Part shown: positions 1 through 64,000 of the stretch, piece by piece | Numbering within the stretch: position 1 is the stretch's first letter | Layout of the letters: each line of letters begins with the position of its first letter | Assembly: GCA_016704485.1 (NCBI GenBank) | Contig: JADJAA010000001.1 | Coordinates: 1,554,824 to 1,618,823 of the forward strand | Length of the DNA: 64,000 nt | Reading direction: 5' to 3' | From: Flavobacteriales bacterium | GTDB lineage: Bacteria > Bacteroidota > Bacteroidia > Flavobacteriales_F > PHOS-HE28 | Translations under genes and position numbers: made by a program | The notes under the pieces: model-generated | Databases searched by the model: none | Told to the model about the DNA's origin: nothing | Seen by the model: the letters and a program-made list of their open reading frames with translations, nothing else

Positions 1-1266
1 TACTGCAAACGCATAGTCGGTGCCATCGTTCGCGTATCCGGCCACAATGATGTTGCCGTCCGGTTGAAGCGCACTCGAATTGGCCATGTCATCGAAACCG
101 TTAAAGTCGGTGATCACGATACCGACCGAGCCAAGATCTGGATCAGGCGTTCCATCCGCGTTGTATCGGACCAATGCAAAATCGGTACTTGCAGCATTAT
201 AGGAAGTCCCTGCCAACAACACTTTCCCGTCCGGCTGCAAGATGACAGAATTGCCCGTATCATCGAATCCGCCCGCGATGTCAGTTGTAATATGGCCGTC
301 CGTTCCGAAATCCGTGTCAGGCGTGCCATCGGTGTTATAGCGGATCAAAACAAAATCACTTGCTGAACCAGAACCGATGCTTCCGGCCAACAGGATCTTC
401 CCGTCCGGCTGGATCACTACTGAATTGCCGTTTCCCTGATCATAACCCAGATCGGTGGTCAATTTTCCATCATCACTAAAGCTGTTGTCCAAGCTGCCAT
501 CAACGTTGTATCTGGCCAGTGCGATGTCAAAGGTCGGAGACCAGTGTGAAACGCCCACCGCTACGATCTTCCCGTCCGGCTGAATGGCGACTGATCGAAT
601 GCGGGCAAAATTATAACCGAACTCCGTTGTCGATCTACCGTCAACACCGAAGTCGGTATCGAGCGTTCCATCCGGGTTGTAACGTACCAGGGCGAAAACC
701 CCGCTTACAATTTGTGACACATCTTCGTACGCACCCCCTGCAGCTATGATCTTCCCATCCGACTGGATCGCCAGTGATCCGACCTCAGCAGGCCCTCCAC
801 TTCCAACGGCAGTTGTCACTTTACCGTCCGTACCAAAACTGGTGTCAAGGGTGCCATCCGGGTTATACCGTGCCAACGCAAAGACGTACGTAGAGCCAAT
901 GTAAGCACCTCCGGCCATGATGATCTTTCCATCCGATTGTACCGCTACTGCATATACGGAGGCATTATTCAGTCCCATGTTGGTAGCCACCTTCCCATTG
1001 GTCCCAAAATCAGTGTCGAGGCTACCATCAACGTTGTAACCGACCGCACCGAAAGCGAAAAGCGAATTGTTCGTTACTGTTCCGACTACGACCAGCTTTC
1101 CGTCCGGCCTAATTGCAACAGATGCTCCTTGAGCATTCATGGATCCAAAATCGGTAGTCACCTTTCCATCTCCATCAAAACTGGCATCCAAGCTACCGGG
1201 TTGTGCGAATGTTGTTGGGCCAAGTGCGAGGAACAATGCGCAAAGGGTTGTTGCTGCGTAGTTCAT
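1..1266 (-). CDS. Secreted delta-60 repeat (beta-propeller-type DxxFGxxGK repeat) protein; C-terminus lies beyond the window start
   Basis: Reverse-complement translation from ATG at 1266..1264 gives MNYAATTLCALFLALGPTTFAQPGSLDASFDGDGKVTTDFG... There are about 8 tandem ~50-aa repeats of the form RYNxDGSLDTxFGxDGKVxT...IQxDGKI, preceded by a signal peptide. The frame stays open to position 1, so there is no stop in the window and the ORF track omits it. Confidence 0.75.
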   Translation of the reverse strand, partial: MNYAATTLCALFLALGPTTFAQPGSLDASFDGDGKVTTDFGSMNAQGASVAIRPDGKLVVVGTVTNNSLFAFGAVGYNVDGSLDTDFGTNGKVATNMGLNNASVYAVAVQSDGKIIMAGGAYIGSTYVFALARYNPDGTLDTSFGTDGKVTTAVGSGGPAEVGSLAIQSDGKIIAAGGAYEDVSQIVSGVFALVRYNPDGTLDTDFGVDGRSTTEFGYNFARIRSVAIQPDGKIVAVGVSHWSPTFDIALARYNVDGSLDNSFSDDGKLTTDLGYDQGNGNSVVIQPDGKILLAGSIGSGSASDFVLIRYNTDGTPDTDFGTDGHITTDIAGGFDDTGNSVILQPDGKVLLAGTSYNAASTDFALVRYNADGTPDPDLGSVGIVITDFNGFDDMANSSALQPDGNIIVAGYANDGTDYAFAV

Positions 1267-1395
1267 GGTGTGTGGGTTTTGCTTGGGAATATAAAAAGCT
1301 TTCGTAAGTAAATTGGTAACAGTTCGGCTCTATGCGCGAGTATGGGCTGCATCGGATGTGTTCATGGGAACATTCGATCTGCTAACGGGTTTTCC

Positions 1396-1695
1396 TCAAT
1401 GCCAATATCGTTTAGCGTTATAACAGATATTCGTTCCGGGATCTTCTTTTACAATGATAGCATTTACTGCTGGCTCTTGGTTCGTAACAAAGTACATCTC
1501 CATTTCACCCTTGCCCTTCGCTTGAACTTTGCCTCTTGGAGTGAAGGTAAGTCCAGGCTCGCTCTTTACCAACGCATAGGTCGCCTCACTGATGTTGACT
1601 TGGCCAACCTCACCGCTGCTCTCCATACGACTTGCCGTGTTCACCGTATCGCCCCAGATGTCGTACTGGAATTTCTTCACGCCTACGAGCCCGCA
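1396..1695 (-). pseudogene. Remnant of the C-terminal ~100 aa of an adenylate/guanylate cyclase catalytic domain (paralog of the 3' end of the 21999..23375 gene)
   Basis: ORF 1396..1782(-) contains GLVGVKKFQYDIWGDTVNTASRMESSGEVGQVNISEATYALVKSEPGLTFTPRGKVQAKGKGEMEMYFV. This is ~75% identical to the C-terminus of the cyclase at 21999..23375 (GIVGVKKFQYDIWGDTVNTASRMESNSEVGQVNISQSTYELVKNVPGLAFTSRGKIPVKGKGELEMYFV). Upstream residues do not match a cyclase, so there is no N-terminal catalytic half. Confidence 0.6.
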
Positions 1696-1819
1696 GTGGG
1701 CGGCTGCCGCGCGGATACCGGATCGCCACGCACAGTTGCCTGCCGAGCTGCTGTGACGCACATAAAAGAACTGGATCATCACTGCACCGCTACCTGCCTA
1801 ACTGCTGCGCCGCGAAGAA

Positions 1820-3292
1820 TTAAAGCACTACTTGCTGAAGAACCCCTAACACCTCCACCATCGCAAGCGTATCCATCTTGCAATAGGCCAACAGGTCGGT
1901 CCGCAGTTGGGGTACGTTGCCGGTGTAGGTGCCGCTGGCGAGTTGCGTGAAGCGCAGACTGGCGGTGCCGCCTTCCTGCACGTTGAGGGTCTTGTAACTG
2001 AGTGTTGGCACTAAGGCAGGGAGTACCGTCTTGATGCCGTACTTGCCGTTCATTTGCGGGGCGTAGTACCAACCGTGTCTGAAGGCATCCATCAGGTCCT
2101 TGATGCGCGGTAGTAGTTGCTGGATGGCTGGTGCATGGTGTGGAAGGTCGCGCGCTAGATCGCGCAGCACCATGCGTTCGAAGGTTGCGTTGTACGCGAG
2201 GATGTCGCCCGTTGGACCAATGTCCTTGAGCAATTGCTGCACGAGTGCTTCGCGTGGATCGCTGGTGCCATCCGCTAGGAACTCATGGTGCGTTGCCGGT
2301 GCACTTGGTGCGGACTGCACATGCAAGCTGTATTGGAAGGGCATCTGCTGGAACGGACGTGTGCCGTCATAGAGCGGTATGCTCGGCATCATTGTCTCGA
2401 AATCGAAATGATGCACCGGGTATTCCAGCGCCGCCAACCACTGGTGTAGCGGTTCGTGCTGGATGTGTCCTTCGCCACTTTTCCATGCATTCACTTGCCG
2501 ACGTTGTGCAGCGCTGAGCTTTTCATTTTCCGGAATGTCCACCAGCTTCAGGATGCCCCGTTGGTACAACGACCATTTCTGTTCAGTAGCACCTGTTAGC
2601 TCGAATACCGACCGCTCCGGAATGTGCAACCAACAGTGTGGTTTGAAGTCGCACGGGTAGGGTGCATCGCATTGCGGACCAATGTCGACAACGGGTGCTT
2701 GCTCTTGTTGCACCACCTGTTTCAGCGCTTCGATGCGCGCGGGTATCGCCGCTTGCTCACGCAGTACCTCCGCAAGTACGGAGGTGCGGTTGAAGAGCTG
2801 CTGCACATCCACCGCGCCCTGTTTCACATAGCTGTTGTTCAAGTACACAATGCTGACATCCGCCAACGCGATGCTGCCCGAGATGACATAGTACTGCAAC
2901 GCAGCATCCTGCACATACACATCCTTCACGCCTGTGCTGCCTTTCACTTCAAATGCTTTCCATCCCTCGGCCGTATGCACCAGCAGGTCCAACGCGGCCA
3001 ACACACCGTCGCGCATGAACGCCGCTTCGTAGATCACCCGCTCACCGCGCGCAATGGCCGCTGCGGTATCCACCACGCTCTGCGCGAACTCGAACGGCGA
3101 AGGCGGCGCACAGTCCACTCCTCCTGGAAAAAGCTGCTGCGCCATCAACCCTACCGACGTGCCCGAATCAAAGATGGCCTGCTGCTGCGCACCGATGGGT
3201 GGCAACAGATCGCGCCGGTGCTTGTACAACCACAACGCCTTGGGACATTGCTTGCCCCGCATGTACGTGCTTTTGGAGAGTAGGTGGGACAT
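1820..3292 (-). CDS. DUF2779-like protein: PD-(D/E)XK / Cas4-like nuclease with a Cys cluster plus a C-terminal RNaseH-like exonuclease fold
   Basis: 490-aa ORF. Its N-terminus MSHLLSKSTYMRGKQCPKALWLYKHR is characteristic of DUF2779 proteins. It has the Cys cluster CDAPYPCDFKPHC and a C-terminal DEDD-like region. Confidence 0.6.
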   Translation of the reverse strand: MSHLLSKSTYMRGKQCPKALWLYKHRRDLLPPIGAQQQAIFDSGTSVGLMAQQLFPGGVDCAPPSPFEFAQSVVDTAAAIARGERVIYEAAFMRDGVLAALDLLVHTAEGWKAFEVKGSTGVKDVYVQDAALQYYVISGSIALADVSIVYLNNSYVKQGAVDVQQLFNRTSVLAEVLREQAAIPARIEALKQVVQQEQAPVVDIGPQCDAPYPCDFKPHCWLHIPERSVFELTGATEQKWSLYQRGILKLVDIPENEKLSAAQRRQVNAWKSGEGHIQHEPLHQWLAALEYPVHHFDFETMMPSIPLYDGTRPFQQMPFQYSLHVQSAPSAPATHHEFLADGTSDPREALVQQLLKDIGPTGDILAYNATFERMVLRDLARDLPHHAPAIQQLLPRIKDLMDAFRHGWYYAPQMNGKYGIKTVLPALVPTLSYKTLNVQEGGTASLRFTQLASGTYTGNVPQLRTDLLAYCKMDTLAMVEVLGVLQQVVL

Positions 3293-3469
3293 GGGGGAGA
3301 ACTGATAGCACGCTCTCCGGGTCGGGGCCCGGAGTGACAGAGTTTAAAGGTGGGATAAACGCAGATAGAAATAGTGAAGGAGAGACCGCGTTCGCTGTCT
3401 TTTGCGAGGCAAGGAGGCTAGGCTCGAAAGCACGTTGTGAATGGTGAACGCACTTGTAGTCCCTCTGCG

Positions 3470-3814
3470 CTACTCGGTATCGATCTTCTTTGGTTCCTTC
3501 ACCGGTTCAGCGGTGCCGGTACCGGTCTCCTTATGCTCGAAGATGAAGTTCAACGGACTCAGTTGCTCTGCTGCAACTGCCACTTCCTTTTGTTGCACCA
3601 CAGCTTTTTCGCCGGTGCCATAGGTTACGTGTACCATGTGATCGCCAACGGGTGCATTGTGCATGAAGGGCGTGCCGGCCACTACTTCACCAACGGCGGT
3701 GCTGTCCACCATCACCTGGGCGTTCACGTTGGACATGACCAGGATCTTGCCGGTGGTCTGCGCTTGGATGAGCGAAGAAAGGAAAACGGTAATGATGATA
3801 ATGGAAGTGCGCAT
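3470..3814 (-). CDS. Small secreted hypothetical protein
   Basis: ORF 3470..3859(-). An internal Met at 3814 starts a signal peptide MRTSIIIITVFLSSLIQAQ. The overlapping + strand ORF lacks such features. Confidence 0.4.
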   Translation of the reverse strand: MRTSIIIITVFLSSLIQAQTTGKILVMSNVNAQVMVDSTAVGEVVAGTPFMHNAPVGDHMVHVTYGTGEKAVVQQKEVAVAAEQLSPLNFIFEHKETGTGTAEPVKEPKKIDTE

Positions 3815-3928
3815 CGGTTGAAATTTTGCGTGGTTTGGTTCCGGTATTTCGGTTGGCATGTCCGAACTTATCGGAATGCGGAGGTGAAGGTATAGTGTAT
3901 GATCACCATCTGCGGTTGGGAGATCGTG

Positions 3929-5674
3929 TTACTGCACCACCACGCTCAAGGTCCGCACGCGTTCACCTGCACGCACCACCACTAGGTAGCGACCTGCTGC
4001 GGCATCGGGCAACTGGATGGCTTGGCTCGGCGTGTTGCGCTGCTGTCCGCTCCAACACACCTTGCCACTTGCATCGAATACGTTGATGCTCGCTTGGTGC
4101 ATGTCCGATGGAAGCACCAAGTTGAAGCGCCCGGTGTTCGGATTCGGAAAGGCGATGATCATCTCCGCATCGACTTCCTCGTTGAGTGCAGTGATGACCA
4201 ACATGTAATCAGTAGTGAGCGTGCAGCCCGTTGCGGTGGTGACGGTAACACTGTATTGCCCACCTGTTGCAGCCACCACGAAAGGGGCGTCCGAGCCGGG
4301 CAAGGGTACGCCGTTCAGGCTCCACGCGTAGCTCTCGAAATCGCCTTGAACCAACAGCACTTGTCCGCTTGCTTCAATGGTGACCGATGGACACACCACG
4401 ATGGTATCGCTGTTAGCAGTACAGCCGAATGCATTCGTTGCAACACCCCACCACAAGCCGGTGCTATCCGTGGGAACGCAAGGGCCGTTCACGTTGGGCA
4501 CCGTGTCGCCGTTGTTGTACCAGACGTAGGTCAACGGAATGGTATCCGTGGCGCAGAGCAATGCTGCGGCGGTGTCATAGCTCGTGGAAAGTTGGGGTAC
4601 AGGGAACACACGGACCGTATCCGTATCGGTGAAGACCAATTGCGGTACCACGGAAATGGTGAGGCTGCCGAAGGTGCCGTTGCCCAACGCGAAAGGTACT
4701 ACGCCATTGCTGCCGGTCGGGATGTTGAACGTGCCGAGGTCATCGTCCTGGCTCACGGGATCTTCATCGAAGAAGGCGATCGAATACGGTGGGTTCGCTA
4801 AGAGGTGGCCCACATCGTTCCAGGTCATGCTCGTGCTGTTGTCTCCAGTGCCACTCGTGGTGCTGTTGCCGTTGCCATCGGTGAGCACGTAGTACAGATC
4901 CGGATCGCCCGTGCACGCACCGAAGAGCGATGGTTCCTCTACATCGCCGCACCAATTGTCGCTCACGCCGCCCAGCACTACATCGTTAAGTACGAAGCCG
5001 CCGATCGTTGTGGTGAGCGCTACCACATGATCGCCCGGCGTATCAAAACTTGCGCTCGGCGTGGCACTGTTGCTCGTGTTCCCGTTGCCAAGGTCCCACG
5101 CATAACTTGTGGGTGCCGGAGCGCCATCGAGCAACGCGGTGAACTGCACATCGGCACTTCCGCATCCGCTGCTGGGTGTGAATGTGAAACTTGCATTTCC
5201 ACCACTGCCCGCTTGCACTACCAACGTGACACCAAACGTCTGCGACACGTTCAACGTGAAACCGCTCGCTTCCACCTGTGCAATGATGTTGATCGCGATG
5301 GTGTACGTGCCACTTCCAATGGGTGTGCCGCACAGCCGCGCGCAACCATACTGGTTCACCTGCGGATAGTAGATGCCCAACGGTTCGTTCGACGTAAGCT
5401 CCATGCCGAAGGGCACCCCCGTGACACTGGTGATCGTCATCTGCAAAAAGTTGACGTTCATTCCCGTTCCCGGATCGGTGAAGTTGGCCGGTAACCAAAA
5501 GGTGATGTCGCTTGCATACGCTTCACCTGCCGTAGCATCGGGTGGTTGCAACGGACACAGGGTAGGGTAGGCCGGCGTGGCAAAACAAGTGGCATCGATC
5601 GCGCAGCTGATGCATTGCGCGTGTACGCTGCCCAACGCGAGCAGCGCAATAGTGAGGAGGAGTGTTCGGATCAT
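3929..5674 (-). CDS. T9SS C-terminal sorting domain-containing secreted protein (PKD/Ig-like repeats)
   Basis: ORF 3929..5743(-). The likely start at 5674 gives signal peptide MIRTLLLTIALLALGSVHAQ. The C-terminus ...AAAGRYLVVVRAGERVRTLSVVVQ is a typical Por/T9SS CTD. The protein is Thr/Gly/Asn-rich with beta-repeat composition. Confidence 0.75.
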   Translation of the reverse strand: MIRTLLLTIALLALGSVHAQCISCAIDATCFATPAYPTLCPLQPPDATAGEAYASDITFWLPANFTDPGTGMNVNFLQMTITSVTGVPFGMELTSNEPLGIYYPQVNQYGCARLCGTPIGSGTYTIAINIIAQVEASGFTLNVSQTFGVTLVVQAGSGGNASFTFTPSSGCGSADVQFTALLDGAPAPTSYAWDLGNGNTSNSATPSASFDTPGDHVVALTTTIGGFVLNDVVLGGVSDNWCGDVEEPSLFGACTGDPDLYYVLTDGNGNSTTSGTGDNSTSMTWNDVGHLLANPPYSIAFFDEDPVSQDDDLGTFNIPTGSNGVVPFALGNGTFGSLTISVVPQLVFTDTDTVRVFPVPQLSTSYDTAAALLCATDTIPLTYVWYNNGDTVPNVNGPCVPTDSTGLWWGVATNAFGCTANSDTIVVCPSVTIEASGQVLLVQGDFESYAWSLNGVPLPGSDAPFVVAATGGQYSVTVTTATGCTLTTDYMLVITALNEEVDAEMIIAFPNPNTGRFNLVLPSDMHQASINVFDASGKVCWSGQQRNTPSQAIQLPDAAAGRYLVVVRAGERVRTLSVVVQ

Positions 5675-5739
5675 GGTGCAATGGCCTGCCCGAAGATCGG
5701 GTTCGGCGGGGGAAGATACTAGGATACAGCGCCCTTCGT

Positions 5740-6642
5740 TCATCGTGTTCTCCGGAGCCGAGAAGGCTCTTCAGACGTTGGCTCTTCGCCCCCGCGCAGA
5801 CCGTGCGCATCGCGCTCATCCAGAGTCCATTTGGGTTTGGCGGTCTTCAATCGCTTTTCCACTTTCTTAATGTGTTCGGCAGGTGGAATGTTCTCCGGTA
5901 GTGTGCCACCAATACGACGGATGGCATCACGCACCTCCTTGCCTACTGACTCGTGTGTGCGTATTGCCTGCTGATCCCCATGCACACCTTCCCGGGCCAA
6001 TTTGTCACGGGTCTGCGTCATGCGGAATTGGTTCGCAGCGAGTTCGGTTGCGTTCATGCGGTCCAGCAATTGCTCTTTGCCAGGGATGCCCTTGCGCTGT
6101 TTGATCTGTGCGTTACCAATACCTCCGTAGAGCCCTTTGTAACCAGCATCGTGGAATACACCGAACATGCGCCCGTTCACCCCAGCCTGTTGTGCAGCAC
6201 CGCTCAATGCTTTGAATTCTTCGGCTGTTTGCTTGCGAATTTGCAGCCGTTCTTTGTCTGCGGCCAATTGGTCATTCACTTCTTGGCGTCTCGCTTGCAC
6301 AACAAAATACTGCTGCGCTAAGGCGATCTCCGGCTTGCGAGGGTCGCCGTTGATGGCGATTAGATAGCAGGCGAATCGGGAGAGGTGGAAATCGGCCAAC
6401 TGGCGCTCACTGCCCGATCCAAGAGGGACCATTTTGCCGGCGCCGGCAAAATGGTCGGTCGGCTCATTCCCTGACTCTCTACACGCATCTTGTGCCCGTT
6501 TGATGGCCTGTTCAAATCGCCGCCATTGGTCATAACCTAACAACGGTTGCAGCGCTCTGGCACTCCAGAACTCGGCACCATGTGAATTGACCTGCTTCAG
6601 TTCTTCGAAGCTGGGCGGGGTAGGGTTCGGTAACTCACTCAT
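5740..6642 (-). CDS. dinD: DNA damage-inducible protein D homolog
   Basis: 300 aa. It is collinear with E. coli DinD: FWSARALQPLLGYDQWRRFEQAIKRAQDACRESG..., LSRFACYLIAINGDPRKPEIALAQQYF, GLYGGIGNAQIKQRKG, ELAANQFRMTQT. Confidence 0.75.
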   Translation of the reverse strand: MSELPNPTPPSFEELKQVNSHGAEFWSARALQPLLGYDQWRRFEQAIKRAQDACRESGNEPTDHFAGAGKMVPLGSGSERQLADFHLSRFACYLIAINGDPRKPEIALAQQYFVVQARRQEVNDQLAADKERLQIRKQTAEEFKALSGAAQQAGVNGRMFGVFHDAGYKGLYGGIGNAQIKQRKGIPGKEQLLDRMNATELAANQFRMTQTRDKLAREGVHGDQQAIRTHESVGKEVRDAIRRIGGTLPENIPPAEHIKKVEKRLKTAKPKWTLDERDAHGLRGGEEPTSEEPSRLRRTR

Positions 6643-6849
6643 TCTGCTGACCGCTTTCTCGTCAACGCGGTTTGCACAATATACAGGCTTTGGACCAACA
6701 AATGAAGCTAACTACAATCCTCTAAAACCTTAATTCAGGAGCCGACCGCTTCGGCGTCTCCACAATCACAATGATCTCACAAATTGCCTACCTTTCATAG
6801 CGGTGTATTTGTAGATGAGGGTGGCATGGTGCAACCAAGATGAGGGAAC

Positions 6850-9003
6850 TTGAACGATCTTCGACCCGAACTAGCGCCCAATGTTACTAGCGCCCCACAA
6901 ACCCATGGATCCTGTCCTATGCGCACCTTAGAGGAAGATGCCTTGCGCTTGTTGCGGAGTTCGGTAGGGGATACCAAGGCCACCTTCAGGGAAGGTCAAC
7001 TGGAAGCCATCGTCGCCCTGGTCCGTGAGCGAAAGCGCTTGCTGGTGGTGCAATGTACCGGCTGGGGCAAGAGCAATGTGTATTTCATCAGTGCGAAGTT
7101 GCTGCGCGAAAAAGGGCATGGACCCACCGTTATCGTTAGTCCGCTATTGGCTTTGATGCGCAACCAATTGCAGGCCGCAGCGCGCATGGAGCTGAAGGCT
7201 ATCACCATCAACAGTGCCAACACGGATGAATGGGAGACGCTGCAAGAGCAGGTGGTATCCGGTGAAGCCGATGTGCTCCTGATCAGTCCGGAACGACTGG
7301 CCAACGAACGTTTTATCGCCGAGGTGCTGTTGCCCATCGCTGGACGCATCGGCATGCTCGTGGTGGACGAAGCGCATTGCATCAGCGATTGGGGGCACGA
7401 TTTCCGGCCCGACTATCGGCGCATCATCGCGATCCTGAAACAACTGCCTGCCAACCTACCGGTACTGGGTACAACCGCCACTGCCAACCAACGCGTGGTG
7501 GACGATCTGAAGGTGCAACTTGGCGACCTCACCATACAACGTGGGACCTTAGTGCGTGACAGTTTGATGCTCGATGCTGTGCAACTCCCCGACCAAGCCG
7601 CACGCCTCGCTTGGCGGACGCACTACCTGCCCCTGCTCCCCGGATCCGGTATCGTGTACACCCTTACCGTGCGCGATGCGGAGCGCGTTGCCGAATGGTT
7701 GCAACAGAACGGGATCGAAGCAAGGGCCTACCATGCCTCCGTCGTTGATACCGAAGATGGCGATCTGCGCGAGCGCTTGGAGCAGCAACTGCTCGATGGA
7801 AGCATCAAGGCCTTAGTTGCCACCACGGCACTCGGCATGGGCTACGACAAGCCCGACCTGGGTTTCGTGATCCACTTCCAAGCTCCCGGCTCCATCATCG
7901 GCTACTACCAACAAGTGGGGCGCGCCGGAAGGGCGATCGAGAAGGCCTACGGGATACTCCTACATGGCGAAGAAGATGCTGAGATCCATGCCTACTTTCA
8001 AGAGAACGCTTTCCCGAACGAGTCGAATGTGCTGCAGATACTGAAGACTTTAGAAGGTGGCAACGGTCTTTCCATCCGGCAACTGGAGCCGACCATGAAC
8101 CTGCGCTACGGGCAGTTGGAACAGGCCTTGAAATTCCTGAGCATGGAGGACCCTGCGCCGGTGGTGTTGCAGGACCATCTGTGGAAGCGCACACCGGTGG
8201 CCTACACCTTGGACCATGCGCACATCCAGCGCCTCATGGAACTACGAGAGCGCGAACGTGAGCAAGTTGTGGCCTACGTGCAACACACTGGCTGCCGCAT
8301 GGAATTCCTTCAACAGGCCTTGGATGATGTCGTGCATGCACCCTGTGGACATTGCGCCAATTGCTTGGACAAGCACTTCAAGGCGGACATGCCCCCAGCG
8401 GAAGTGGCCCGCGCGGCTACCTTTCTGCGCAGCGCGGAGATGGTACTCACCTGTCCGAAGGCACTACCCGCAGGTGGCTTGGATGCGCTCGACATTAAGG
8501 GCAACATACCGCTGGAGTTGCGCCCGCAGCCCGGAAGGATCCTCTGCCGTTGGGGCGACTCCGGTTGGGGCAAGTTGGTGGCGCAACAGAAGCACGACGG
8601 ACACTTCAAAGACGAACTCGTCCACGCCCTTGCCGAAATGGTGAACGAGCGCTGGTGTCCGGATCCGCCCCCAATGTGGGTGACCTGTGTGCCCTCCCTT
8701 CGCCATCCGGAATTGGTTCCCGATCTTGCACGCCGATTGGCCGCCAAGTTGGAACTTCCGTTCCACAACGTGGTGGAAAAGACCCGCCAGAACGAGGCGC
8801 AGAAAGCCATGCAGAACCGCTACCACCAGTGCCATAACCTCGATGGCGCCTTCGCCATCGGTACGGTGCCCGAAGGGCCTGTGCTATTGGTGGACGATGT
8901 GGTGGATTCCGGCTGGACCATTGCCATTCTTTCGGCACAACTGCTACAGGCCGGTTGTACCTTGGTGTACCCTATCGCACTAGCAAGCACCTCCCATACC
9001 TGA
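6850..9003 (+). CDS. RecQ-family SF2 DNA helicase fused to a C-terminal ComFC-like phosphoribosyltransferase (PRTase) domain
   Basis: 717 aa. RecQ motifs present are VVQCTGWGKSNVYFI (motif I), LLISPERL, LVVDEAHCISDWGHDFRPDYRR (DEAH box), and the helicase C region ...YYQQVGRAGR. The C-terminal 130 aa carry the PRTase signature VLLVDDVVDSGWTI. Stop TGA at 9001..9003 overlaps the next start (TGATG). Confidence 0.8.
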   Translation: MNDLRPELAPNVTSAPQTHGSCPMRTLEEDALRLLRSSVGDTKATFREGQLEAIVALVRERKRLLVVQCTGWGKSNVYFISAKLLREKGHGPTVIVSPLLALMRNQLQAAARMELKAITINSANTDEWETLQEQVVSGEADVLLISPERLANERFIAEVLLPIAGRIGMLVVDEAHCISDWGHDFRPDYRRIIAILKQLPANLPVLGTTATANQRVVDDLKVQLGDLTIQRGTLVRDSLMLDAVQLPDQAARLAWRTHYLPLLPGSGIVYTLTVRDAERVAEWLQQNGIEARAYHASVVDTEDGDLRERLEQQLLDGSIKALVATTALGMGYDKPDLGFVIHFQAPGSIIGYYQQVGRAGRAIEKAYGILLHGEEDAEIHAYFQENAFPNESNVLQILKTLEGGNGLSIRQLEPTMNLRYGQLEQALKFLSMEDPAPVVLQDHLWKRTPVAYTLDHAHIQRLMELREREREQVVAYVQHTGCRMEFLQQALDDVVHAPCGHCANCLDKHFKADMPPAEVARAATFLRSAEMVLTCPKALPAGGLDALDIKGNIPLELRPQPGRILCRWGDSGWGKLVAQQKHDGHFKDELVHALAEMVNERWCPDPPPMWVTCVPSLRHPELVPDLARRLAAKLELPFHNVVEKTRQNEAQKAMQNRYHQCHNLDGAFAIGTVPEGPVLLVDDVVDSGWTIAILSAQLLQAGCTLVYPIALASTSHT

Positions 9004-10223
9004 TGGACCTAAGACCGGACGACCAAGCCACCTTGCTGCTTACCGCGCACCTGCCCGGAGGCAACGCCGTGCAGCCGCTCTCCACCGGCGAATGGTCACG
9101 GTTCAGTGCGTGGTTGCTTGCACATGAGCACACACCGGGCGACCTGTTCATTGGCGATCCGAAGCACACGCTGGCCACCTTTCAGGACAAGACCATCACC
9201 CTGGAGCGTATCGCACCGTTGCTGGATCGCGGTTTCCAAGTTGCCTTGTTGCTGGAGAAGTGGCAACGTGCAGGGCTCTGGGTGATCACGCGCTCCTCGC
9301 CGGATTATCCGCAACGGCTCACCACCATGCTCGGCGACCAAGCGCCGCCCTTGTTCCATGGTGCAGGCGACCGCCGCAAGCTGGAGACCAAGGCACTTGC
9401 TGTGATCGGATCGCGCAACGCCGCCGAGGCCGATCTGCACTTCGCCCGCCAACTGGGCCACGCCGCCGCACAACAGGGCTGGTCCATCGTAAGCGGTGGT
9501 GCGCGCGGTGTGGACGAAGCCTCCATGCGCGGTGCCATCGAAGCCAGTGGTACCGTGATCGGGGTGGTGGCCGATAGCCTGCTGAAGATGGCCACCAGTC
9601 ACAAGTACCGCGATGCCATCCAACGCAGTGACATCGTCCTGCTCTGTGCCTCGCACCCCGAAGTGGGTTTCTCCGGGGCCAATGCCATGGCGCGCAACAA
9701 GTATGTGTACTGCCTAAGCCGTGCGGCCGTGGTGGTGTGCTCCGATGCCAACAAGGGAGGTACCTGGGCCGGCGCCACTGAGGACCTGAAGAAGAAGTGG
9801 GTGCCCGTGTGGGTGAAGCACCATCCCGATCCACGCAGCGGCAACCGCGCACTGGTGGATCGTGGCGCACAGCCTTTGCCCGATTCCGATCCGCATGCCT
9901 TGGACATGGAGGACCTCGCCAAGGGTAAACTCTCCAGCGCTCAACTCTTCGAACTGCCCATTGCCTCCGACGTTGCCGCCGTATACCAAGCCTCCGGAAC
10001 CACGGCCCCGAAAGAGCTCACCGAAGCGGATGAGATGGAAGCCATCCTCAAGGCACTTGCCACTCCCATGACCGTGAAGGCCCTTGCCAAACATATCGCC
10101 ATGGACGAGGCCCGCATCAGCCACCTGCTGGACCAATTGGTACACCTGCACAAAGTGGAACCACCAACTGGCCGATCACGCAGCTACGCCCTAGCGGGTC
10201 CGGATCTTTTTAGTGGGGAGTGA
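9003..10223 (+). CDS. dprA-like: DprA/Smf-family DNA-processing protein (SLOG/Rossmann-like fold + C-terminal winged helix)
   Basis: The DprA core is LAVIGSRNAAEADLHFARQLGHAAAQQGWSIVSGGARGVDEASMRGAIEASGTVIGVVADSL...NAMARNKYVYCLS. Start ATG 9003 overlaps the upstream stop, which suggests translational coupling. Confidence 0.8.
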   Translation: MDLRPDDQATLLLTAHLPGGNAVQPLSTGEWSRFSAWLLAHEHTPGDLFIGDPKHTLATFQDKTITLERIAPLLDRGFQVALLLEKWQRAGLWVITRSSPDYPQRLTTMLGDQAPPLFHGAGDRRKLETKALAVIGSRNAAEADLHFARQLGHAAAQQGWSIVSGGARGVDEASMRGAIEASGTVIGVVADSLLKMATSHKYRDAIQRSDIVLLCASHPEVGFSGANAMARNKYVYCLSRAAVVVCSDANKGGTWAGATEDLKKKWVPVWVKHHPDPRSGNRALVDRGAQPLPDSDPHALDMEDLAKGKLSSAQLFELPIASDVAAVYQASGTTAPKELTEADEMEAILKALATPMTVKALAKHIAMDEARISHLLDQLVHLHKVEPPTGRSRSYALAGPDLFSGE

Positions 10224-10663
10224 GTCGTGTCGCTCAGTACAGCTGGATCATGCTCTTCCCGGTTGAATTGGTAGTACGGTGTTTCTGGCATCGTGGCGTT
10301 CGTTCAAGTATGAACTTGCCGTATCTCGAATGATCGTTCCGGCCACGCGGCCTTTGATAGTGTTCTTTGAGAAAGTTAGCTAAGAGCTCTACTGCGTCGT
10401 TTTTCTATTGGTAGTGTTCAGCTCTCACCCCGCCATCAATAGTCATTATGTTCCAAGATCACCTCCGGCGATAGATCCCATACCATGCTCCCCACGTGGT
10501 AACTGAACCATGCGTTAAAGACTTTCCAGCTCCGGTCCACAGGCCAAGTATCCTCATCCGGGCAAGTGCCGAACAGTTCCATCTCGAAAATGAACGGAGC
10601 ATACGGCTTCACCACATCGGCAATGTCCTTCACGGTATTTGATGTTGACCAGCCTTTACCCTG

Positions 10664-13600
10664 TCAACCCAACGTGAACTGCACGCGAGGCAATACCACT
10701 TCATAGCTCTTATCCTTCTCCTTATCGTACCAATGCACAATGTATTCTGCCGTAGCGCCTGAAACACGATATCCCTCATTTGCGAAACGGGGTAGTGTCG
10801 AGTCAATGAACTTGCGCGCGTAGAGCAGCACATTGCCGTTCCCGGTGCCAAGACCAAGTGCACTTCCGTTCGTGAATTGTTTCTCATCCGGCACCATATT
10901 GGAGCCCGCAGAAAGGGATGTGATCCGGTCGGAGTTATATGAACACGATCCCAGGTTCACCTCCTTCATACCAAGCACGTATTCAAGTTTATTGGGCCGA
11001 GGGTATACCACCTCATTCGTTTCTCTGATCAACGAGGCATGTTTGTAGGTGGGAAGGAACTGATCATTCGTGTGGATCACTAATTGGTCCATTGATCTTG
11101 TGCAGGCCACATAGAGTAGGCGGAGGTCTTTGTCCTCCTCCATCGGGTAGTTCTTCTGGTATACGAACACGTTATTGAACTCCTTGCCCTTGCTCTTGTG
11201 CATGGTAGATACATGCACCACTCCTTTCTGTGGTTTCACGGCGTCGCTGATCCTGATCTCACGCACGAAAGCATCCCATTCTGATAGGTCATGTCGCCCT
11301 TGGTTCCCTTTCTTGAAGAGCGCAAGTAGGTCTTTCATGTCCGCCCGCAATGGATTCCCCTTGAGCCCTTCTATATATTCCTTAACGGCATTGTCCCAGA
11401 CCTCCTTGGGAATAACACCAATTCCTGGATGGCGTTCACGAACGAATTGGCCGAACGCTCGGACCTCGCGCAAGCGACCTACGGGGAAGTCATCCGAGCC
11501 ACCGATGTAGCGCGCCTTGACGCCATGTTGCTCCAGCATGGCCGTTGCCATGATCGCCTCATTGTTCGTGCGGGTCAATACACTTGTCGTGCCGGTGAGC
11601 GTCGACCGTGCGACGTCCTTTACCAGTCCTGTCAAATGATAGCCGCCGGAATATCGGACCACACGTTGCACTCCCGGCCGATCGTCATTTGCTACAAGTT
11701 CCTCACCATCTTTTATCCGGACTTTGATCTTGGAGGCAATATGATTCGTCAATCGAACGATCGTCTCCTTGCTCCGGTAATTCACAAGTAGGCTATGCGA
11801 TCGCGCCTTGAAGCGGGTTCGGAATTCCGACATGAATCTTGGCGATGCACCGCGCCATTCATAGATGTTCTGGTCGTCATCACCCACTGCGATGATGCGT
11901 GGTTTCTCTGCGGTCTCAGCAAGCATCTGGATCAGTTGCCATTGCTCCTGATCAACATCTTGGAATTCATCCAATACGATCACGCTTTTGTTCGCAATGG
12001 AGGTGACATCCACTTCGCCGGCATGGATAGCCGCCATGGTGCGGCTGATCACAGTTTCCGACCGGTCCAGATCGCCGAGCTGACCCATCAGTTCAAAACA
12101 CAAGCCATGGAATGTCGTGATCCGGATAAGGCCTCGATACTCCGGAACCATGGCATGGACGCGGTCGCGGAACTCCATTGCCGCAGCCTTCGAGAACGTG
12201 AGCATAAGGAATTGCTCAGGCTTCACATCCTCAATGAGCAGAAGGCTCGCCACCTTATGGACAAGGACCCGGGTCTTACCGCTCCCCGGACCCGCAGCAA
12301 CAAGGATCTGGTCCGTACTATCATTGACCACTCCCAATTGCTTCGTATCCAGATCCCCGAAAAGCTCAGTGAATCTGCTTCGGGTGATAGGCCGTGTGAT
12401 ATCGGTGCTGCGCTTCGGAAAGTATTTCTGCACGAAGACATCGTGCTCGAAGCGGAAATAGTCATCTACGAAAGATAACGCGGCCTGAACGCTTTCCATA
12501 CGGCGTGCTGCATACTCTCCCACCATATGGATCTGTTCCACCCTGTTCTGGTAATGATGCCTCAGGTTACCGTAATCCTCTTGGGTGTATTGCTTCCGTA
12601 CGTTCTGCTCCACGCGCTCCACATTCATCCGTTGGTACATGACCATGAACCCGTCCTGCAGGCTCAGTACATTCATGCCGTGTAGGAACAGCAATGCATC
12701 GGCAATGGCTTTCAGGTCATGCTCTTTGCCGAACATCCCTTCGGCCATTGCCGCTCTCAGCCCCAACAAGGAGAATTTCACACGCAATTCCTGCTTGGCA
12801 TCGTCAGCGAGCTTCGACGTATCGGGTACTAGTTTCTCAAGTTGTTCGAAACAAGCCAAGGCAAGTGCTTGGCGCGCTTCCACCTCCTTCCGTAGTTCTT
12901 CCGGGTCCTTCAATAGTGTTATCCTGTAGCTATCTGCTTGCCGGTCCAGGCGCTTGATCCCTACCAGTCTTCGTTTCTTCCAGATCAGGAACAGTGGCTT
13001 CAGATCCTCTATCCTGCTGTCCACCCCCTGGTCAAGAATGCCTTGGTTCAGCGCGCGATAGGTCACGGTCATTTCCTGTTCGGCCAGGAGCCCTACCAAT
13101 GCCTTTTCGGTATTCAGGATGCGTTGCAACCGTGCTTTGGAACCCGCACGTGGTCGACCATCCACATAGGCGGTCAGGTCCTGCTCATCGTTCAAGACCG
13201 CGATGTTCCGCAACAGTTGTACGGTCTCGATCACATCACGCAACTTCATTCCGAGATGACCCGCGACCACATCGACTTGCGATACACCCACTCCATCCTC
13301 ATCCGGTTTCACTAGTCGCTGCAATACCCGTATGCAATTCTCCTTCTGTTTTTCTGTTAATCCGGTATTGTCCCGTACTATCCGTAAGGCATCCTCCAGT
13401 CCTTTGACCATTAGACCGGTAGCGAAAACCTGCGGGGAGTTCAGCGTGCGCTTTATGTAGCCTCGGTCCTCTAGGGCTGCAAGGGATGCGGCCACGCGGT
13501 TCTGGATATCACGCATCTCTTCATCCCATCCCGCGGCTTTGGCAAGCTCCGAAGCCGAACGACTGATCTTGTCCCGGATCTTGGTCATGCCTTTTACCGC

Positions 13601-15496
13601 ACGCCATACCTGCTGTATCTCCTTTTGATTGAGCTTGGTCCGTTGAAGCAAGTGGAAATGGCCGCCCAGGTCATTCTCATTGTATAGGATGTAGCACTTG
13701 GCATCAATGTCTTTGTTGCGGCCAGCGCGACCGGCTTCCTGTACGTAGCTCTCCAGCGAACTGGAGATGTTGTAGTGGATGACGGATCGCACATCCTCCT
13801 TGTCCACACCCATACCGAAAGCCGAGGTTGCCACCATGACATCCACCTCACCATCCATGAAGCTCTCCTGATTGAGCTGCTTCTCTTCGCGCTCCATCTT
13901 GCCATGAAATCCGCGGACCGATATCCCGATCGCCTTGATGCGATCTACAAGCTCATCAACGCGTTTGGTCCGGCTTGCATACACGATCGCGGGTTTCTCA
14001 CAGGTGTTCAGCAGGCCCAATAACACACGTTGACGGGCTTCGGCAGTGGTGTCCTCCACAGGAAGGACCTCGTACTCCAGGTTCTCCCGCCGCGCTTGGC
14101 TTATATAGGGAATAAGGTCCAGACCAAGGCCATTCTTGAAATAGTTCCGGATGTCTTCCACCACTTGCGGCTTGGCGGTGGCAGTAAAACAGGATACGGG
14201 TATGGGCTTCTCGCGCCCAAGGTCGATCTGAAGCTGTTTCAGATAGGGCGCGATGTACAAGTAGTCCACCCTGAAATCATGCCCCCAACTGGAAAAGCAA
14301 TGGGCCTCATCTATAACGAACCGCGAGATCTGTCTCTTCTGCAGCAGACGGGAAAGCGTGGGAGAACGAAGCGTTTCCGGAGCGATATACAACAGGTGGA
14401 TCCCGCCATCCTCTACTTGCTTCAGGACTTCTTGCCGCTCCAATGGGGAAAGTAGTCCGCTCAGATGGGCCGCACGCACTATCTGGTGCCGATGTTCCAG
14501 CACCTCCACCTGATCTTTCATCAGCGAAACCAACGGCGAGATGACCACGGTGAGCGAACGGGTAAGCGCACCTTCCATTAGAGCAGGCAGCTGGAACGTG
14601 AGCGACTTGCCTCCGCCAGTGGGGAAGACGGTCAGGACCGACTCTCCGGCCAACGCTGAACCGACGGCCTTTTCCTGCACTCCAGCCTGGCTTTCACCGT
14701 CGAACAATCGGAAGTGATCATACCCGAAATACTCCTTCAGTCCGCGCTTTGCATCCATCCAGGTCGCACAGTACTCGCAGCCCGCATCATTACACTGTGC
14801 GAACCGCAGGTTATGCAGTACCTGTTGGGTAAAAGGCAAGCTATGTACGACCCAAGGGGGTAGGATGGATGCTTCATCGGTCGTGTCGATCAGGGCCAGC
14901 GCATGCGCGAGCTCTACAGGTCTATCAGTAGTAAAGCGTTGCAGCGGAGCAGAAGCGCAAATGAGGCCTGAGTAACGCGAGGTGATCAAGTCGGCTACGT
15001 CTGTCTTGTCCTGCTCATGTGCCGCAAGCTCGATCATGCCATCGTACCCTTCCTGTCCGGAAAGCAAACCGGCATAGACCGAACGCATGACAACAGGCAA
15101 ACAATTGAATGTACCTAAAAGTTCTTCCAATAGTTCGCGACACAGTTTTGCGTCACTGAGCGGATCGTTGTCGCCGTCCTCGTTGCGGATCTTGTAGCCC
15201 TTCACCAACTTGTGATAGGGCTTATTGGCGTACAGCAATGCACTCCAACACAAAGTATCCAAGAGCACCTTACCCTTTAATACATTCTGCCCCATGTGCT
15301 TCCGAAGCACAGGCGCATCATGGCCAACAAGGTTGTGCCCGGCGACAATGGTTGCCCTGTCTATCAGCTTCTTAAGTCCATCCAGCTTACGCTTGTGGAA
15401 TTCGCTGCTCCCGAGCACAGCTCCTACGTCCAGGAGTTTTTTACTCCGCTGATCTAACTCGAGATCCAGAATGAGGACCTTGTCCAGTGCGTTCAT
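10664..15496 (-). CDS. 1610-aa multidomain protein: N-terminal DEDD (DnaQ-like) 3'-5' exonuclease + RecQ (SF2) helicase + C-terminal UvrD/PcrA (SF1) helicase
   Basis: Exonuclease motifs: ILDLELD and VAGHNLVGHDAPVL. RecQ motifs: FGYDHFRLFDGESQ, VFPTGGGKSLTFQLPAL, VIDEAHCFSSWGHDFRVDY, and helicase C ending YVQEAGRAGR. UvrD motifs: VAAGPGSGKTRVL (I), LTFSKAAAMEFRDRV (Ia), LDEFQDVD (II), GDDDQNIYEWRGA (III), VNYRS (IV), VSTMHKSKGKEFNNVF (V), LLYVACTRSMDQLVI (VI). Confidence 0.8.
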   Translation of the reverse strand: MNALDKVLILDLELDQRSKKLLDVGAVLGSSEFHKRKLDGLKKLIDRATIVAGHNLVGHDAPVLRKHMGQNVLKGKVLLDTLCWSALLYANKPYHKLVKGYKIRNEDGDNDPLSDAKLCRELLEELLGTFNCLPVVMRSVYAGLLSGQEGYDGMIELAAHEQDKTDVADLITSRYSGLICASAPLQRFTTDRPVELAHALALIDTTDEASILPPWVVHSLPFTQQVLHNLRFAQCNDAGCEYCATWMDAKRGLKEYFGYDHFRLFDGESQAGVQEKAVGSALAGESVLTVFPTGGGKSLTFQLPALMEGALTRSLTVVISPLVSLMKDQVEVLEHRHQIVRAAHLSGLLSPLERQEVLKQVEDGGIHLLYIAPETLRSPTLSRLLQKRQISRFVIDEAHCFSSWGHDFRVDYLYIAPYLKQLQIDLGREKPIPVSCFTATAKPQVVEDIRNYFKNGLGLDLIPYISQARRENLEYEVLPVEDTTAEARQRVLLGLLNTCEKPAIVYASRTKRVDELVDRIKAIGISVRGFHGKMEREEKQLNQESFMDGEVDVMVATSAFGMGVDKEDVRSVIHYNISSSLESYVQEAGRAGRNKDIDAKCYILYNENDLGGHFHLLQRTKLNQKEIQQVWRAVKGMTKIRDKISRSASELAKAAGWDEEMRDIQNRVAASLAALEDRGYIKRTLNSPQVFATGLMVKGLEDALRIVRDNTGLTEKQKENCIRVLQRLVKPDEDGVGVSQVDVVAGHLGMKLRDVIETVQLLRNIAVLNDEQDLTAYVDGRPRAGSKARLQRILNTEKALVGLLAEQEMTVTYRALNQGILDQGVDSRIEDLKPLFLIWKKRRLVGIKRLDRQADSYRITLLKDPEELRKEVEARQALALACFEQLEKLVPDTSKLADDAKQELRVKFSLLGLRAAMAEGMFGKEHDLKAIADALLFLHGMNVLSLQDGFMVMYQRMNVERVEQNVRKQYTQEDYGNLRHHYQNRVEQIHMVGEYAARRMESVQAALSFVDDYFRFEHDVFVQKYFPKRSTDITRPITRSRFTELFGDLDTKQLGVVNDSTDQILVAAGPGSGKTRVLVHKVASLLLIEDVKPEQFLMLTFSKAAAMEFRDRVHAMVPEYRGLIRITTFHGLCFELMGQLGDLDRSETVISRTMAAIHAGEVDVTSIANKSVIVLDEFQDVDQEQWQLIQMLAETAEKPRIIAVGDDDQNIYEWRGASPRFMSEFRTRFKARSHSLLVNYRSKETIVRLTNHIASKIKVRIKDGEELVANDDRPGVQRVVRYSGGYHLTGLVKDVARSTLTGTTSVLTRTNNEAIMATAMLEQHGVKARYIGGSDDFPVGRLREVRAFGQFVRERHPGIGVIPKEVWDNAVKEYIEGLKGNPLRADMKDLLALFKKGNQGRHDLSEWDAFVREIRISDAVKPQKGVVHVSTMHKSKGKEFNNVFVYQKNYPMEEDKDLRLLYVACTRSMDQLVIHTNDQFLPTYKHASLIRETNEVVYPRPNKLEYVLGMKEVNLGSCSYNSDRITSLSAGSNMVPDEKQFTNGSALGLGTGNGNVLLYARKFIDSTLPRFANEGYRVSGATAEYIVHWYDKEKDKSYEVVLPRVQFTLG

Positions 15497-15552
15497 TAGC
15501 TGGGCGCAATGGCGTGGTGGATGAAACGGGCTGCGGAAGAGCTATGCATGGA

Positions 15553-15696
15553 TCACAAATTCAACACTCCTTCAATAACCCGAAAACTCTCCAACCCACT
15601 TTCTAGATCTTCCACGACCTCGGTGGTGCATTCCGTGGTCTGCGCTTGAACCAGCGTAGAAAGAATTACAGTTAGGAAGAGTAGGAGAGTTCGCAT
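15553..15696 (-). CDS. Possible 47-aa secreted small protein
   Basis: Manual translation of the minus strand from ATG at 15696 gives MRTLLLFLTVILSTLVQAQTTECTTEVVEDLESGLESFRVIEGVLNL*. It has a clear signal-peptide-like N-terminus, lies in the gap between two defense genes, and is below the ORF-track length cutoff. Confidence 0.3.
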   Translation of the reverse strand: MRTLLLFLTVILSTLVQAQTTECTTEVVEDLESGLESFRVIEGVLNL

Positions 15697-15719
15697 GGGG
15701 TGGTGCTGGTTGTTGAAAT

Positions 15720-17534
15720 TTACAAGCCTTCGTAATAGCCCTTGATCTTTTGTGCCATCAGGTGTTTGCGTTCCTCCAAAAAGGTCTGGTAGCTTTTTAC
15801 ATCATAGTCGAAGATAGCTGTTGGGATGCAGTTCTCGCGCATGTTCTTGCGCAGGTCGGCCATGTTACGCAGACCACCGATGTCACCTTTGCCTTGCTCA
15901 AGCTTGTCCGCAACGGTCGTAAAGTATACCGCTGGCGTTTTGTCACCGATCTTGATGTTTCCGGGTTGGTCCATGTACACCAGATTGCTCACGCGATTGT
16001 ACAGACTGCGACCCAAGCCATTCTTCTTCAACAAGCTGCGGGGGAAGATGTGGTGTACATCTCCGCGTGTAAGCAACATGTCGTTCACGGTGAGGTGCCG
16101 ACTGAACAGACCATGGTCGTTCGCGTTGGCTTGGGCAGCTAGGAATACGCCGAAGAACGGACTGCTCATCACTGGGCTTTCCAAATGCCCTGGAAGTACA
16201 GAATTCCAGAACGCATCACTCAGGTCACCTGCTTCGATCTCGGCTAAGTAGTCGGAAGCATTGCGTTCGTTCAGCCGTTTGATGTCAAAGTCGAATTGGC
16301 TTTCGAAGCTGCCCGTTGCACGTTCGGTCAAGATGCTCATAACGTACCAACGGCGCACCAAGCTTTGTAATTCATTGCCTCGGTCCATTCCTTGACGACG
16401 CAAATGCAGGTACAAGAAATAGGCGAAGTTGATCGCGTTCTTACTGCGCATCAACTTGCTGCGCACGAAGCCTGCCGACCGAAGGATCAACGTGAAGAAC
16501 TTGAAGTCAGTCTCATTCATGAAGCGGGCCACACCAGCGTCCAACTGCTTGAAAGAATTTTCCATAATGGTCTCCTCGAACGTGCGGTTCACGAAATCGC
16601 GTCCACTAAGTAGGCTGACCAGGTCGCTCATTTTACCACGACCGAATTCCACACCGCTGGCAACACGCAACATATCCGTGTAGGCCGGGTCATAGAGATC
16701 TTCGGTTTCGCTGCGTAGCCACTTCATGTTCTTGAAGTGCTCCGTGGCTGCGAACTCGGGGTCGTTCTCCTTGATGTGCTCGTAGTACTGCGGCTCTTTG
16801 CTCAGGTGGCAGAAGTAATCGATGGCCTTGCGCAGAACCGGACCACCATGGTGCTCGTTGCTGGCGATCTTGCTCATGGCAAAGTCCGCTTGGCTCAATA
16901 CGACTCCTTTGCTGTTGATGCGGATGAAGATCTCCGTTACCGTCTCTATGTCCAGTTCGTGGTTCAGTTCGATCACGCCGATCTGCCGCTTGGCTAAATT
17001 GGCCAATTGCCCAAGGCTGCTCTCCACAAGCTCGGCATCTGCATCCGGGTTTGCTGCGGTGTATGCTTTGTTCAATTTGATCAAGCTGAAACCACTCCCA
17101 AAGAACACCGCGATATCCGGCAACCACGCCTTGTCCTTTTGGATGATGGGCGTTTGCACCTCGAACTTCTGGGTGATGGGATGGAACGCGATCTTGATCT
17201 TGATCCGCGCATAATCCTTGTCCACCACGTATTCATCCATTAAAGCAGCACGCAATGCTGTTATGCGTTGTTGCCCATCGATCAAGATCTTCTTGCCGCT
17301 GCCAATGCTGCCATCTTTCAAGCGCACATCCGGGTTCTTCCATGTAATAATGTAGCCCACTGGAAAACCTTGGTAGATGCTATCCATCAGATCGCGGACT
17401 TTGCTCTTATCCCAAACGAATGGGCGCTGGATCTCGGGTATCGCGATCTCTTTCTCTTTCACCCACGACAATAAACTTTCGATAAGCGGCTGTTGGATAC
17501 TGTATTTCTGTGTTTGCATGATCGTGTTGAACAA
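15720..17534 (-). CDS. GmrSD/BrxU-like type IV (modification-dependent) restriction endonuclease, DUF262 (ParB-like NTPase) + DUF1524 (HNH-like)
   Basis: 604 aa. The N-terminus IPEIQRPFVWDKSKVRDLMDSIYQGFPVGYII...IDGQQRITAL is the DUF262 DGQQR motif. The C-terminus ...GDVHHIFPRSLLKKNG is the DUF1524 His-Me finger. Confidence 0.75.
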   Translation of the reverse strand: MFNTIMQTQKYSIQQPLIESLLSWVKEKEIAIPEIQRPFVWDKSKVRDLMDSIYQGFPVGYIITWKNPDVRLKDGSIGSGKKILIDGQQRITALRAALMDEYVVDKDYARIKIKIAFHPITQKFEVQTPIIQKDKAWLPDIAVFFGSGFSLIKLNKAYTAANPDADAELVESSLGQLANLAKRQIGVIELNHELDIETVTEIFIRINSKGVVLSQADFAMSKIASNEHHGGPVLRKAIDYFCHLSKEPQYYEHIKENDPEFAATEHFKNMKWLRSETEDLYDPAYTDMLRVASGVEFGRGKMSDLVSLLSGRDFVNRTFEETIMENSFKQLDAGVARFMNETDFKFFTLILRSAGFVRSKLMRSKNAINFAYFLYLHLRRQGMDRGNELQSLVRRWYVMSILTERATGSFESQFDFDIKRLNERNASDYLAEIEAGDLSDAFWNSVLPGHLESPVMSSPFFGVFLAAQANANDHGLFSRHLTVNDMLLTRGDVHHIFPRSLLKKNGLGRSLYNRVSNLVYMDQPGNIKIGDKTPAVYFTTVADKLEQGKGDIGGLRNMADLRKNMRENCIPTAIFDYDVKSYQTFLEERKHLMAQKIKGYYEGL

Positions 17535-17620
17535 CCTATGTATTGTCCTTCGTGTGATTATTGTTCAGCGCTGTATCAGTTAGCTGCGTGGCGAAGATGC
17601 GCCTAAAGTATTTGTTCAGA

Positions 17621-20600
17621 TCAAGCACTGCGCTCACCCGGCTGTGCGTTCCCTTGCACCCACTCCACTACCGAGATGATCTTATCCTGATCATTCTCAT
17701 TCGGGAATAGGCCGAAGATCCCTTCTTGGTGTAGGTCCGTGAACGTTGAACCCGGCTCTGCGAGCATGCGTTTGTCGATCACGCCGTTCACCGTGAGGTG
17801 CCGAATGATGGAATCGATGAAGTGGATCTGCGTAGCACTGAAGATGGAGCCGGACAAGAATTCGCCGAAGGCTGCTTTTGCTGCGCCTTCATCAAGGCCG
17901 ATGATGCTGCGAATGAAATAGCCTAGTGGCCGTTCCTCGCCAAGTTCCTTCATCAAAGCCTCCTTCGTGCCGCGTTCGTCTCCATCGAACAGGATGCGTT
18001 CCAGTTCCACTAGCTCAGCGGTCGTGATCGGCTCATTGGTGTATAGTTTGTGAATGGTAAGCTGGTGTTTGTGCGAGCGGATGAACTCCTCTACACGCAT
18101 CCGATAGCTACGCATGGTGTAGCTACCTGGCATGGAGATGATATCCTCACCCTCGCTCACCAACTCATCTCTCAGGTCCGAGTATACCACTTTGCGTTCC
18201 TCGCGCGGTATCAAGCGCACTAGATCGCGCAATTGTTTTCGTGTGAATTCCAAGGCTTCCAGACCGAACACAGCGGCTCGTTGTTGTTGATCATTTGCGA
18301 CATCAAGAACTGCTTTGATCGCTGGATACCGCTCCTGCACTACGGGAATGTTGGAGAGCCGGGCAAGCTGTGTGGCGGTTGAGGCCAACGTGCGGAACAG
18401 GCGATCTACTGACGGCGCCTCTTGGGCCACAGCAATTTCCAGATCGAGCATAAGTAGGTCAAATCGTTTGGCCAGCTCGTCCTTGTCCGGTAGTTCGATC
18501 AAGTGACCAACGGTCTCGAACAGATCACTGATCCCGCTTTTTGATAACGCATTCCATGCGGTACGTTCACGGTAGTGATCGAGCACACGTTGCGCAGGAC
18601 GAATGCGCACGGTGTGCCGCAATTCCCAAAGTGCCTGGACCCAACTATGCGCACTATTCAAAAGCTCAACGCGTAGTGCTTGATCTTTTGGTACCTGATG
18701 GGCTGGTTCACGCAGTTGTTCACTAAGTAGGATAGTTGCTTCAAAGATCCGTTGCGATAGGCTGGGGGAGCGCACAGGTTCAATGCCTTCCGGCCGCAGG
18801 TTGAAGAAGCTGTAGTTGCCACAGAGATCGAAGATCCTGAAGTTCTCCTTGTGCTGGCCGGGACCGAACAGATCCGGGCATAAGCGTGTGCCGCGGCCAA
18901 CCATTTGCCAGAACTTGGACTTGCTATAGACCGGTTTAAAGAACACCAAGTTCACGATCTCAGGAATATCAATACCCGTATCCAACATATCCACACTCAC
19001 GGCGATCTGTGGATACCGGTCCTTATCACTGAAATTATCTATGATGCTCTGGGAGTATTGCTCCTTACTGTGTACCACCGACATGAAATGCCCACCGTAC
19101 TGCGGGAACTGATCTTCAAAACGGTTCTGTATGGCCCGGGCATGGTCTATGTTCCTTGCAAAGACAACGGTCTTGCCCAGCTTCTCACCACCTTCCACTT
19201 TGATCCCGTTCTCCATCACATAGGCCAACACCTGATCGATGGTGTTCGAGTTGAAGAGCCAGTTATTGATCGCGGGCGCTCCGATCTCTTCGGGTATATT
19301 CCCTTGGTCGTCCCGGAAGGTCTCTTCGTAATGTGTCCTATCGCTCTCACTCAGGTCATCGTAGCGGATACCGCGTTGCAGAAAGCCGAAGTCCACTGCT
19401 TTGCCAATGGGCGGCACCAGAAAACGATCGGCTACGGCCTGCCCTAATTCATAGAACGATGTCGGGTTATGCTCTTCGCAATCGAACAAGGCATAGGTAT
19501 CCCGATCCCCTTGGTCGTGTGGTGTTGCAGTAAGGCCGACCAACAAGGAATCGAAATAGGTGAAAATAGCACCGTACCGATCGTACACTGAGCGATGCGC
19601 CTCATCCACAATGATCAGATCGAAGTGACCGACACCGAAGGTCTTCACATCATCACTCCGCACTTGGTCCACGCGGTTCATTACCGTGGGGTAGGTGCTG
19701 AAGACCACCCGTGCGCTTTCATCATAGCGCTGTTTGGTGAGATCCAATGTGGTAACATTCGGCAGGTTCTTCTCAAAGGCCCGTTTTGCCTGTGTGACCA
19801 AGGCATTGCGATCAGCGAGAAAGAGCACACGCTTCGCCCAATTCGCTTTCAGTAGAAGGTCCACTAACGCGGCAACGGTACGCGTCTTGCCAGCCCCAGT
19901 GGCCATTACGATCAATGCTTTTCGCTTAAGACCGCGCATGCCATCTTCATCCACCCAACTTTCTGCAACCCGCTTGATCGCTTGATGTTGGTAATAGCGT
20001 TCCACGATCTGCTCATCGATCGGCACATGCCGAATGTTCACACGACCGATACGCCGATCAACGACCCGTTGCAATTCGTCCCGCGTGTAAATGCCCTGTA
20101 CAGCGCGTGGACCATAAAAGGTGTCATCCCAGATCCACGTATCGAAACCGTTGCTATAGAATATCACCGGGCGCTGTCCGGTCATGCGTTCCAGGCAATC
20201 AGCGTAAAGGCTTGCTTGCACACGGCCTTGTTGGGCATCGTGGGTGGTGCGCTTGGCCTCTACTACGGCCAGCGGTTTACCATCTGCACCCCAGAGCACG
20301 TAATCTACCTTGCCGTTGCCGTTGGGATTGGTGCTCAATGGCATCCCTGTTACCGGGTATTCGATCACGTTGGATGCGGCAGGGTCCCAGCCTGCTTCGC
20401 GCAACAGTTCATCAATGAAGAGTAACCGTGTATCCGCCTCCGAATATTCAGAAGCAGGTATGGGTATGTTCTCATGGCGCTCCTTGCGCTCCTGGATCGC
20501 TGCCAGGCGTTCTGCCAATATCTGCTTTTCTCCTTCTAATTTCAACCGTTGCTCGCGCTCGGTCTCCATCGCTACACGTTGCGCTTCATAACGCTCCTGT

Positions 20601-21079
20601 AACTGTTGAAGCTCCGCGCTGTTCGGAACTTCCTTCACTTTCACTTGTACTATGAGTGCCTCCTCTTGGAATGTTCCTACCTCGATGTCGAATGCGCTGT
20701 ACGTACGACCCATCCATTTCAAGAACCGGAACAAGAGGCGCAATGAGGCTACGCTCTGGCTCTCCACCACCTTCTTATCATGCGCAGCGGCATTGCCGGT
20801 ACGCCGGATGTACTGCAGGTCGATGTAGATGGGTGGTGGTATCAGTACCCGGAAGGACCGTTCATCCATCAACGCGCTCAACTGGCTGTTGTAAGGGCGC
20901 TGTAGGTCACTGTCGTTATCATACAGCCAGTGCACGGTACGTTCCAACGCACGGCGGGCATACACGGCAGAGGCGATCGGTGCGGCCAAGGCATACCGCT
21001 CCGCGTCCATGGCCTCCTTCGCAATGGAGGGCCACTCTTCAACGAGGAAGCGGAAGTTGCTCGGGGTGCTCAACGACAT
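17621..21079 (-). CDS. hsdR: Type I restriction enzyme R subunit (EcoEI/COG4096-like, with EcoEI_R_C C-terminal domain)
   Basis: 1152 aa. The N-terminus is SNFRFLVEEWPSIAKEA. The PD-(D/E)XK nuclease motif is GKVDYVLWGADGKPLAVVEAKRT. The SF2 helicase motifs are VMATGAGKTRT and LIIVDEAHRS. A long C-terminal helical domain is present. Confidence 0.8.
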   Translation of the reverse strand: MSLSTPSNFRFLVEEWPSIAKEAMDAERYALAAPIASAVYARRALERTVHWLYDNDSDLQRPYNSQLSALMDERSFRVLIPPPIYIDLQYIRRTGNAAAHDKKVVESQSVASLRLLFRFLKWMGRTYSAFDIEVGTFQEEALIVQVKVKEVPNSAELQQLQERYEAQRVAMETEREQRLKLEGEKQILAERLAAIQERKERHENIPIPASEYSEADTRLLFIDELLREAGWDPAASNVIEYPVTGMPLSTNPNGNGKVDYVLWGADGKPLAVVEAKRTTHDAQQGRVQASLYADCLERMTGQRPVIFYSNGFDTWIWDDTFYGPRAVQGIYTRDELQRVVDRRIGRVNIRHVPIDEQIVERYYQHQAIKRVAESWVDEDGMRGLKRKALIVMATGAGKTRTVAALVDLLLKANWAKRVLFLADRNALVTQAKRAFEKNLPNVTTLDLTKQRYDESARVVFSTYPTVMNRVDQVRSDDVKTFGVGHFDLIIVDEAHRSVYDRYGAIFTYFDSLLVGLTATPHDQGDRDTYALFDCEEHNPTSFYELGQAVADRFLVPPIGKAVDFGFLQRGIRYDDLSESDRTHYEETFRDDQGNIPEEIGAPAINNWLFNSNTIDQVLAYVMENGIKVEGGEKLGKTVVFARNIDHARAIQNRFEDQFPQYGGHFMSVVHSKEQYSQSIIDNFSDKDRYPQIAVSVDMLDTGIDIPEIVNLVFFKPVYSKSKFWQMVGRGTRLCPDLFGPGQHKENFRIFDLCGNYSFFNLRPEGIEPVRSPSLSQRIFEATILLSEQLREPAHQVPKDQALRVELLNSAHSWVQALWELRHTVRIRPAQRVLDHYRERTAWNALSKSGISDLFETVGHLIELPDKDELAKRFDLLMLDLEIAVAQEAPSVDRLFRTLASTATQLARLSNIPVVQERYPAIKAVLDVANDQQQRAAVFGLEALEFTRKQLRDLVRLIPREERKVVYSDLRDELVSEGEDIISMPGSYTMRSYRMRVEEFIRSHKHQLTIHKLYTNEPITTAELVELERILFDGDERGTKEALMKELGEERPLGYFIRSIIGLDEGAAKAAFGEFLSGSIFSATQIHFIDSIIRHLTVNGVIDKRMLAEPGSTFTDLHQEGIFGLFPNENDQDKIISVVEWVQGNAQPGERSA

Positions 21080-21301
21080 GGAGGCGCAATTGACGATATT
21101 CTAAGCACTTGTACAATTACAAGATGCGAATAAGTCGAGCCTATGATGTGCGGCTTGTGATGGTAACTGCCGCGTGTGGCCCTTTACGGCTCTAAAATAC
21201 ATGTGGATACTTCAGAACCGGTCTTCTTGCTGCTAAGAGAATGCTAATTCCTCTGAAGCACTACATTGCGGACATGTGCACCCACACACGCCTGCTATTA
21301 G

Positions 21302-22063
21302 TTGCGATCGCCATTTTTGGTCGTAGGGCTATGCACGGCGCAACAAGATGGACCAACCGAGGAGGAGCAGCCAACAATTATCACGGCGGAACAACTGCAG
21401 GACTTTAATTCGGTAGTGCCCGGCATGGGTCGACAGATCCCGGGAATATACTTGTCCAACTACGGGCTTCTGTGTTACCACTTTGGGGATGATGGCACAT
21501 TCGCATCGCGCGACTTGAATGATTCCGGTTGGGTCGCAGCCGGTTCATGGTATGCGCCCATCACGTTGCCAAAGGAACAATTGGACACTGCGCAAGCCCT
21601 GTGGGTGCGGTACCATCTTCTCTGCGACAGTTCCCTGCGCGGTAGCCCATTGACACTAAGTTTGGGATCCATTGCCGGTATTGAGATCTTTTTGAACGGC
21701 CATCGGTTGGTGCACGTCCGGGAATTGCCGCCGGTTGTTCATGATCTTGATCAACCAATTTGGGACACGCTGCGGCGCTTTACCCTACCGATCACATTCG
21801 CGTGCCAAGGCGAACCAGAAGTGCTCGCTATTCGGATAGATCCGGCAAGGAATGGAATTCCCTACCCCACTTTGCACTATACGAACTTCGCCTACAACGT
21901 ACAGCTGTCCGCGATGCACTATGGTGTCTTCATCGGGGTCAACGCCATCATCTTTTGCTCGCCTTGGTCCTCTGGTCTTTGGACCGGAATGATAAGCAGT
22001 GGTGGCTACTGGCCCTGCTGGCCTTCGTTACAGGATCAGGGTATGCGCCAAGTTGACCAGTGA
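21302..22063 (+). CDS. 7TMR-DISM extracellular (DISMED2-like) sensor domain; probably the N-terminal part of a single frameshifted gene with 21999..23375
   Basis: 253-aa ORF ending in a first TM-like segment HYGVFIGVNAIIF. The downstream ORF, in another frame, supplies 6 further TM helices. That gives 7 in total, as in 7TMR-DISM receptors. Confidence 0.5.
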   Translation: MRSPFLVVGLCTAQQDGPTEEEQPTIITAEQLQDFNSVVPGMGRQIPGIYLSNYGLLCYHFGDDGTFASRDLNDSGWVAAGSWYAPITLPKEQLDTAQALWVRYHLLCDSSLRGSPLTLSLGSIAGIEIFLNGHRLVHVRELPPVVHDLDQPIWDTLRRFTLPITFACQGEPEVLAIRIDPARNGIPYPTLHYTNFAYNVQLSAMHYGVFIGVNAIIFCSPWSSGLWTGMISSGGYWPCWPSLQDQGMRQVDQ

Positions 22064-23375
22064 GATGGGCTTGTTGGGTTTGCCGTGGCCCACCATCCAG
22101 GTCATTGGCATTATTGACAAGATCCTCCTTCTATGGCCTATGTATGTGCTTATCATGGTCTTGTGGCGCATGCTAGGTGGGTTATCAAGTCGGCGCGCCT
22201 TTTGGCTCACCTTCGGTGTCTTGTTCGTTTCGGCAACCAGCGCTGGCCGCTTGTACTTTTTCGGGAAGATCTCCTGGTCATTTTCGGAGATCACGGGGGA
22301 ATACAGCATAGATGCAGGTTTGTCCGATGATCAGTGGCCACTTTTGGTCGCACTGGTGGTTGGTGCGGTACTGCGCTATTCCATAGCGCTCTGGTTCGCG
22401 ATCGAATTGATCCGACTTGGCATTCGCCTGGTGCGTAAGAAGGGTTTCGGACGTTGGATCGGGGCAGGGGCGCTTGTGTCCAGTCTGTTGAGTTTCCTCT
22501 TGACGTGCTTCGGCCTGGTCACTGAAATACCATCTACGACATGGCTCACACTTTCCGATTATCTCGCCTATGTTGCTGTGCCGGTTTCAGTCGTCATTTA
22601 TCTGGCCGTCACTGCCGCTCAAAACAACAAGCTGGTAGCGCGTCAACGGGATGATCTTGATCGCGAGGTGGACGACCGTACCGCCGAACTTGTAGCGGAG
22701 AAACAAGCGGTGTTGCGCGAGAAAGAACGCAGCGATGAACTACTCCTCAACATCCTGCCATCCGAAGTGGCGGAAGAACTAAAAGCCAACGGTTCGGCAA
22801 AGGCGCGGGACTTCGATCCCGCCACCATCCTGTTCACCGACTTCAAAGGCTTCACGGAGCTATCCGTGCAATTAAGTGCTCAGGATCTGGTGGCCGAGAT
22901 CAATACGTGTTTCGAGGCGTTCGATGGGATAATTTCCCGGTACGGTGTGGAGAAGATCAAGACCATTGGCGATGCTTACATGGCGGCAGGTGGCGTGCCT
23001 GATCCTCTGCGCGGATCACCGGCAGGTGTTGTAGAGGCCGCGTTGGAGATGCAGGAATTCATGGTCAGGTACAAAGCGCAACGAACAGCCTTGAACAAAC
23101 CGGCCTTCGAGATGCGTCTCGGTGTTCACACCGGCCCAGTGGTGGCGGGCATCGTGGGTGTGAAGAAGTTCCAGTACGATATCTGGGGCGACACCGTGAA
23201 CACGGCCAGCCGCATGGAGAGCAATAGCGAAGTGGGCCAAGTAAACATCTCGCAGAGCACCTATGAACTGGTGAAGAACGTGCCGGGACTTGCCTTCACA
23301 TCGCGAGGCAAAATACCAGTGAAAGGGAAAGGAGAGCTGGAAATGTACTTCGTAAAGAGAGGGCCGGTCGCATAG
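21999..23375 (+). CDS. 7TMR-DISM_7TM membrane domain + class III adenylate/guanylate cyclase catalytic domain
   Basis: There are six hydrophobic helices, followed by a coiled-coil and the cyclase core FTDFKGFTELS...KTIGDAYMAAGG...GVHTGPVVAGIVG...WGDTVNTASRMES. Confidence 0.75.
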   Translation: MVATGPAGLRYRIRVCAKLTSEMGLLGLPWPTIQVIGIIDKILLLWPMYVLIMVLWRMLGGLSSRRAFWLTFGVLFVSATSAGRLYFFGKISWSFSEITGEYSIDAGLSDDQWPLLVALVVGAVLRYSIALWFAIELIRLGIRLVRKKGFGRWIGAGALVSSLLSFLLTCFGLVTEIPSTTWLTLSDYLAYVAVPVSVVIYLAVTAAQNNKLVARQRDDLDREVDDRTAELVAEKQAVLREKERSDELLLNILPSEVAEELKANGSAKARDFDPATILFTDFKGFTELSVQLSAQDLVAEINTCFEAFDGIISRYGVEKIKTIGDAYMAAGGVPDPLRGSPAGVVEAALEMQEFMVRYKAQRTALNKPAFEMRLGVHTGPVVAGIVGVKKFQYDIWGDTVNTASRMESNSEVGQVNISQSTYELVKNVPGLAFTSRGKIPVKGKGELEMYFVKRGPVA

Positions 23376-23382
23376 CCATTTC

Positions 23383-23470
23383 CGATCCCTACTCCCCCCA
23401 AAACGCCCCCTGCAGCAAAAGCCCGAACAAGTCCTCGCTCCGGCGTAGGTTCGCAGTGGAACACCGGTAG
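23383..23470. repeat. Direct repeat copy 1 (~60-80 bp, ~80% identical to copy 2 at 24305..24395) flanking the 23477..24274 gene
   Basis: CCCCCCAAAACGCCCCCTGCAGCAAAAGCCCGAACAAGTCCTCGCTCCGGCGTAGG here versus CCCCCCGGAACGCCCCCTGCAACAAACTCCCGAACAAGCCCTCGCTCTGGTGTAAG at 24319. Confidence 0.6.
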
Positions 23471-23476
23471 TGCTGT

Positions 23477-24274
23477 CTATCCACTCCACTTCACGATATC
23501 CGCCACTACCGTCTTGTAGCTCAAGCCACGCAGCCGTTTCACCACCACGATGCGGGTATCTCCGTACTGCTCTGCGCGTTCGACCGACGAGTCAGTTGGT
23601 CTACTTTCCTTGATCCCCAGCCCCGTGCGAAAATGCGACCACCACGTATCGTTGGTGAGCACCACACAGAGTTTCGGCTGTAATTCCTCCAGTTCCATGC
23701 GCACCAGATCCACGCATTCGGGTCGTTGCAGGATGCGCTCGTCCACATCCGGATTGGCCACTTCGCCACGGTTCTGCGGTGCGATCTTGTAGAGGTTGGA
23801 CCATACCAGTTGACGGTTCCATTCCCACGCGTCCTCATTTGTGATGCCGTGCCGAACCTGCATCAGCTTGACCGTGGCCTGCCAGAAGAACGATGACCAA
23901 GCGCGGTAGTTCTTCTCCCGTTCGGTATACCAGGCTTGTTCTTCCGGGCTACACTTGTTCAAGGTAGTGTTCGTCCACAACACGTTCACCCAATCCAACG
24001 GGGAGTGGTCTTTGAAGGGTTCGTTGGAGTAGCGCTTGCTCTCTTCTATGCGGCCCCTCGGTACTGCCTTCGTGAAGTCCCACTCCGGGTGCCAACCACC
24101 CACGGCCTGGCCGTAGACCAGCACATCAACCGGTTCATTCGTTCGCGTACCGATGCTCGGATAGAAGTCTGTGAAGTGGGTGCGTTGCGGAAAGGTGCGC
24201 GCCAGTCGACGTTGAAAGGCTTCCAAGTGTTGCTGGTAGGCGGCGTTATAGGTTGGTGAGAGGGTGCGATACAT
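23477..24274 (-). CDS. Hypothetical protein (cassette-like gene flanked by direct repeats, between hsdS and the cyclase gene)
   Basis: ORF 23477..24451(-). The first 59 codons read through repeat copy 2 and look non-coding (Arg/Gly/Ser-rich). Probable start MYRTLSPTYNAAYQQHLEAF at 24274. No family recognised. Confidence 0.5.
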   Translation of the reverse strand: MYRTLSPTYNAAYQQHLEAFQRRLARTFPQRTHFTDFYPSIGTRTNEPVDVLVYGQAVGGWHPEWDFTKAVPRGRIEESKRYSNEPFKDHSPLDWVNVLWTNTTLNKCSPEEQAWYTEREKNYRAWSSFFWQATVKLMQVRHGITNEDAWEWNRQLVWSNLYKIAPQNRGEVANPDVDERILQRPECVDLVRMELEELQPKLCVVLTNDTWWSHFRTGLGIKESRPTDSSVERAEQYGDTRIVVVKRLRGLSYKTVVADIVKWSG

Positions 24275-24302
24275 TATGTCCGTGCTGCGTGATCCTCTTC
24301 CG

Positions 24303-25448
24303 TTAGTTCCCCAACTCCCCCCGGAACGCCCCCTGCAACAAACTCCCGAACAAGCCCTCGCTCTGGTGTAAGCTTGCTGCAATGCAGGTGCGCTGCTTTT
24401 GGATGTTATGGAGTAATGTTCCGAACCGTTCCTGCGCTTTGAGTGGAACAAGTGGAATACGCATTCTTCGGATCTCTTCTGTTGTGATATTCTTGAAGAT
24501 GGCTCCCACCGACTTATCGCTGACCCCTACGGCGAGCATATTCAGATAATGGTAAATGAACCTCAGGTCAAAGCCTTTGTCAAAGTCACGAAATCCTGCA
24601 AATCCATCGTGTATGCAACAGTCGACCATCAGGATCGCTGGCAGGCCTGGCTTCCCACTTACAGCCATCACCAAGTCACCACGTTTCATTGGACGACTGC
24701 GCTGTGAGCCTTCAATCGTGAGTGAATCGATCTGAGGTGTCACATACATCCCATCACGGGTCAAGTCTGCAACCATTAGGCGAGGCACGGGACCTCCAAA
24801 GTATCGCGCATCACCCTGTGGTCTTGGACTGCTCCCACGGACGACCTCACACAACGAACCCAAGTCTACAGTTTCCCACCCCCTCTCATTCCGCACCGGA
24901 TCCCCGAACAGCTCCAAGAACAGGCTCTTGGCAAGTTGGTCGTAAACCGCCAAGGTTCGCCGGTCGTTGGCCACCAGCGCCTGCGCCTTGTCCAAGATCG
25001 CCGCGATGCGACGCTGCGTGGGGAGGGCGGGCGGAGCAAAAGGTAAGCTGCGGATATCTTCTATCTTGAAGCCTTTCACCGTCGCTCCGTTTCCACGCGA
25101 AATGAAGTAATTCTCTTTCGCAAATAGAAAGTAATAGAGATAGGTCTGGTCAACCTTGCCATTTATAACAAGCGCCTTCAGATCCTGATTGAATGCCATC
25201 GGCACGTTCGTGATCGACATGCGCCCAAGAGCCATGCGTGTTGCAATCAATAACGTTCCGGCTGGAACTATCTGTGTCGCACAATTATCTACACCGCGTT
25301 CAGTGATCGACTCGTACGTCTCCGAAATATGCTTTGATGTAAGATCCTTCACCGTAGCCCATGGGACATCACCTTCCCAATAGCCCTCGATATCGCGATT
25401 AGGAGTACCACCACCAAGTATCTGGATATAATTGCCCAGCACGCTCAT
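24303..25448 (-). CDS. hsdS: Type I restriction-modification specificity subunit (two TRDs)
   Basis: 381 aa. Two target-recognition-domain halves are each followed by the conserved HsdS helix LPTQRRIAAILDKAQAL. Its start overlaps the hsdM stop by 4 nt (25445..25448). Confidence 0.8.
   Translation of the reverse strand: MSVLGNYIQILGGGTPNRDIEGYWEGDVPWATVKDLTSKHISETYESITERGVDNCATQIVPAGTLLIATRMALGRMSITNVPMAFNQDLKALVINGKVDQTYLYYFLFAKENYFISRGNGATVKGFKIEDIRSLPFAPPALPTQRRIAAILDKAQALVANDRRTLAVYDQLAKSLFLELFGDPVRNERGWETVDLGSLCEVVRGSSPRPQGDARYFGGPVPRLMVADLTRDGMYVTPQIDSLTIEGSQRSRPMKRGDLVMAVSGKPGLPAILMVDCCIHDGFAGFRDFDKGFDLRFIYHYLNMLAVGVSDKSVGAIFKNITTEEIRRMRIPLVPLKAQERFGTLLHNIQKQRTCIAASLHQSEGLFGSLLQGAFRGELGN
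24305..24395. repeat. Direct repeat copy 2 (partner of 23383..23470)
   Basis: See copy 1. It lies immediately downstream of the hsdS stop (24303) and upstream of the proposed start at 24274. Confidence 0.6.
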
Positions 25449-27004
25449 TTCAACAACGCCTCCAATTCGTCCAACAATTTCACACGGTCGGCGGCCAATT
25501 GGCGCAGGCCGGGTTCTCCCTTTTTGCCGTTGATCAGCTCGGCGGGCGTGGCATACTTCACTTGCTCGTACACCACCTCCTTGTAGCGGTTTATGCTGAG
25601 GTCCCAGTTGTTGGCCTTCAAGTCCGCAAAGGGCACCAGAAAGCTCTGGTCGGTTCGTGCACGTTTGCTTTCACCTTTCGCACCGAAGCGCGCTAGGATG
25701 TCGGCGATGTTGCTTTTCTCGTGCAGCGTTTTCGCTCCCTTGGTGGGCTCGGTGTATTGGAGTTCAAGCTGTTCTTCGGTGAGTTGCGGTGTGCGCTTAT
25801 CATCCAACGAGAAACCGTCGGCACGCATGTCGTAGAACCACACGTTGTCGGTACCGCCGCTATCGGTCTTGGTAAAGATCAGCACCGCGGTGCTCACCCC
25901 TGCATAGGGTTTGAATACGCCGCCGGGCATGCTGATCACCGCTTGCAATTGCTGGCGTTCGATCAGTTCCTGCCGCAGTTGCTTGTGCGCCTTGCTGCTG
26001 CCGAAGAGCACACCATCGGGCACGATCACAGCTGCGCGGCCACCTGTGCGGAGCATGCGCAGGATCAGACCTAGGAAGAGCAACTCGGTCTTCTTGCTGC
26101 TCACTGTGCGCAAGATCGCAGGGTCCACAGCGTCGTGGTCCAAGCTGCCTTTGAACGGCGGGTTCGCTAACACCAGCGAGAAGCGCTCACTGATGTGGCC
26201 TTGCTCTTTGCTAAGCGCATCCTGCCCGATCAGTTGCGGGTGCTCAATGCCGTGCAACATCATGTTCATGGCACCAATGCGCAACATGCTGGAGTCGAAC
26301 TCGACCCCGGTGAAGAGGTTGGTGTTGTAATGCTCGCGGAACTTCTTCTCGTGGAAGCTGTCCGGGTGCGTGCGCCGTATCTCTTCGCTTGCCGCCACCA
26401 AGAAACCGCACGTGCCGGCACTGGGATCGCAGATGGTATCGGTGGGTTGCGGAACCATCAGTTGCACCATCATGCGGATGATGTGGCGCGGTGTGCGGAA
26501 CTGGCCGTTGCGTCCTGCCGTAGCGATCTTGCCCAGCAGGTATTCATAGAGGTCGCCCTTGGTGTCGCGGTCGGCCATGTCCAGCGCGGCGATCATTTGC
26601 ACGGCGCGGTCCAGCAACCGCGCGGAGGGGATCATGAACGTAGCACCCTTCATGTGCTCACTGAACACGCTGCCCTCGCGCCCCATCTGCTTCATGAAAT
26701 CGAAGACCGTGAGGTTATCGTTCTTCGCATCAGGCCGCGTAAAGAGCGCGAACAATGTATCCGGGTCCTTGTCCTTGAAACTGCTCCACCGCAACGCCTT
26801 GTACTTGGGCGGGTAAATGGGATCCTTGATGGGCCCACCGAGCTTGGCGCTCTGCTTCTCTTTGGTGGTCTGGATCTCATCCATCCGGCGCAAAAAGAGC
26901 AAGTAGGTGATCTGTTCGATAACCGTGAGCGGATTGGCGATGCCGCCAGTCCAGAAGGCCTCCCAGAGGCGGTCGACGTCGGAGCGGAGTGTTCCGTTTA
27001 TCAT
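25445..27004 (-). CDS. hsdM: Type I restriction-modification N6-adenine DNA methyltransferase subunit
   Basis: 519 aa. It has the HsdM N-terminal domain, GQFRTPRHIIRMMVQL, motif I DPSAGTCGFL, motif IV LANPPFKG, and the C-terminus AAVIVPDGVLFGSS...AVISMPGGVF. Confidence 0.85.
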   Translation of the reverse strand: MINGTLRSDVDRLWEAFWTGGIANPLTVIEQITYLLFLRRMDEIQTTKEKQSAKLGGPIKDPIYPPKYKALRWSSFKDKDPDTLFALFTRPDAKNDNLTVFDFMKQMGREGSVFSEHMKGATFMIPSARLLDRAVQMIAALDMADRDTKGDLYEYLLGKIATAGRNGQFRTPRHIIRMMVQLMVPQPTDTICDPSAGTCGFLVAASEEIRRTHPDSFHEKKFREHYNTNLFTGVEFDSSMLRIGAMNMMLHGIEHPQLIGQDALSKEQGHISERFSLVLANPPFKGSLDHDAVDPAILRTVSSKKTELLFLGLILRMLRTGGRAAVIVPDGVLFGSSKAHKQLRQELIERQQLQAVISMPGGVFKPYAGVSTAVLIFTKTDSGGTDNVWFYDMRADGFSLDDKRTPQLTEEQLELQYTEPTKGAKTLHEKSNIADILARFGAKGESKRARTDQSFLVPFADLKANNWDLSINRYKEVVYEQVKYATPAELINGKKGEPGLRQLAADRVKLLDELEALLK

Positions 27005-27017
27005 GGGGTGAAGATGG

Positions 27018-28226
27018 TCAATGTTTGGTGATGGTGGTAAATTCCCATTTAGACTGTCCGTTCAGTTCGACTTGTTTGACTTGGCCGGAAACGAGGTCGC
27101 CATCCACAAGGCTGTGTAGTTTTATCAGATCCTTGTTGATGTAGGCATCGCCAGCATGGGCGTAGGTGTTATCGTTGCGTTTCTTGACCACGACGCGGCC
27201 CAGTTCTTTGGTATCACCGTCGAGTAGGGGAACTCCGTCGCTGCCTACCGCTTCCTCGTGTAGCCAGGTTCGGTTCGCCTTGGGGTCTGGATACTTTGCT
27301 GCGAACTTCTTGAACCAGACCAACACGTCCATGAGCTGGAACACGATGGTGCTCAAGAGGTAAGGCGTTACACCATGCTCGTGTAGTGCTTCGAGATTGT
27401 CCAAGCTGTAATTGGAATCCTCAGCGGTCTCGTCCGCATGCGAGCTTTCGCTGGTTACCCGCAGAATATTGTCCAGTGCATCGGCAACGATCCGGGGCAT
27501 CATCGGGCGGTCACACTTCAAGGCCACCGTGGCCGAAGAACGGCTCGGATAAAGCACGCGCTCGCCCCGCAGGAACAGTGCTGACAAGCGTTGGTTGACC
27601 CTCGGCTTTACAAGGACATCGGGTAGTAACCCGTGCCGATGCGCGGCATAGAAGAAGTGCTCCACTACCTGACGCAAAGGATTCATGAATAAGCGATCAC
27701 TACCGGACTTGTCCCCGCGATCCACAAAGCGCAATGCGTCCATGAACATAGGGTCGGCAACGGCATCCAAATAAGGAACTTGGAGCACTGCGAACACATC
27801 GGCATACCTATCACGAAGCGCTTGCTCGTTGCTTCGATCAACAAGGCTCTGTAGTTCCGCGTATAGGTCCTTCTCGTTCCCTTTCAAGTACCGCCGCTCA
27901 TCACGACGGTTCTTTGTTGCACCTTCGTCAAAGCCGGTATTGATCACATACGGAATATGAATGTTCGCTCCTTTCCATTGGTCCAGATCCCTGCGGGCTT
28001 CATGCAGGTGGTCGATGTCCTCGGTGGGTGAATGTTCATCCACCTGCCCTCTGGCATCGAGGATCAAGGCTTTGAAACGCTTTTCTCGGATCGGTTCCTT
28101 AGCCTCGGCCCAGGTCTTGAACCAAGTCACTTCGAAACCGTGCGCGACCGCCTTAGCAATTTGGGCTTTGGCGTATGCTTCATCGTCATCTACTAAGGCG
28201 ATCGGAACCAGGTCAAACAGTGTCAT
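27018..28226 (-). CDS. Response-regulator receiver (REC) domain protein with an uncharacterised ~280-aa C-terminal (effector?) domain
   Basis: ORF 27018..28289(-). Start at 28226 gives MTLFDLVPIALVDDDEAYAKAQIAKAVAHGFEVTWFKTWAEAKEPIREKRFKALILDARGQ, with an acidic pocket DDD and a phospho-acceptor-like D in ILDARG. The remainder has no recognisable family. Its start overlaps the stop of the upstream kinase gene by 14 nt. Confidence 0.65.
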   Translation of the reverse strand: MTLFDLVPIALVDDDEAYAKAQIAKAVAHGFEVTWFKTWAEAKEPIREKRFKALILDARGQVDEHSPTEDIDHLHEARRDLDQWKGANIHIPYVINTGFDEGATKNRRDERRYLKGNEKDLYAELQSLVDRSNEQALRDRYADVFAVLQVPYLDAVADPMFMDALRFVDRGDKSGSDRLFMNPLRQVVEHFFYAAHRHGLLPDVLVKPRVNQRLSALFLRGERVLYPSRSSATVALKCDRPMMPRIVADALDNILRVTSESSHADETAEDSNYSLDNLEALHEHGVTPYLLSTIVFQLMDVLVWFKKFAAKYPDPKANRTWLHEEAVGSDGVPLLDGDTKELGRVVVKKRNDNTYAHAGDAYINKDLIKLHSLVDGDLVSGQVKQVELNGQSKWEFTTITKH

Positions 28227-30909
28227 GCGAAATGGGAAGGTCAATGGTGAAGTGGACAAACATTTGAGTGGATACAGCTTCCCGGTCAAATGGTATCCAA
28301 TGATTCTCGTCTATACGTTGATCGCGTTCAAAACTCGATCGGTACTTGTCATCGCTCACTGGCAGGTTACCCGACACGAACTTTCCGCCGTGGTTGGCAA
28401 TGATCCGATCGATCAGATAGCCGCCTATGCCATTGCCCTTTTTCATGTCCAGACGCTTGCCAAAGGTGATGAAGTGCTCATGGGTAAAACCTTCCGGAAA
28501 GGGTTTGCCGTTGTTCTCGATGGTGATAACCAATCGCGTTCGTTGAGGTTCAATACGCGTTGATACCCTCACCCGTACGACCAATTGTTCCTGATCCGAT
28601 CGAAGGCCGTGTTTGGCCATATTGATGAACAAGTTCTGGATGACAAGTGCGAACTGTTGTTGATCGACATGTGCGATCACTCCTTCAGTGGTTTCTAGTC
28701 CAGCTTCACATTCGAAAATGACCATAAGCGCTTTCACCTGGTCGGCAAGTCCGCGCAATTCCGTTCGGAACAGTCGACGAAGGTCGATGGGCACTGGTCT
28801 TAGACTCTCCTTATCTGATCGGATCACCGCATTGATCAATTGAAAGAGACCGCGCATGCGATCCAATCCACTATTCATTGTATCTAGGGCGGTGGTGATC
28901 GTAGACTTTTCAACTGGGCCCAAACTGTTGAGTACTGCATGGATCTCGGCCATGGGTTGCTCCAGAAGCGCCACCACCGGGCGGAAGCTGTGCTCCACTG
29001 CACCAAGGATCTGCCACTCATCAGTGGAGAGGCCATGCTGTTTTTCCTGCCTAGCGATCTCCTCCTTCTTCGCCAATAGAATGGATTCCTTCCGTTCGCG
29101 AACAATGCGCAGTTGATCCTTGAGTTCGGGTAAGCGAACCCGAATTCTCAGAACGTCTGCTTTGGCTATGAAAGCGATCGTACTTCCTTGGTGGTATGCG
29201 TCGAGCTGATCTTGGATCGTGGGCGTTCTTAGTTCTGTTGCGAGGTATTCGGTATTAGCACGAGCCGCATCCACACGGAACATGAATACATTGCTTCCCA
29301 CGGCGATCGGTCCATCTACCGGGTCGAATAAGGTCGGCTTCAACTTTCCGCCCACCCGTGCAAGTAGCAGTGCTGGCACATCCAATCTCTTCAGTCCCTT
29401 CTTGACAGAACCGGTTTCATGTTGCCCATCACGCGCCGTGCGCCTCATGTCGAGGACATCCGTTGAAAGCTCGGAGACCTGGAAGAGCGGCAGACCGGCG
29501 AGGTCGCCCATGGAGAGGATATCGTCCGAAAGCACGGTGCCGAGTTCAACCACGTCCACACCATCCGCTTCGGCCACGATATGGGCTTGTTGAAGCAGGC
29601 TGGCAAACCGACTCATGCTCCAAGACACATGCTCGTCGGAACGGATGTCAGAAACCTTCACGTCCAAAACACCTTGTAAGGTATAAGTGCTATCCAACGC
29701 CTGCAGCACGCTGCTAACATCGAGTGTTATTTCGGATCGCGTCTTGTATGTGACATGCAAACCCGCATCCACGAATCGGACAGGCGCATTCGTTGGCCGT
29801 GATCCATTCAAAACAATGATCGAGGTCTTTATCCCTGAGTAGGGTGTGAAGGATCCTGCTGGCAACGAGATCACTGCTTCGAGCAACCCTAGGTCAAGAA
29901 TCTGTTTGCGTAGATGCGCTCTGTTGATGCCGAACAACATACTCTCGGGCACAAGGATCACCGCCTTCCCCTCGGGTGCAAGCCGCTTGAGGATCTGGTT
30001 GATCGCTATCTCATAGGGTTCTATCGCGCGTAGCCTTCCTTCCTCTTTCACTCGACCACCGAAAGGTGGTGCACTAATGCAATGCGTATACTTCTTGTTG
30101 GAAGCACCGGGTGCTGATGGTTCGTTCAAGGCGGCGTTCAGGTCTGCCCCGAGAATACGTGCTTGCAGCGTATTGAAGAAGAATGCGAATTGGTTGAAGA
30201 ATACCGCGTCGAGCTTTACAGAATGTGGCGCACGCGCTGCGAGCACTGCTGGCAATACGCTCGCATCCGCAGCTGGGTCGAATACCTCTTCCACGTCTCC
30301 GAGCAGCCGCGCCATAAGCATTGCAACGGACCATGGCGTACAGAACTGGCCCATGTGACTATCGCGCAAGAGGAGGCTACGCATTTCTTCCACATACTCG
30401 ATCGGTTCCAAACCCGCTGATGCCATGAGAAAAAGCTCAGTTTGTACTGGGCTTGTTGCCAGTGCGCCGCCATTTTTAAGAAGATACGAATGCTGCTCCC
30501 CAAAGTCCTTAAACTCCTCTGCCAATTCATTCAAGGTGGACCATAATCCTTCTCCTCTTTGAGCGATCGTAGGCAACACTCCTGCTGGGCGCACGGCCAA
30601 GGCATAAATGAGTGCCAGCTCCAAGCCAACGGTCTGCGCGAAGGGCATGGATCGTAGCGCATTGCGCAATTCCCATGCGTGGGCCTGAAAAAAACGGACC
30701 CGGTTCAACATACGTTCTGGATCCAACTGTAAACTACCGTCATCGGATATACTAACACGCCCACCAGACAACTCCACCTCAGCAAGCAAGCTCGATGGCT
30801 CAACGTCCTTCTGGCTCAATAAGACCTTGACGATATTACAGACACCCTCCAAAGTATCCGAGCCGTTCTTCAGGCGAAGGGCACATATTATGGCGTCTAT
30901 CAGTTTCAT
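28213..30909 (-). CDS. Fusion protein: HsdM-like N6-adenine MTase domain (degenerate catalytic motifs) + HsdS-like target-recognition domain + HisKA/HATPase_c histidine kinase
   Basis: 898 aa. It has an HsdM N-terminal helical domain. Motif X is GQFCTPWSVAMLMARLL. Motif I is degenerate, VFDPAADASVLP (no GxGxF). Motif IV is CISAPPFGG, APPF instead of NPPF. The HsdM C-terminal region is AVILVPESMLFGINRAHLRKQILDLGLLEAVISLPAGSFTPYSGIKTSIIVL. The HsdS-like conserved helix is VRLPELKDQLRIVRERKESI. The H-box is AVEHSFRPVVALL. The GHKL ATPase region is LFINMAKHG (N-box), ...IENNGKPFPEGF...GNGIGGYLIDRIIANHGGK (G1/G2). Confidence 0.75.
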   Translation of the reverse strand: MKLIDAIICALRLKNGSDTLEGVCNIVKVLLSQKDVEPSSLLAEVELSGGRVSISDDGSLQLDPERMLNRVRFFQAHAWELRNALRSMPFAQTVGLELALIYALAVRPAGVLPTIAQRGEGLWSTLNELAEEFKDFGEQHSYLLKNGGALATSPVQTELFLMASAGLEPIEYVEEMRSLLLRDSHMGQFCTPWSVAMLMARLLGDVEEVFDPAADASVLPAVLAARAPHSVKLDAVFFNQFAFFFNTLQARILGADLNAALNEPSAPGASNKKYTHCISAPPFGGRVKEEGRLRAIEPYEIAINQILKRLAPEGKAVILVPESMLFGINRAHLRKQILDLGLLEAVISLPAGSFTPYSGIKTSIIVLNGSRPTNAPVRFVDAGLHVTYKTRSEITLDVSSVLQALDSTYTLQGVLDVKVSDIRSDEHVSWSMSRFASLLQQAHIVAEADGVDVVELGTVLSDDILSMGDLAGLPLFQVSELSTDVLDMRRTARDGQHETGSVKKGLKRLDVPALLLARVGGKLKPTLFDPVDGPIAVGSNVFMFRVDAARANTEYLATELRTPTIQDQLDAYHQGSTIAFIAKADVLRIRVRLPELKDQLRIVRERKESILLAKKEEIARQEKQHGLSTDEWQILGAVEHSFRPVVALLEQPMAEIHAVLNSLGPVEKSTITTALDTMNSGLDRMRGLFQLINAVIRSDKESLRPVPIDLRRLFRTELRGLADQVKALMVIFECEAGLETTEGVIAHVDQQQFALVIQNLFINMAKHGLRSDQEQLVVRVRVSTRIEPQRTRLVITIENNGKPFPEGFTHEHFITFGKRLDMKKGNGIGGYLIDRIIANHGGKFVSGNLPVSDDKYRSSFERDQRIDENHWIPFDREAVSTQMFVHFTIDLPISHDTV

Positions 30910-30971
30910 GCAACGGGGGTCAAAGTAAGCGGTGGAGGGTTATGGTGTAGATGTGTTTGCAGGTTATGATC

Positions 30972-32234
30972 TCAAGCGACTTTCTCCAGTCGGTTTGTCG
31001 GCAGAAGTTGGGCAGCCATACGATCCATGACCTCCCATTCCGGACGTGTGTACGAGTTGCTCTCCGTGACCACCGGGATCCTGAATTCGCCCATGGCATC
31101 CTCGCGCATAGCCCATTGATCCTTCTGGTCGTAGAGCTTTGTTCCGGGCAAAAGCATCAGCGGCCAAGCCTTAACGTCCCTGCAGCCTTTGGATAAGAGG
31201 TGGTCGATACTACGCTGGAAACTTTCCAAGGTCTGTCCGGGCAACCCGTAGATCAAACTCACTTCGAAAGGAATCTCGCGCTCCACAAGCTGTTCAATAG
31301 CAGCATCGACAAGATCCATCCGATTGGCGCGGTCAATTTTCTTGGACACTGCATGGTCCGTGGTCTGCAACCCGAACTCCAAGTGGAAGTTGGCTTGCGT
31401 ACAAAGGTCCAGGAATGCATTAACCTGTTGGCCTCGGATATTCTCAAAGCGCGATTGCAGGGTGAAGGTGGAGCGCGTACGGAGTTGAACGATCTCTTGC
31501 ATTATATCCAGGCACTCCTTCCCAGCGTTGAAGATGGGGTCGAGTATGTTCACGCGTTGCACACGATGTTCAGTGAGAAATGCTAACTCTTTAAAGACTT
31601 TATCCAGTGGGTGCTTATGCACGCGGTGAGTGGCGAGGTCGCGGTGTGCGCAAAATGAACACCGGTAGGGGCAGCCGCGTTTGGTCTCCAACCGTACCAT
31701 ACCGGCTCCCATTGGTACAGGCAATTCGCCAGTGAGATACGGTGAGGCCAGTTGTGTGAAGTCCACTGGTACGTTCACGAACACGGGTTCGTCGGCATCG
31801 AGATGGTCCGTCAATTCGGCAAAGGCTTGTTCGGCTTGTCCGGAGATGAAGACCTGGCAATCCGGATACCGACGCAGCAATTCTGCTCGGTTCCCGTAGG
31901 TGACTTGATACCCTCCGAGGACCACCTTGCCAAGGAACCCAAGACGACGAAGCAATGCGATGATGCCATTGGTGAGGTACTCGTTCCAGATGTAAGCCGA
32001 GAGCGCGATGGCGTTAAAGCGGCTCACATCAAGCGCCGCGAGTTGCACTTCGAATTGCTCGGGTGTGGCCGTGCCGCCGTGTTCGAGCATGTTGATCGAG
32101 AGGTGTTCCACGTGCATCTGTCCACGCAGCCGTTCATTACTCCGTTGGTGTGCCAAGAGAGATGCGATCGCCAAGGGCTTGGTGATCTCACCGTGCCGGA
32201 TCAGGTCGAAGGATATGATGAGCGTGTTCGTCAT
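30972..32234 (-). CDS. B12-binding domain radical SAM protein
   Basis: ORF 30972..32282(-). There is an N-terminal cobalamin-binding-like Rossmann region. The radical SAM cluster motif is RGCPYRCSFCAH (CxxxCxxC). It sits 62 bp upstream of the MTase-kinase gene, which is co-oriented. Confidence 0.75.
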   Translation of the reverse strand: MTNTLIISFDLIRHGEITKPLAIASLLAHQRSNERLRGQMHVEHLSINMLEHGGTATPEQFEVQLAALDVSRFNAIALSAYIWNEYLTNGIIALLRRLGFLGKVVLGGYQVTYGNRAELLRRYPDCQVFISGQAEQAFAELTDHLDADEPVFVNVPVDFTQLASPYLTGELPVPMGAGMVRLETKRGCPYRCSFCAHRDLATHRVHKHPLDKVFKELAFLTEHRVQRVNILDPIFNAGKECLDIMQEIVQLRTRSTFTLQSRFENIRGQQVNAFLDLCTQANFHLEFGLQTTDHAVSKKIDRANRMDLVDAAIEQLVEREIPFEVSLIYGLPGQTLESFQRSIDHLLSKGCRDVKAWPLMLLPGTKLYDQKDQWAMREDAMGEFRIPVVTESNSYTRPEWEVMDRMAAQLLPTNRLEKVA

Positions 32235-32343
32235 TGGTCCTCGCCACCAAGGGTCTATATGGTTGGATAATCGCTCAACCAACGAACTTCCCTATGGCAA
32301 CGGACCAAAAGTCCCGGTCACCTGTGCAGTCTATCTGCACAGT

Positions 32344-33354
32344 TCATTTCGCGTAGTTCTTCTTCATTTCCATCACCCGCAAAAGCAGCGCTTGGCGTAG
32401 TTCTTCCGGCGCAATAACCTGTAGCCCTTCTCCATAAGATAACAACAAGGCTTGTAGCTCGTAGTTCAGCTTCACTTCTAAACGAATAGTCGCGCCGCCG
32501 TCTTTTCTCTTCACTACTTTCTGCGAACCGTGTATAGGCTTTGACTCCAAATAAGGCCAAAGTCTATCCGTGACTTGGATCTTGACAACAACAGCTTCTT
32601 GATCCGCAGGTACACTTACACCAACAACATCCTCAAAATACTCCGTGAAATCCACCTCATCGTTCGGTATGTATTTCACCTTACTGGGTACAATATCCCG
32701 GATCCGGTCCAAGGCCATATTGACAATACGCCCCTCTTCCTCAAGACCAAAAACAAACCAACGGTTGTTATACTGTTTCAAGTAATACGGATGGAGCAAC
32801 ACAATGCTAGGCGCATTTTGCTTGAAGCCTTGGTAAGATATTTCCAAGGCTTGCTCATTGATGATCGAATGAAATAATGTGGTAATGTGCTCGGCACCTT
32901 TCAAATACGGGTTCTGCTCAAACTCGATGACCTGAGCAGCCCCTTGTTTCAGCCCGAAACCAGCTTCCAACCGAGCAACTAATTCATCTACCCATTCAAA
33001 CTGCGGCATGCCCTTAAATCGGCTCAGCGTTAAGAGCGCCTCCTTCAATTGTTCCGCTTCGCTCTCGTTCAGCGGTCGCTTGTTGATAGAGAATTCAAGG
33101 TCACTGTACCGGTAAAAAGTACGCTTTCCGTCTTTGTGTTTCTCCAGCGGGATAGCCCATCCTTGTTCGCTCTCCATGTACTTGATGTCCTCGAAAACTT
33201 GGCGGCGGCTGATGCTTGCACCTGCTCCGGTGAACTCCTCCAACGCCATGTTGCAAGCTTCCATCAGGTCTTCGATGAAATACTCGCGCCCACGGTTCGC
33301 AAAGCAACGGTCCATTGTCTGATAGCGAATAAGGGCATTCTTATTTACGGGCAT
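32344..33354 (-). CDS. WYL-domain transcriptional regulator (N-terminal wHTH + WYL + C-terminal WCX-like)
   Basis: 336 aa. The WYL signature is LLHPYYLKQYNNRWFVFGL, with an N-terminal HTH-like region. It has BrxR/CapW-like architecture. It is the first gene of the co-oriented block 33354->24303. Confidence 0.75.
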   Translation of the reverse strand: MPVNKNALIRYQTMDRCFANRGREYFIEDLMEACNMALEEFTGAGASISRRQVFEDIKYMESEQGWAIPLEKHKDGKRTFYRYSDLEFSINKRPLNESEAEQLKEALLTLSRFKGMPQFEWVDELVARLEAGFGLKQGAAQVIEFEQNPYLKGAEHITTLFHSIINEQALEISYQGFKQNAPSIVLLHPYYLKQYNNRWFVFGLEEEGRIVNMALDRIRDIVPSKVKYIPNDEVDFTEYFEDVVGVSVPADQEAVVVKIQVTDRLWPYLESKPIHGSQKVVKRKDGGATIRLEVKLNYELQALLLSYGEGLQVIAPEELRQALLLRVMEMKKNYAK

Positions 33355-33487
33355 CTCGGGTGGCTGAAATTAGGGCTGAACGGTGTTACCAGCCTCGTCT
33401 TTTATGGTCCTTCAGAAATACAAAAAACGGACTAATGCTTCTGCGCTCACTTTTCAAAAATCAATTGCATAGAGCAAATTAATCTTC

Positions 33488-33900
33488 CGCTGCCAGCTGG
33501 GTGGTAACCTGCACCAAGCTTGATGGTACCACACACCAAGCTTAGTGGTACCCTGTGCCAAGCTTAGTGGTACCTTGCACTAAGCTTGATGGTACCCTGC
33601 ACTAAGCTTAGTGGTACCCTGCACTAAGCTTAGTGGTACTCTGCACTAAGCTTAATGGTACCCTGCACCCAGTTGGGTGGTACCCTCCACCCAGCAGGGT
33701 GGTACCCTGCACCCAGTTGGGTGGTACCCTGCACTAAGCTTAGTGGTACCCTGCACTAAGCTTAGTGGTACTCTGCACTAAGCTTAATGGTACCCTGCAC
33801 CCAGTTGGGTGGTACCCTGCACCCAGTTGGGTGGTACCCTGCACCCAGTTGGGTGGTACCCCGCACTAAACTTAATGGTACCCGACACCAAGCTCAATAG
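33488..33900. repeat. Tandem array of ~19 copies of a 22-bp unit GGTACCCTGCACTAAGCTTAGT (variant units GGTACCCTGCACCCAGTTGGGT)
   Basis: Read directly from the sequence. Each unit contains the palindrome GGTACC plus either the 10-bp palindrome CTAAGCTTAG or the near-palindrome CCCAGTTGGG. A ~90-bp higher-order block (A-A-A-B) is itself duplicated. There are no unique spacers. It is non-coding because the unit length is not a multiple of 3. Confidence 0.9.
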
Positions 33901-33984
33901 TGCATTCCATTGATCTTGAGGGAGTTCACCTGAACCAGCATTGCGCTTGTGCCTCGGGAACTTGAGGAAGTAAAAGGTGAAATG

Positions 33985-34202
33985 GTCCGCTATCTATACC
34001 ATACTACTATAGGGCACATTGAACCTTAGTCTGGACTTCCGCCTTCGGAACTGCATTCGCTGCCAGATGATCATTGGGGTGCAATTATCCCAAACCTATA
34101 CCATATTACTATAGGGGGCATAAGCCTCCATCTCCGGCTCGTGAACTTTGGAGGTAAAGATGGTGTGATTTGACCTACTACCTATACCATATTACTATAT
34201 GG
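33985..34202. repeat. Three dispersed copies (~100 bp spacing) of a 20-nt near-palindromic motif CCTATACCATAYTACTATAGGG
   Basis: Copies are at ~33985 (ctataccatactactataggg), ~34089 (cctataccatattactataggg) and ~34178 (cctataccatattactatatgg). They lie between the two tandem arrays. Confidence 0.7.
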
Positions 34203-34287
34203 TGCTTTGCACCGTGCGCCTCGTGGTGCACACTTGTGGTTCAGAACTGCTTCATGTAGGCCTGGTGCAAGAGGCTGTATTTGTTCC

Positions 34288-34758
34288 ATTGGTACATGGC
34301 CTTGTCCCGTAAGTACATGTACTTGTGCCTTTGGTACATGTACTTGTCCCGTGAGTACATGTACTTGTCCCGTAAGTGCATGTACTTGTCCCGTGAGTAC
34401 ATGTACTTGTCCCGTGAGTACATGTACTTGTCCCGTAAGTACATGTACTTGTCCCGTAAGTACATGTACTTGTGCCGTTGGTACATGTACTTGTCCCGTA
34501 AGTACATGTACTTGTGCCGTTGGTACATGTACTTGTGCCGTTGGTACATGTACTTGTGCCGTGAGTACATGTACTTGTGCCGTGAGTACATGTACTTGTC
34601 CCGTAAGTACATGTACTTGTGCCGTTGGTACATGTACTTGTCCCGTAAGTACATGTACTTGTCCCGTAAGTACATGTACTTGTCCCGTAAGTACATGTAC
34701 TTGTCCCGTAAGTACATGTACTTGTGCCGTGAGTATGTGTACCTGTACCATGTGTAAC
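34288..34758. repeat. Tandem array of ~22 copies of a 21-bp unit TACATGTACTTGTCCCGTAAG (variants GTGCCGTTGG / CCGTGAG)
   Basis: Read directly from the sequence. Each unit contains the perfect 10-bp palindrome GTACATGTAC. Because 21 bp equals 7 codons, all frames are open, which explains four overlapping artefactual ORFs in the track (34182..34788). Confidence 0.9.
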
Positions 34759-35042
34759 GATACTTCAAGTTACAGTACACTTACTTGATACAGAGGTGCT
34801 TATGCCATTGCGTGGGGTATGCCTGCTTGTAACACGGGGACTGATAACCCACTCAGCGTCAGGCGTAAAGAGTGATCCGAACGTTGCCCGTGCTGCATAA
34901 CCCATCCTCGAGCGGCCGCGTGCGGGCTACAGTAAATGAAAAGAACCCCGGCCAGTTGTGCTAGGATTCTTCCGTTCGGGGATGGTGTATGAGTGGCAGG
35001 GTCGTCTGCTATGCGGCAGACTGACCCTGAGCGGGTTTAAAA

Positions 35043-35327
35043 ATGCGCCGCTGCACTACGCAATGGGTAGCGGATGCGCAGTTCGCTTACCTGGTGGACC
35101 CCGCATCGCCCGAAGCGGAACTTCCGCACAAAGCAACCCTCTTGGTGCACTGCCCGGAACGCGGCGAGATCCGGCTGAATATATTGTCCAACGGTTCCAT
35201 CGCCGAACTACAGTTCACGGACTGCTATGAACCGATGTCCAGAACCACCAGCATAGCAGAAGAATCCGATCCGATGTCTCCTTTTACCGTGGTACATCGG
35301 CATTGGGATCACGGCAGTGAGGTGTAG
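35043..35327 (+). CDS. Possible small protein (94 aa), followed by an intrinsic terminator
   Basis: The ORF has mixed amino-acid composition and ends 22 nt upstream of a strong hairpin + T8 terminator. No homology recognised. A 13-bp-stem hairpin (34996..35028) lies just upstream. Confidence 0.3.
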   Translation: MRRCTTQWVADAQFAYLVDPASPEAELPHKATLLVHCPERGEIRLNILSNGSIAELQFTDCYEPMSRTTSIAEESDPMSPFTVVHRHWDHGSEV

Positions 35328-35348
35328 GTGTGCCCCTCATTTGAATGG

Positions 35349-35389
35349 AACGACCCCGCTGTTTTTGCTGGGTCGTTTTTTTTGCTGGG
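35349..35389 (+). terminator. Rho-independent terminator (stem ACGACCC/GGGTCGT, 13-nt loop, T8 tail)
   Basis: The sequence reads aACGACCCcgctgtttttgctGGGTCGTtttttttg. Confidence 0.6.
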
Positions 35390-35457
35390 GGGCGCGAGAG
35401 ACGAGCTTCCATTCTTGCAGACCATGGATCAATGGGCATTGGATGGAATGTAAATTG

Positions 35458-36426
35458 TCAAGCCTTTATGAACTCGTTCACAAAAGCTTGTACAAATTGC
35501 TTGGCTAAAGCAGAGTAAGGCTTGGTCGGCTCTGTCAGTTGCATCAGCAATTCCACCTCTTGCTCGATCATCGCCTCAATTGTTCCTGTGGTCTTTTTTA
35601 CAAGTTTGTTCAATGTACGTGTTGGTACTTTATCCTTGAATGATCTGATATCCTTACCGATCTCGTTCGATAGGTCGATCAATTTCAAGATCATCTCAAA
35701 ACGCATTTTTAATCGCAGAATGTATTCTCTGCGCATATCGACCAACCCCTTTCTATTCAAGCCGTAGATCTCAATGGAACGGATCGCTTTTTGCCAATGG
35801 ATCTCCCTTTTTATCACGTTCTCTGATGAGGGCAAAGCAATGGCCTTCATTACTCCTGAGTCATCGTATTCCAAGTATTTGCTAGGTTCGTCCGTACAAG
35901 GGTTCAACAACAAACATTGTTCGCCTGAAATATCGAACAGCGGCGCACTCGCACGCATTGTTTCATCAAACAATGGAAAAGAGTTTGCCTTTCCTTGTTT
36001 TAGCTTTTTCCATTGATAGGACCCATCTATGGGGTTCTTTCGATACACATATTGATAGCGCGCTCTATTGCAGTCTATGCATGAAGGGAGTAGATTATCC
36101 CATTCCATTGCGAGCTTAGCATATACACCTACTTTAGTTTCGGTCTTGTTCGTCAATTCTACGAGCACTTCGGATTTGGGTCTGAAATGCTCAATATCCA
36201 GCGGTTGTGTGCGCGTGTAAGGTGATTCGCAATATGCACATTTACCATGGAACATAAGCTCCAACAACTCAGGCACTTTTTCGTGCTTGTAAAGCTTGAA
36301 ATCGGGCTTTAGGTCCTTGTGGAAATCGCTTCGAAGCCATGCTTCCACCTCTTCCTTTTCTTTGTTGAAGGCATCCGAGGTTATGGTAAGTGCCTGCGGG
36401 GCATTTACGCGTTTTCGTTTGATCAT
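35458..36426 (-). CDS. HNH endonuclease-domain protein, PtuB-like (TIGR02646-type)
   Basis: 322 aa. The HNH motif is GKCAYCESPY...DIEHFRPKS...NLLPSCIDCN. The central region is paralogous to the N-terminal domain of the upstream 795-aa protein. Confidence 0.7.
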   Translation of the reverse strand: MIKRKRVNAPQALTITSDAFNKEKEEVEAWLRSDFHKDLKPDFKLYKHEKVPELLELMFHGKCAYCESPYTRTQPLDIEHFRPKSEVLVELTNKTETKVGVYAKLAMEWDNLLPSCIDCNRARYQYVYRKNPIDGSYQWKKLKQGKANSFPLFDETMRASAPLFDISGEQCLLLNPCTDEPSKYLEYDDSGVMKAIALPSSENVIKREIHWQKAIRSIEIYGLNRKGLVDMRREYILRLKMRFEMILKLIDLSNEIGKDIRSFKDKVPTRTLNKLVKKTTGTIEAMIEQEVELLMQLTEPTKPYSALAKQFVQAFVNEFIKA

Positions 36427-36434
36427 TGAAGAGC

Positions 36435-38822
36435 TCAGTTGTTCAGGCGCCAGGAAGCATCCGTTAAAGCCTCTATTATCTTCTTAGTGGGTTTGGGAAA
36501 TCGTACGTTGGTCGGTGACTTCATCAAGTGCTCATCGATCAGCCTCAACAAGTACATATCACGCCGACTACTACCGAGAATGCTCTTTCTGTTGAGTCGT
36601 TCATGTAGATCCTTCAGTTGTGCCTTACCCGAATCATCTAACGCCGATGCCTTCGCTATGAGGTTGTAATAGCGGTCAAAGAATTCAGCTGTGCGCGGGT
36701 CCAGGGTTGTACTTAATCCGAATAATTCTGAGGTAAGGAGCTGGTCGGAACGTAAGCCAGCCGGCGAATCCATGTCGTCGTGTACTGTAGCCATGGAAGG
36801 GTCGTCCACATTTCTCTTGACCAATGCTACTTCACCAGCACCCAGCCCATGCAGGCATAGTGGCTCATGGGTGCTCGCGATGAATTGGATAAGCGGAAAT
36901 GTCTGTTCCAATCTTCTTAAGATGCTCATGCGCCAACTCGGGTGCAGATGTGCACCGATCTCATCAATTAGTACCACGCCTCTAATTTGATGCGTATCCG
37001 TTGGATTGCCTGCCATTATATCACAGGCTAGACCAACCATGGTCTTGTAACCCGCACTAAAATGCTTTAAGCGGGTGAATGACCCGTTCACGAAAAGCCC
37101 GAATTGTGTTGGCTTGTTGTTTTCAAATTGAAAGTCGAGACGTGTAGAATTATCTGTAAGATCCAGCAGGTCCTTCAAGGCCACACAAACATCGAAGAAC
37201 TGCTGTTGATTCTTTACCACTATGGTACGTAACCACTCTTCGGCATCTACCATGGGATAGAACGGGTCAAAGAGGTTCTGGATGTTCTTATTCACTCCCC
37301 TTTTCTCTAACAGATCAGAACTCTTGCCTTTTTGCGGCAGCAATCGAACAGGCCCGTATGCACGAAGAAATATATTCGGGACCTCACCTTGCTCCCATTT
37401 TAATCCGCTATTCGTGATGTTCACTACGATAGGATCTGTTCGCTGATGAAAGTAGACTTCAATTCTACCTGACGTAGCTCCACGCCTCAAGCTAGTGCTG
37501 AAATGCTCCTTCATCTTACTCAAGGCTTTCTTGCCGCTGAGTATCAATGCAAGTGCTTCGAGCAGCGAACTTTTTCCTGACCCGTTCTCACCCAGCAGCA
37601 TTTTCCAACCGCTGTGTCGAAAGGTTTCCTGTTGTGGAGATTCGGAGCCGTTTTCGTCGATCGTCTTCCGGCGTTCCTCTTGATTGCCTCCCGCTGTTTC
37701 CGTGTTCAAGTCTAAGTTCAGTTCACGTTCTGTGTCTACTAGGTCTTTCGGGCGTTCTTGGGGGATCAAGAATACAGCCTTCTCGAAGATCCTGTAATTC
37801 TCAACTATTAATTTGCTAATGGTCAGCGCTTGATGCGCGACTTTCTCCTTGGACGGCGCATTCTCTGTGGCGGTTTTCGGAGGAGTTCTTTGCGCCTCGG
37901 AACTCGTCTTCTTTGGAGACTCCTTATTAGCGCGTGTTGATCCCGGTTTCGTACGCGCTCCGGTCTCAGCTTCTAATAAGGACCCAGGCTTATTGAGCCC
38001 TTTGCTTATTGTTTCGACGTGCAGGCCGTCGCCTTGAATGAGGATTTTTAGTCCGAAGTCCTCCTTAAGAACATGGTTACTCAGATTCCGCATTGGACTT
38101 TGCGGGTCTATCAGTCCTTTCAAGAAGTGATCTTCTTCTACGGTTCGAGGTAGTTTCTCACCCTTTTTTTTAAGAACCAGAGACTTTGTCAAGTCGCGAA
38201 CTCGGTGAACCATATCACTCCTTCTATTGATGGCGGATTTCCGGTTCAGGTCCAGAGTTTCAATGGTCACCTCGGCTCGTCGCTTCTGCATGTGCCCTAA
38301 AGTGGAACGAGGCTTTATCATTCCATTAGATGAATAGTCGAAGTACTCCTCCGGATCGTCTTCATAAGGATTCAGCAAATACGGTTCTTCTTTCTCGAGC
38401 GCACTCCCCCGAGGCTGGTCATCAGCATGCTTGATAGGAACACGTTTTCCGGCGATGGGAAACTGTGCTCCCTTTGCAAAACTGCACTCATTGCATATGG
38501 GTAGCATGTTCTGCCAATCAAACAATAGCCACCAATAGTGGTCGCCAACCTGCTCATTTGGTTCCACTTTTACCGGTCGGTACAGGTCGATGTGTACCGT
38601 CTTTTCATTCAAGGGTGCTTCGCAATACGCACATGCATTATTGGAGGTTTCCAGAAGATCTCGGTTTACATCACGAGAATACTGTGGAGCCTTGTGTCTT
38701 ATCTGGCTTCGCTTCTCTAAAGGTTGCGCATAAAACTTCCGAAGTTCATTGAACGTCTTCTCTCCTTCCGTACTGTACTGTAGGTCTGGTGGAGATACTT
38801 TACTTCGGTTCAGTTTTCTCAT
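36435..38822 (-). CDS. Fusion of an N-terminal HNH (PtuB-like) domain with an AAA15/ABC-type ATPase (PtuA-like)
   Basis: 795 aa. The N-terminus has NACAYCEAPL...HIDLYRPV...NMLPICNECS (HNH). The ATPase has Walker A LLGENGSGKSSLLEALALIL, Walker B VVLIDEIGAHLHPS, and ASTHEP (a D-loop/H-motif region). Its stop (36435) is 9 nt from the downstream HNH gene start. Confidence 0.7.
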   Translation of the reverse strand: MRKLNRSKVSPPDLQYSTEGEKTFNELRKFYAQPLEKRSQIRHKAPQYSRDVNRDLLETSNNACAYCEAPLNEKTVHIDLYRPVKVEPNEQVGDHYWWLLFDWQNMLPICNECSFAKGAQFPIAGKRVPIKHADDQPRGSALEKEEPYLLNPYEDDPEEYFDYSSNGMIKPRSTLGHMQKRRAEVTIETLDLNRKSAINRRSDMVHRVRDLTKSLVLKKKGEKLPRTVEEDHFLKGLIDPQSPMRNLSNHVLKEDFGLKILIQGDGLHVETISKGLNKPGSLLEAETGARTKPGSTRANKESPKKTSSEAQRTPPKTATENAPSKEKVAHQALTISKLIVENYRIFEKAVFLIPQERPKDLVDTERELNLDLNTETAGGNQEERRKTIDENGSESPQQETFRHSGWKMLLGENGSGKSSLLEALALILSGKKALSKMKEHFSTSLRRGATSGRIEVYFHQRTDPIVVNITNSGLKWEQGEVPNIFLRAYGPVRLLPQKGKSSDLLEKRGVNKNIQNLFDPFYPMVDAEEWLRTIVVKNQQQFFDVCVALKDLLDLTDNSTRLDFQFENNKPTQFGLFVNGSFTRLKHFSAGYKTMVGLACDIMAGNPTDTHQIRGVVLIDEIGAHLHPSWRMSILRRLEQTFPLIQFIASTHEPLCLHGLGAGEVALVKRNVDDPSMATVHDDMDSPAGLRSDQLLTSELFGLSTTLDPRTAEFFDRYYNLIAKASALDDSGKAQLKDLHERLNRKSILGSSRRDMYLLRLIDEHLMKSPTNVRFPKPTKKIIEALTDASWRLNN

Positions 38823-38823
38823 C

Positions 38824-40638
38824 TTAACTATGTGCTATTCTGTGGAACGTGTTCGCCAAATAGTGCTTCGGGTTAGTCCTGGCGATCAGGTCGAATTGTG
38901 CTTCGCTCAGGCCGGCCAGCATATTGGCATAGAGCTCCTTTTCTGATAGGTGGTTCCTCACGACAAAAAAGTCTGTACCGAACAGGACCCGTTCACCGAG
39001 TTTCTTCACTGAATGGTCGATCGTCTTTTTCAGTAACGGTTGTATCCACGGATCGTGCAATATGTAACTGATATCTGCATAAACGTTCTCATAGCGCAAC
39101 ATCATACTGCAAATGATCGTGTACCAGTCAGCTTCCATCCAGTGAGCGTAGACACGTGTCCATTGGATGCGCTTGTGTTCGTTGTCATAATACGATCGAT
39201 GAAATAATCCGCTTTCAGCATGCAGGTTCAGATCTTGGTTGTACTGGTCATTATCGGCTTCTAAATGTCGTTTCCATTCATCAACACCACCAAAATGTGC
39301 CAAGCAGATCTTCAATTGAGAAAGTGATCGGAATTTTTCATCGGGACCTTTTTCGAACAACGTTTGAATTCGGGGTTGGCAGCTCACGAGGTGCTCCCTC
39401 AAGAGGTCATCATCCAGCAGGCAGAGGTAGTTCAATGGATGTGTGTAGTTCTTTTGAAAGTCGATTCCGCGAAGTTCCAACAGGTCAATGGGTGCGATCA
39501 CCGTATCGTCATGTGCGTCCTCTATTCCGGTTGAACGCTTGAAGACAGGATGCTTTGCCATTTCATCAGTGATCTTGTCTCGGGAATATATTGTGCCATG
39601 CACGCAATGGGTCATGATCGGTAAACCTTCCTGAGCTGCATACGCCCACACGGGCAATAGGTCTTCATCGAAAGGATAATAACCTAAAGCCGGGTAGATC
39701 TTGAATCCGCAGCAACCATTGCTTAGATACTTCTGGACTTTACATTCAAGCAAGACTACTTTACCGTATTCTACTTTCCACTTGAAGAAGTCATCCTCTT
39801 CACGAATTCGGCGTGGATCAATGAAGATGAAAGGCAGTATTTGATGTCCATGATCTTCACCTTTGGTAAGTTTTACAAGCCCTTCCATTTGTTTGTGGAA
39901 ATCACCTAATCGGTGGACCTTCCCCGCACCCATGTATTTCATATCCATTGGTAGAACAATGAATTTGGTTTCGGCTGGGTACTGGGCCCGGAGTTTTTGA
40001 AAGAGTAGACTTAGTCGCCTTTGGTCATCACCGGTTTTCGCACTTTTCGTCTCGTAACCATAAGAGCTGAAGCGTGCGATAAGTACGTATCGCTCCAAAA
40101 GGTCCATGTACTCCGTAGCAGGAAAGCTCTTGATCATTGGAACAAACTTTTGTAGAAGGAACCAGATCTGTCTTCGAACGGCTGGGATGAATGCAATAAT
40201 TGCTGCTACGAATATGGTCTTGATCGCCCAGTGTAATTCATGAAAGTATAATTTATACTTTACAAGTAACGCCAAGAACGCCGCGATATATTTCGACCCG
40301 CCATAGAAGGTGCTTTCAACCAAAACTTCATAAAGGAATAATAACACATAGATCGTAACGATCAAATTAAACGCACCTCGTACAAACTTCAAGAAGCTGT
40401 TTCGTTGGATCCTGTTCTGCGCCTTTACCTTGTTTATGCGTATGGTTTCTTGTGCCGGTTCATACCGCTCGGCATACTTCCGTCGGTTGCACTTCACGTA
40501 AAGTTTCATGAAGTAATCCATTCGCGCCCACTTGTACAACGGCCACGGAAGAATACCCTTTGCATGCTCTGGAGGCACGTGATAGTTGTTGAACAAGTGC
40601 ACGTGGCAGTTCACTATGGGGTCCTTCACTTTACTCAT
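38824..40638 (-). CDS. Membrane-anchored amidohydrolase-superfamily (metal-dependent TIM-barrel hydrolase, Amidohydro_2-like) protein
   Basis: 604 aa. The N-terminal metal-binding motif is VNCHVHLF. A ~80-aa insertion carries 2-3 TM helices (LIVTIYVLLFLY, IFVAAIIAFIPAV). Then come IMTHCVHG, CLAHFGG and VLFGTDFF. It ends 2 nt before the start of the HNH-ATPase gene. Confidence 0.6.
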   Translation of the reverse strand: MSKVKDPIVNCHVHLFNNYHVPPEHAKGILPWPLYKWARMDYFMKLYVKCNRRKYAERYEPAQETIRINKVKAQNRIQRNSFLKFVRGAFNLIVTIYVLLFLYEVLVESTFYGGSKYIAAFLALLVKYKLYFHELHWAIKTIFVAAIIAFIPAVRRQIWFLLQKFVPMIKSFPATEYMDLLERYVLIARFSSYGYETKSAKTGDDQRRLSLLFQKLRAQYPAETKFIVLPMDMKYMGAGKVHRLGDFHKQMEGLVKLTKGEDHGHQILPFIFIDPRRIREEDDFFKWKVEYGKVVLLECKVQKYLSNGCCGFKIYPALGYYPFDEDLLPVWAYAAQEGLPIMTHCVHGTIYSRDKITDEMAKHPVFKRSTGIEDAHDDTVIAPIDLLELRGIDFQKNYTHPLNYLCLLDDDLLREHLVSCQPRIQTLFEKGPDEKFRSLSQLKICLAHFGGVDEWKRHLEADNDQYNQDLNLHAESGLFHRSYYDNEHKRIQWTRVYAHWMEADWYTIICSMMLRYENVYADISYILHDPWIQPLLKKTIDHSVKKLGERVLFGTDFFVVRNHLSEKELYANMLAGLSEAQFDLIARTNPKHYLANTFHRIAHS

Positions 40639-40766
40639 TTTTGATCCAGTGCGTACTGATCACTTATAGAGATCTTATGATGCCAGTACTATCGGTCAGA
40701 AATGCATTGACTTGCCACCACATTATTGTGATGGCTCATGGTCGAATGGAACGTAAATCTGTGGAG

Positions 40767-41864
40767 TTAAGAATTAGGTACTATCTGCACACCAAACCGG
40801 AACTGGAAATTCTTCTTCACGAAATCATCTCCGGAATACCAATTAGCCACTATTCGAACGACGCTATTCAATGCTAAACCTGCGCTGAATTGCCAAAGAT
40901 CGATACCTCCCTCTGACGTACGATCAAGATTATGCCAAAAAACAGCATTTCCACTTATGTGAGAATAGCGCACTTGACCAAAAAGAGCCATGCGATCCTT
41001 AATCCCAGTAAGTGAAAATACCATTTCTGCACCATTATCAAAGTTTTGGCCAACGACATTTGTGTCTACCCCGATCTTAGGAAGATCGAAGGATAATCGA
41101 GGTGCATAATGCAAGCGAATGGACAATCGACGGTTCAGTGAGGTAAATCCGACAATTGGCACACCGAAATTCAAAACCCCGTTTCCGCCACCGCCAAGAA
41201 TACGTTGCACCTGATCTTGGAAAGTGGCGCTGGAGTCTGAAACTGGCACTGTATCTGGCTCACTCGTCTTGTTGCTGATCAGCGCACCAAAACCCATTCG
41301 CACTGGTCCGAAATAATCATAAACAACCTCCGAGTATAGAGATGCTTTCTGTGCTTGCCCACTATACGTGAGGAGATTATTCTTTAGGAGTTTTCCCCGT
41401 TCCTCTTCAGAACTGAAACCATCGTAGAAATATTCCGTCGCAATTCGCCGGACCGCCAAGCCATAAAGCCCTTCTGTTACATCCGGATCGAACCGGATGC
41501 GCAACAATTCTTCTCTGTACGACTGGAAATCCTGCCTTCGCTGTCGATATGCGGCTTTCAGTGAATCGATCAGTTCTTTTGAATCGGCGGAGCGGTCATT
41601 ATCCAGTGCTTGGAACGAAGCTCTTCGGAATGCTTGTTTGTGTTTCTTGTTTTCGGCTCGATCGTCTTTCAAAAATGCATATACACTCTTTACTTGTATT
41701 GACGAATCAGACGGTTCAAGGAATTTATTCAGTTCAACTTTTGTTAAGTCTATGTTGCTTTTCCGAGACTCACTGTTTGGAAAAACAAATGGCCCCGTTT
41801 GTGCGAACATTGTGCATGAGGTTGAAAGCAGGAATATCGCAATTGTTGTTCGTCTCATTGTCAT
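40767..41864 (-). CDS. Secreted hypothetical protein (signal peptide; possible outer-membrane beta-rich protein)
   Basis: 365 aa. The N-terminus MTMRRTTIAIFLLSTSCTMFAQ. No family recognised. Confidence 0.5.
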   Translation of the reverse strand: MTMRRTTIAIFLLSTSCTMFAQTGPFVFPNSESRKSNIDLTKVELNKFLEPSDSSIQVKSVYAFLKDDRAENKKHKQAFRRASFQALDNDRSADSKELIDSLKAAYRQRRQDFQSYREELLRIRFDPDVTEGLYGLAVRRIATEYFYDGFSSEEERGKLLKNNLLTYSGQAQKASLYSEVVYDYFGPVRMGFGALISNKTSEPDTVPVSDSSATFQDQVQRILGGGGNGVLNFGVPIVGFTSLNRRLSIRLHYAPRLSFDLPKIGVDTNVVGQNFDNGAEMVFSLTGIKDRMALFGQVRYSHISGNAVFWHNLDRTSEGGIDLWQFSAGLALNSVVRIVANWYSGDDFVKKNFQFRFGVQIVPNS

Positions 41865-41884
41865 ATACTTTTCAGTTCAATTAT

Positions 41885-42676
41885 TTAGACTTCTACACCA
41901 TAAGATTCCGTGAACGCCGCTTCAGCGTATGATTTGCTGGCGTAAGCAAACCCTTTGTCTCCCCACAGAGTGGTTCCCCAACTGTTTCGCACGATGAAAT
42001 GATCAGGCGTGTATCCGACAATAGAGACAGCGTGGCCACCTAGGTTGTCGCTGGCACGGTAGCGCGCTAGTTTGCCCCGTGTCTCTTTCGCATCCATAAA
42101 GGCGTTGTCACAGTTCAGCCGGGTGAGAATGGGGCCTTTGTTGGCGATCCAGCGCCGCCATTCATTCAGGTCTTGGCCTAATGAGAAGTAGCGCATCACC
42201 TTCAACTGCGCAGCAATCGCGTAGAACACATCGGTCTCATCCGGATAGAGTATTCCGCGACCGAAAGGCAACACGCTATCCAGCACTGCGCCGTATTTGC
42301 GCGATACATCGAGTGCTGCTTTCAGACTGGTTCCATCGCTTTCAATGAATGAGGTTGGTTTGTCGGTGAATTCATCGATCTCCTTTGCGGCCATCCATGT
42401 AAAGCGCGTGCTAAGCCTACGGTTGGTGGCGATCCTTCCGGCTTTTGCGAAATGCCAACGCAGCACACCTTCGGCGCAAGCCCAGCCAACGCACGAGCCG
42501 GTACTTCCTTGGTCGCCAATGGTCCACCAATCTTCTCGCAAGTCTTTTTTAGGCGGAGGTGGTGCTGGTGCGCGTAGTGCGCCAGCGGCACGTGCTGTGT
42601 GCAAGTTCCAATCGTTTGCGGTGTTCAATGAAGGAAGGCAATTGAGGACGCGGGGAGGTGATTTCTTTGTTGCCAT
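41885..42676 (-). CDS. Papain-like cysteine peptidase (C1 family)
   Basis: Catalytic Cys context QGSTGSCVGWA. His context GGHAVSIVGY. Asn/Trp NSWGTTLWGDKGFAYASKSY. Confidence 0.7.
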   Translation of the reverse strand: MATKKSPPRVLNCLPSLNTANDWNLHTARAAGALRAPAPPPPKKDLREDWWTIGDQGSTGSCVGWACAEGVLRWHFAKAGRIATNRRLSTRFTWMAAKEIDEFTDKPTSFIESDGTSLKAALDVSRKYGAVLDSVLPFGRGILYPDETDVFYAIAAQLKVMRYFSLGQDLNEWRRWIANKGPILTRLNCDNAFMDAKETRGKLARYRASDNLGGHAVSIVGYTPDHFIVRNSWGTTLWGDKGFAYASKSYAEAAFTESYGVEV

Positions 42677-42708
42677 TTTTTTGAGGAATTTGTTGACTTA
42701 AGCTTCGT

Positions 42709-43362
42709 TCATGCGCTCCACCGCCACCCCAACACATCACTCGCCGGGTAACTACTTACACAAACACTATTACTCTGATTACCGCCTAACACCATGATGC
42801 CGGTACCGCGCGTTTCGAGGTAGAAGGCCACATGGCCACTGGTGGTGCTGTTGCCGCGTTTGAAGACTGCGATGCATCCGGGAACGGGCTCGTTAATTTT
42901 TTTGCCCCATTGCAACCAGCTGCGAGCGGCGGCGGAGTTGGTGCCGCGCAAGTTTGCTTTGGTGATGCACCAGTTAACGAATGACGAGCACCATGCCACC
43001 TCATCGGTGGTTGCTTTGAGACCTGTAGTACTGTGGTATTCAATTATGCGCTGGTTATGCTCAGGACCTGGATATTCCTTAACACCGATCTCTGCACGGG
43101 CGATCTTCAACCAAGCAGGCTCATCTATCGGTGGAGCGGTGGCAACCGGTTCGATGTAGGTGGTGCTTACCCAACCGGTAAGTGTGCCATCGCGCAATTT
43201 TGCGCTCACTTGCGCCCAACCATTCCGCGGTCCTTGCAAGAGGTCCAATGCGGTATGCTGCGGTAGGCGACCGATGATGGATCGATTGGTACTTGGGCCT
43301 TCGCGAAGGCGAAGTACAGAGGCGGTGGTGCGGTGAGTTGGCATGGTGTTTCGTTCGAACAA
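42709..43362 (-). CDS. SH3b domain + TIGR02594/CHAP-like amidase (putative peptidoglycan hydrolase)
   Basis: The N-terminal SH3b region is ASVLRLREGPSTNRSIIGRLPQHTALDLL...GWV. The C-terminal region has EVAWCSSFVNWC...GHVAFY (Cys/His of the CHAP/NlpC-P60 fold). Confidence 0.6.
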   Translation of the reverse strand: MFERNTMPTHRTTASVLRLREGPSTNRSIIGRLPQHTALDLLQGPRNGWAQVSAKLRDGTLTGWVSTTYIEPVATAPPIDEPAWLKIARAEIGVKEYPGPEHNQRIIEYHSTTGLKATTDEVAWCSSFVNWCITKANLRGTNSAAARSWLQWGKKINEPVPGCIAVFKRGNSTTSGHVAFYLETRGTGIMVLGGNQSNSVCVSSYPASDVLGWRWSA

Positions 43363-44064
43363 AAGTCACGAGAGGATGATCTGCTCACAATACCCAGTTA
43401 CAGGTATTCTGATATTACAGCTGGATATGTTTATAGTAGAAACCAAGTTGAAGCCGACGTTAAGCAGTGCAAATGGTACGCATGCGCATTCGGGCTTTAA
43501 TACCTCCCGCCCATTCCCATCCAAGAAACTTCTATCGATCCATTGTGCATTCATGTGGTACTTCTTGTTGGTGTTACACAAGTACTTCTTCCACCACGTC
43601 GCAGGATCATGTGCGGGTTCTTCTGTCAGCAGGCCAGGAACCCATGATCGGTGTGATCAACTTCTTTGCAAAGGCGAAATAAGCGCATTGTTGAATGCGC
43701 CTACTCCCGAAAAACCCTAGGGTACTACTCCCGAAAAATCATAGGGGTGGAGACCTATACTAACAGTGCGGATTGTCGCGGAAAATGTGTATTGCGTTCT
43801 GCGCGTTGCGATGAATTCGTTGTGCTTTTGTGCAGGATACGATCAGGTACATAGAGGGGAATATCCAAGTACAGCAATGGTTATCGGTGGTCGGTCGGTT
43901 ACGGCTTGGCGTTGTGCAGGAGGTTGCATGGTGCATTACGCGCTTTCGTTGGGTTGCATTTTGTCGGGAGATCCGTAACATAATTTCTGGAATAGCACTG
44001 CGTGTTTTTCGGGAGTACCCCCCTATGAAAAACACGCAGTGCCACCTCGAACGGGGCCGGTACT

Positions 44065-44865
44065 TTGGCCGCCAGAATAGAACCACATTCCATGACCCAG
44101 TTCCGGTACGTCCCCAAGAAAGAATTCACGTGTATCTCGCGTGATTTTTCCCTTCATATTCAACGCGGTCCGGTTGCTTCTCCCCAACCGATCGTGGTGC
44201 CCCAGCTGCGCTTTTCGGTCGACGATGTCAGTAGAGCGCTGGATTCGTTGGCTACTTGCGCGGCTGGGCAAGGGAACCTGCGCGGCATCACCGTTCACTT
44301 CGGGTTGGATAGGAATGGCGCGCTGGATCTGGTATTGCAGTTCGTCTGCATGTACCCGGTAAACGGCACGGCCGATACCTACACCTATACGCCTACCGCT
44401 ACCTACTATGTTATTGTTGGTGGTCATTTGGTGCGTGCACCTGATGCCATAACGAATTGGTTGGCGGATAGCGGCGACCGGTATACGAAGGAGGTGGTGA
44501 AACGCCGCACGGACGGCCCAACGTGGGAGCCTTTCCGGTCGGGTGTGGATGTTACGAGCATCACGTTCCTCTACGAGGGTGAGTTGGATCTGTTGATCGC
44601 CGAGAACGGATTGACCGGGAGCGACCTGCTGGAACTGGTGCCTGCTGCGGAGCCGGCAACATGGAAAGAGGATGGTCACGGTGGCATTGAGGAGAAGGAC
44701 TTTTACCAGAGCCTCTGTTGGGTTGGTGTAGGGGTGGAATTGGATGATGTGGATCACACTGAGAAGTTCAAGAACAAGGGGGCGGATCTGGGTTCGCTCT
44801 GCCCGCCGAATTGTGCATTGCTTTATTTACCGGAAAGAGGGCAACCCCGCAGGCCTGGCTGTTGA
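44065..44865 (+). CDS. Hypothetical protein
   Basis: 266-aa ORF with balanced composition. The overlapping minus ORF 44023..44757 is Arg-rich and looks antisense. The true start may be at 44092 (MTQFRYVP). Confidence 0.4.
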   Translation: MAARIEPHSMTQFRYVPKKEFTCISRDFSLHIQRGPVASPQPIVVPQLRFSVDDVSRALDSLATCAAGQGNLRGITVHFGLDRNGALDLVLQFVCMYPVNGTADTYTYTPTATYYVIVGGHLVRAPDAITNWLADSGDRYTKEVVKRRTDGPTWEPFRSGVDVTSITFLYEGELDLLIAENGLTGSDLLELVPAAEPATWKEDGHGGIEEKDFYQSLCWVGVGVELDDVDHTEKFKNKGADLGSLCPPNCALLYLPERGQPRRPGC

Positions 44866-44886
44866 ACGCATGCGGTTCCTGCACAT

Positions 44887-45546
44887 GTGGTATACTTGGG
44901 CATGGGCGCAGCCGATATCAATAGGATACTCCTCTTAGTGAGCATGAGCATAGCGCTGGGTTTTTGGTTACGGATACCGGTACCTCGCCAACCGGCGTTC
45001 CGGGTGGTGGGTCTGCTGATCGGTGCCGGGCTGCTCATGGAACTAATGGGTGCTGCACTGGCATGGCGAAGCGTGAATAACACCGCGTTCTACAATGGTT
45101 ACGCATTGGTCGATTGCTTGATCGCGCTATGGATCTGCTACCTGATGGTGCCTGCACGGATCCTGGTGGTAGCGATCGGTGCAGCACTCGTGGTCAGTGC
45201 AATGGCATGGGATTTTATGGACCGGGACGCTGACCCGAACGTATTTCTTGGTCGCGGTATCGTGCTTAGCGCGGTAGTACTTACTCTGGTGCTTATGGCC
45301 GTGCTGTGGCAGTTGGCGCAGACCAGTGCTGTGCCGTTGCAGCTCGTGCCAGGGTTCTGGCTCTTCATGGGGCTATTGGTCTACTTCGGTTGCATGTCGC
45401 CGATCCTCACCATCATCGATCGCGTGTACGCGCAGGACCATGCGCTTGCCCAACGGCTCTACCAGATCATGCCGATGCTGTGTGTAACGCGTTATGCCAT
45501 CACTGCATTTGCCTGTAAATTGGAAAGCAGTACCGCACATGGATGA
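44887..45546 (+). CDS. Polytopic membrane protein (possible sensor module of the adjacent histidine kinase)
   Basis: 219 aa with 5-6 hydrophobic helices. Its stop overlaps the kinase start by 8 nt. Confidence 0.55.
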   Translation: MVYLGMGAADINRILLLVSMSIALGFWLRIPVPRQPAFRVVGLLIGAGLLMELMGAALAWRSVNNTAFYNGYALVDCLIALWICYLMVPARILVVAIGAALVVSAMAWDFMDRDADPNVFLGRGIVLSAVVLTLVLMAVLWQLAQTSAVPLQLVPGFWLFMGLLVYFGCMSPILTIIDRVYAQDHALAQRLYQIMPMLCVTRYAITAFACKLESSTAHG

Positions 45547-46321
45547 TCCTTCGCTCATATTCGCTATGCTGATCGGCACGTTGCTGCTGGTGATCATGAT
45601 CAGCATCACGGGACTCTTGCTTGTGGTGAATGCGAACAAGCGCCATAAGCACCGTGCTGAAATGGCCGAGGCGGACCTTCGGCGCAAGCAGGAAGTAGTA
45701 AGTGCGGATCGCGATTCGCGCGAACAGACTTTGAGCATCATCGGTCGCGAGCTGCATGACAGTGTGGGGCAGTTGCTCACCGCTGCGCGCATGGGCTTTT
45801 CCACCGTACCGGAATATACGGATGAGCCACGCATCATGGCCATGGGGGCCTTGAAGGAAGCCATTGACGAAGTGCGGTTGTTGGGGAGGACCTTGAACAA
45901 TGATAAGTGGAAGACCCGCACCTTGGCGATGGCGATCACCGATGAGGCCAACCGCATCATGCGCATCCGTACGGTGCACGTGGAGGTGGAGATAGAAGAT
46001 GATCCGTTGGATCCACCTACGGATACGAAGATCATTCTTTATCGCTCGTTCCAAGAGGCGCTGAACAATGCACTGAAACATGCGGATGCCCAACACATCC
46101 GTGTACGCATGAGCGGCGTTGTACAGCACACGCTATCCATTACGGATGATGGGTGCGGGTTCGATCCGCTCGCGGTAACGGAGGGCACCGGTTTGCTGAA
46201 TATCCGCAACCGCTGCGCACTGATCGGTTACGATGCTACCTTGGTGACCGCCATGGGCACTGGTTGCTCCTGGACATTTAGCCCTCTCCCCAATGGAAAC
46301 ATCCGTAGCGCTGATCGATGA
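45539..46321 (+). CDS. Sensor histidine kinase, NarL/DesK-type (HisKA_3 + HATPase_c)
   Basis: One TM helix, then the H-box GRELHDSVGQLL, then ...ALNNALKHA...ITDDGCGF...GTGLLNIRNR. Confidence 0.75.
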   Translation: MDDPSLIFAMLIGTLLLVIMISITGLLLVVNANKRHKHRAEMAEADLRRKQEVVSADRDSREQTLSIIGRELHDSVGQLLTAARMGFSTVPEYTDEPRIMAMGALKEAIDEVRLLGRTLNNDKWKTRTLAMAITDEANRIMRIRTVHVEVEIEDDPLDPPTDTKIILYRSFQEALNNALKHADAQHIRVRMSGVVQHTLSITDDGCGFDPLAVTEGTGLLNIRNRCALIGYDATLVTAMGTGCSWTFSPLPNGNIRSADR

Positions 46322-46961
46322 CCACCACATGGTGCGCAAAGGCCTGGCCAGCATCGTGAACAGTATGGAAGGGTACCGGGTTACCATGGATTTCCCGAAC
46401 GGCAAGGAATTCGTGGACGCGTTGAATGTTACCAACTTGCCGCAGATCGCGATCGTGGACCTGAGCATGCCCGTCATGAACGGGTTCGAGACCATGGATT
46501 GGCTCCGGAAAAATGCGCCTTCGGTGCGTGCGTTGGCCTTGACCTTCGATGCGGCGGAAGATGCCATGGTGCGTGCGATACGCTCCGGTGCACGCGGGTT
46601 CCTATTGAAGGAAGCGCCGCCATCGGAACTAAAGCTCGCACTGGATAGTTTGATGTTGACGGGCTACTACCACACCGAGGATGTGCTGCAGGGCATGATG
46701 AATTCCAATGAAGAGAAGACCGTGTACGAACGCCAAAGCGAAGAACTGGGTGGACTACTGACGGCACGCGAAATGGAGTTCCTGCTATTGGTATGTGCAG
46801 CGGAAGAACATACCTACGAACACGTGGCGGAATTAATGGGCATCCAAGGCCGCACCGTGGATTACTACCGCAAAAGCCTCTTCGAGAAACTCAACGTAAA
46901 GAGTAAGGTGGGCATGGTGCTCTTCGCCGCGCGGCACGGGCTTTTGCCGTTGGACGCGTGA
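46293..46961 (+). CDS. Response regulator, NarL/LuxR family (REC + LuxR-type HTH)
   Basis: The N-terminus is VALIDDHHMVRKGL...IAIVDLSMP. The C-terminus is LTAREMEFLLLVCAAEEHTYEHVAELMGIQGRTVDYYRKSLFEKLNV. Confidence 0.8.
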   Translation: METSVALIDDHHMVRKGLASIVNSMEGYRVTMDFPNGKEFVDALNVTNLPQIAIVDLSMPVMNGFETMDWLRKNAPSVRALALTFDAAEDAMVRAIRSGARGFLLKEAPPSELKLALDSLMLTGYYHTEDVLQGMMNSNEEKTVYERQSEELGGLLTAREMEFLLLVCAAEEHTYEHVAELMGIQGRTVDYYRKSLFEKLNVKSKVGMVLFAARHGLLPLDA

Positions 46962-47054
46962 ATGGAGTTAGTGTTTCTGACTGCTGTTCACGTGTGAAGA
47001 GCAATTGGATAGCGATGCGGCTCGATGTTTATATTTACATATCCCTTTCGAACA

Positions 47055-47822
47055 ATGAAGACCTCCAGCATCCTTATTCTCTGTACATTCCTACTCAGCA
47101 CCTCCTGTCGGAAGGATATCGCGATCGAAGATGATCCGGGGATCGATCCATCGCCGATGACAAGTATTGCCAACATCGGTGATACGATCGAATTCGGGCT
47201 GGTGGACAATATGCTGATCGATAGCGATTCGATCGTGCTTCAGCCTGGCATAAACCAGTCGCTTACGCATAACATGGATGTGGATGCGGATGGGGTCACG
47301 GACTTTCAGATCTTTATGCAAACCTCTGTTTCCTTGGGTGCCGGTTTCCAGGCTTATTCGTTTATGCGGAGCGTGCATCCGAATGCCACAGTGCGCGGTC
47401 TGCTGCGGCCCGATACGACGTTCGTTCATGATGATACGGTAAGTGTCGATAACATCATCCACCGGGTCTACTCGTGCAGACGGGTGGGACCATTGGATCC
47501 GATCAGTTCCATCGTGCCGGACGTTACGAAGATCCTTCCGTTCCAAAGTGGTGACGAGCTCACCGTAATGGATGCGTTCTACGCGGATACGATCGCTTTG
47601 CGTCGCACGAACTATTCATCGCCCGTTCCGAACTATGAACCACCTTACCAAATACAGACTACAGGCGATAGTGATTGCTTCCTGCTTCCACTTGGCGAGG
47701 TGGTGTACATCGGCTTCGCGATGATGGATGGAAGCGGCAGTGAACGCTTGGGCTGGTGGAAGCTGAACCATGTTACCGCTTCCAGGATCGTGATCTACGA
47801 ACAGGCGATACAAGCGCCGTAG
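47055..47822 (+). CDS. Lipoprotein, paralog A
   Basis: Lipobox signal peptide MKTSSILILCTFLLSTSCRK. It is ~70% identical to the 48014..48778 product and shares the C-terminus ERLGWWKLNHVTASRIVIYEQAIQ. Confidence 0.65.
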   Translation: MKTSSILILCTFLLSTSCRKDIAIEDDPGIDPSPMTSIANIGDTIEFGLVDNMLIDSDSIVLQPGINQSLTHNMDVDADGVTDFQIFMQTSVSLGAGFQAYSFMRSVHPNATVRGLLRPDTTFVHDDTVSVDNIIHRVYSCRRVGPLDPISSIVPDVTKILPFQSGDELTVMDAFYADTIALRRTNYSSPVPNYEPPYQIQTTGDSDCFLLPLGEVVYIGFAMMDGSGSERLGWWKLNHVTASRIVIYEQAIQAP

Positions 47823-48013
47823 GGTAGTGTGAACACGATCGTGTGTGCGTACATCGAAACGTTGGGTATCAGCGGCACCGATGAATATGTCGCAGGGTCC
47901 TGAAGGGGAGAGCCGACGAAGGTTTGGTGCGACGGCGAAGGTTGAATTGATCGTGTAGTTCAACAACGCATTCACAATGCATCAGTGCATACATTTACAT
48001 ATTCTCCCATGCC

Positions 48014-48778
48014 ATGAAGAACTCCAGCATTCTAATTTTCTGTGCGATCATTCTCAGCACTTCATGCCGAAAGGAACATGGAATTGAGGATCCTGCGGGT
48101 AGCGGTCCCTCGCCGGTGCAGACAACGATCAACGTGGGTGATACGATCACCTTCGGGTTGGTGGACAATATGCTGATCAACGGAGATTCCGTCGTTCTGG
48201 AACCGATGATCAACCAATCGGTCACGCATGACATGGACGTGGATGCGGATGGGATCACGGACTTTCAGATCTTTCTGCAAACGAACTTTTCCATGGGTGG
48301 CGGTTTCCAGGCCTATTCCGTCCTGACGAGCCAACATGCGAATGCTACCCTGCGCAGTTTTCAACGTTCTGATACGTCATTCGTTCATGACGATACGGTC
48401 AGTGTATCCATGATCCACCGTGTCTATTCCTGTCGGCGCTTGGCACTGGTTGATCAGATCAGCTCCATAGTACCGAACGTTACGAAGATCCTGTGGTTCC
48501 ACACTGACTACATGCTCACCAGTGAGGATGCATTCTACGCGGATGCAATACAATTAAGGCGCACCAATTCAGGAGTATCAACTCCGAACTATGAACCTCC
48601 TTATCAGATCGTGTCGGAAACAATTAATGATTGCTTCCTGTTACCACTTGGTGAGGTGCTGTATATAGGCTTCGCGATGGTGGATGGTAACGGCAGTGAG
48701 CGCTTGGGCTGGTGGAAGCTGAACCATGTGACTGCTTCCAGGATCGTCATCTACGAACAGGCGATACAAGTACCTTAG
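48014..48778 (+). CDS. Lipoprotein, paralog B (tandem duplicate)
   Basis: The N-terminus is MKNSSILIFCAIILSTSCRK. It is collinear with paralog A. Both genes are preceded by the shared upstream motif ACATTTACATAT. Confidence 0.65.
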   Translation: MKNSSILIFCAIILSTSCRKEHGIEDPAGSGPSPVQTTINVGDTITFGLVDNMLINGDSVVLEPMINQSVTHDMDVDADGITDFQIFLQTNFSMGGGFQAYSVLTSQHANATLRSFQRSDTSFVHDDTVSVSMIHRVYSCRRLALVDQISSIVPNVTKILWFHTDYMLTSEDAFYADAIQLRRTNSGVSTPNYEPPYQIVSETINDCFLLPLGEVLYIGFAMVDGNGSERLGWWKLNHVTASRIVIYEQAIQVP

Positions 48779-49019
48779 ATAGGGAGTTGGAGGTCAGTTC
48801 GCGTGCGACCTCAAACCGCTGCTTCAAGCTTTTGCTGGGTATCTCAAAGAGGACCCCGCAGTTGCTGTTCATTGCGCCAATGAGAAACTGGGTCGCTGCC
48901 GGAAGGAAGAAGCCCAGGCAAAGGTTTGATGAGTCGCAGGGTCCTGAAGCGGAGACCAGGCGAAGGTATGAGATCCGGTGAAGGTTTGATGCGAACGTGA
49001 CGATCCAGCGATAGCAGAT

Positions 49020-49253
49020 TCACCCCTTTTTCGGTGGGAAGGGCTTGATCCGCTCCGATATGTATTCGGAGGTCTCTTCCAAGTTGCCGGGTTGTTCGCC
49101 GGTGCCGGAATCCACTCGTCCTAATTCCACTTCATCGTCATCCATTTTCATGCTCGCCATGTAGTAGCCGCCGGGCCCTTTTACGTGGTGGAATCCTGGT
49201 ACACCTTCCGCAGCAACGTTCGGATTAACGGGTGTGTGCTTCTGCTTTTTCAT
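49020..49253 (-). CDS. Small hypothetical protein (77 aa)
   Basis: The ORF has mixed composition. No family recognised. Confidence 0.35.
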   Translation of the reverse strand: MKKQKHTPVNPNVAAEGVPGFHHVKGPGGYYMASMKMDDDEVELGRVDSGTGEQPGNLEETSEYISERIKPFPPKKG

Positions 49254-49437
49254 GGTGATGGTGGTTGGTATTATTTACACGGCATATTCAAAGGTACTAC
49301 TCGCGTGCCATGTTCTTGTGCATAGCTACTGCAAGATCTGTTCCTTTCATTGATTGATCGCTTCTTGACGATCCATTCCTGTTTTAGTTTTTATTTTGTT
49401 CGTTGTGTTTCGCGGGATCATGATGGTGTTGAATGAG

Positions 49438-49470
49438 AATAGGCGGTCTGCTCCCGCAGACCGCCTATTC
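49438..49470. terminator. Perfect 14-bp-stem hairpin (AATAGGCGGTCTGC/GCAGACCGCCTATT) downstream of csbD
   Basis: Read directly. It lies 56 nt past the csbD stop on the minus strand. Confidence 0.5.
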
Positions 49471-49525
49471 CTATTTCTTGCTACTTGCTTTGTAGCAAGT
49501 TCATGTACTGAGGTGATCGGCACGA

Positions 49526-49753
49526 TCAGTGCGCCTGTTTTTCTTTGTTGAATGCAGACCGCATATCTTCTACGATATCGCGCACTTGATCTTTGGTCTT
49601 GCCCAACTTCTGCTGCATCTTACCATATAGCTCATCCTCTTTTCCTTCAGCGTAGGTCAGATCATCATCGGTCAACTCGCCGTACTTCTGCTTTAGTTTA
49701 CCTTTCAGTTCGTTCCAGTTGCCTTTCAACTTGTCTTCGGTTGGTGTGCTCAT
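49526..49753 (-). CDS. csbD: CsbD-family general stress protein
   Basis: 75 aa. The signature is [46 protein letters not shown]. Confidence 0.75.
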
Positions 49754-50082
49754 CTTTATTGGGGTTTTAGTTAATGATTCGTGTTAACACTTTAATGGGT
49801 GCACGTGCCATGCCATGGAGTTCGTAAGGGTGGTCATGCCCACTGTACGCGGGGCTTACGAGGCATTCGGCACCTTGCTCTGGCGTTCCTGAATTGTGGA
49901 ACCAAGCCACACGTTGGGGTGTAGGTTCCACATGATGCGTTCATTCCGGCACGGACCTCGTGATCTTCTTGTTCGTGCTACACGCTTACGTAGATAGGGT
50001 GTGTATGCCGCCGACGCCTATTCGTAAAGGATCGGTACGCGAATGGTAATGAACCCAGCGAACCCTTAAAAACACCAACCAA

Positions 50083-50574
50083 ATGAAAATGTTGAAGAGC
50101 AATTTGATAATGGCCTCGCTAGTAGCCGGGTCTTTTCTTGTAGTGAGCTGCAACAACACGCCAGCAGAGCAGCGCGACGAGATGAATGATAAAGTGGAAA
50201 AGATCGAGGACAAAGCGATCGACGCGACGACCGCACGGGATTGGCAAGCCGAACGCACGGAGATCATGAACGACCTACGCGACCTGCGCACGAAGGTTGA
50301 CAACAAGCTCGCGGAGGTGAATGAGGACCTTGCGAATACGGATATCAAGCCAAGTGTGAAAGCGGACAAGGAGGCAATGAAAGCTGAATTGACCAAGGAG
50401 CTGAACATGTTGGACGAGAAGATCGGTAACGTTGAGAATGCGACCGCCGATGCTTGGGATATGACCAAGTCCGATGCCGAGAACACCTCGAAAGAAGTGA
50501 AGTCCTGGTGGGAGACCCAAAAGGAAAAGGTGGATGCGGAGACCGATGCCGACCATGACAAGGACGGACATTAA
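50083..50574 (+). CDS. Lipoprotein of unknown function (acidic, coiled-coil-like)
   Basis: Lipobox signal peptide MKMLKSNLIMASLVAGSFLVVSCNN. The overlapping minus ORF (49986..50561) is Ser-rich antisense noise. Confidence 0.6.
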   Translation: MKMLKSNLIMASLVAGSFLVVSCNNTPAEQRDEMNDKVEKIEDKAIDATTARDWQAERTEIMNDLRDLRTKVDNKLAEVNEDLANTDIKPSVKADKEAMKAELTKELNMLDEKIGNVENATADAWDMTKSDAENTSKEVKSWWETQKEKVDAETDADHDKDGH

Positions 50575-50637
50575 TTCGAATATGATGTTGAGGTGAAAGT
50601 TGACATCATCACTCCCGTTGAACGTTCGGGAGAAGAT

Positions 50638-52446
50638 CAGAAGGGGCTGTCTCGAAAGGGATGGCCCCTTCTTGTTTTGATGGGGATTGGATGTGGTGCT
50701 GATTCAGAGACCTACCAGATCGGGATTATTTGCGGCCTTGCCCGTGTAAAGGACAGGACCGAACCCAAGGCACTTTTTAGACGTTCCTCAGCCCTTTTTT
50801 GAAGGATCCTGACCAACTTCTTCAGGTTGATCGCAGTTGCAAGTAGTCCGGTTTCCAAGGCGACTTTATCGAGTCCCCTTAGCATGAACCGGGTGAAGCC
50901 TTTGTTCTGCTTGAGGTTACCGAAGGCCGATTCCACTTCCACCGGTCTAGCGCTTCGGTGCATTAGACCTTCTTCGCTGGTGAGCTTTTCTCGGGCTTGG
51001 GCTTTAAGTTCGTTAAGCCGATGGTTCACTTCGATGATCCGGTTACCCTTGGCCTTGTGGCAAACACCATTCATGGGGCATGTGGCGCAGTTGCTTGCTT
51101 GGTAGCGCGATACGGTTTGCACATACCCGGCCTTTGTTGTTGAGCGCTGGTCACCGATATGCCGCATGGGCTGGCCTATGGGGCAGGTATACTCGTTCCT
51201 TGCAGCGTTGTAGTGGAGTCTGTTTTGTACAAAGGGGTGTTTTTCCCAGTAGCTCTTTTGTTGTTCACGGTGGAAGTAGTTGTACTTCACAAAAGCCTCC
51301 ACGCCCTCGCCTTCCAAGTATTCGTAATTCTGCTCCGAGCCATAGCTCCGCCATGCGGCGGACCACAGCCGCTTGGGGCAGTTTGCCCAACTGGGCTTGT
51401 AGTTCCTTGTAGTGGGGATCAGTGTCTTGGTGTCGGTGGTGTCCTGATGTAGGCTGTAGTGTATGATGAACTGGTTCTGGGTGCTCCATTGCACGTTGTA
51501 GCCGGCCTTGAGTTGTCCGTTGCCCATGTGGTCGTCCTTCATGCGCATGAAGGTGGCTCCGCGATCGGTCTTCGAGTAGCTACCGCGCTCGCCCAAGATG
51601 GACTCTTGCATCTTGTACTTGCGCACGTTGTCCGGCCAGTTCCTCTTGGCGTAAGAGAGCTTTTGCTTGGTCTTCGGATCGATCTTCTTGTCCTTGAGCG
51701 CGGCGTTGATCGCATCAATGGTCTGGGCCACTTTCTTCGGGTCGAGTTCTTCCATCTCACCGGGGTCATCGCCCTGTAGTTCTTCAGCGGCTACTCCTTG
51801 GGTGTAGTTCCAGAGCTCCTCCAACTGGGCTTTCATTTTCTTCTTGTTGGTGGCAATGCTCTTGGCCCAAACGAAGGTGTACTTATTGGCATTGGCCTCG
51901 ATCTTGGTGCCATCGGTGTACACTGCTTTGAGATCCACATGACCCGCTTCCATCAACAACAGAACCACTTGGCTGAACACTTCTTTGATGTGGTTCTTGA
52001 GCCGCTGGGCACGGAACCGATTGACCGTGTGGTGATCCGGACGCTTCATCCCGGCAAGCCACATGAAATGGATGTTCTCCTGGATCGCTGCCTCGATCTT
52101 ACGCGAGGAGTAGATGTTGTTCAGGTAAGCATAGACCAATACCTTGAGCAACATACGCGGGTGGTAACTAGAGGTGCCGCCACCCTTGTACGTGTCGGCC
52201 AGCGAACCGATGTCGATCTGGTCGATAACCGAACCAACTACACGTACGGCATGTGTCTTTGAGATGAGTTCTTCCAACGATGGTGGCAAGAGCATCGCTT
52301 GACTCGGGTCGTAGTCCTTGAACACGACTTTTCTTTGTGAAGCCATGCCCGAAGGTCGATCACCCAAAACGAGTTGTCAAGATCAACTTCCAACGGCTTT
52401 TCAACAAAATGAAAAGGGCTGCCTCTTTTGAGACAGCCCCTTCTTT
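50638..52446. mobile_element. IS1182-family insertion sequence (~1.8 kb) with ~19-bp terminal inverted repeats embedded in hairpin-forming ends
   Basis: Left end GAAGGGGCTGTCTCGAAAG (50639..50657). The reverse complement of the right end is GAAGGGGCTGTCTCAAAAG (52425..52443). These are 18/19 identical. A single transposase gene lies inside. Confidence 0.55.
50712..52367 (-). CDS. IS1182-family (DUF772 N-terminal + DDE) transposase
   Basis: 551 aa. The N-terminus is YDPSQAMLLPPSLEELISKTHAVRVVGSVIDQI (DUF772). The DDE region includes VYTDGTKIEANANKY. The C-terminal zinc-ribbon-like region is CPIGQ...CATCP. Confidence 0.75.
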   Translation of the reverse strand: MGDRPSGMASQRKVVFKDYDPSQAMLLPPSLEELISKTHAVRVVGSVIDQIDIGSLADTYKGGGTSSYHPRMLLKVLVYAYLNNIYSSRKIEAAIQENIHFMWLAGMKRPDHHTVNRFRAQRLKNHIKEVFSQVVLLLMEAGHVDLKAVYTDGTKIEANANKYTFVWAKSIATNKKKMKAQLEELWNYTQGVAAEELQGDDPGEMEELDPKKVAQTIDAINAALKDKKIDPKTKQKLSYAKRNWPDNVRKYKMQESILGERGSYSKTDRGATFMRMKDDHMGNGQLKAGYNVQWSTQNQFIIHYSLHQDTTDTKTLIPTTRNYKPSWANCPKRLWSAAWRSYGSEQNYEYLEGEGVEAFVKYNYFHREQQKSYWEKHPFVQNRLHYNAARNEYTCPIGQPMRHIGDQRSTTKAGYVQTVSRYQASNCATCPMNGVCHKAKGNRIIEVNHRLNELKAQAREKLTSEEGLMHRSARPVEVESAFGNLKQNKGFTRFMLRGLDKVALETGLLATAINLKKLVRILQKRAEERLKSALGSVLSFTRARPQIIPIW

Positions 52447-52754
52447 TTGGTTGAAGGTGTTGCCGGTGTTGCGCATGATCGGGGAATTCTCGCACAGGGT
52501 ATTTTTAAGGAAGTGCCTATGCATGCGGCTTCCACCCTTCGGCATGAACTATGTTCCAGTATAGGCATCATGGAAAAGCCATCAATGAAACCCCAAGAAC
52601 GTGGTGATCGAACGGTTCCGAAGAAAGAGCACACGCCACCAATTAAACCCAGAAAGCAGCCGCGCGCACCACGACCGGACCGCGGCGTTGCACCCGGAAT
52701 TACAGGGTGACGTGAACACGATCAACATACACGAACAGTTAAAGAACACATACA

Positions 52755-53318
52755 ATGAACAACGAATTGAAAGGAAAGAAAGTAGCCATACTGGCAACGA
52801 ACGGATTTGAGGACAGTGAACTACGCAGCCCAAAGGAAGCATTGGAAAAAGCCGGTGCAACCACCCACATCGTATCACTGGAAAGTGGTTCCATCAAAGG
52901 ATGGAAAGATGGTGATTGGCACGGGTCGATCGAAGTGGATACGACCGTGAAAGAGACGACGAGCGATGCGTACGATGCCCTGGTTCTTCCCGGCGGAGTG
53001 ATAAACCCGGACCTATTGCGCGCCAACGCCGATGCCGTGAACTTCGTGAAGGCATTCTTCAAACAGAAAAAGCCCGTGGCCGCAATTTGTCATGGTCCGT
53101 GGATGCTTGCAGAAGCAGGCGTACTGGAAGGTAGAGGCATAACCAGTTACAAGAGCATAAAAACCGATATGGTAAATGCCGGCGCGATCTGGGTGGATGA
53201 TGAAGTAGTGGTGGATGAAGGTCTTGTGACCAGCCGCTCGCCCAAGGATCTCCCTGCATTCAATGCCAGATTGGTAGAAGAAGTTGCAGAAGGCAAGCAC
53301 GCGAAACAAACGGCGTAG
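52755..53318 (+). CDS. DJ-1/PfpI family protein (class I glutamine amidotransferase-like)
   Basis: 187 aa. The N-terminus is KKVAILATNGFEDSEL. The nucleophile elbow is AAICHGPWML. Confidence 0.8.
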   Translation: MNNELKGKKVAILATNGFEDSELRSPKEALEKAGATTHIVSLESGSIKGWKDGDWHGSIEVDTTVKETTSDAYDALVLPGGVINPDLLRANADAVNFVKAFFKQKKPVAAICHGPWMLAEAGVLEGRGITSYKSIKTDMVNAGAIWVDDEVVVDEGLVTSRSPKDLPAFNARLVEEVAEGKHAKQTA

Positions 53319-53337
53319 TGCTGGGATATTAAAAAGA

Positions 53338-53376
53338 TAAAGGCGCCATTCGGATCCGGGTGGCGCCTTTTTGTGA
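53338..53376 (+). terminator. Rho-independent terminator after the PfpI-family gene
   Basis: The sequence reads AAGGCGCCAttcggatccgggTGGCGCCTTtttgtg. Confidence 0.6.
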
Positions 53377-53539
53377 TCTCGTAATGGAGTGATTTCCGCG
53401 TAAATCGTATGGCTAACACTGTTCTAGTTGAGCGCGTGTTGAAAACGGGTAAAGCAAGAAGCACAATGGGGAACATTTGCCGCGTTGATAGAGCATCCGA
53501 ACAGGGCATACTAAGAAATATGCGGGGCATAGCATTTGC

Positions 53540-54169
53540 TTGAGTACCATGAATAAAATTCCTCACATGCGCTATTCCATTAAACTTCTCGCTTTTGCTT
53601 CGTTTCTCATGGGTACTTCCGCCGCTGCACAGAATTGGGGCATCGGTTTCCGGCTAGGCGATCCGAGCGGATTGACCTTGAAACACTACTGGAACAACAA
53701 AGCCCTTGAAGTGAGCGTCGGACGCGCCCAGTTCTTTACAGGGAACAGTTTCTACAACAGGCAATATCAGCGGTGGTATGATCGCCGTGGCTATAACTAC
53801 GATAAGCACGAGTTCCTGGGGTACGGTACTTCGGTGCCGATCGGGGTGCAGGTCCATTACCTTATTCAGAACCCTATTGGTAATGTAAATGGTCTGAGTT
53901 GGTATTTCGGTTTCGGAGGGCAAGCACATGTTGCGAGCTATCGGTTCAGCTACCGCTACAAATTACCGAACGACAATGACTGGATCTATGTGAGCGATGA
54001 GCGTGTGAGCAGTGTCGACTTGGGAATTGATGCCGTTCTTGGTATAGAATACACCTTCCCGAAAGCGCCGGTATCCCTCTTTGCGGATGGAACAGTGTAC
54101 ATGGAACTGTTCGATGATCCGTTCGTTTTCTTTTTGCAACCGGGTACTGGGGTGCGGTTCCGGTTCTGA
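53540..54169 (+). CDS. Outer-membrane beta-barrel protein (porin-family-like)
   Basis: Signal peptide (MRYSIKLLAFASFLMGTSAAAQ from the internal Met at 53567). Aromatic-rich alternating pattern with a C-terminal ...VRFRF. Confidence 0.6.
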   Translation: MSTMNKIPHMRYSIKLLAFASFLMGTSAAAQNWGIGFRLGDPSGLTLKHYWNNKALEVSVGRAQFFTGNSFYNRQYQRWYDRRGYNYDKHEFLGYGTSVPIGVQVHYLIQNPIGNVNGLSWYFGFGGQAHVASYRFSYRYKLPNDNDWIYVSDERVSSVDLGIDAVLGIEYTFPKAPVSLFADGTVYMELFDDPFVFFLQPGTGVRFRF

Positions 54170-54239
54170 GGATATGTGATACTATTGACTACAGCGAAAC
54201 GTATATCGTGTAAAACGTGAGAATAGTAATTGGTTGGTT

Positions 54240-55724
54240 CTAATGCGCTACGACCAAACGGCCAACAAGCAGCTCCTTAACGGTTCTCACTATCACTGTA
54301 TAATTTCCGTTTGAAAGGTCGCTAACATACAGCACGTGTTCACGCGCACCGGACATTATCTGCTCTTGGTGTGACATTTTCCCAGTGGCATCGATCACCT
54401 CTATGTGAATTGGACCTGCAAGTGGTGGTATTTGTACGCGCACCTGTTGGTCAGCGGGTACCGGGTAGATTAGAAGTAATTCGTTGTTCAGTTGGTACTC
54501 GGCAATTCCGACGGTGCTGCTTAATGTGTCCCATGTCAAGAATAGACGGGGCGGTACAGAACCCGAATACATATCCTTCGTCCCGAACGCCACGAAACCA
54601 TCATTGGTCACCAGCATGCTCGTTCCCCGGTCACGGAGCGAGTCGCCATAAACCCGTGACCAAATGGAATCGCCATTGGCCGCTACAGCAGTAACACAGA
54701 GTTGATTCATGTCCGGTGTCACAAAGCTTCCGCTTGTTCCAACGAGCAAGTACGTACCGTCCGACAAGGACAGCGCTTGTTGAAACCGGGTGGCATACTG
54801 GCGATCCCATAAGGTGGCACCAAGTGTATCCGTATGGATCAGTCGACTAGTTGAGTATTCGTTGCTCAGCGTCATCAACAGACCATTATCCACCGTAGTT
54901 ATAATGTCCACGACCGTTCTGATCGAGGAATCGGTTACCGTTACAAAACCCAGCGGAACTCCATCATCGTCCAGCTTTCCAAGTCTTACGTAGCTGTTAT
55001 TCTGGCCCACCGTGTCCAACGCTGTGGCCAGTAAATAACGCCCTGCCCGGTGACCCGCACTACCTATGCAGGCCCCAAAGAAAGGATCGGACTCCTGGAT
55101 CATAGCCATGTTAATGGTATTACCCTGTGTATCCAACGTGTAATTCTCGAACCACGTCGGTTGAATATAACCGACCACGATGTTCGGCTCTTGGGTATCC
55201 AGAGCAAGCAGGTGTATTTCCTGATCGTCCGTTTCCCATGCGTCGGCCAATATTCTGGCGCAGGGTAGGTCGTACACATGCCTCCAGAGAATAGTTCCTT
55301 GCTGATCGATCTTCATGGCGAAAACTTGGGGCATAGGGATGGTCGAGTACGCAAAACCACAATAGGTCCAATTCATGCTTGCCGTTCCGGCGATCAGGGT
55401 ATTCCCATCGAATAGATCAACAACATGTGAAATAGTGTAGGGCACCAACGAATCGATCCGTTGGGTCCACAGGGTATCGCCATTGGGCTGTGTTTTCAGT
55501 AAGTACGTAGCGAGGGGTGGGTCCTCGAAAGGAATCCCGCTTCCGGTTGTCCAACCACCATGAATACTGGCGCATAGCAATAAGTTCCCATCGCTGGTAC
55601 GGTGCATGGTATGCGCATAGACACGTCTTCCCGCGTATGGGTATTGATTACTCCAGTCGACCCATTGCGTGCTGGCTGAAATGAACAAAAGGCAACCCAG
55701 TCCAGCTAATACGATCCGTACCAT
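54240..55724 (-). CDS. T9SS C-terminal sorting domain-containing secreted beta-propeller-like protein
   Basis: 494 aa. Signal peptide MVRIVLAGLGCLLFISAST. The C-terminus ...LIYPVPADQQVRVQIP...GNYTVIVRT...GRLVVAH is typical of T9SS type A CTDs. Confidence 0.7.
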   Translation of the reverse strand: MVRIVLAGLGCLLFISASTQWVDWSNQYPYAGRRVYAHTMHRTSDGNLLLCASIHGGWTTGSGIPFEDPPLATYLLKTQPNGDTLWTQRIDSLVPYTISHVVDLFDGNTLIAGTASMNWTYCGFAYSTIPMPQVFAMKIDQQGTILWRHVYDLPCARILADAWETDDQEIHLLALDTQEPNIVVGYIQPTWFENYTLDTQGNTINMAMIQESDPFFGACIGSAGHRAGRYLLATALDTVGQNNSYVRLGKLDDDGVPLGFVTVTDSSIRTVVDIITTVDNGLLMTLSNEYSTSRLIHTDTLGATLWDRQYATRFQQALSLSDGTYLLVGTSGSFVTPDMNQLCVTAVAANGDSIWSRVYGDSLRDRGTSMLVTNDGFVAFGTKDMYSGSVPPRLFLTWDTLSSTVGIAEYQLNNELLLIYPVPADQQVRVQIPPLAGPIHIEVIDATGKMSHQEQIMSGAREHVLYVSDLSNGNYTVIVRTVKELLVGRLVVAH

Positions 55725-55899
55725 GTATTGTGTCCTTTACACGAATGTAGTCGCTTTATTGTAGTGCAAGATCACCGCGGCTATATTAACTCTATGCTAA
55801 GATCATGCACCCGGTTATTAAGGCTGGCGGCAACCCACCCCGTTGCAACGATACTCCTTGGTATCATAATCTCCAAATAATATCAACAGCAACAATCTC

Positions 55900-56727
55900 C
55901 TACCCACCCAACTCCAACACCTCATCCCCATCTCCCCAAACAGCCCCGCGAACTTCCATCTGCTCCAACCCAAGTAGTGGCAACAACGCCGTGAACTGTT
56001 CCGTAGCGCCACTTGTGTAAGCAACCAAGCCACCAACTTGCTTCGCGGGTGCGTTCAGGTCGCGCTGTTCAAGGATCCGGTCGACCTGTTTTGCAACGGC
56101 AGGTGCCGGGTCGATGATGCGGACACTAGGGCCAAGGATGCGTTCGATCAACGGGCGTACGAACGGGTAGTGCGTGCAGCCCAATACCAATGCGTCGATG
56201 TTCTTGGCCAGCATCGGTTCCAGCCAACCGCGCAGCATTTTTTCTGTATGATCGGTCTCTAACTCGCCGGCTTCTATTTGTTGCACCAGGCCGGGGCAAG
56301 GTTGGTGGATCACTTCAACATCCTTCGCAAAGCGACCGACCACACTGGCATAGACAGCGCTTTGGAAAGTGGCCGTGGTGGCGATAACGCCCACGACACC
56401 GCTGAGCGTTTGTTCCACGGCCGGTTTTACTGCTGGCTCCATGCCGACGAACGCGACGGTAGGGAAGTGTGCGCGCAAGTGGGCGAGTGCTGCGGCAGAA
56501 GCGGTGTTGCACGCTATCACAATGAGTTTGCAATCCGCTGCGATCAATACCCGGGTTATGGCGGTGCTGAATTGACGTACTTCCTCCAACGAACGCTGTC
56601 CGTAGGGAATGTGTACCGTATCCGCGAAATAGAGCAGGCGCTCCGTAGGGAGCGCCTGCTGCATTGCATTGGTCACTGTTAACCCACCGATCCCGCTGTC
56701 GAAGATACCGATGGGACGTGGGTCCAT
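55900..56727 (-). CDS. murI: Glutamate racemase
   Basis: The N-terminus is IGIFDSGIGGLTV. Also ...YFADTVHIPYG...IACNTASA...LGCTHYP. Confidence 0.85.
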   Translation of the reverse strand: MDPRPIGIFDSGIGGLTVTNAMQQALPTERLLYFADTVHIPYGQRSLEEVRQFSTAITRVLIAADCKLIVIACNTASAAALAHLRAHFPTVAFVGMEPAVKPAVEQTLSGVVGVIATTATFQSAVYASVVGRFAKDVEVIHQPCPGLVQQIEAGELETDHTEKMLRGWLEPMLAKNIDALVLGCTHYPFVRPLIERILGPSVRIIDPAPAVAKQVDRILEQRDLNAPAKQVGGLVAYTSGATEQFTALLPLLGLEQMEVRGAVWGDGDEVLELGG

Positions 56728-56731
56728 CTGA

Positions 56732-57247
56732 TCAAGGGATCTTCAATTCGGCTTTTACCAACGGTAGAATGTCCTCACCTTTATCGTAGTACAGGACAAA
56801 GCCCGTGCTTACATCGAAGATGTAGACGAAGTTGTTCGCTTCAGCTACTTTCTTGATCGCCGCGTTGGTCTCCGTTACCATAGGACGCAACAATTCCTCT
56901 TCCTGCTTGGCTAGGTCCTCCTGTGCTTTTTCCTGCGCTGCTTGGATGCGTTGCTCCAGATCTTGGATCTCCGTCACAACCATATCTTTTTGTGTCTGGG
57001 TCATGTCCGGGGCATCTTTTTGTGCATCGGCAACTTTTTGCTGGTACTCGGCACCCATCGCTTTCAAGCGATCATCCAAGGTCTTGGCAAAGTCCTGCAT
57101 TTTCGTTTCAGCTGCTTTGCGGCCAGGTAGCAAGAGCATCAATTGCTGGCGATCGATGTGACCGAGCTTCTGTGCGGTGGCCATCGGTACGGTGCTCAGC
57201 AATAAGCCGAGTGCGAGAAATACAGTTTTCATTGTTCGTTTGTTCAT
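56732..57247 (-). CDS. OmpH/Skp-family periplasmic chaperone
   Basis: 171 aa. Signal peptide, coiled-coil core, and the C-terminus FVYIFDVSTGFVLYYDKGEDI. It lies upstream of murI as in many Bacteroidota. Confidence 0.75.
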   Translation of the reverse strand: MNKRTMKTVFLALGLLLSTVPMATAQKLGHIDRQQLMLLLPGRKAAETKMQDFAKTLDDRLKAMGAEYQQKVADAQKDAPDMTQTQKDMVVTEIQDLEQRIQAAQEKAQEDLAKQEEELLRPMVTETNAAIKKVAEANNFVYIFDVSTGFVLYYDKGEDILPLVKAELKIP

Positions 57248-57897
57248 CGTGGTTTTACTTCGTCCTTGCCGCCTCTAGGGTCAATTCCGCCCTTTCCGGG
57301 ATCAGGCTTTTCTTCTTCCGGCGGGTCTTCGCCGAATTTCTCATCGTCGTTCGCGCCATCGGTCCCTTCCTTTCCCGGACGGATACCAAGCTTGCGCAGA
57401 ACAGTATCGCTCTTATCGTATTTCTCACTGGCGAACAACAGATTGCTGCTGCTTCCGCCCAGGTCGAACACAGCGATATAGCTGGTTCCTGCTATTTCCT
57501 TGATCGCATCGTATACGCGGTCCTGGATCGGCTTGATGAGTTCTTCGCGCTTCTTGAAGAGATCACCACCAGGGCCGAATCTGCGTTTCTGCAGGTCACG
57601 TGCTTCGCGTTCGCGACGATCGATCTCCTCCATGCGACTGCGCTTCATCTCTTCCGTAAGGAGGATCGCTTCCGCATTGTACGACTCACGCATCCGTTTG
57701 ATCCCCAGATGCCGTTCATCGATCTCCTCCTGCCACTGCGCACTCGAGCGATCGAGCTCTTTCTGTGCCGTACTGTATTCCGGCATATTATCCATGATGT
57801 ACTTGGTGTTCACGAATGCGATCCGTTGTGCATCCATCTTTGGGGCGAATGCAAAAGCAGCTAGCAGAGCGATCGTATATATGAGGTTGTTCTTCAT
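57244..57897 (-). CDS. OmpH/Skp-family periplasmic chaperone (second copy, extended acidic/Pro-rich tail)
   Basis: 217 aa. Signal peptide MKNNLIYTIALLAAFAFAPKMDAQ. RIAFVNTKYIM...YIAVFDLGG. It overlaps the downstream skp-like gene by 4 nt. Confidence 0.75.
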   Translation of the reverse strand: MKNNLIYTIALLAAFAFAPKMDAQRIAFVNTKYIMDNMPEYSTAQKELDRSSAQWQEEIDERHLGIKRMRESYNAEAILLTEEMKRSRMEEIDRREREARDLQKRRFGPGGDLFKKREELIKPIQDRVYDAIKEIAGTSYIAVFDLGGSSSNLLFASEKYDKSDTVLRKLGIRPGKEGTDGANDDEKFGEDPPEEEKPDPGKGGIDPRGGKDEVKPR

Positions 57898-57926
57898 GCG
57901 GAGCCGTCGAAAATAGGTGATCCGGT

Positions 57927-60467
57927 CTATAACTCGCCAAGATCTATGCCGATCGTGAAATGGAACTGACTTTTGGCCATGCTCGGAAGATTCGGTACAT
58001 CATCCAAACGCCACCCGTAATCCAAGCCCATGGGGCCGAACATCGGGAGGTTCAATCGCAATCCTATACCAGCTGAACGGTATAGTTTGAAGGGGTCGAA
58101 ATCATTGAAACTGCCGTAGCTGTTACCGGCTTCCAGGAACGCAAGGGTGAAAATGGTGGCCGATGGGTTCAAGGAGATCGGGTAGCGCAATTCCGCGGTG
58201 TATTTGGCCACTACGAAATTCCCGGTGTTCGGTGCGAGCGAGAAATCATCATAGCCGCGTAAGCCCAATATCTCACGACCATCCAACTGGAAGCCCGTTA
58301 ACGCACTTCCACCCAAATAGAACCGCTCGAACGGCGAATCGCCCAACGAACTGTTGTACCTTCCCAAGAAGCCGAATCCGGCACGGGTCATCAACACCAA
58401 ACTGCGACCGCTTTTCGGGTTGGTGAGCTTATTGAACCACTGCGTACTGAATTTCCATTTGTGGAACTCCGCCCATTCGTAACGCTGCTCCGGTTCCAGA
58501 TCCGCCCAATCGCGCTCCGGTTGGAAGAGCGAATAGGGTGGGGTGGCCTTCACGGATATCGTGGTGTTCGATCCTGTTCTGGAGAAGAACGGTTGGTCGA
58601 TGGAGCTACGCGATAACTGGAGCGTGTAGGAAAGCACATTGCTGACACCGTTCGTGAACGAGAAGACCACGGCTCCGCTCGAATAGTTCTTCAGATCGTA
58701 CAATTGATAGCCCAAGGTCTGGCGGAGGATGAAATAGTTGTCCGGCCACTGCAGACGCTTGCCGATGCCTAGGGTTACACCTGTAATGATCAAGGATTGG
58801 CGCAATGGGTTTGCTATGCGGCCATCTTCGGTGTCTATGAACCTGTTCTCGCCATTGGTCTGTACACTGCGATACGCGGATATGCTGAGCGCATTCGGTT
58901 TCCGGCCACCCAACCAAGGTTCCACGAAGGATAAGCTGTACGATTGGAAGAACCGTCCGTTGGTCTGTGCTCTAAGGTTCAACGTCTGGCCATCTCCGCT
59001 AGGCAAAGGTGTCCATGCCGAACCTTTGAACAGATTCCGCATGCTGAAGTTGGTGAACGATAGGCCCAATGAGAGCACTACGCGCCCTGCGCCCCAACCA
59101 CCGCTCAATTCCAATCGGTCACTTGGTTTTTCCTCTACGGTGTACTCCAGATCCACGGTGCCGGTACGTGCATCCTGGATCGGATTCACACCCATAGATT
59201 CCGGATTGAAGTAACCCAAGGTGGAGAGCTCCCGCTGTGTACGGATCACATCACTGCGGTTGAACAATTGTCCCGGCTTTGTGTAGATCTCTCTGCGGAT
59301 CACATGTTCCGTGGTCTTCGTATTGCCTTTTATGATCACGTTCCGGATGCGGTATTGTTTGCCCTCGCGGATCCGGATATCGATATCGATGCTATCGCCA
59401 GGTACAAGTAGCTCAATGGGGTCCGGATAGAACGCCAGGTAACCATCATCCATGTACAACGAGCTGATGTCGCGGCCTGCTTGGTTCATGTACAATCTGC
59501 TGTCCAGCAATTTCTTGTTGTAGATATCGCCTTTGTTGATGTTCATGATCTCCGCCAACTGCGCATCCGAGTGCTTGCTGTTGCCGGTGTAGGTGATGTT
59601 GCGGAAACGGAATTCAGGACCTTCATCCATGGCGATCTCCACCCTTACCCGTTTCTCCCTCACGAAATACATGGTATCCGACACGATGGCCGCGTTGCGA
59701 TAGCCTTTTTCATTGTACAGGTCCAACACGCTGTTCTTGTCGTTCCTGTACTCGCTCCATAGGAATTTGCTGCTGCCGAAGAAATTCCACCAGCGCTTCT
59801 GGCGGGTCTTCTTCATCGCCTTGCGCAGCTTTCTCGATTTGATATTGTTGTTCCCGGTGAACACCACATCCTTGATCTTCACTTTCTTGTTCTTCTCCAC
59901 CTCAAGGATCAACAGTACACTATTCTCCGGTGCGGTCTTTACCGTGTCATTGATCTGGATGATGTTCACGCTGGCCTTCAGGAATCCTTTATCGATGTAA
60001 TAGCGTTCGATCGCATTCGAGGCATTGGCGATCAGGGCATCATTCACTTGTTGCCCGCGGACCAATTGGATCTCTTCGCGCAATTTATCAGCTTCGCTCT
60101 TGTTCGGGCCCTTGAACTTGAAACGCGATAGGCGAGGCTTTTCGACCACAATGATGTTCAGGAAGATGACTCGCCCACGGATCTCCGCTGCATCGATGCG
60201 GACATCGCTGAACAACTGCTGGTCCCACAATTGGCGGATCGCGTTGGTGATCCGTTCGCCGGGCACCGTGACCTTATCACCTACTTGCAGCCCTGTGAAC
60301 AGTTTTACGGCGTTAGGATCCGTAGTAACGGTGCCGCTAACGGTGATCCCACCGATCTCATATTCCGATGCATGCGCCGGATCCATGGTAGGCCCGCTGG
60401 TCTGTGCGAAAGCTGAACCGCCGATGAACACTAGAAGAAGTACGATATACCAACGCATTGCTTTCAA
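57927..60467 (-). CDS. bamA: Outer membrane protein assembly factor BamA (POTRA repeats + Omp85 beta-barrel)
   Basis: 846 aa. Signal peptide, five POTRA-like repeats, and a C-terminal barrel ending ...QFHFTIGIDLGEL. Conserved position upstream of the skp genes. Confidence 0.85.
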   Translation of the reverse strand: MKAMRWYIVLLLVFIGGSAFAQTSGPTMDPAHASEYEIGGITVSGTVTTDPNAVKLFTGLQVGDKVTVPGERITNAIRQLWDQQLFSDVRIDAAEIRGRVIFLNIIVVEKPRLSRFKFKGPNKSEADKLREEIQLVRGQQVNDALIANASNAIERYYIDKGFLKASVNIIQINDTVKTAPENSVLLILEVEKNKKVKIKDVVFTGNNNIKSRKLRKAMKKTRQKRWWNFFGSSKFLWSEYRNDKNSVLDLYNEKGYRNAAIVSDTMYFVREKRVRVEIAMDEGPEFRFRNITYTGNSKHSDAQLAEIMNINKGDIYNKKLLDSRLYMNQAGRDISSLYMDDGYLAFYPDPIELLVPGDSIDIDIRIREGKQYRIRNVIIKGNTKTTEHVIRREIYTKPGQLFNRSDVIRTQRELSTLGYFNPESMGVNPIQDARTGTVDLEYTVEEKPSDRLELSGGWGAGRVVLSLGLSFTNFSMRNLFKGSAWTPLPSGDGQTLNLRAQTNGRFFQSYSLSFVEPWLGGRKPNALSISAYRSVQTNGENRFIDTEDGRIANPLRQSLIITGVTLGIGKRLQWPDNYFILRQTLGYQLYDLKNYSSGAVVFSFTNGVSNVLSYTLQLSRSSIDQPFFSRTGSNTTISVKATPPYSLFQPERDWADLEPEQRYEWAEFHKWKFSTQWFNKLTNPKSGRSLVLMTRAGFGFLGRYNSSLGDSPFERFYLGGSALTGFQLDGREILGLRGYDDFSLAPNTGNFVVAKYTAELRYPISLNPSATIFTLAFLEAGNSYGSFNDFDPFKLYRSAGIGLRLNLPMFGPMGLDYGWRLDDVPNLPSMAKSQFHFTIGIDLGEL

Positions 60468-61219
60468 CCCGGGGTCACTTGTTCACTGATAAGGCCGAAG
60501 CGACGCTCACGGTTCTGATAATCGAGTATGGCACTGTAGAGATGCTCTTTCTTGAAATCCGGCCACAGTACAGGCGTGAACCAGAGTTCCGCATAGGCGA
60601 TCTGCCACAGCAGGAAATTGCTGATCCGTTGCTCTCCACTGGTGCGGATCAATAGTTCCGGATCGGGGATACCGGCGGTGGTGAGTTCGTTGCCGATCAT
60701 TTGCTCATCGATCTCTTCCGGATCGATCTCGCCGTTCTTGGCAGCCCTTGCAAGGTTGCGGGCCATGCGCAGGATCTCCCAACGTGAACTGTAGCTCAGG
60801 GCCAGTACCAAGGTTATCCGATCGTTCTTGGCGGTATTGTCGATCGCATTGCGCAGGGTATCCCGGCATGTAGCAGGAAGGCTTTCAACATCGCCGATCG
60901 CTTGCAGCCGAACGCCGTTCTTGTTCAATTCCTCCAGCTCACCCGCTATGGTCTGCACCAAGAGGTCCATCAATGCAGCGACTTCATTCGCTGGTCGGTT
61001 CCAGTTCTCCGTGCTGAATGCGTAGAGCGTTAAGTATTCCACGCCCACCTCCGTAGCAGCAACCAAGGCTTCGCGTACACTGCGTACACCGGTGGCGTGG
61101 CCCACTACGCGGTGCTCGCCGTTCGCCTTGGCCCAACGCCCATTGCCATCCATAATGATAGCAATATGCTTCGGCACCTTGGTGGTGTCGATGCGGCCAA
61201 GTATTTCTTCGGTGGTCAA
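60464..61219 (-). CDS. uppS: Isoprenyl transferase (undecaprenyl diphosphate synthase)
   Basis: HIAIIMDGNGRWAK...LTLYAFSTENWNRP...ALSYSSRWEI. The motifs are canonical. Confidence 0.9.
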   Translation of the reverse strand: MTTEEILGRIDTTKVPKHIAIIMDGNGRWAKANGEHRVVGHATGVRSVREALVAATEVGVEYLTLYAFSTENWNRPANEVAALMDLLVQTIAGELEELNKNGVRLQAIGDVESLPATCRDTLRNAIDNTAKNDRITLVLALSYSSRWEILRMARNLARAAKNGEIDPEEIDEQMIGNELTTAGIPDPELLIRTSGEQRISNFLLWQIAYAELWFTPVLWPDFKKEHLYSAILDYQNRERRFGLISEQVTPG

Positions 61220-61262
61220 GGGCGTATTAAAATGGGGTGCAAAGGTCGCGAAATTCGCGGTA

Positions 61263-62105
61263 TCAATTTCTTCGACGCATCCAGTTGTACTGTTCGTCGC
61301 AATCGGAGAATCTGCTCAGGATGTAAGTGATCGAAAATCCGGTGTACTGGTACCAATCGCGTGTGTTCGTATCGCCCCGTGCACGGCCTGCATTGGAGAT
61401 GCCCGCCTGGGGCAGTCCACTGCGGTCCGCGTAGATCGCAGCGATGGGTCCGTTCTCGAACTCTAGCAATCCATTATCCACGTATTTCCCGCTCACATCG
61501 TCGATATAATCCGTCCAGGTGCGACGTAGTCCCCATTCCAACTGGAAGTCGAACCGGCCCACATTGGCCTTCAACCCGGCACCGAACGGAATGGCGATCT
61601 GATCGATCTTGTAGATGTCCCTATCTGCTACCGTTGTGCCTTGGCCCTCTGTTCCTAATGGTTGTAACCGGATCCAGGTATCACCCAGTTGCGCTTGCGG
61701 GTCGGCCCTGAAATAAGCAAGCCCACCAAAAATGAACGGTGTCCAGAATTTGCCTTCTTTGCCTTTGTCGCGGTATTTGAAGAAATTGATCTCAAATAGA
61801 ACGGCAGCCTCGAACAAGCGGGAACGGAAGCTCAGGTTGCGTAGCTGTTGTAGGCTATCCGGACTATTGCTGTCCGAAGCCTGTAAAGTTCCGTAAAGCC
61901 CTTGAAGGCGAATGGCATAGCGATCGTTGATGTTATGCCGGAACACAATGCCGACCGCTGGTTTAGTGCCTTTTGGATAGTGCCGCGTAGGATTCAGGTC
62001 ACCGATGTAGTACATAAGGCCACCGGTGATGCCGATCTCATTCACTTGGGCGTGAACCTGTATCAGCGAGCCGATCACAATGAGTAGGCAGATCTTGCGT
62101 AGCAT
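61263..62105 (-). CDS. DUF6089-family outer-membrane beta-barrel protein
   Basis: ORF 61263..62210(-). The internal start at 62105 gives signal peptide MLRKICLLIVIGSLIQVHAQ. It occupies the conserved position between uppS and nadK in Bacteroidota. Confidence 0.6.
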   Translation of the reverse strand: MLRKICLLIVIGSLIQVHAQVNEIGITGGLMYYIGDLNPTRHYPKGTKPAVGIVFRHNINDRYAIRLQGLYGTLQASDSNSPDSLQQLRNLSFRSRLFEAAVLFEINFFKYRDKGKEGKFWTPFIFGGLAYFRADPQAQLGDTWIRLQPLGTEGQGTTVADRDIYKIDQIAIPFGAGLKANVGRFDFQLEWGLRRTWTDYIDDVSGKYVDNGLLEFENGPIAAIYADRSGLPQAGISNAGRARGDTNTRDWYQYTGFSITYILSRFSDCDEQYNWMRRRN

Positions 62106-62206
62106 CCCGGTACCAACGTTCGTAGCCCGGAATTGGTATGTCCTAGCTAGCGAGCGCGAAGGTAATCTGGATCCGCAACCTCTGAGTCCTTCTACTGACC
62201 TACATA

Positions 62207-63109
62207 TCAACGTTTAGCGTTCTTTTCCACTTTCGGACTCCGGATATCCAAGCCCCAATTGAGCTTTGCCCGTAACGTGGGTAGGAATTCCCCTTCTTCG
62301 ATCTGGATCATCTTTACCACAAAATCGGCCTTGCGCACGGTGACCATGCTTTGTCCGTGGATCGCATGGCTGCGCGAATCGAGATTCAATAGGCACTTGG
62401 CCGAACGCGCCTCCAGTTGAAGGTGGAGCGTTAAATGATTGGGGACCACAAAGGGCCGCACATTGAGGTTATGCGGACTGATGGGTGTGATGATCAGCGC
62501 ATTGTTCGATGGGTCCAGCACAGGGCCGCCACAACTGAGTGAATAGGCGGTGGATCCAGTGGGTGTGGCAATGATCAATCCATCGGCCCAATACGTGTTC
62601 AGGTAGGTCTCGCCCAAGTGTACATGCACGGCAAGCATGCTCGCACTGTCCCGTTTGTGAAGGGTTACCTCGTTCAGCGCGAAATTCTGCGTGCTCAGTA
62701 TATCCGCATGGTTCGTAACTTCTACCAACGAGCGGTCCAATATGGTGTGCTTGCCTTGTTTGATCACCGCGAGTGCTTCGTCCACTTCCTCTAAGCGAAC
62801 ATTGGATAAGAAGCCCAACCGGCCCAAGTTGATCCCTACTACGGGTACTTCGGATCGGCCTACCATGGCCACGGTATCCAGCAAGCTGCCATCGCCACCA
62901 AGGCTGATCATCATATCCAACCCCTGTGCCTCGAGCGGCGCTTCAGTGAGGACCTTCCACGGAATTGATCCCGCAGTCTCATTGAGCCAAGTGGCCATAT
63001 CGGGAGTCAATGCCAACTCAAGCCCAGCTGCATGGATCTGTTCCAATACACGGATAACAGCAGGTGTGCCGCTAATATCCTTTGCTCTACCATTTACACC
63101 TACGCGCAT
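62207..63109 (-). CDS. nadK: NAD kinase
   Basis: 300 aa. Motifs GGDGSLL, NEVTLH and DGLIIATPTGSTAYSLSCGGP. Confidence 0.85.
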   Translation of the reverse strand: MRVGVNGRAKDISGTPAVIRVLEQIHAAGLELALTPDMATWLNETAGSIPWKVLTEAPLEAQGLDMMISLGGDGSLLDTVAMVGRSEVPVVGINLGRLGFLSNVRLEEVDEALAVIKQGKHTILDRSLVEVTNHADILSTQNFALNEVTLHKRDSASMLAVHVHLGETYLNTYWADGLIIATPTGSTAYSLSCGGPVLDPSNNALIITPISPHNLNVRPFVVPNHLTLHLQLEARSAKCLLNLDSRSHAIHGQSMVTVRKADFVVKMIQIEEGEFLPTLRAKLNWGLDIRSPKVEKNAKR

Positions 63110-63211
63110 CCGTTGGTCGTTGGGTTCCGTCCAAAGATATTGCAGTTGGGTGTATTCCCATTTCGCGTGTTGCGAACATGCTTACATCCAAGAATAAGTT
63201 CAAGGTGCGTG

Positions 63212-64000
63212 CTAGAATGGATGCGTAAAATGCAAAAAGAAACCGCTCTCGCCCAAGGCATTGAAGGTGTATTCCAACCGTGCTACCTGATCATAACTGG
63301 TAACTAGGTCCAGACCAAGGCCATAGCCGGACATGGGTGAATTCGCCAGAAAGTTCTGATCGGCATAGCGGCTATCCCATACGTAACCCGCATCCACGAA
63401 TGCATCCAAGTACAACGCGAAATACACGGTGCGGAAACTCTCAATGGGAATGAACTCCACCCGGAAGGTCTTCGGTTTGAACAACGCGAACAGGAAGTTG
63501 GCCTTGCCCAATGCATAATGATCACCGTCGATCACATAGTACTCATAGCCTCGCACTGAATTGCGGTATCCCAATCCTTGTTGCACATAATAAGGCTGCC
63601 TACCGAAGGTGCGTTTGCCGCGTGCGCCCAGAGCGAAGGTGAAGCGTTCGTTCAATTTGAACCAACGGGTAGCTTCCAGGTAGGCCGTGGTAACTTCCGG
63701 TGCATTCTTGTCCAATAGCCCTAATCCGTAACGGTCCAGTCTTAGCTCAGCAAAATGACCTTTCGTCGGGAACGATCGGAGGTTCCGTTTATCCCAGGTC
63801 ACGGAATAAGTGAGGCTCAGGTAACGGGTGGTGTTGGAGTTGCCGTTGAAATAATCCTCAGCCACGTGTACGATCGTATCCGCCACTTCGGCCTGTGTGA
63901 AGCCCAATCGCCAGCTATGTCGGAAATCATGGGTCTTGCGCAAGGTTGCGCCGATGTCGGCGCTCCACACATCCCTGTTGCTCCCATCCGGGTTCCGGAT
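63212..64000 (-). CDS. Omp85/bacterial surface antigen (D15)-family outer membrane protein, C-terminal part (N-terminus beyond window end)
   Basis: The C-terminal beta-barrel ends ...ESGFFLHFTHPF. The ORF remains open through position 64000. Confidence 0.55.
   Translation of the reverse strand: MRNPDGSNRDVWSADIGATLRKTHDFRHSWRLGFTQAEVADTIVHVAEDYFNGNSNTTRYLSLTYSVTWDKRNLRSFPTKGHFAELRLDRYGLGLLDKNAPEVTTAYLEATRWFKLNERFTFALGARGKRTFGRQPYYVQQGLGYRNSVRGYEYYVIDGDHYALGKANFLFALFKPKTFRVEFIPIESFRTVYFALYLDAFVDAGYVWDSRYADQNFLANSPMSGYGLGLDLVTSYDQVARLEYTFNALGESGFFLHFTHPF

What the first reader, a model, noticed from the sequence alone, without database searches (positions are those of the whole stretch)
17621..27004. 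Type I RM locus split: hsdR separated from hsdM-hsdS by a 3.2-kb insertion carrying a cyclase gene and a repeat-flanked cassette
hsdM (25445..27004), hsdS (24303..25448) and hsdR (17621..21079) all lie on the minus strand. Between hsdS and hsdR sit a + strand 7TMR-DISM adenylate cyclase and a small minus-strand gene. Uncoupling R from M/S could alter restriction-alleviation behaviour. It also marks this spot as a hotspot for cargo insertion, as seen between hsd genes in other bacteria.
Basis: seen in the sequence. Interest (0 to 1): 0.5.

Follow-up and report, generated by a model that had tools for sequence, protein, structure and literature searches.

The report
Type I restriction locus with cargo slot
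A restriction-modification system in a wastewater Flavobacteriales genome holds two extra genes between its S and R subunit genes: a likely new DNA-glycosylase-type defence gene and a broken adenylate cyclase passenger. This layout is a known kind of arrangement, not a new one.

Summary
hsdM (25445-27004), hsdS (24303-25448) and hsdR (17621-21079) are intact minus-strand genes, and 3,223 nt separate hsdS from hsdR.

Comparative genomics supports a cargo slot:
- The family order is hsdM-hsdS-hsdR in 34 related loci.
- 15 loci are tight (<100 nt). 18 carry 1.1-9.4 kb of other genes there, including Mrr, Xre-RES pairs, a PLD-like nuclease and a TmtA-like helicase.
- HsdM and HsdR co-diverge, so they are cognate.

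The interval is composite, not one insertion:
2. The "flanking repeat" is a 27-codon relic of an older hsdS 3' end.
3. The convergent class III adenylate cyclase is lineage-specific. L141 has a PDC-M03 HipA-like pair there instead. Cyclase homologues sit in ordinary signalling neighbourhoods. In this window three frameshifts break the gene; they are the only indels in 33.6 kb.

No 7TMR-DISM Pfam model matched. Embedding of genes in Type I loci is already described, so interest is modest.

The parts
25445..27004 (-). hsdM, Type I methyltransferase subunit (519 aa)
   Evidence: Pfam HsdM_N plus N6_Mtase at 1.6e-57. PADLOC MTase_I PDLC03021 at 1.7e-168. 81-83% identical to the HsdM encoded upstream of HsdR in L011 and L141.
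24303..25448 (-). hsdS, specificity subunit with two target-recognition domains (381 aa); overlaps hsdM by 4 nt
   Evidence: Pfam Methylase_S, two stretches. PADLOC Specificity_I. Only the central and C-terminal conserved regions match relatives, as expected for variable TRDs.
23477..24274 (-). Gene X: 265-aa protein with a uracil-DNA-glycosylase-superfamily fold, 28 nt downstream of hsdS; candidate defence glycosylase
23383..23463 (-). Relic of an older hsdS 3' end: 27 codons, ...ANLRRSEDLFGLLLQGAFWGE followed by the relic's stop codon and two further codons; its stop is about 12 nt from the cyclase stop
   Evidence: Direct repeat D1 with the live hsdS 3' end, 68 nt at 82%. In-frame peptide match, E 1.3e-5. 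80% nt identity to the L141 hsdS tail. Stop codons lie upstream of it in that frame.
21241..23375 (+). Class III adenylate cyclase gene with N-terminal signal/anchor, extracytoplasmic domain and 6-7 TM segments; convergent with hsdS-X; disrupted here by three frameshifts (extra base at 21318, missing bases at 21957 and 22035)
   Evidence: Guanylate_cyc at 1.6e-55 on the intact 711-aa allele. Indels found against 10 other assemblies. Hydropathy segments and the motifs FTDFKGF, KTIGDAYM and YDIWGDTVNTASR.
21080..21240 (.). 161-nt divergent intergenic region upstream of hsdR and the cyclase; must hold the hsdR promoter (inferred)
   Evidence: Gene layout. No sigma-70-type signal above chance on the hsdR strand and no TAnnTTTG motif. 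Not conserved with L141, where homology starts at 21062 inside hsdR.
17621..21079 (-). hsdR, restriction/translocase subunit (1152 aa), EcoAI/EcoEI-like
   Evidence: Pfam ResIII, Helicase_C, HSDR_N, EcoEI_R_C and DUF4145. PADLOC REase_I at 2.7e-160. NCBIfam restrict_EcoAI scores 242 bits, below its 550-bit cut-off. Full-length homologues lie downstream of hsdM-hsdS in more than 30 genomes.
15720..17519 (-). GmrSD-like Type IV restriction gene directly downstream of hsdR; its 5' end (17292-17520) is the recombination boundary in a strain variant that lacks the whole hsd block
   Evidence: GmrSD_N at 2.6e-31. PADLOC HEC-05. L146 homology starts at 17520, with 20 SNPs in 17292-17451.

Best explanation
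This is an intact-looking EcoAI/EcoEI-like Type I restriction-modification system inside a defence island of an activated-sludge Flavobacteriales bacterium. Its hsdS-hsdR junction is a cargo slot, as in many relatives.

Shown:
- hsdM, hsdS and hsdR are cognate. The ancestral family order is M-S-R on one strand.
- The slot is empty in about half of the related loci and filled with defence or toxin-antitoxin genes in the others.
- Here the slot holds three things of different age. (a) Gene X lies 28 nt after hsdS on the same strand, and a sister lineage has it in the same position. (b) A 27-codon dead hsdS 3' end lies between X and the cyclase. (c) A convergent membrane adenylate cyclase occupies the place where the sister lineage has a PDC-M03 (HipA-like) pair.

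Inferred:
- An earlier hsdS once ended next to the cyclase stop codon. Later an hsdS-X segment replaced most of that hsdS. One end recombined homologously; the other joined illegitimately just after X, leaving the old tail behind.
- X is co-transcribed with hsdMS.
- X acts as a DNA glycosylase on modified phage bases that escape Type I restriction. This would parallel Mrr in the same slot in Nocardia and Rhodococcus, GmrSD downstream here, and the UDG-fold defence enzymes Brig1 and Brig2.
- hsdR is transcribed from its own promoter in the 161-nt divergent region.
- The cyclase is a non-defence passenger, and it is decaying in this particular genome.
For: Gene identities.

Slot variability: the HsdR scan found 46 loci. 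Of 34 loci with both S and R, 15 have gaps under 100 nt and 18 have gaps of at least 1 kb. Cargo includes Mrr, Xre-RES x2, a PLD-like protein and a TmtA-like helicase.

Sister locus L141 is syntenic: WYL, rSAM, MTase, hsdM (83%), hsdS, X (71%), then PDC-M03A/B on the opposite strand, then hsdR (73%).

Relic hsdS tail.

Gene X:
- Fold.
- Sequence bridge to Pfam UDG in 19 of 57 distant relatives.
- Contexts: between hsdS and hsdR of a second Type I family (L054; L063 with KwaB), after an EcoR124-type hsdR (L067), next to WYL plus Wadjet, and WYL-WCX neighbours in 8 of 24 loci.

Cyclase as passenger:
- Homologues at 44-49% identity (the three examined) sit in signalling and T9SS neighbourhoods.
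- Opposite orientation, whereas 96.7% of embedded genes are co-oriented (bioRxiv 10.1101/2024.01.29.577857).
- It holds the three frameshifts that are the only indels in 33.6 kb.

Strain variant L146 lacks the whole block.
Against: - No activity was measured for the R-M system or for X.
- X itself does not reach any Pfam UDG threshold. Its motif 1 (GQAVGGW) lacks the acidic or Asn catalytic residue of UDG families 1-4. An Arg replaces the motif-2 His (read from alignment A1). Glycosylase chemistry is therefore not assured.
- One X homologue (Niabella) sits among housekeeping genes.
- No 'empty' hsdS-X-hsdR or hsdS-hsdR state was found in the same species, so the direction of events (insertion versus replacement) is inferred.
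- No promoter could be identified upstream of hsdR.
- The three cyclase indels all lie in short homopolymers and could still be local assembly errors.
Confidence: 0.8

Rival explanations
1. The cyclase is a working component of the defence locus. It would be a membrane sensor that makes a cyclic nucleotide to trigger or regulate defence, in a Pycsar-like or cAMP-controlled manner.
For: - It lies inside a defence system.
- Weak PADLOC PycC similarity (3e-15, 54 bits) over the catalytic domain.
- Faint S_4TM similarity in the TM region (E 0.002-0.007).
Against: - No cNMP-binding effector gene is adjacent.
- The generic Guanylate_cyc match is far stronger, at 188 bits.
- The adenine-specifying Lys and Asp are present in KTIGD and YDIWG (judged against class III cyclase knowledge).
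- Full-length homologues live in ordinary signalling neighbourhoods.
- Opposite orientation.
- The sister lineage has PDC-M03 in that position instead.
- It is frameshifted here while every neighbouring gene is intact.
Confidence: 0.05
2. Gene X is an ordinary base-excision-repair or other non-defence enzyme that merely hitch-hikes next to hsdS.
For: - The UDG superfamily is mainly a repair family.
- The Niabella homologue lies near dnaG and an adenine glycosylase gene.
- PADLOC has no model that matches it.
Against: - It recurs beside three different HsdR families and next to Kiwa, Wadjet, WYL-WCX regulators, AAA_15/DUF4276 and GIY-YIG genes.
- hsdS-X adjacency is conserved in L141 at 71% identity.
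- The family is patchy and limited to Bacteroidota at close range, unlike a core repair gene.
Confidence: 0.2
3. The three cyclase frameshifts are assembly or polishing artefacts, and the gene is intact in the real genome.
For: - All three indels are one-base changes in short homopolymers (T5/T4, T4/T5, G3/G4).
- All 10 other assemblies of the same population carry the intact gene.
- A sibling long-read MAG (L003) shows many such errors.
Against: In 33.6 kb compared with short-read assemblies, this window has no other indel, only 12-14 substitutions. If three random errors were spread uniformly, the chance that all fall in one 2.1-kb gene is about 3e-4.
Confidence: 0.35
4. hsdR is not the partner of the neighbouring hsdM/S. 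The two are parts of different systems brought together by chance.
For: They are separated by 3.2 kb and by a convergent gene.
Against: - HsdM homologues (49-83% identity) lie upstream of HsdR homologues on the same strand in most of the loci recovered with HsdR.
- The identities of the two proteins rise and fall together.
- No second hsdM/S or hsdR is in the window. The only other N6_Mtase is a different MTase-GHKL fusion.
Confidence: 0.03

Closest known systems
Type I R-M loci with embedded defence genes: EcoprrI/PrrC, V. cholerae VPI-2 T1RM/TgvAB, C. jejuni rlo genes, and the 'guilt-by-embedding' set of Payne et al.
   Same: - Extra genes sit between hsd genes of an otherwise complete Type I system.
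- The cargo in relatives is mostly defence or TA genes (Mrr, RES-Xre, Kiwa, PDC-M03).
- X is co-oriented and sits immediately after hsdS.
- A modified-DNA-directed function alongside Type I restriction would parallel TgvAB and BrxU (PMC11411939; PMC3874165; bioRxiv 10.1101/2024.01.29.577857).
   Different: - One cargo gene is a convergently oriented membrane adenylate cyclase with no defence signature. Payne et al. report that only 3.3% of embedded genes are in the opposite orientation.
- X belongs to none of the described embedded families.
- A dead hsdS tail records an hsdS replacement.
Brig1 and Brig2, UDG-superfamily antiviral DNA glycosylases
   Same: - It is located in defence islands, sometimes near Wadjet or R-M genes.
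   Different: - No sequence comparison with Brig1 or Brig2 could be made here.
- Brig1 homologues were reported from Actinobacteria, Firmicutes, Proteobacteria, Cyanobacteria and Planctomycetota. X's close family is found only in Bacteroidota.
- The substrate and activity of X are unknown.
EcoAI/EcoEI (Type IB) restriction enzymes
   Same: HsdR carries the EcoEI_R_C C-terminal domain. Its best NCBIfam similarities are PRK11448 and restrict_EcoAI. HsdM and HsdS have the usual domain make-up.
   Different: Scores are far below the NCBIfam equivalog cut-offs (242 versus 550 bits; 287 versus 729). HsdR has an extra N-terminal DUF4145 domain. The gene order is M-S-(cargo)-R.
7TMR-DISM receptors and class III adenylate cyclases
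   Same: The architecture is signal/anchor, extracytoplasmic domain, 6-7 TM segments, coiled coil and cyclase. The catalytic domain is PF00211 with the six canonical residues.
   Different: No match to the 7TMR-DISM Pfam models. The gene is frameshifted in this window.

Membership tests
Type I restriction-modification system | HsdM with an N6-adenine methyltransferase domain and the HsdM N-terminal domain | tested here: met
   Pfam N6_Mtase at 1.6e-57 and HsdM_N at 3.8e-12. PADLOC MTase_I at 1.7e-168.
Type I restriction-modification system | HsdS with two target-recognition domains | tested here: met
   Methylase_S with two stretches. Full-length Specificity_I matches.
Type I restriction-modification system | HsdR with a nuclease N-terminal region, an SF2 motor and a C-terminal assembly domain | tested here: met
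   HSDR_N, ResIII, Helicase_C and EcoEI_R_C. REase_I model covered 8-1100 of 1107.
Type I restriction-modification system | The R, M and S genes are cognate (same family, inherited together) | tested here: met
   The M-S-R order is seen in 34 loci, and identities co-vary.
Type I restriction-modification system | Sequence-specific methylation and ATP-dependent restriction | not testable with these tools
   Needs a methylome and restriction assays.
Type IB (EcoAI/EcoEI) subfamily | Equivalog-level similarity of HsdR to EcoAI | tested here: not met
   NF046051 scores 242 bits against a 550-bit cut-off. PRK11448 scores 287 against 729. Only the EcoEI_R_C domain is shared.
Defence genes embedded in Type I loci | Located between hsd genes in the same orientation | tested here: met
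   Met for X. Not met for the cyclase, which is on the opposite strand.
Defence genes embedded in Type I loci | Recurrent embedding or defence-island association in unrelated loci | tested here: met
   For X: L008, L054, L061-L064, L067, L074, L141, and WYL/Wadjet/Kiwa neighbours. For the cyclase: not met. The three homologue contexts examined were all non-defence.
Defence genes embedded in Type I loci | Protection against phage | not testable with these tools
   Requires experiments.
Uracil-DNA glycosylase superfamily (gene X) | The alpha/beta UDG fold | tested here: met
   [not shown]
Uracil-DNA glycosylase superfamily (gene X) | Sequence match to Pfam UDG (PF03167) | tested here: inconclusive
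   X itself has no hit, and the profile has no PDB sequence hit. But 19 of 57 distant relatives found with the X profile do hit PF03167, best 3e-5.
Uracil-DNA glycosylase superfamily (gene X) | Catalytic motif 1 (G-x-D/E/N-P-G/Y) and motif 2 (H-P-S) | tested here: inconclusive
   Invariant G55-Q56-A57..G60-W61, WSNLYKIAP..NP and R247. These resemble family-4/5 spacing, as I recall those motifs. The acidic/Asn residue and the His are absent.
Brig1 family | PSI-BLAST-level homology to Brig1 (GenBank OR880862) | not tested
The taxonomic ranges do not overlap (PMC11078745).
7TMR-DISM receptors | Match to the 7TMR-DISM Pfam models (as I recall, 7TMR-DISM_7TM and 7TMR-DISMED2) | tested here: not met
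   No hit at E<=0.001 on the full protein or at E<=10 on residues 1-491.
Class III adenylate cyclase | PF00211 domain with two metal Asp, adenine-specifying Lys and Asp, and transition-state Asn and Arg | tested here: met
   Guanylate_cyc at 1.6e-55. Motifs FTDFKGF, KTIGDAYM and YDIWGDTVNTASR at residues 532, 574 and 646. Residue roles come from my knowledge of class III cyclases.
Pycsar | PycC cyclase plus an adjacent cNMP-binding effector (PycTM or PycTIR) | tested here: not met
   Only a weak PycC similarity at 3e-15. The neighbours are X and hsdR, and no cNMP-binding domain is present.

The most novel reading that the evidence does not exclude
Gene X founds a Bacteroidota family of UDG-fold antiviral glycosylases. 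The family is distinct from Brig1 and Brig2 and is habitually wired into Type I R-M operons directly behind hsdS. Elsewhere it is paired with WYL-WCX regulators. It would excise a modified phage base that makes DNA immune to Type I restriction, so the locus would be a two-layer system against unmodified and modified DNA.
Probability: 0.4. Interest if true: 0.55.

Novelty: new member of a known kind. Interest (0 to 1): 0.35.

Why it matters
The locus is a clean natural example of a Type I R-M operon used as a docking site for other genes. Three time layers are visible: a conserved hsdS-linked accessory gene, a relic of an hsdS swap, and a recent non-defence passenger that is decaying.

Its practical value lies in gene X. 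It is an unannotated protein with a confidently modelled UDG fold. Its profile family has about 1,400 clusters at 50% identity, and it recurs inside Type I loci and next to WYL regulators. That makes X a concrete, testable candidate for a new antiviral DNA glycosylase.

The split R-M arrangement itself is already well described and would not surprise a specialist.

Tried and rejected
- Sigma-70 promoter and terminator scan of 20900-27300: counts were not above shuffles.
- Search for the Bacteroidetes -7 motif TAnnTTTG in all intergenic spacers: none found, and only 6 occur in the whole window, so the test is uninformative.
- RNA fold of the X-cyclase spacer for a bidirectional terminator: z = 0.53, nothing.
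- The palindrome CTTGTA-caat-TACAAG at 21108-21123 upstream of hsdR is too short to exceed chance, so I dropped it.
- Reading the 68-nt repeat as terminal repeats or a target duplication of a mobile cassette: rejected. The copies are only 82% identical, both are in-frame hsdS C-termini, no recombinase is present, and L008, L054 and L141 have X without such a repeat.
- Searching for relic hsdS tails after X in other loci: none.
- Sequence search of the X profile against PDB: no hit.
- The afdb50 fold library was unavailable.
- A look-up of the 38824-40638 protein, meant to extend the indel calibration, failed.
- Phase variation of the cyclase by homopolymer slippage: rejected. The tracts are only 3-5 nt, and three changes would be needed at once.


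Full report
**Observation**

- 17621-21079(-) encodes a 1152-aa protein with DUF4145, HSDR_N, ResIII, Helicase_C and EcoEI_R_C. It matches the PADLOC REase_I model end to end at 2.7e-160.
- 24303-25448(-) is a two-TRD HsdS.
- 25445-27004(-) is an HsdM (MTase_I, 1.7e-168). It overlaps hsdS by 4 nt.
- The gap between the hsdS stop and the hsdR start is 3,223 nt.

The gap contains four features:
- A minus-strand 265-aa gene, here called X (23477-24274).
- A 68-nt direct repeat, 23387-23454 versus 24310-24377, at 82% identity.
- A + strand cyclase gene (Guanylate_cyc, 7e-56).
- A 161-nt divergent spacer in front of hsdR.

**Source and neighbourhood**

The same 20-25 kb is present at 99.9% identity or more in many activated-sludge and wastewater assemblies and in MAGs named 'Flavobacteriales bacterium'.

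The region is a defence island. On the minus strand the gene order is:
- a WYL regulator
- a radical-SAM protein (PADLOC PDC-M51A)
- an N6_Mtase/TRD/GHKL-ATPase fusion
- a 402-aa unknown
- hsdM, hsdS, X, then the cyclase on the opposite strand, then hsdR
- GmrSD (HEC-05-like)
- a 1610-aa DpdF/UvrD-like helicase

**Are R and M/S partners, and is the interval an insertion site?**

A scan of one genome per species with HsdR returned 46 loci. I mapped HsdM, HsdS and HsdR on them by tblastn.
- The order hsdM-hsdS-hsdR on one strand appears in 34 loci.
- 15 loci have fewer than 100 nt between S and R (Paenibacillus, Cohnella, Sphingomonadales, Anaerolineales).
- One locus has 674 nt.
- 18 loci have 1.1-9.4 kb.
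- HsdM and HsdR identities to the window move together: 81/70% in L011, 56/49% in L009, about 50/41% elsewhere, and 83/73% in L141.

The genes are therefore cognate, and the S-R junction is a variable slot.

Cargo identified by Pfam and PADLOC:
- Mrr directly after hsdS in the Nocardia locus scanned (L025). Five further Nocardia/Rhodococcus loci have a same-sized 308-aa ORF in that position.
- Two tandem Xre-RES pairs in front of hsdR in L008. L011 has two RES-domain ORFs in the same place. These are the two nearest representative genomes.
- A PLD-like 892-aa protein plus two unknowns in Rhodocytophaga.
- In L008, an unknown 294-aa ORF, an X homologue (59% identity) and an 1827-aa TmtA-like helicase.

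**The sister locus**

The closest X homologue (P0002, 71% identity) lies on a wastewater contig, L141, that is syntenic with the window. Its order is WYL, DUF2130, rSAM (72%), MTase, a 302-aa gene, hsdM (83%), hsdS (35%, with only the conserved regions alike), and X 21 nt after hsdS. Next come two opposite-strand genes, and then hsdR (73%).

The two opposite-strand genes are PADLOC candidate PDC-M03A/B (1.9e-98 and 6.8e-76; HipA_C kinase plus partner). So hsdS-X is an older unit, and the space between X and hsdR is where content differs: a cyclase here, PDC-M03 there. DNA homology with L141 resumes only at 21062, inside hsdR. Each lineage therefore has its own hsdR upstream region.

**The repeat**

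The downstream copy translates in frame to ...ANLRRSEDLFGLLLQGAFWGE-stop. The live HsdS C-terminus reads ...ASLHQSEGLFGSLLQGAFRGELGN-stop (E 1.3e-5). The relic is also 80% identical to the real hsdS tail of L141. Stop codons lie just upstream of it in that frame, so about 27 codons survive. Its stop is about 12 nt from the cyclase stop codon.

It is therefore the stump of an earlier hsdS that ended back to back with the cyclase.

The simplest history is inferred:
- An hsdS-X segment replaced the resident hsdS.
- One crossover was homologous, upstream.
- The other was an illegitimate join just after X.

No such stump follows X in L008, L054 or L141. This argues against a cassette with its own terminal repeats.

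**Gene X**

- No Pfam, NCBIfam or PADLOC model matches it.
- Word-indexed search finds 78 clusters, all Bacteroidota where named.
- An AlphaFold2 model built from 45 sequences has pLDDT 94.3 and pTM 0.92.
- Foldseek against PDB puts family-4 UDG (4zby), SMUG1 and TDG on top.
- A profile search of 1.8 billion representatives finds 1,393 clusters. Of 57 of the more distant members tested, 19 match Pfam UDG PF03167. This gives a sequence bridge to the superfamily.
- Invariant residues form G55-Q56-A..G60-W61 after the first strand, W-S-N160-L-Y-K163-I-A-P...N174-P175 on the second strand, and R247 near the C-terminus. As I recall the family-4/5 UDG motifs, the spacing is similar. The usual acidic/Asn residue of motif 1 and the His of motif 2 are missing, so catalysis is plausible but not assured.

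Contexts of X homologues:
- L054: between hsdS and hsdR of a different Type I family (T1RH-like_C HsdR), together with AAA_15/DUF4276.
- L063: hsdM, hsdS, a 194-aa ORF (possible KwaA), KwaB, a 439-aa gene, X, a HipA_2-like gene, a 289-aa gene, hsdR.
- L067: directly after an EcoR124-type hsdR.
- L061, L064, L074: upstream of an hsdR.
- Next to WYL plus Wadjet and next to WYL plus AAA genes.
- One housekeeping context in Niabella.
- Among 150 neighbours of 24 more distant homologues, WYL and WCX are the commonest domains (8 each). Type I, KwaB, GIY-YIG, KAP NTPase and integrase domains also occur.

Published UDG-fold defence enzymes behave alike:
- Brig2 targets modified thymidines (bioRxiv 10.1101/2025.10.29.685425).

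I therefore rate X as a probable modified-base glycosylase that complements Type I restriction, with probability about 0.4-0.5. Mrr in the same slot in actinobacteria and GmrSD downstream here would play the same complementary role. TgvAB in V. cholerae is the experimental precedent for such pairing (PMC11411939).

**The cyclase**

In the other assemblies the gene encodes 711 aa (or 700 aa with a later start).
- The domain is Guanylate_cyc at 1.6e-55.
- Hydropathy shows an N-terminal signal/anchor and 6-7 hydrophobic segments between residues 229 and 460.
- The motifs FTDFKGF, KTIGDAYM and YDIWGDTVNTASR carry the two metal Asp, the adenine-specifying Lys and Asp, and the Asn and Arg of class III adenylate cyclases (residue roles from my own knowledge).
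- No 7TMR-DISM model matches, even at E<=10.
- Full-length homologues stop at 51% identity. They are common in Flavobacteriales MAGs.
- The three contexts I examined are signalling, T9SS and housekeeping neighbourhoods, not R-M loci.
- PADLOC gives only a weak PycC similarity (3e-15), and no cNMP-binding effector is nearby.
- The gene is on the opposite strand, which Payne et al. report for only 3.3% of embedded genes.

I read it as a non-defence passenger.

In this window the gene is broken. Relative to 10 other assemblies there is one extra base at 21318 and single missing bases at 21957 and 22035. Across 33.6 kb compared (664-34275), these are the window's only indels; the other differences are 12-14 substitutions. 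Under a uniform model, the chance that all three fall in this gene is about 3e-4. All three are homopolymer changes, so I leave about 0.35 on local assembly error.

**Strain-level variation**

One contig, L146 (plus one similar contig), carries the identical helicase and GmrSD. Everything upstream of the GmrSD start is different there: a Type IIG-like MTase, DarT, Macro, DUF3644, PDDEXK_5 and DUF1643. Homology to the window begins at 17520. The first 230 nt hold 20 substitutions, and then identity is perfect. That pattern is the signature of a recombination tract. The whole hsd block with its cargo is thus itself exchangeable within the population.

**Expression**

- Because the cyclase is convergent with hsdS-X, hsdR cannot be read through from hsdMS. 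It must use a promoter in 21080-21240. This is inferred.
- Neither a sigma-70 scan nor a search for the Bacteroidetes -7 motif identified one.
- No terminator-like fold separates X from the cyclase.
- The effect on restriction alleviation cannot be judged from sequence.
- From my own knowledge, separate hsdR and hsdMS promoters are normal in EcoKI.

**Verdict**

The core interpretation, a Type I locus whose S-R junction is a cargo slot, is supported. Details need correcting: the interval is composite rather than a single insertion, the repeat is an hsdS relic, the cyclase is frameshifted, and the 7TMR-DISM label is unsupported.

The arrangement belongs to a known kind, defence and other genes embedded in Type I loci (PMC3874165, PMC11411939, bioRxiv 10.1101/2024.01.29.577857). 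The most useful new lead is gene X, a UDG-fold family not covered by Pfam or PADLOC.

Noticed in passing
window 33501-33894 and 34292-34746: Two long tandem arrays: 22 nt x 17.9 copies (consensus GTGGTACCCTGCACCAAGCTTA) starting about 150 nt upstream of the WYL regulator gene, and 21 nt x 21.7 copies. They might be operator or iteron-like arrays or repeat-protein coding sequence.
   Followed up: no
window 1395-1778 (-): A 127-aa ORF that holds only the C-terminal half of a cyclase domain. Window 1486-1725 is 71% identical at protein level to residues 626-705 of the embedded cyclase, closer than any full-length homologue found. It may be the remnant of a paralogous cyclase at the far edge of the island.
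   Followed up: partly
L146 (ERZ27275104 k141_48159) versus window 17292-17520: A strain variant with identical helicase and GmrSD. The whole hsd block is replaced by a Type IIG-like MTase, DarT-Macro (DarTG), DUF3644/EC042_2821, PDDEXK_5 and DUF1643. There are 20 SNPs in the first 230 nt of GmrSD and then perfect identity, which indicates a recombination tract.
   Followed up: partly
window 27018-33354 (-): A conserved module upstream of hsdM: WYL-WCX regulator, radical-SAM protein (PADLOC PDC-M51A, 6.6e-117), an 898-aa N6_Mtase/TRD/HATPase_c fusion and a 402-aa unknown. L141 has a similar order, with WYL and rSAM clearly homologous. A weak MTase-GHKL-like match (26% identity) also lies upstream of hsdM in Rhodocytophaga L009. 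It may be one larger multi-gene system together with hsdMSR.
   Followed up: partly
L073, L082, L084-L086, L090, L094, L099, L100: The more distant X-like proteins (33-39% identity) are followed by a gene of about 305 aa. Across 24 loci, WYL and WCX are the commonest neighbouring domains (8 each). This suggests a WYL-regulated UDG-like two-gene module.
   Followed up: partly
window 4460-4515: A cluster of 7 substitutions within 56 nt, relative to all other assemblies, in a PKD/T9SS-tail protein gene. The flanks are otherwise almost identical. This could be local recombination or diversifying change.
   Followed up: no
window 10664-15496 (-) and 6850-10223 (+): A 1610-aa fusion of a DpdF-like SF2 helicase and a UvrD/GajB-like helicase (PADLOC DpdF at 5e-98). 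It sits next to a ResIII helicase and a DprA-like/LDcluster4 gene. These are further uncharacterised defence-like genes in the island.
   Followed up: no
L025, L023, L038, L043, L045, L050 (Nocardia/Rhodococcus): A 308-aa ORF sits immediately after hsdS in the same S-R slot in six loci. The one scanned (L025) is an Mrr (Mrr_N plus Mrr_cat). A conserved Type I plus Type IV pairing in actinobacteria is therefore likely.
   Followed up: partly

What the first reader, a model, noticed from the sequence alone, without database searches (positions are those of the whole stretch)
24303..33354. Nine-kb co-oriented block: WYL regulator, B12-radical SAM, MTase-HK, REC-effector, hsdM, hsdS
All six genes lie on the minus strand with gaps of 110, 62, -14, 13 and -4 bp. 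This is consistent with one transcription unit, or a regulator followed by an operon. WYL regulators (BrxR/CapW type) are known to gate defense systems. A B12-binding radical SAM enzyme sitting directly upstream of a DNA-recognition module suggests an unusual nucleic-acid modification, for example radical C-methylation, coupled to Type I restriction.
Basis: inference. Interest (0 to 1): 0.7.

Follow-up and report, generated by a model that had tools for sequence, protein, structure and literature searches.

The report
Restriction system wired to sensor kinase
A Flavobacteriales defence island carries a Type I restriction system joined in one conserved operon to a signalling pair: a histidine kinase whose sensor is a dead copy of the restriction methylase, and a partner protein that probably cuts RNA.

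Summary
Six minus-strand genes sit at the stated coordinates with the stated spacing, and the order is conserved in at least 8 independent loci.

- The 'MTase-HK' is an HsdM-like plus HsdS-like fusion with degenerate catalytic motifs (DPAADAS; S[A/I/V/K]PPF, never N/D), joined to an intact histidine kinase.
- The 'REC-effector' is an intact receiver, an HEPN-like helical domain and an S1/cold-shock OB domain. I read it as a phosphorylation-switched RNase.
- An invariant 18-nt palindrome core plus a TTTG box lies just after the WYL gene in six loci. This fits a WYL operator and promoter for the downstream operon.
- The true HsdR (17621-21079) lies outside the reported block.
- The B12-type radical SAM gene (PADLOC candidate PDC-M51A) is optional. 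It is absent from L012, from Myroides and Fulvitalea plasmids and from L017, and its relatives occur alone.

Best reading: a WYL-gated, Type I R-M-linked two-component abortive-infection module. It is analogous in logic to PrrC/EcoprrI, Detocs and Ambrosia but is a member of none. The trigger and the rSAM chemistry remain unknown. I rate it a new variant of a known kind, rare and experimentally tractable in Myroides.

The parts
32344..33354 (-). WYL-WCX transcription regulator (BrxR/CapW-like architecture), 336 aa
   Evidence: Pfam WYL 3.3e-10 and WCX 1.7e-11. Orthologues at 56-68% identity head the cluster in L001, L008, L012, L013 and L004, and at 41% in the Myroides plasmid.
32322..32342 (.). 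21-bp perfect palindrome CTGTGCAG-ATAGA-CTGCACAG: candidate WYL operator
   Evidence: It occurs once in the window, against 0 expected. The 18-nt core is invariant in six loci whose flanks average 63% column identity. A degenerate copy is present in Myroides.
32306..32313 (-). GACTTTTG, a near match to the Bacteroidota -7 promoter element TAnnTTTG; its TTTG is invariant across loci
   Evidence: Alignment A5. The consensus itself is from established knowledge of Bacteroidota promoters and was not tested here.
30972..32234 (-). B12-type (class B-like) radical SAM enzyme, 420 aa; optional accessory
   Evidence: Radical_SAM 3.3e-13, B12-binding 6.7e-4. PADLOC PDC-M51A 6.6e-117. Closest solved relatives are CysS (1.3e-19) and TokK. 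CPYRCSFC cluster motif is present. 71-85% identical between loci.
28213..30909 (-). Sensor histidine kinase with an HsdM-like pseudo-methyltransferase plus one HsdS-like TRD as input domain, 898 aa
   Evidence: Profile against PDB: 176-462 matches HsdM, 541-616 matches HsdS, 634-862 matches HK853-type kinase. Motif I is DPAADAS and motif IV is S[A/I/V/K]PPF. H640, N763, G801, G827 and G829 are invariant.
27018..28226 (-). Response regulator: REC + HEPN-like helical domain + S1/CSD OB domain, 402 aa
25445..27004 (-). HsdM, active-looking Type I methyltransferase (NPPF, DPSAGTCGF), 519 aa
   Evidence: N6_Mtase 1.6e-57, HsdM_N 3.8e-12. PADLOC MTase_I 1.7e-168. 78-87% identical between loci.
24303..25448 (-). 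HsdS with two TRDs, 381 aa
   Evidence: Methylase_S 2.7e-31 in two stretches. 31-39% identical between loci, as expected for variable specificity.
23477..24274 (-). Conserved accessory gene of unknown function, 265 aa
   Evidence: 59% identical to L001 17687-18511. Only a sub-threshold UDG hit, E 0.098.
17621..21079 (-). HsdR (EcoAI/EcoEI type) with N-terminal DUF4145 (a HEPN family); the restriction subunit of this system
   Evidence: ResIII, HSDR_N, EcoEI_R_C and DUF4145. PADLOC REase_I 2.7e-160. 82% identical to the HsdR that closes the same cluster in L012. DUF4145 = HEPN per PMC3710099.

Best explanation
The block is a WYL-controlled operon that couples a complete Type I restriction-modification system (HsdM, HsdS, with HsdR about 3 kb further on) to a dedicated two-component module. 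The sensor kinase has replaced the usual ligand-binding input with a catalytically dead HsdM-like methyltransferase fused to one HsdS-like target-recognition domain. As a kinase dimer it would imitate the M2S1 DNA-clamp of a Type I enzyme. I infer that this pseudo-enzyme perceives a DNA-level cue. The cue could be foreign or unmodified DNA, or, as I think somewhat more likely, a DNA-mimic anti-restriction protein or another disturbance of restriction. The kinase would then autophosphorylate on H640 and pass the phosphate to D57 of the response regulator. The regulator's HEPN-like domain, helped by its S1/cold-shock RNA-binding domain, would then cleave RNA and stop growth. That gives a second line of defence behind restriction. 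The WYL protein would keep the operon repressed through the conserved palindrome until a stress or infection signal arrives. The B12-type radical SAM enzyme is an optional add-on of unknown substrate. Shown here: the domain architectures, the motif states, the conserved synteny and the conserved cis-element. Inferred: defence function, phosphotransfer, RNase activity, the trigger and the WYL-operator pairing.
Confidence: 0.5

Rival explanations
1. The two-component pair regulates the restriction system rather than acting as a killing module. The pseudo-methylase kinase would report the methylation state of the chromosome or DNA damage. The REC-helical-CSD protein would act as an RNA-binding regulator (antiterminator or translational controller) that tunes hsdM/S/R expression, giving establishment control or restriction alleviation.
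For: The regulator gene ends 13 nt before hsdM. CSD/S1 domains bind RNA without cutting it. HEPN domains that lack the canonical motif can be non-catalytic RNA binders (PMC3710099). The Rx4-6H arginine is not conserved. Ambrosia is modelled as two-component control of R-M-like genes.
Against: There is no HTH or ANTAR output. An invariant S-H plus R/E are retained down to about 20% identity, which suggests catalysis. The pair occurs without Type I genes in L017 and in convergent orientation in Fulvitalea, which does not fit cis-acting antitermination. The short REC variants lack the CSD altogether.
Confidence: 0.2
2. One reading: the B12 radical SAM enzyme installs a non-canonical (for example C-methyl) mark on DNA at sites chosen by the adjacent DNA-recognition proteins. 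The pseudo-methylase kinase and/or the Type I enzyme would read that mark to tell self from non-self.
For: The rSAM is class B methylase-like (CysS, TokK, KedN5). It sits directly upstream of the kinase in 7 of 8 metagenome/MAG loci. It is very strongly conserved, 71-85% between loci with 105 invariant columns down to 46% identity. It belongs to a defence-candidate family. A pocket that keeps PPF but loses N/D could be a reader of a modified flipped base (inference).
Against: The system exists without the rSAM in L012, Myroides, Fulvitalea and L017. rSAM relatives stand alone with no DNA-recognition partner. The enzyme has no DNA-binding domain beyond the B12 and rSAM core. To my knowledge no class B rSAM is known to act on DNA. 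No homologues are found in viral contigs, where hypermodification genes are common. The extreme conservation fits a small universal substrate at least as well.
Confidence: 0.12
3. There is no functional unit. The genes are independent defence genes packed into a hotspot: a lone rSAM defence gene, a stand-alone two-component toxin module and an ordinary Type I R-M. They travel together only because they share an island.
For: Each module is also found separately (rSAM alone; pair without R-M). The genes after hsdS are a mosaic cargo. The island is dense with unrelated systems.
Against: The same order persists over 38-87% protein divergence and with two HsdM families. Start/stop overlaps occur within the block. 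A single conserved operator-promoter lies upstream. The pair associates with Type I systems again in Cytophagales in a different arrangement.
Confidence: 0.1

Closest known systems
PrrC anticodon nuclease embedded in the EcoprrI Type Ic R-M locus
   Same: A latent HEPN-type RNase is encoded inside a Type I hsd locus and acts as a second line when restriction is subverted (PMC3710099).
   Different: PrrC is an ABC-ATPase-HEPN protein held in check by direct binding to the R-M complex. Here the coupling would be a His-Asp phosphorelay from a kinase whose sensor is an HsdM/HsdS paralogue. There is no ABC ATPase, and the HEPN-like domain has a variant motif.
Ambrosia (AbrR-AbrA-AbrB-AbrC-AbrD), bioRxiv 10.1101/2025.09.30.679545
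   Same: A single gene cluster combines R-M-like enzymes, a histidine kinase, a response regulator and a transcription repressor, and it is validated as anti-phage.
   Different: Ambrosia has a separate active-type N6 methylase, an unfused kinase, a REC-wHTH transcription factor, an XRE repressor and a Type IV HNH nuclease. It is found in Gammaproteobacteria. Here the methylase-like domain is fused to the kinase and is degenerate, the output is HEPN-like/CSD, the repressor is WYL, and the partner is a classical Type I system in Bacteroidota.
Detocs (DtcA/DtcB/DtcC), bioRxiv 10.1101/2023.01.24.525353
   Same: A defensive two-component system in which a kinase activates a REC-effector protein rather than a transcription factor (details from my knowledge of the paper).
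   Different: There is no REC-only buffer protein. The effector is not a PNP ATP nucleosidase. The sensor is not TPR-based. PADLOC finds no Detocs model on any gene here.
BrxR/CapW-type WYL regulators
   Same: WYL+WCX architecture at the head of a defence operon, with a palindromic candidate operator.
   Different: The candidate operator lies downstream of the regulator gene, in front of the regulated operon. Binding and the inducing signal are untested. Pfam did not detect the N-terminal HTH in the window protein.
PADLOC candidate system PDC-M51
   Same: The rSAM matches model PDC-M51A over its full length at 6.6e-117.
   Different: No other gene of the block matches a PDC-M51 model, and no partner was identified next to lone rSAM relatives. 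PDC-M51 is an untested candidate, and no paper in the library mentions it.
Class B cobalamin-dependent radical SAM methyltransferases (CysS, TokK, KedN5)
   Same: An N-terminal Rossmann-type domain plus a CxxxCxxC rSAM core. These are the best sequence matches.
   Different: The protein is much shorter (420 aa against 645-681 aa) and lacks their C-terminal domains. It scores far below every NCBIfam cut-off. It sits in a defence context rather than a natural-product context.

Membership tests
Type I restriction-modification system | HsdM with intact AdoMet motif I and catalytic motif IV (NPPF/Y) | tested here: met
   DPSAGTCGF and LANPPF in 25445-27004. N6_Mtase 1.6e-57, HsdM_N 3.8e-12.
Type I restriction-modification system | HsdS with two target-recognition domains | tested here: met
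   Methylase_S in two stretches, 2.7e-31.
Type I restriction-modification system | HsdR with nuclease and SF2 translocase | tested here: met
   17621-21079 carries HSDR_N, ResIII, Helicase_C and EcoEI_R_C. It is 82% identical to the HsdR of cluster L012. It lies outside the reported block.
Two-component system (His-Asp phosphorelay) | Kinase with H box, N box and G boxes | tested here: met
   H640, N763, H767, N799, G801, G827 and G829 are invariant in 16 sequences. HK853-type match at 634-852.
Two-component system (His-Asp phosphorelay) | Receiver with acidic pocket, phospho-acceptor Asp, Thr/Ser and Lys | tested here: met
   D13, D14, D15, D57, T97 and K115 are invariant in alignment A2; across the divergent variants D13, D14, D57 and K115 remain invariant. 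Response_reg hits 13 of 19 members.
Two-component system (His-Asp phosphorelay) | Phosphotransfer between the pair | not testable with these tools
   Only adjacency or overlap of the genes and co-variation of subtypes are available.
N6-adenine DNA methyltransferase (for the kinase's input domain) | Glycine-rich AdoMet loop (motif I) and (N/D/S)PP(Y/F/W) motif IV | tested here: not met
   The motifs are DPAADAS and S[A/I/V/K]PPF in all 16 close homologues. In wider relatives they are SLLPI and SVLPF, but NPPL is kept in Myroides.
HEPN superfamily | Four-helix up-down bundle of about 100-120 residues | tested here: inconclusive
HEPN superfamily | Rx4-6H RNase motif | tested here: inconclusive
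   The window protein has R256-x6-H263. H263 is invariant, but the R is N/S/H/T/K in other members. R185 and E189 are conserved elsewhere in the domain. H-only families are known (PMC3710099).
HEPN superfamily | Metal-independent endoribonuclease activity | not testable with these tools
   -
Class B (cobalamin-dependent) radical SAM methyltransferase | CxxxCxxC cluster motif in a rSAM core | tested here: met
   CPYRCSFC. Radical_SAM 3.3e-13.
Class B (cobalamin-dependent) radical SAM methyltransferase | N-terminal cobalamin-binding Rossmann domain | tested here: inconclusive
   The B12-binding hit scores 19.9 bits against a cut-off of 32.1. The CysS alignment spans residues 58-402. Some homologues carry the precomputed PF02310 hit.
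Class B (cobalamin-dependent) radical SAM methyltransferase | Methyl transfer to carbon or phosphorus; identity of the substrate | not testable with these tools
   -
BrxR/CapW-type WYL regulator | HTH-WYL-WCX architecture | tested here: inconclusive
   WYL and WCX were found and the HTH was not. An HTH_11 hit was found only in the L017 homologue.
BrxR/CapW-type WYL regulator | Palindromic operator controlling the defence operon | tested here: inconclusive
   A conserved palindrome plus TTTG lies in front of the operon. Binding was not tested.
Detocs | Three genes: kinase, REC-only buffer, REC-PNP (or other) effector | tested here: not met
   There is no REC-only gene, and no PNP or Detocs PADLOC hit.
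Ambrosia | XRE repressor, separate N6 methylase, kinase, REC-wHTH, Type IV HNH nuclease | tested here: not met
   The domain content differs on all five genes.
PADLOC PDC-M51 | PDC-M51A plus its partner gene(s) | tested here: inconclusive
   The A gene is matched. No partner model hit was found here or beside lone homologues.

The most novel reading that the evidence does not exclude
A Bacteroidota family of histidine kinases has recruited a dead Type I methyltransferase-specificity module as its sensor. It would be the first two-component system that directly reads DNA, or that acts as a decoy for DNA-mimic anti-restriction proteins. Its output would be a phosphorylation-gated HEPN-type RNase. 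In one sub-clade a B12 radical SAM enzyme adds a chemistry (C-methylation of a nucleic acid or nucleotide) not yet seen in immunity.
Probability: 0.3. Interest if true: 0.85.

Novelty: new variant of a known kind. Interest (0 to 1): 0.7.

Why it matters
How bacteria notice that restriction has failed is understood for only a few systems, such as PrrC and PARIS. If this reading holds, there is a generic solution. A copy of the restriction enzyme's own DNA-recognition machinery is disabled and bolted onto a histidine kinase, so that a standard phosphorelay switches on an RNA-targeting effector. That would extend two-component signalling to an intracellular, DNA-level input. It would also give a clean modular system for study, with defined catalytic residues (H640, D57, H263), and would add a WYL operator that can be tested by EMSA.

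The system occurs on a 43-kb mobilizable plasmid of cultured, clinically isolated Myroides odoratimimus, so it is testable now. The accompanying B12 radical SAM family (PDC-M51A) is strikingly conserved, is restricted to defence-type neighbourhoods and has no known substrate. It is a separate open lead.

Tried and rejected
- **Megablast of the block.** E. coli genomes gave only a 114-nt hsdM match and plasmids gave nothing. This is not an enterobacterial or known-plasmid sequence.
- **Sigma-70 promoter and intrinsic terminator scan.** Promoter-like sites were fewer than in shuffles and terminator-like sites about as many. It is in any case inapplicable, because the host is Flavobacteriales. 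No exact TAnnTTTG occurs on the minus strand in 23-34 kb, only 7/8 matches. Transcription units cannot be settled computationally.
- **The 1610-aa DEAD/UvrD helicase (10664-15496) as the counterpart of the ~1820-aa helicase that ends the cluster in other loci.** Rejected: no BLAST similarity. The window uses HsdR instead.
- **The 21-22-bp tandem arrays upstream of the WYL gene as part of the system.** Not conserved in other loci, apart from a loose 21-bp array in L012.
- **The kinase's TRD sharing specificity with the cognate HsdS.** Rejected: no similarity.
- **PDC-M51 partner genes next to lone rSAM homologues.** None found.
- **Genome and metagenome scans for the kinase.** They returned only 1 and 2 loci.
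- **rSAM in viral contigs.** None found.
- **Fold searches.** Foldseek PDB recovered only the OB domain. The afdb50 library was unavailable.
- **Rfam.** Only a spurious miRNA hit inside a tandem array.
- **Literature.** The searches found no description of this architecture.


Full report
**1. What is in the sequence**

The six genes exist as described. All are on the minus strand.

| Gene | Coordinates | Note |
|---|---|---|
| WYL | 32344-33354 | |
| radical SAM | 30972-32234 | first ATG of the ORF |
| 'MTase-HK' | 28213-30909 | |
| 'REC-effector' | 27018-28226 | |
| hsdM | 25445-27004 | |
| hsdS | 24303-25448 | |

The spacings are 109, 62, -14, 13 and -4 nt. Pfam, PADLOC and NCBIfam confirm the following:
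- WYL+WCX on the regulator.
- Radical_SAM with a sub-threshold B12-binding hit.
- N6_Mtase+HATPase_c on the fusion protein.
- A canonical HsdM (NPPF, DPSAGTCGF).
- A two-TRD HsdS.

The window comes from a Flavobacteriales MAG. Proteins in the same 90%-identity clusters are named that way in NCBI, so E. coli-type promoter and terminator scans do not apply.

The neighbourhood is a dense defence island. It holds Septu PtuA/PtuB (35458-38822), a GmrSD-like gene (15720-17534), a DpdF/GajB-like 1610-aa helicase (10664-15496) and an EcoAI/EcoEI-type HsdR with an N-terminal DUF4145 domain (17621-21079).

**2. The arrangement is a conserved unit, not chance**

The fusion kinase family is rare. About 20 clusters were found among 5.8 billion proteins, and one hit among 185,579 species genomes. 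Wherever a homologue sits on a long contig, the same order recurs:

WYL - [DUF2130] - [rSAM] - fusion kinase - REC protein - HsdM - HsdS - one to four variable small genes - then either a DUF4145-HsdR or an ~1820-aa helicase.

Identities to the window proteins differ sharply by gene.

| Protein | Identity to the window protein |
|---|---|
| HsdM | 78-87% |
| HsdR (L012) | 82% |
| rSAM | 71-85% |
| WYL | 56-68% |
| Kinase | 38-65% |
| REC protein | 22-80% |
| HsdS | 31-39% |

The HsdR at 17621-21079 therefore belongs to the system. So does the unannotated gene at 23477-24274, which is 59% identical to a gene in the Flavobacteriales locus L001. The opposite-strand cyclase genes between them look like an insertion into the usual cargo slot, whose content is a mosaic between loci.

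L004 keeps rSAM, kinase and REC at 65-80% identity but pairs them with a different, 813-aa HsdM family. The link is therefore to Type I systems in general, not to one lineage.

**3. The 'MTase-HK' is a sensor kinase with a dead Type I enzyme as input**

A profile of 16 homologues matches three kinds of solved structure:
- HsdM structures over residues 176-462.
- HsdS structures over residues 541-616.
- HK853-type kinases over residues 634-862.

In all 16 sequences the AdoMet loop reads DP[A/S]AD[A/S], with no glycines. Motif IV reads S/C-[A/I/V/K]-PP-F/L, never N or D. The kinase H box (H640), N box (N763) and G boxes (G801, G827, G829) are invariant.

The TRD-like segment is the best-conserved part of the protein, and the kinase core falls into three divergent subtypes. 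This is the reverse of what real specificity subunits do. The segment also has no similarity to the HsdS next door. The sensor therefore recognises something constant rather than a strain-specific DNA word.

Histidine kinases are dimers (established knowledge). Two pseudo-M plus half-S units on a coiled coil would resemble the M2S1 clamp. That resemblance is inference.

**4. The 'REC-effector'**

The receiver residues D13, D14, D15, D57, T97 and K115 are invariant.

Pfam finds S1CSD-TOTE-2 and Rho_RNA_bind in 13 of 19 members.

The window protein has R256-x6-H263. Across the family H263 (with S262), R185 and E189 are invariant or nearly so, but R256 is not. HEPN families that keep the H and use another basic residue are documented (PMC3710099).

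Foldseek recovered only the OB fold. I therefore treat 'HEPN-like, probably an RNase' as a moderately supported inference.

Shorter variants (305-326 aa) lack the CSD.

**5. A conserved cis-element**

Directly after the WYL stop codon lies CTGTGCAG-ATAGA-CTGCACAG (32322-32342). It is unique in the window. Its 18-nt core, loop included, is identical in six loci whose flanks are only 63% conserved. An invariant TTTG follows 12 nt after the palindrome. A degenerate copy at the same spacing is present on the Myroides plasmid.

Invariance without compensatory change points to sequence-specific protein binding rather than a mere hairpin. GACTTTTG resembles the Bacteroidota -7 element. The best fit is a WYL operator overlapping the promoter of the downstream operon.

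**6. The wider family and the place of the rSAM**

A full HMMER scan with the HEPN-CSD part found 255 clusters at 50% identity. Most are about 400 aa, and the match usually begins about 125 residues in, leaving room for an N-terminal domain the size of a receiver. Three further contexts were examined.

| Locus | Arrangement |
|---|---|
| L017 | Divergent WYL, a 750-aa pseudo-methylase-TRD-kinase (26% identity, E 6e-35) and the REC protein; no Type I genes within 15 kb |
| Myroides odoratimimus plasmid pFM-G13 | WYL - kinase (motif IV NPPL retained) - REC - HsdM - HsdS - hypothetical - PLD - HsdR |
| Fulvitalea axinellae pFA12 | The pair, convergent with a Type I system |

None of these carries the rSAM, and neither does L012.

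Conversely, rSAM relatives at 45-57% identity are lone genes. Most sit in defence-type neighbourhoods: BREX-like in L006, Type I/TIR in L007 and AbiEii/Schlafen in L016. One sits in an ordinary context, L014.

The rSAM matches PADLOC candidate PDC-M51A. It is most like CysS and TokK, is very strongly conserved and is absent from viral contigs. It is thus a defence-associated, optional accessory of unknown substrate. Nothing here links it to DNA.

**7. Mechanism proposed**

The proposed sequence is as follows. Each step is inferred from the parts and from precedent.
1. WYL represses the operon.
2. The pseudo-Type I sensor perceives a DNA-level cue. Candidates are a DNA-mimic anti-restriction protein or another disturbance of restriction, or foreign DNA itself.
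3. H640 passes the phosphate to D57 of the REC protein.
4. The HEPN-like/CSD output is activated and attacks RNA.
5. Growth stops, giving a second line of defence behind Type I restriction.

This matches the logic of PrrC/EcoprrI and of the defensive two-component systems Ambrosia and Detocs. The locus fails the membership tests for all three. Rivals are set out separately: a regulatory rather than lethal output, an rSAM-made DNA mark, and mere co-location.

**8. Novelty and verdict**

No paper in the searchable library describes this architecture. PADLOC v2 has no model for the REC protein or for the kinase as such.

I class it as a new variant of a known kind: R-M-linked second-line defence and defensive two-component systems. 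Interest is 0.7.

Noticed in passing
window 33501-33894: Tandem array of 17.9 copies of a 22-bp unit just upstream of the WYL gene. The units contain palindromes (CACTAAGCTTAGTG or CACCCA..TGGGTG) and a GGTACC site, with a 132-bp higher-order period. It is not found in other loci. Function unknown.
   Followed up: partly
window 34292-34746: Second tandem array: 21.7 copies of a 21-bp unit with the palindrome AGTACATGTACT, 91% matches. It produces spurious stop-free ORFs on both strands (34182-34788) with meaningless Pfam hits. A loose 21-bp x 16 array lies upstream of the WYL gene in L012 at 2683-3025.
   Followed up: partly
window 33977-34213: Three copies of a ~49-nt repeat with the core CTATACCATA(T/C)TACTATAG, spaced 86-102 bp apart, between the two arrays.
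   Followed up: no
window 21302-23375 (+ strand): Opposite-strand insertion between hsdS and hsdR. It holds a 253-aa ORF with no hits and a membrane-anchored class III nucleotide cyclase (Guanylate_cyc 7e-56; weak S_4TM and HNOBA; PADLOC PycC 1.2e-15). No cNMP-binding effector was recognised, so it may be a Pycsar-like system.
   Followed up: partly
window 35458-38822: Septu system: PtuB-like HNH protein (1.2e-68) and a 795-aa PtuA whose N-terminus also matches PtuB models (1.6e-157).
   Followed up: no
window 10664-17534: A 1610-aa DEAD (DpdF-like, 5e-98) plus UvrD (GajB-like) fusion helicase, and a GmrSD_N / HEC-05-like 604-aa protein. Both lie downstream of hsdR on the same strand. They are not homologous to the ~1820-aa helicase of related loci.
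   Followed up: partly
window 17621-21079, residues 26-106 of HsdR: HsdR carries an N-terminal DUF4145 domain, a HEPN family (PMC3710099). The locus may therefore hold two HEPN-type modules.
   Followed up: partly
L003 4762-6006; L008 8740-9987; L012 5443-6687; L013 1588-2835: A 414-aa DUF2130 protein with a weak N-terminal zinc-ribbon hit and a weak LmuB-like (SMC-type) PADLOC hit. It is 66-73% identical between loci and sits between WYL and rSAM in most relatives, 13-14 nt before the rSAM. It is missing from the window.
   Followed up: partly
L001 16853-17680; L012 13279-14109: A 275-aa protein whose sequence, by eye, starts like a signal peptide and ends like an outer-membrane beta-barrel. 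It is conserved at 63% directly after hsdS in two loci, which is odd cargo for a defence operon.
   Followed up: no
NCBI Flavobacteriales MAG proteins in the same 90%-identity cluster as the window kinase: In several Flavobacteriales MAGs of this cluster the kinase gene is annotated in two pieces (for example 337+575 aa and 487+411 aa). This could be assembly frameshifts or real pseudogenisation. L008 also has it split, 624+220 aa.
   Followed up: no
window 38824-43362: Same-strand run upstream of Septu: a 604-aa Amidohydro_2 protein, a 365-aa protein with no hits, a papain-like Peptidase_C1 and an SH3_3-CHAP protein.
   Followed up: no

Follow-up and report, generated by a model that had tools for sequence, protein, structure and literature searches.

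Can a restriction-modification (RM) methylase be rebuilt as the sensor of a two-component system, and what would such a system do beside a type I RM operon? The question is raised by two neighbouring genes in a 64,000-nucleotide stretch of Flavobacteriales DNA, hereafter the window. The original prediction, made from the letters alone, described them as a fused HsdM/HsdS-like histidine kinase and a receiver-effector protein. We examined their domains, genomic setting, relatives and closest described systems, and weighed several explanations for their joint function.

Gene layout and defence setting

Both open reading frames were confirmed on the minus strand, within a block headed by a WYL/WCX regulator gene (Table 1). 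The kinase stop codon (28213-28215) lies inside the regulator gene (ATG at 28226), giving the predicted overlap, here of 14 nt. The expected short gaps to a canonical hsdM-hsdS on the same strand were also recovered: 13 nt separate the regulator stop (27018) from the hsdM ATG (27004), and hsdM and hsdS overlap by 4 nt. The proposed type I RM operon setting holds for hsdM-hsdS, which adjoin the pair, but hsdR is not contiguous with them, being set apart by a 264-aa gene and an opposite-strand cyclase. This hsdR, with cargo genes between it and hsdS, is the probable cognate restriction subunit of the block; in a related locus (L007), the hsdR is 82% and the hsdM 87% identical to their window counterparts. 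Other defence genes in the window include PsyrTA, GmrSD/HEC-05, a Pycsar-like cyclase and Septu, and the signalling pair sits in a type I RM operon within a defence island.

Table 1. Features of the block in window coordinates, with profile matches (E-values).
Feature	Position	Strand	Profile matches
WYL/WCX (BrxR-like) transcriptional regulator, block head	32344..33354	-	Pfam WYL 3.3e-10, WCX 1.7e-11; PADLOC WYL 1.8e-23
B12-binding radical SAM enzyme (rSAM)	30972..32282	-	Pfam Radical_SAM 3.3e-13; PADLOC PDC-M51A 6.6e-117
Sensor kinase, 898 aa: N-terminal domain, apparently dead HsdM-like methylase, one HsdS-type target-recognition domain (TRD), histidine kinase	28213..30909	-	
Kinase residues 1-178, variable N-terminal region	30376..30909	-	
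Kinase residues 179-450, HsdM-like fold with degenerate motifs	29560..30375	-	
Kinase residues 451-620, single TRD and S-subunit helix LPELKDQLRIV, running on into kinase helix	29050..29559	-	
Kinase residues 621-898, DHp helix and HATPase_c catalytic domain (N763, N799/G801, G827/G829)	28216..29049	-	
Response regulator, 402 aa: REC, HEPN-like domain, S1/CSD OB fold	27018..28226	-	
Regulator residues 1-125, receiver (D13/D14, D57, T97, K115)	27852..28226	-	
Regulator residues 140-320, HEPN-like helical domain, invariant R185 and H263	27267..27809	-	
Regulator residues 321-402, S1/cold-shock-like OB fold	27021..27266	-	
Canonical hsdM, motifs intact (DPSAGTCGF, NPPF)	25445..27004	-	Pfam N6_Mtase 1.6e-57, HsdM_N; PADLOC MTase_I 1.7e-168
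hsdS, two TRDs	24303..25448	-	Pfam Methylase_S 2.7e-31, two stretches
hsdR, EcoAI-like, N-terminal DUF4145	17621..21079	-	Pfam; PADLOC REase_I 2.7e-160

Domain architecture of the sensor and the regulator

The three-domain fusion proposed for the kinase gene was supported block by block. Pfam detected N6_Mtase (E=5.7e-15, C-terminal half only) and HATPase_c (1.7e-8), and PADLOC placed Specificity_I matches at residues 472-639. When a family profile was searched against PDB sequences, three separate blocks emerged: residues 179-451 match HsdM (7eew, EcoR124 M; also 7bst_D), residues 543-636 match the HsdS structures 5ybb_D and 3okg, and residues 614-863 match DHp+CA kinases, HK853 and EnvZ among them. 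The quoted HsdS helix is present at residues 593-603, and Methylase_S was found in 11 of the 19 clade members. The protein is also the bona fide histidine kinase that had been claimed: its H-box EHSFRPVVALL lies at residues 639-649 and the N, G1 and G2 boxes are complete. In alignments with EnvZ and 8u4x, His640 (codon 28990-28992) falls on their phospho-accepting His, and it is invariant, together with the box residues listed in Table 1, in the 19 clade members and 31 superfamily representatives. The absence of any strongly hydrophobic stretch (highest Kyte-Doolittle mean over 19 residues, 1.66) makes a cytoplasmic location probable for the kinase. Residues 1-178 are the least conserved (28-38% identity within subgroup A), and Pfam found nothing significant there in the window kinase; superfamily relatives carry an N-terminal HARE-HTH domain in Pfam (P0205, 2.2e-8; P0217, 2.2e-13; P0206, 1.1e-5; P0252, 1.8e-6), and judging from these the window kinase probably starts with a HARE-HTH-like domain.

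The methylase had been called complete, which is true of its fold (hhalign probability of 98.6% against the neighbouring HsdM) but not of its catalytic motifs. Motif I reads FDPAADASVL (30253-30282) and motif IV reads APPF (30061-30072), so that relative to the neighbouring HsdM, AGTCGF has become ADASVL and NPPF has become APPF. All 19 clade members have FDPAADAS as motif I and APPF in place of NPPF at motif IV, so that PPF survives without its Asn. The motif IV variants APPF, VPPF, TPPF, SPPF and HPPF, found alongside retained kinase boxes, point to repeated, independent loss of the catalytic Asn, and the motifs mark the methylase as a pseudo-enzyme, predicted to be catalytically dead. The kinase TRD is not notably similar to the HsdS encoded at its own locus, and a match to the operon HsdS was never seen; the sensor therefore cannot simply read the mark of the adjacent methylase. 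The kinase TRD is better conserved than the operon HsdS TRDs (49-70% identity within subgroup A), and sequence-specific DNA binding by the sensor, as first proposed, is plausible.

The CheY-like receiver proved a true one, with all the residues expected of it (Table 1), whereas the claim that the regulator C-terminus matches no family did not hold: it comprises a HEPN-like helical domain and an S1/CSD OB fold. The HEPN-like domain has no canonical Rx4-6H motif; its R185 and H263 do not vary among 27 regulators whose identity falls to ~20% (codons 27672-27674 and 27438-27440; D57, 28056-28058). The OB fold, which is similar to the domain that binds RNA in Rho, is absent from about one third of the sampled regulators. 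We found neither a DNA-binding or ANTAR-type output domain nor an ATPase domain in the regulator.

Pairing, relatives and closest known systems

A response regulator of the same kind follows the kinase in 14/14 loci with downstream sequence. Pairwise identities of the kinase DHp/CA region and of the receiver are tightly correlated (r=0.93, Mantel p=0.0002), whereas the N-terminal and methylase half of the kinase tracks the receiver at only r=0.28-0.44. With catalytic residues kept and genes overlapping, these patterns bear out the predicted two-component system and identify kinase and regulator, on comparative grounds, as a cognate, translationally coupled and co-evolving pair. A type I M/S pair adjoins them in 12 of the 13 loci, usually with a WYL regulator in front; in 11 related loci, the gene immediately before the kinase or the rSAM gene encodes a WYL homologue (39-53% identity). 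The co-occurrence extends to an unrelated 813-aa HsdM family (L008), and on the Fulvitalea plasmid pFA12 a convergent type I RM system lies beside the pair. Across loci, the kinase (30-65% identity), regulator (22-80%) and HsdS (22-38%) diverge fast, whereas hsdM (77-87%, five loci) and rSAM (76-85%) do not.

An exhaustive profile search put the fusion at up to ~1,100 clusters (50% identity), the superfamily numbering 1,137 clusters at E<=1e-30. The kinase fusion is thus not rare, and the window clade is a small branch of a large superfamily. The rSAM gene, whose homologues begin at residue 17 (about position 32234), is present in 7/8 clade loci and 0/7 wider-superfamily loci, making it an accessory of the window clade only. 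No named system with the composition of the pair was found in PADLOC, NCBIfam, Pfam or the searched literature, as the original prediction had anticipated, and the pair belongs to a large family for which we found no description in that literature.

Detocs (DtcA, DtcB, DtcC) establishes that a kinase-to-receiver-effector relay can be a bona fide defence system, and it shares with the pair a cytoplasmic sensor kinase signalling to a receiver that carries a non-transcriptional effector, a defence setting and a modular effector (10.1101/2023.01.24.525353). It differs in sensing through TPR repeats rather than HARE-HTH, dead methylase and TRD modules, in having the standalone buffer receiver DtcB, and in using a PNP ATP nucleosidase rather than a HEPN-like domain with an OB fold; moreover, the pair described here is embedded in a type I RM operon, and PADLOC gave it no match beyond RM-type models. 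PrrC and RloC, RNases embedded in type I RM loci, offer a second parallel: an RNA-targeting effector of the HEPN kind, encoded within the hsd operon, that backs up restriction. They carry an N-terminal ABC-type ATPase and are restrained by physical contact with the RM enzyme, whereas control here would run through a His-Asp phosphorelay with an ATPase-free regulator. Type I HsdM/HsdS, type IIG and type ISP enzymes share the methylase fold, TRD and conserved helix with the sensor, which in contrast lacks motif I and the motif IV Asn, has one TRD and a C-terminal histidine kinase, and carries no nuclease or translocase in its polypeptide. The WYL-WCX regulator heading the block recalls BREX and other BrxR/WYL-controlled operons; BrxR homologues are reported to adjoin type I RM in 16% of cases, but a kinase/receiver pair is not described among the regulated genes (PMC9122601).

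Possible functions of the proposed relay

Our leading but tentative reading (probability about 0.45) is a type I restriction-linked defensive phosphorelay that would drive an RNA-targeting effector, with a putative trigger and a predicted activity. The kinase would dimerise via its DHp helix, into which the conserved S-subunit helix runs without a break, and the dimer would thereby present two methylase-like lobes and two TRDs, like an M2S1 methylase. Ligand engagement, most likely of DNA carrying the sensor's own recognition sequence, would flip the target adenine into a pocket that has PPF but neither the catalytic Asn nor the SAM-binding loop, and shift the helix register to trigger autophosphorylation at His640. 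Phosphotransfer to Asp57 would then allow receiver dimerisation to join two HEPN-like domains, with Arg185 and His263 as candidate catalytic residues and the OB fold holding single-stranded RNA. Where DNA restriction does not suffice, cleavage or sequestration of this RNA would halt growth or the expression of phage genes, and the pair would probably add a signal-triggered second layer to anti-virus defence. Repeated loss of the Asn alongside retained PPF and kinase boxes suggests a sensor rather than an enzyme, as does the apparent retention of HARE-HTH (in relatives), methylase fold and TRD, all three DNA-related; the association with hsdM-hsdS in defence islands, behind a BrxR-like WYL gene, and the fast divergence of kinase, regulator and HsdS argue for a defence relay. 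Against it stand the sensor TRD, unlike and better conserved than the operon HsdS TRDs; the dead methylase, which offers no obvious means of marking the cell's own DNA at the sites of the sensor and so does not account for self/non-self discrimination; the OB-less regulators; and the absence from the locus of any visible standalone buffer receiver or antitoxin-like safeguard.

That missing partner would fit a non-toxic output, in which a sensor of RM origin would watch over the cell's DNA or the RM complex (as when the operon enters a new host, or DNA is damaged) and the regulator would be a non-catalytic RNA binder, its helical domain and OB fold tuning translation or stability of hsdM/S/R mRNA, leading to restriction alleviation or establishment control. 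Two-component systems are mostly regulatory, the pair always immediately precedes hsdM-hsdS, in the same orientation and with at most 13 nt between genes, the HEPN motif is missing and the OB fold is Rho-like. We nevertheless consider such regulation unlikely: the block already has a dedicated WYL regulator, the output is neither DNA-binding nor ANTAR-type, R185 and H263 look active-site-like, and both genes evolve fast, as in an arms race. The pair also occurs with unrelated families of type I RM and, on pFA12, with a convergent RM system, which is hard to reconcile with a cis-acting mRNA regulator. The same promiscuity, the fast divergence of the module and its dispensable, many times lost catalysis might instead indicate a guard or decoy for anti-restriction proteins, in which the dead HsdM/HsdS module does not read DNA and mimics the DNA-binding cleft of type I methylases. 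Ocr- or ArdA-like phage inhibitors, which mimic DNA, would bind it and switch the kinase on, aborting infection through the same relay and effector while restriction is being disarmed. PrrC, which is RM-linked and senses Stp, and PARIS, which senses Ocr, offer precedents, and a guard would need no TRD match to the operon HsdS. Yet the base-pocket residues P281/P282, and mostly F283, are almost invariant, relatives carry an extra DNA-binding HARE-HTH domain, neither of which a pure surface decoy would need, and the TRD of subgroup A is not a diversifying surface, which leaves this explanation quite improbable.

The radical SAM enzyme suggests a further role for this clade, in which base flipping by the dead methylase/TRD at specific sites would let the rSAM enzyme install an unusual DNA modification, with kinase and regulator as a checkpoint on the reaction. 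The gene lies directly upstream of the kinase in the clade loci that have it, a conserved rSAM beside a variable kinase mirrors the conserved-enzyme, variable-specificity pattern of HsdM/HsdS, and distant homologues occur near other N6-methylase-containing defence systems. We regard this as very improbable: motif IV is dead without any rSAM in L013, L017, L018 and L019, the gene is missing from L007 of the same clade and from the seven wider-superfamily loci, and any action of rSAM on DNA would be hypothetical. The enzyme matches the A component of the PADLOC candidate PDC-M51 almost end to end; this is the only gene matched, as kinase and regulator match no PDC model, and we found no paper mentioning PDC-M51 in the searched literature. 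The rSAM family also occurs by itself, with homologues of 49-56% identity standing alone in other defence islands.

Architecture of the sensor kinase and its response regulator

The block under study, from an uncultured Flavobacteriales bacterium, runs on the minus strand from a WYL/WCX regulator through a B12-type radical SAM enzyme (rSAM), a sensor kinase and its response regulator into a type I restriction-modification (RM) operon. Spacing within the block is tight: the kinase stop lies 14 nt within the regulator gene, 13 nt separate the regulator stop from the hsdM ATG, and 4 nt are shared by hsdM and hsdS. Rfam and tRNA scans of the sequence found no match, and a sigma-70 promoter and terminator scan, whose models do not cover Bacteroidota promoters, returned fewer sites than shuffled sequences did.

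Features of the gene block and its surroundings (positions in the window unless a related locus is named)
Feature	Position	Strand	Remark
WYL/WCX regulator	32344-33354	-	head of tight block
B12-type radical SAM enzyme (rSAM)	30972-32282	-	PADLOC PDC-M51A match
Sensor kinase, 898 aa	28213-30909	-	GenBank label 'N-6 DNA methylase'
Response regulator, 402 aa	27018-28226	-	GenBank label 'hypothetical protein'
Canonical hsdM	25445-27004	-	
hsdS	24303-25448	-	
264-aa gene	23477-24271	-	no family match
Adenylate/guanylate cyclase and preceding ORF	21302-23375	+	Pfam Guanylate_cyc 7e-56, PADLOC PycC 1.2e-15
hsdR	17621-21079	-	past opposite-strand cyclase
Rest of island, listed together	6850-10223 (+), 10664-15496 (-), 15720-17534 (-), 35458-38822 (-)		several other systems
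Tandem array, 22-bp unit GTGGTACCCTGCACCAAGCTTA x ~18	33501-33894		132-bp super-period, non-coding; begins 147 bp from WYL start codon, upstream side
Second tandem array, 21-bp unit GTACATGTACTTGTCCCGTAA x ~22	34292-34746		beneath overlapping ORFs on both strands
hsdM-hsdS followed by TmtA-like gene, related loci	L001 18663-22703; L003 15748-20090; L004 14499-16783; P0018 contig		PADLOC TmtA 8.6e-144

In the window kinase, Pfam detected HATPase_c and, of N6_Mtase, the C-terminal half alone; PADLOC placed type I specificity-subunit matches at residues 472-639. Comparison of a profile of 19 relatives with PDB sequences resolved three blocks: residues 179-451 resemble HsdM (7eew, EcoR124 M), residues 543-636 resemble HsdS (5ybb_D, 3okg), and residues 614-863 resemble the DHp and CA domains of HK853, EnvZ and other kinases. 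The H-box AVEHSFRP aligned with GVSHDLRTP of EnvZ and VVSHDLRNP of 8u4x. His640, together with the N, G1 and G2 box residues N763, N799/G801 and G827/G829, is invariant throughout the clade of closer relatives and across 31 kinases representing the wider superfamily, and HATPase_c was found by Pfam in 19/19 clade members. These matches bear out the original prediction that one polypeptide joins an HsdM-like fold, an HsdS-type target-recognition domain (TRD) and a histidine kinase, and the profile searches confirm the C-terminal region as a HATPase kinase.

The methyltransferase had also been described as complete, which holds for its fold and not for its motifs. Namely, hhalign against the neighbouring HsdM recovered the Rossmann fold with a probability of 98.6% over 241 columns, and PDB profile matches to this fold reached 5.7e-23 (7eew) and 3.5e-19 (7bst_D). 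Motif I, however, where DPxxGxGxF is expected, reads FDPAADASVLP, with AGTCGF of HsdM changed to ADASVL; D211, P212, A214 and D215 are invariant across the clade and no Gly is present. Motif IV is APPF in the window kinase versus NPPF in the neighbouring HsdM, and its catalytic Asn is replaced by A, I, V, M or K in 19/19 clade members, with PPF kept. From these motifs, the window methylase domain is a predicted pseudo-enzyme. Across the superfamily, motif IV ranges from intact NPPF/NPPY through A/V/T/S/H/Q/M-PPx, a spread which suggests that catalysis was lost repeatedly.

A single TRD, at about residues 451-600, and a single conserved helix are present in the kinase, whereas HsdS would have two of each, and this S-type helix continues directly into the DHp helix. 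Variability is highest in the first 178 residues of the kinase; a HARE-HTH domain opens this region in relatives and falls below significance for the window protein. Annotation splits the kinase gene of several Flavobacteriales MAGs in two (337+575, 487+411 and 624+220 aa; P0001 cluster and L010, 11357-14162), reflecting either assembly frameshifts or genuine decay.

The regulator opens with a receiver fold that has the acidic pair, phospho-Asp, Thr/Ser and Lys. Pfam identified Response_reg in 13/19 regulators and, likewise in 13/19, an S1/CSD-like domain known from TOTE conflict systems. The C-terminus was thought to match no family; this OB domain and the HEPN-like helical domain tentatively assigned beside it correct that view in part, while Foldseek gave no significant match. 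No ATPase-family domain was found, and the regulator matched none of the PADLOC models. Among 27 regulators, down to ~20% identity, R185 and H263 are the sole invariant residues outside the receiver. They lie 78 residues apart; the contiguous HEPN Rx4-6H motif is absent, and the His of RQVVEH is not conserved. Homology of the helical domain to the N-terminal DUF4145 of HsdR gained no support (hhalign probability 0.2%, HMM score no better than shuffles), the likeness between them being one of motifs compared by eye (RxxxE ... SH/AAH ... LxxW).

Pairing, gene neighbourhood and distribution

A regulator of the same family directly follows the kinase in 14/14 loci having downstream sequence (13 confirmed by sequence and one by position alone). 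Kinase DHp/CA identity rises and falls with receiver identity (r=0.93, Mantel p=0.0002), and with identity in the HEPN-like domain at r=0.92, whereas the N-terminal and methylase half of the kinase correlates poorly with the receiver (r=0.28-0.44). Between the kinases of the window and of the related locus L004, the methylase is 64% identical and the TRD, DHp and CA only 14-29%. Together, these patterns support a cognate kinase-regulator unit shuffled against the methylase half, the kinase being a mosaic protein. Invariable adjacency, overlapping genes, covariation and intact boxes all uphold the earlier assignment of kinase and receiver as a two-component pair.

Between the same loci, identities are 77-87% for hsdM and 76-85% for rSAM, versus 22-38% for HsdS, 30-65% for the kinase and 22-80% for the regulator. 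The sensor TRD is better conserved than HsdS and resembles the HsdS of its own locus in no case; a sensor TRD copied from the operon's HsdS, and thereby reading its site, was rejected, as BLAST to the own HsdS was no better than to those of other loci (9 loci).

In 12/13 loci the kinase and regulator genes have a type I M/S pair as neighbour, among them L008, which has an unrelated 813-aa HsdM, and the plasmid pFA12, whose type I system is convergent. Eleven loci begin with a WYL gene that shares 39-53% identity with that of the window. The block ends in either hsdR or a ~1,825-aa protein similar to TmtA of Tiamat. In L001, L003, L004 and the P0018 contig, hsdM-hsdS are 77-82% identical to those of the window and are followed by the TmtA-like gene, with no hsdR found in the sequence examined; it is a possibility that TmtA stands in for HsdR as partner of the type I methylase. 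Neither TmtA nor DUF2130 was found in the window, and equating the window's 1,610-aa helicase with the ~1,825-aa protein was rejected, as the two share no similarity.

Among the sampled kinase loci, rSAM occurs only in the window's clade (7/8 clade loci). It matches the gene A model of the PADLOC candidate PDC-M51; the other PDC-M51 models had no match among the scanned proteins of the window, L001 and L003. A role as general compensation for the dead methylase was rejected, since four loci (L013, L017, L018 and L019) combine a degenerate motif IV with no rSAM; L007 is also without rSAM.

By word-index search, kinase and regulator each had only ~20 homologues, and of 185,579 species-representative genomes a single one was hit. 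The rarity this suggested was a sensitivity artefact, as shown by an exhaustive profile search, which at E<=1e-30 recovered 1,137 clusters (50% identity). Among these, the top-scoring 150 all have lengths of 580-1,031 aa and align over a single stretch from the methylase through TRD and DHp to CA; since some of the weaker matches may be plain HsdM proteins, the number of clusters is bounded by 150 below and 1,137 above. Viral contigs gave methylase-domain matches only. A cultured carrier is Fulvitalea axinellae DSM 100852, whose plasmid pFA12 (L096, NZ_AP025326.1, 8407-12159) encodes a 905-aa kinase (WP_338396319.1, labelled 'type I RM subunit M', kinase-profile match 7e-126) and a 326-aa regulator (WP_338396286.1, labelled 'hypothetical', match 5e-56), adjoining a convergent type I RM system with an extra AAA ATPase.

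Comparison with known systems and proposed function

The pair has the hallmarks of a class I histidine kinase and its regulator: H-box, N/G1/G2 boxes, receiver residues and cognate pairing. Its logic resembles that of Detocs, a known defensive two-component system, and its placement is similar to that of PrrC/RloC. However, Detocs DtcA has an N-terminal TPR, whereas the window kinase has none (Pfam: N6_Mtase, Methylase_S, HATPase_c); the standalone buffer receiver DtcB has no counterpart in window 21-34 kb or in related loci; and DtcC joins its receiver to a PNP nucleosidase or other listed killing domain, unlike the HEPN-like domain and OB fold found here. The N-terminal ABC-type ATPase of PrrC/RloC is absent from the regulator. 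The pair belongs to neither system. With active HsdM, the kinase shares the fold but not the glycine-rich loop of motif I or NPPF/Y. PADLOC (2023), NCBIfam (2026) and Pfam contain no model covering kinase or regulator as a family, and the literature searched, subscription-only papers being outside it, holds no description of the system. We found no earlier description of what we predict to be a defensive two-component, RM-linked RNA-effector system; the original claim of novelty stands as regards a named system, but the fusion itself belongs to a large superfamily of 150-1,137 clusters.

We consider a defensive phosphorelay linked to type I RM and driving an RNA-directed effector to be the best explanation, with a probability of about 45%. 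The intact kinase and receiver, their covariation, translational coupling, the constant RM neighbourhood, WYL control and the dense island all fit such an RM-attached relay. A kinase dimer would form an M2S1-like sensor, a ligand-induced change would pass along the S-helix/DHp junction, and phosphate would move from His640 to Asp57; receiver-driven dimerisation would then assemble the HEPN-like domains, with the OB fold engaging RNA. DNA is the favoured candidate ligand because of the three DNA-related modules and the retained PPF base pocket; that no self-marking mechanism is visible is a real weakness of this choice. A purely regulatory system seems unlikely, and a decoy for anti-restriction DNA mimics slightly less likely still. 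That the kinase serves as targeting subunit for the rSAM enzyme is highly improbable, weakened as it is by the loci with a degenerate motif IV and no rSAM.

Possible, if doubtful, is that the whole HARE-HTH/methylase/TRD/kinase superfamily reads DNA directly. A specific sequence would be recognised and its target adenine flipped into the methylase pocket without catalysis, the epigenetic state of that adenine becoming a phosphorylation signal that fires an RNase; the small hydrophobic residues replacing Asn in many members could favour N6-methyladenine. Only DNA (un)methylated by a foreign programme would be seen, so the sensor TRD would have to differ from the host HsdS. If true, the superfamily would follow restriction-modification logic while cleaving no DNA, and would provide the first two-component sensor having a DNA sequence or mark as ligand.

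Infection sensing by defence systems is the main open question of the field. An RM DNA-recognition module acting as histidine-kinase input domain beside a classical type I enzyme is a sensor type not yet studied and, if the defensive phosphorelay works as proposed, would join DNA-level and RNA-level immunity. Up to ~1,100 clusters, conserved synteny, point-mutant predictions (H640, D57, R185, H263) and a cultured carrier make the proposal directly testable, and it offers a functional hypothesis for proteins labelled 'N-6 DNA methylase' or 'type I RM subunit M' and the adjoining 'hypothetical proteins'.

Surrounding defence island and accessory genes

Between hsdR and the genes on the hsdS side, the Pycsar-like cyclase and an unannotated 253-aa ORF preceding it form an opposite-strand insertion, and the cyclase N-terminus bears a weak SMODS-associated 4TM-like resemblance. 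Elsewhere, the window holds PsyrT/PsyrA (4.9e-287 and 1e-124), the 1,610-aa protein that joins a DpdF/RecQ-like DEAD helicase to a UvrD/GajB-like helicase, a GmrSD/HEC-05 type IV enzyme, and a Septu pair in which PtuA is extended at its N-terminus by a PtuB/HNH-like region.

Variable cargo occupies the stretch from hsdS to the block's last gene. The 264-aa protein, whose real start is Met60 of a 324-aa ORF, has a homologue at the same position in L001 (59% identity) but in no other related locus, and no Pfam, PADLOC, NCBIfam or PDB match; it was rejected on these grounds as a core component or UDG-like protein. The two tandem arrays of the window lie a short distance upstream of its WYL gene; L007 has a 21-bp x16 array ~1.3 kb upstream of its own, and none was found in 11 other related loci checked. 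More distant homologues of rSAM (49-56% identity) are found by themselves in other defence islands: in L011 (10001-11254) beside PglZ/SNF2 genes, which are BREX-like, and a 1,686-aa methylase-helicase, and in L012 (10001-11257) beside a type I RM system and a TIR gene.
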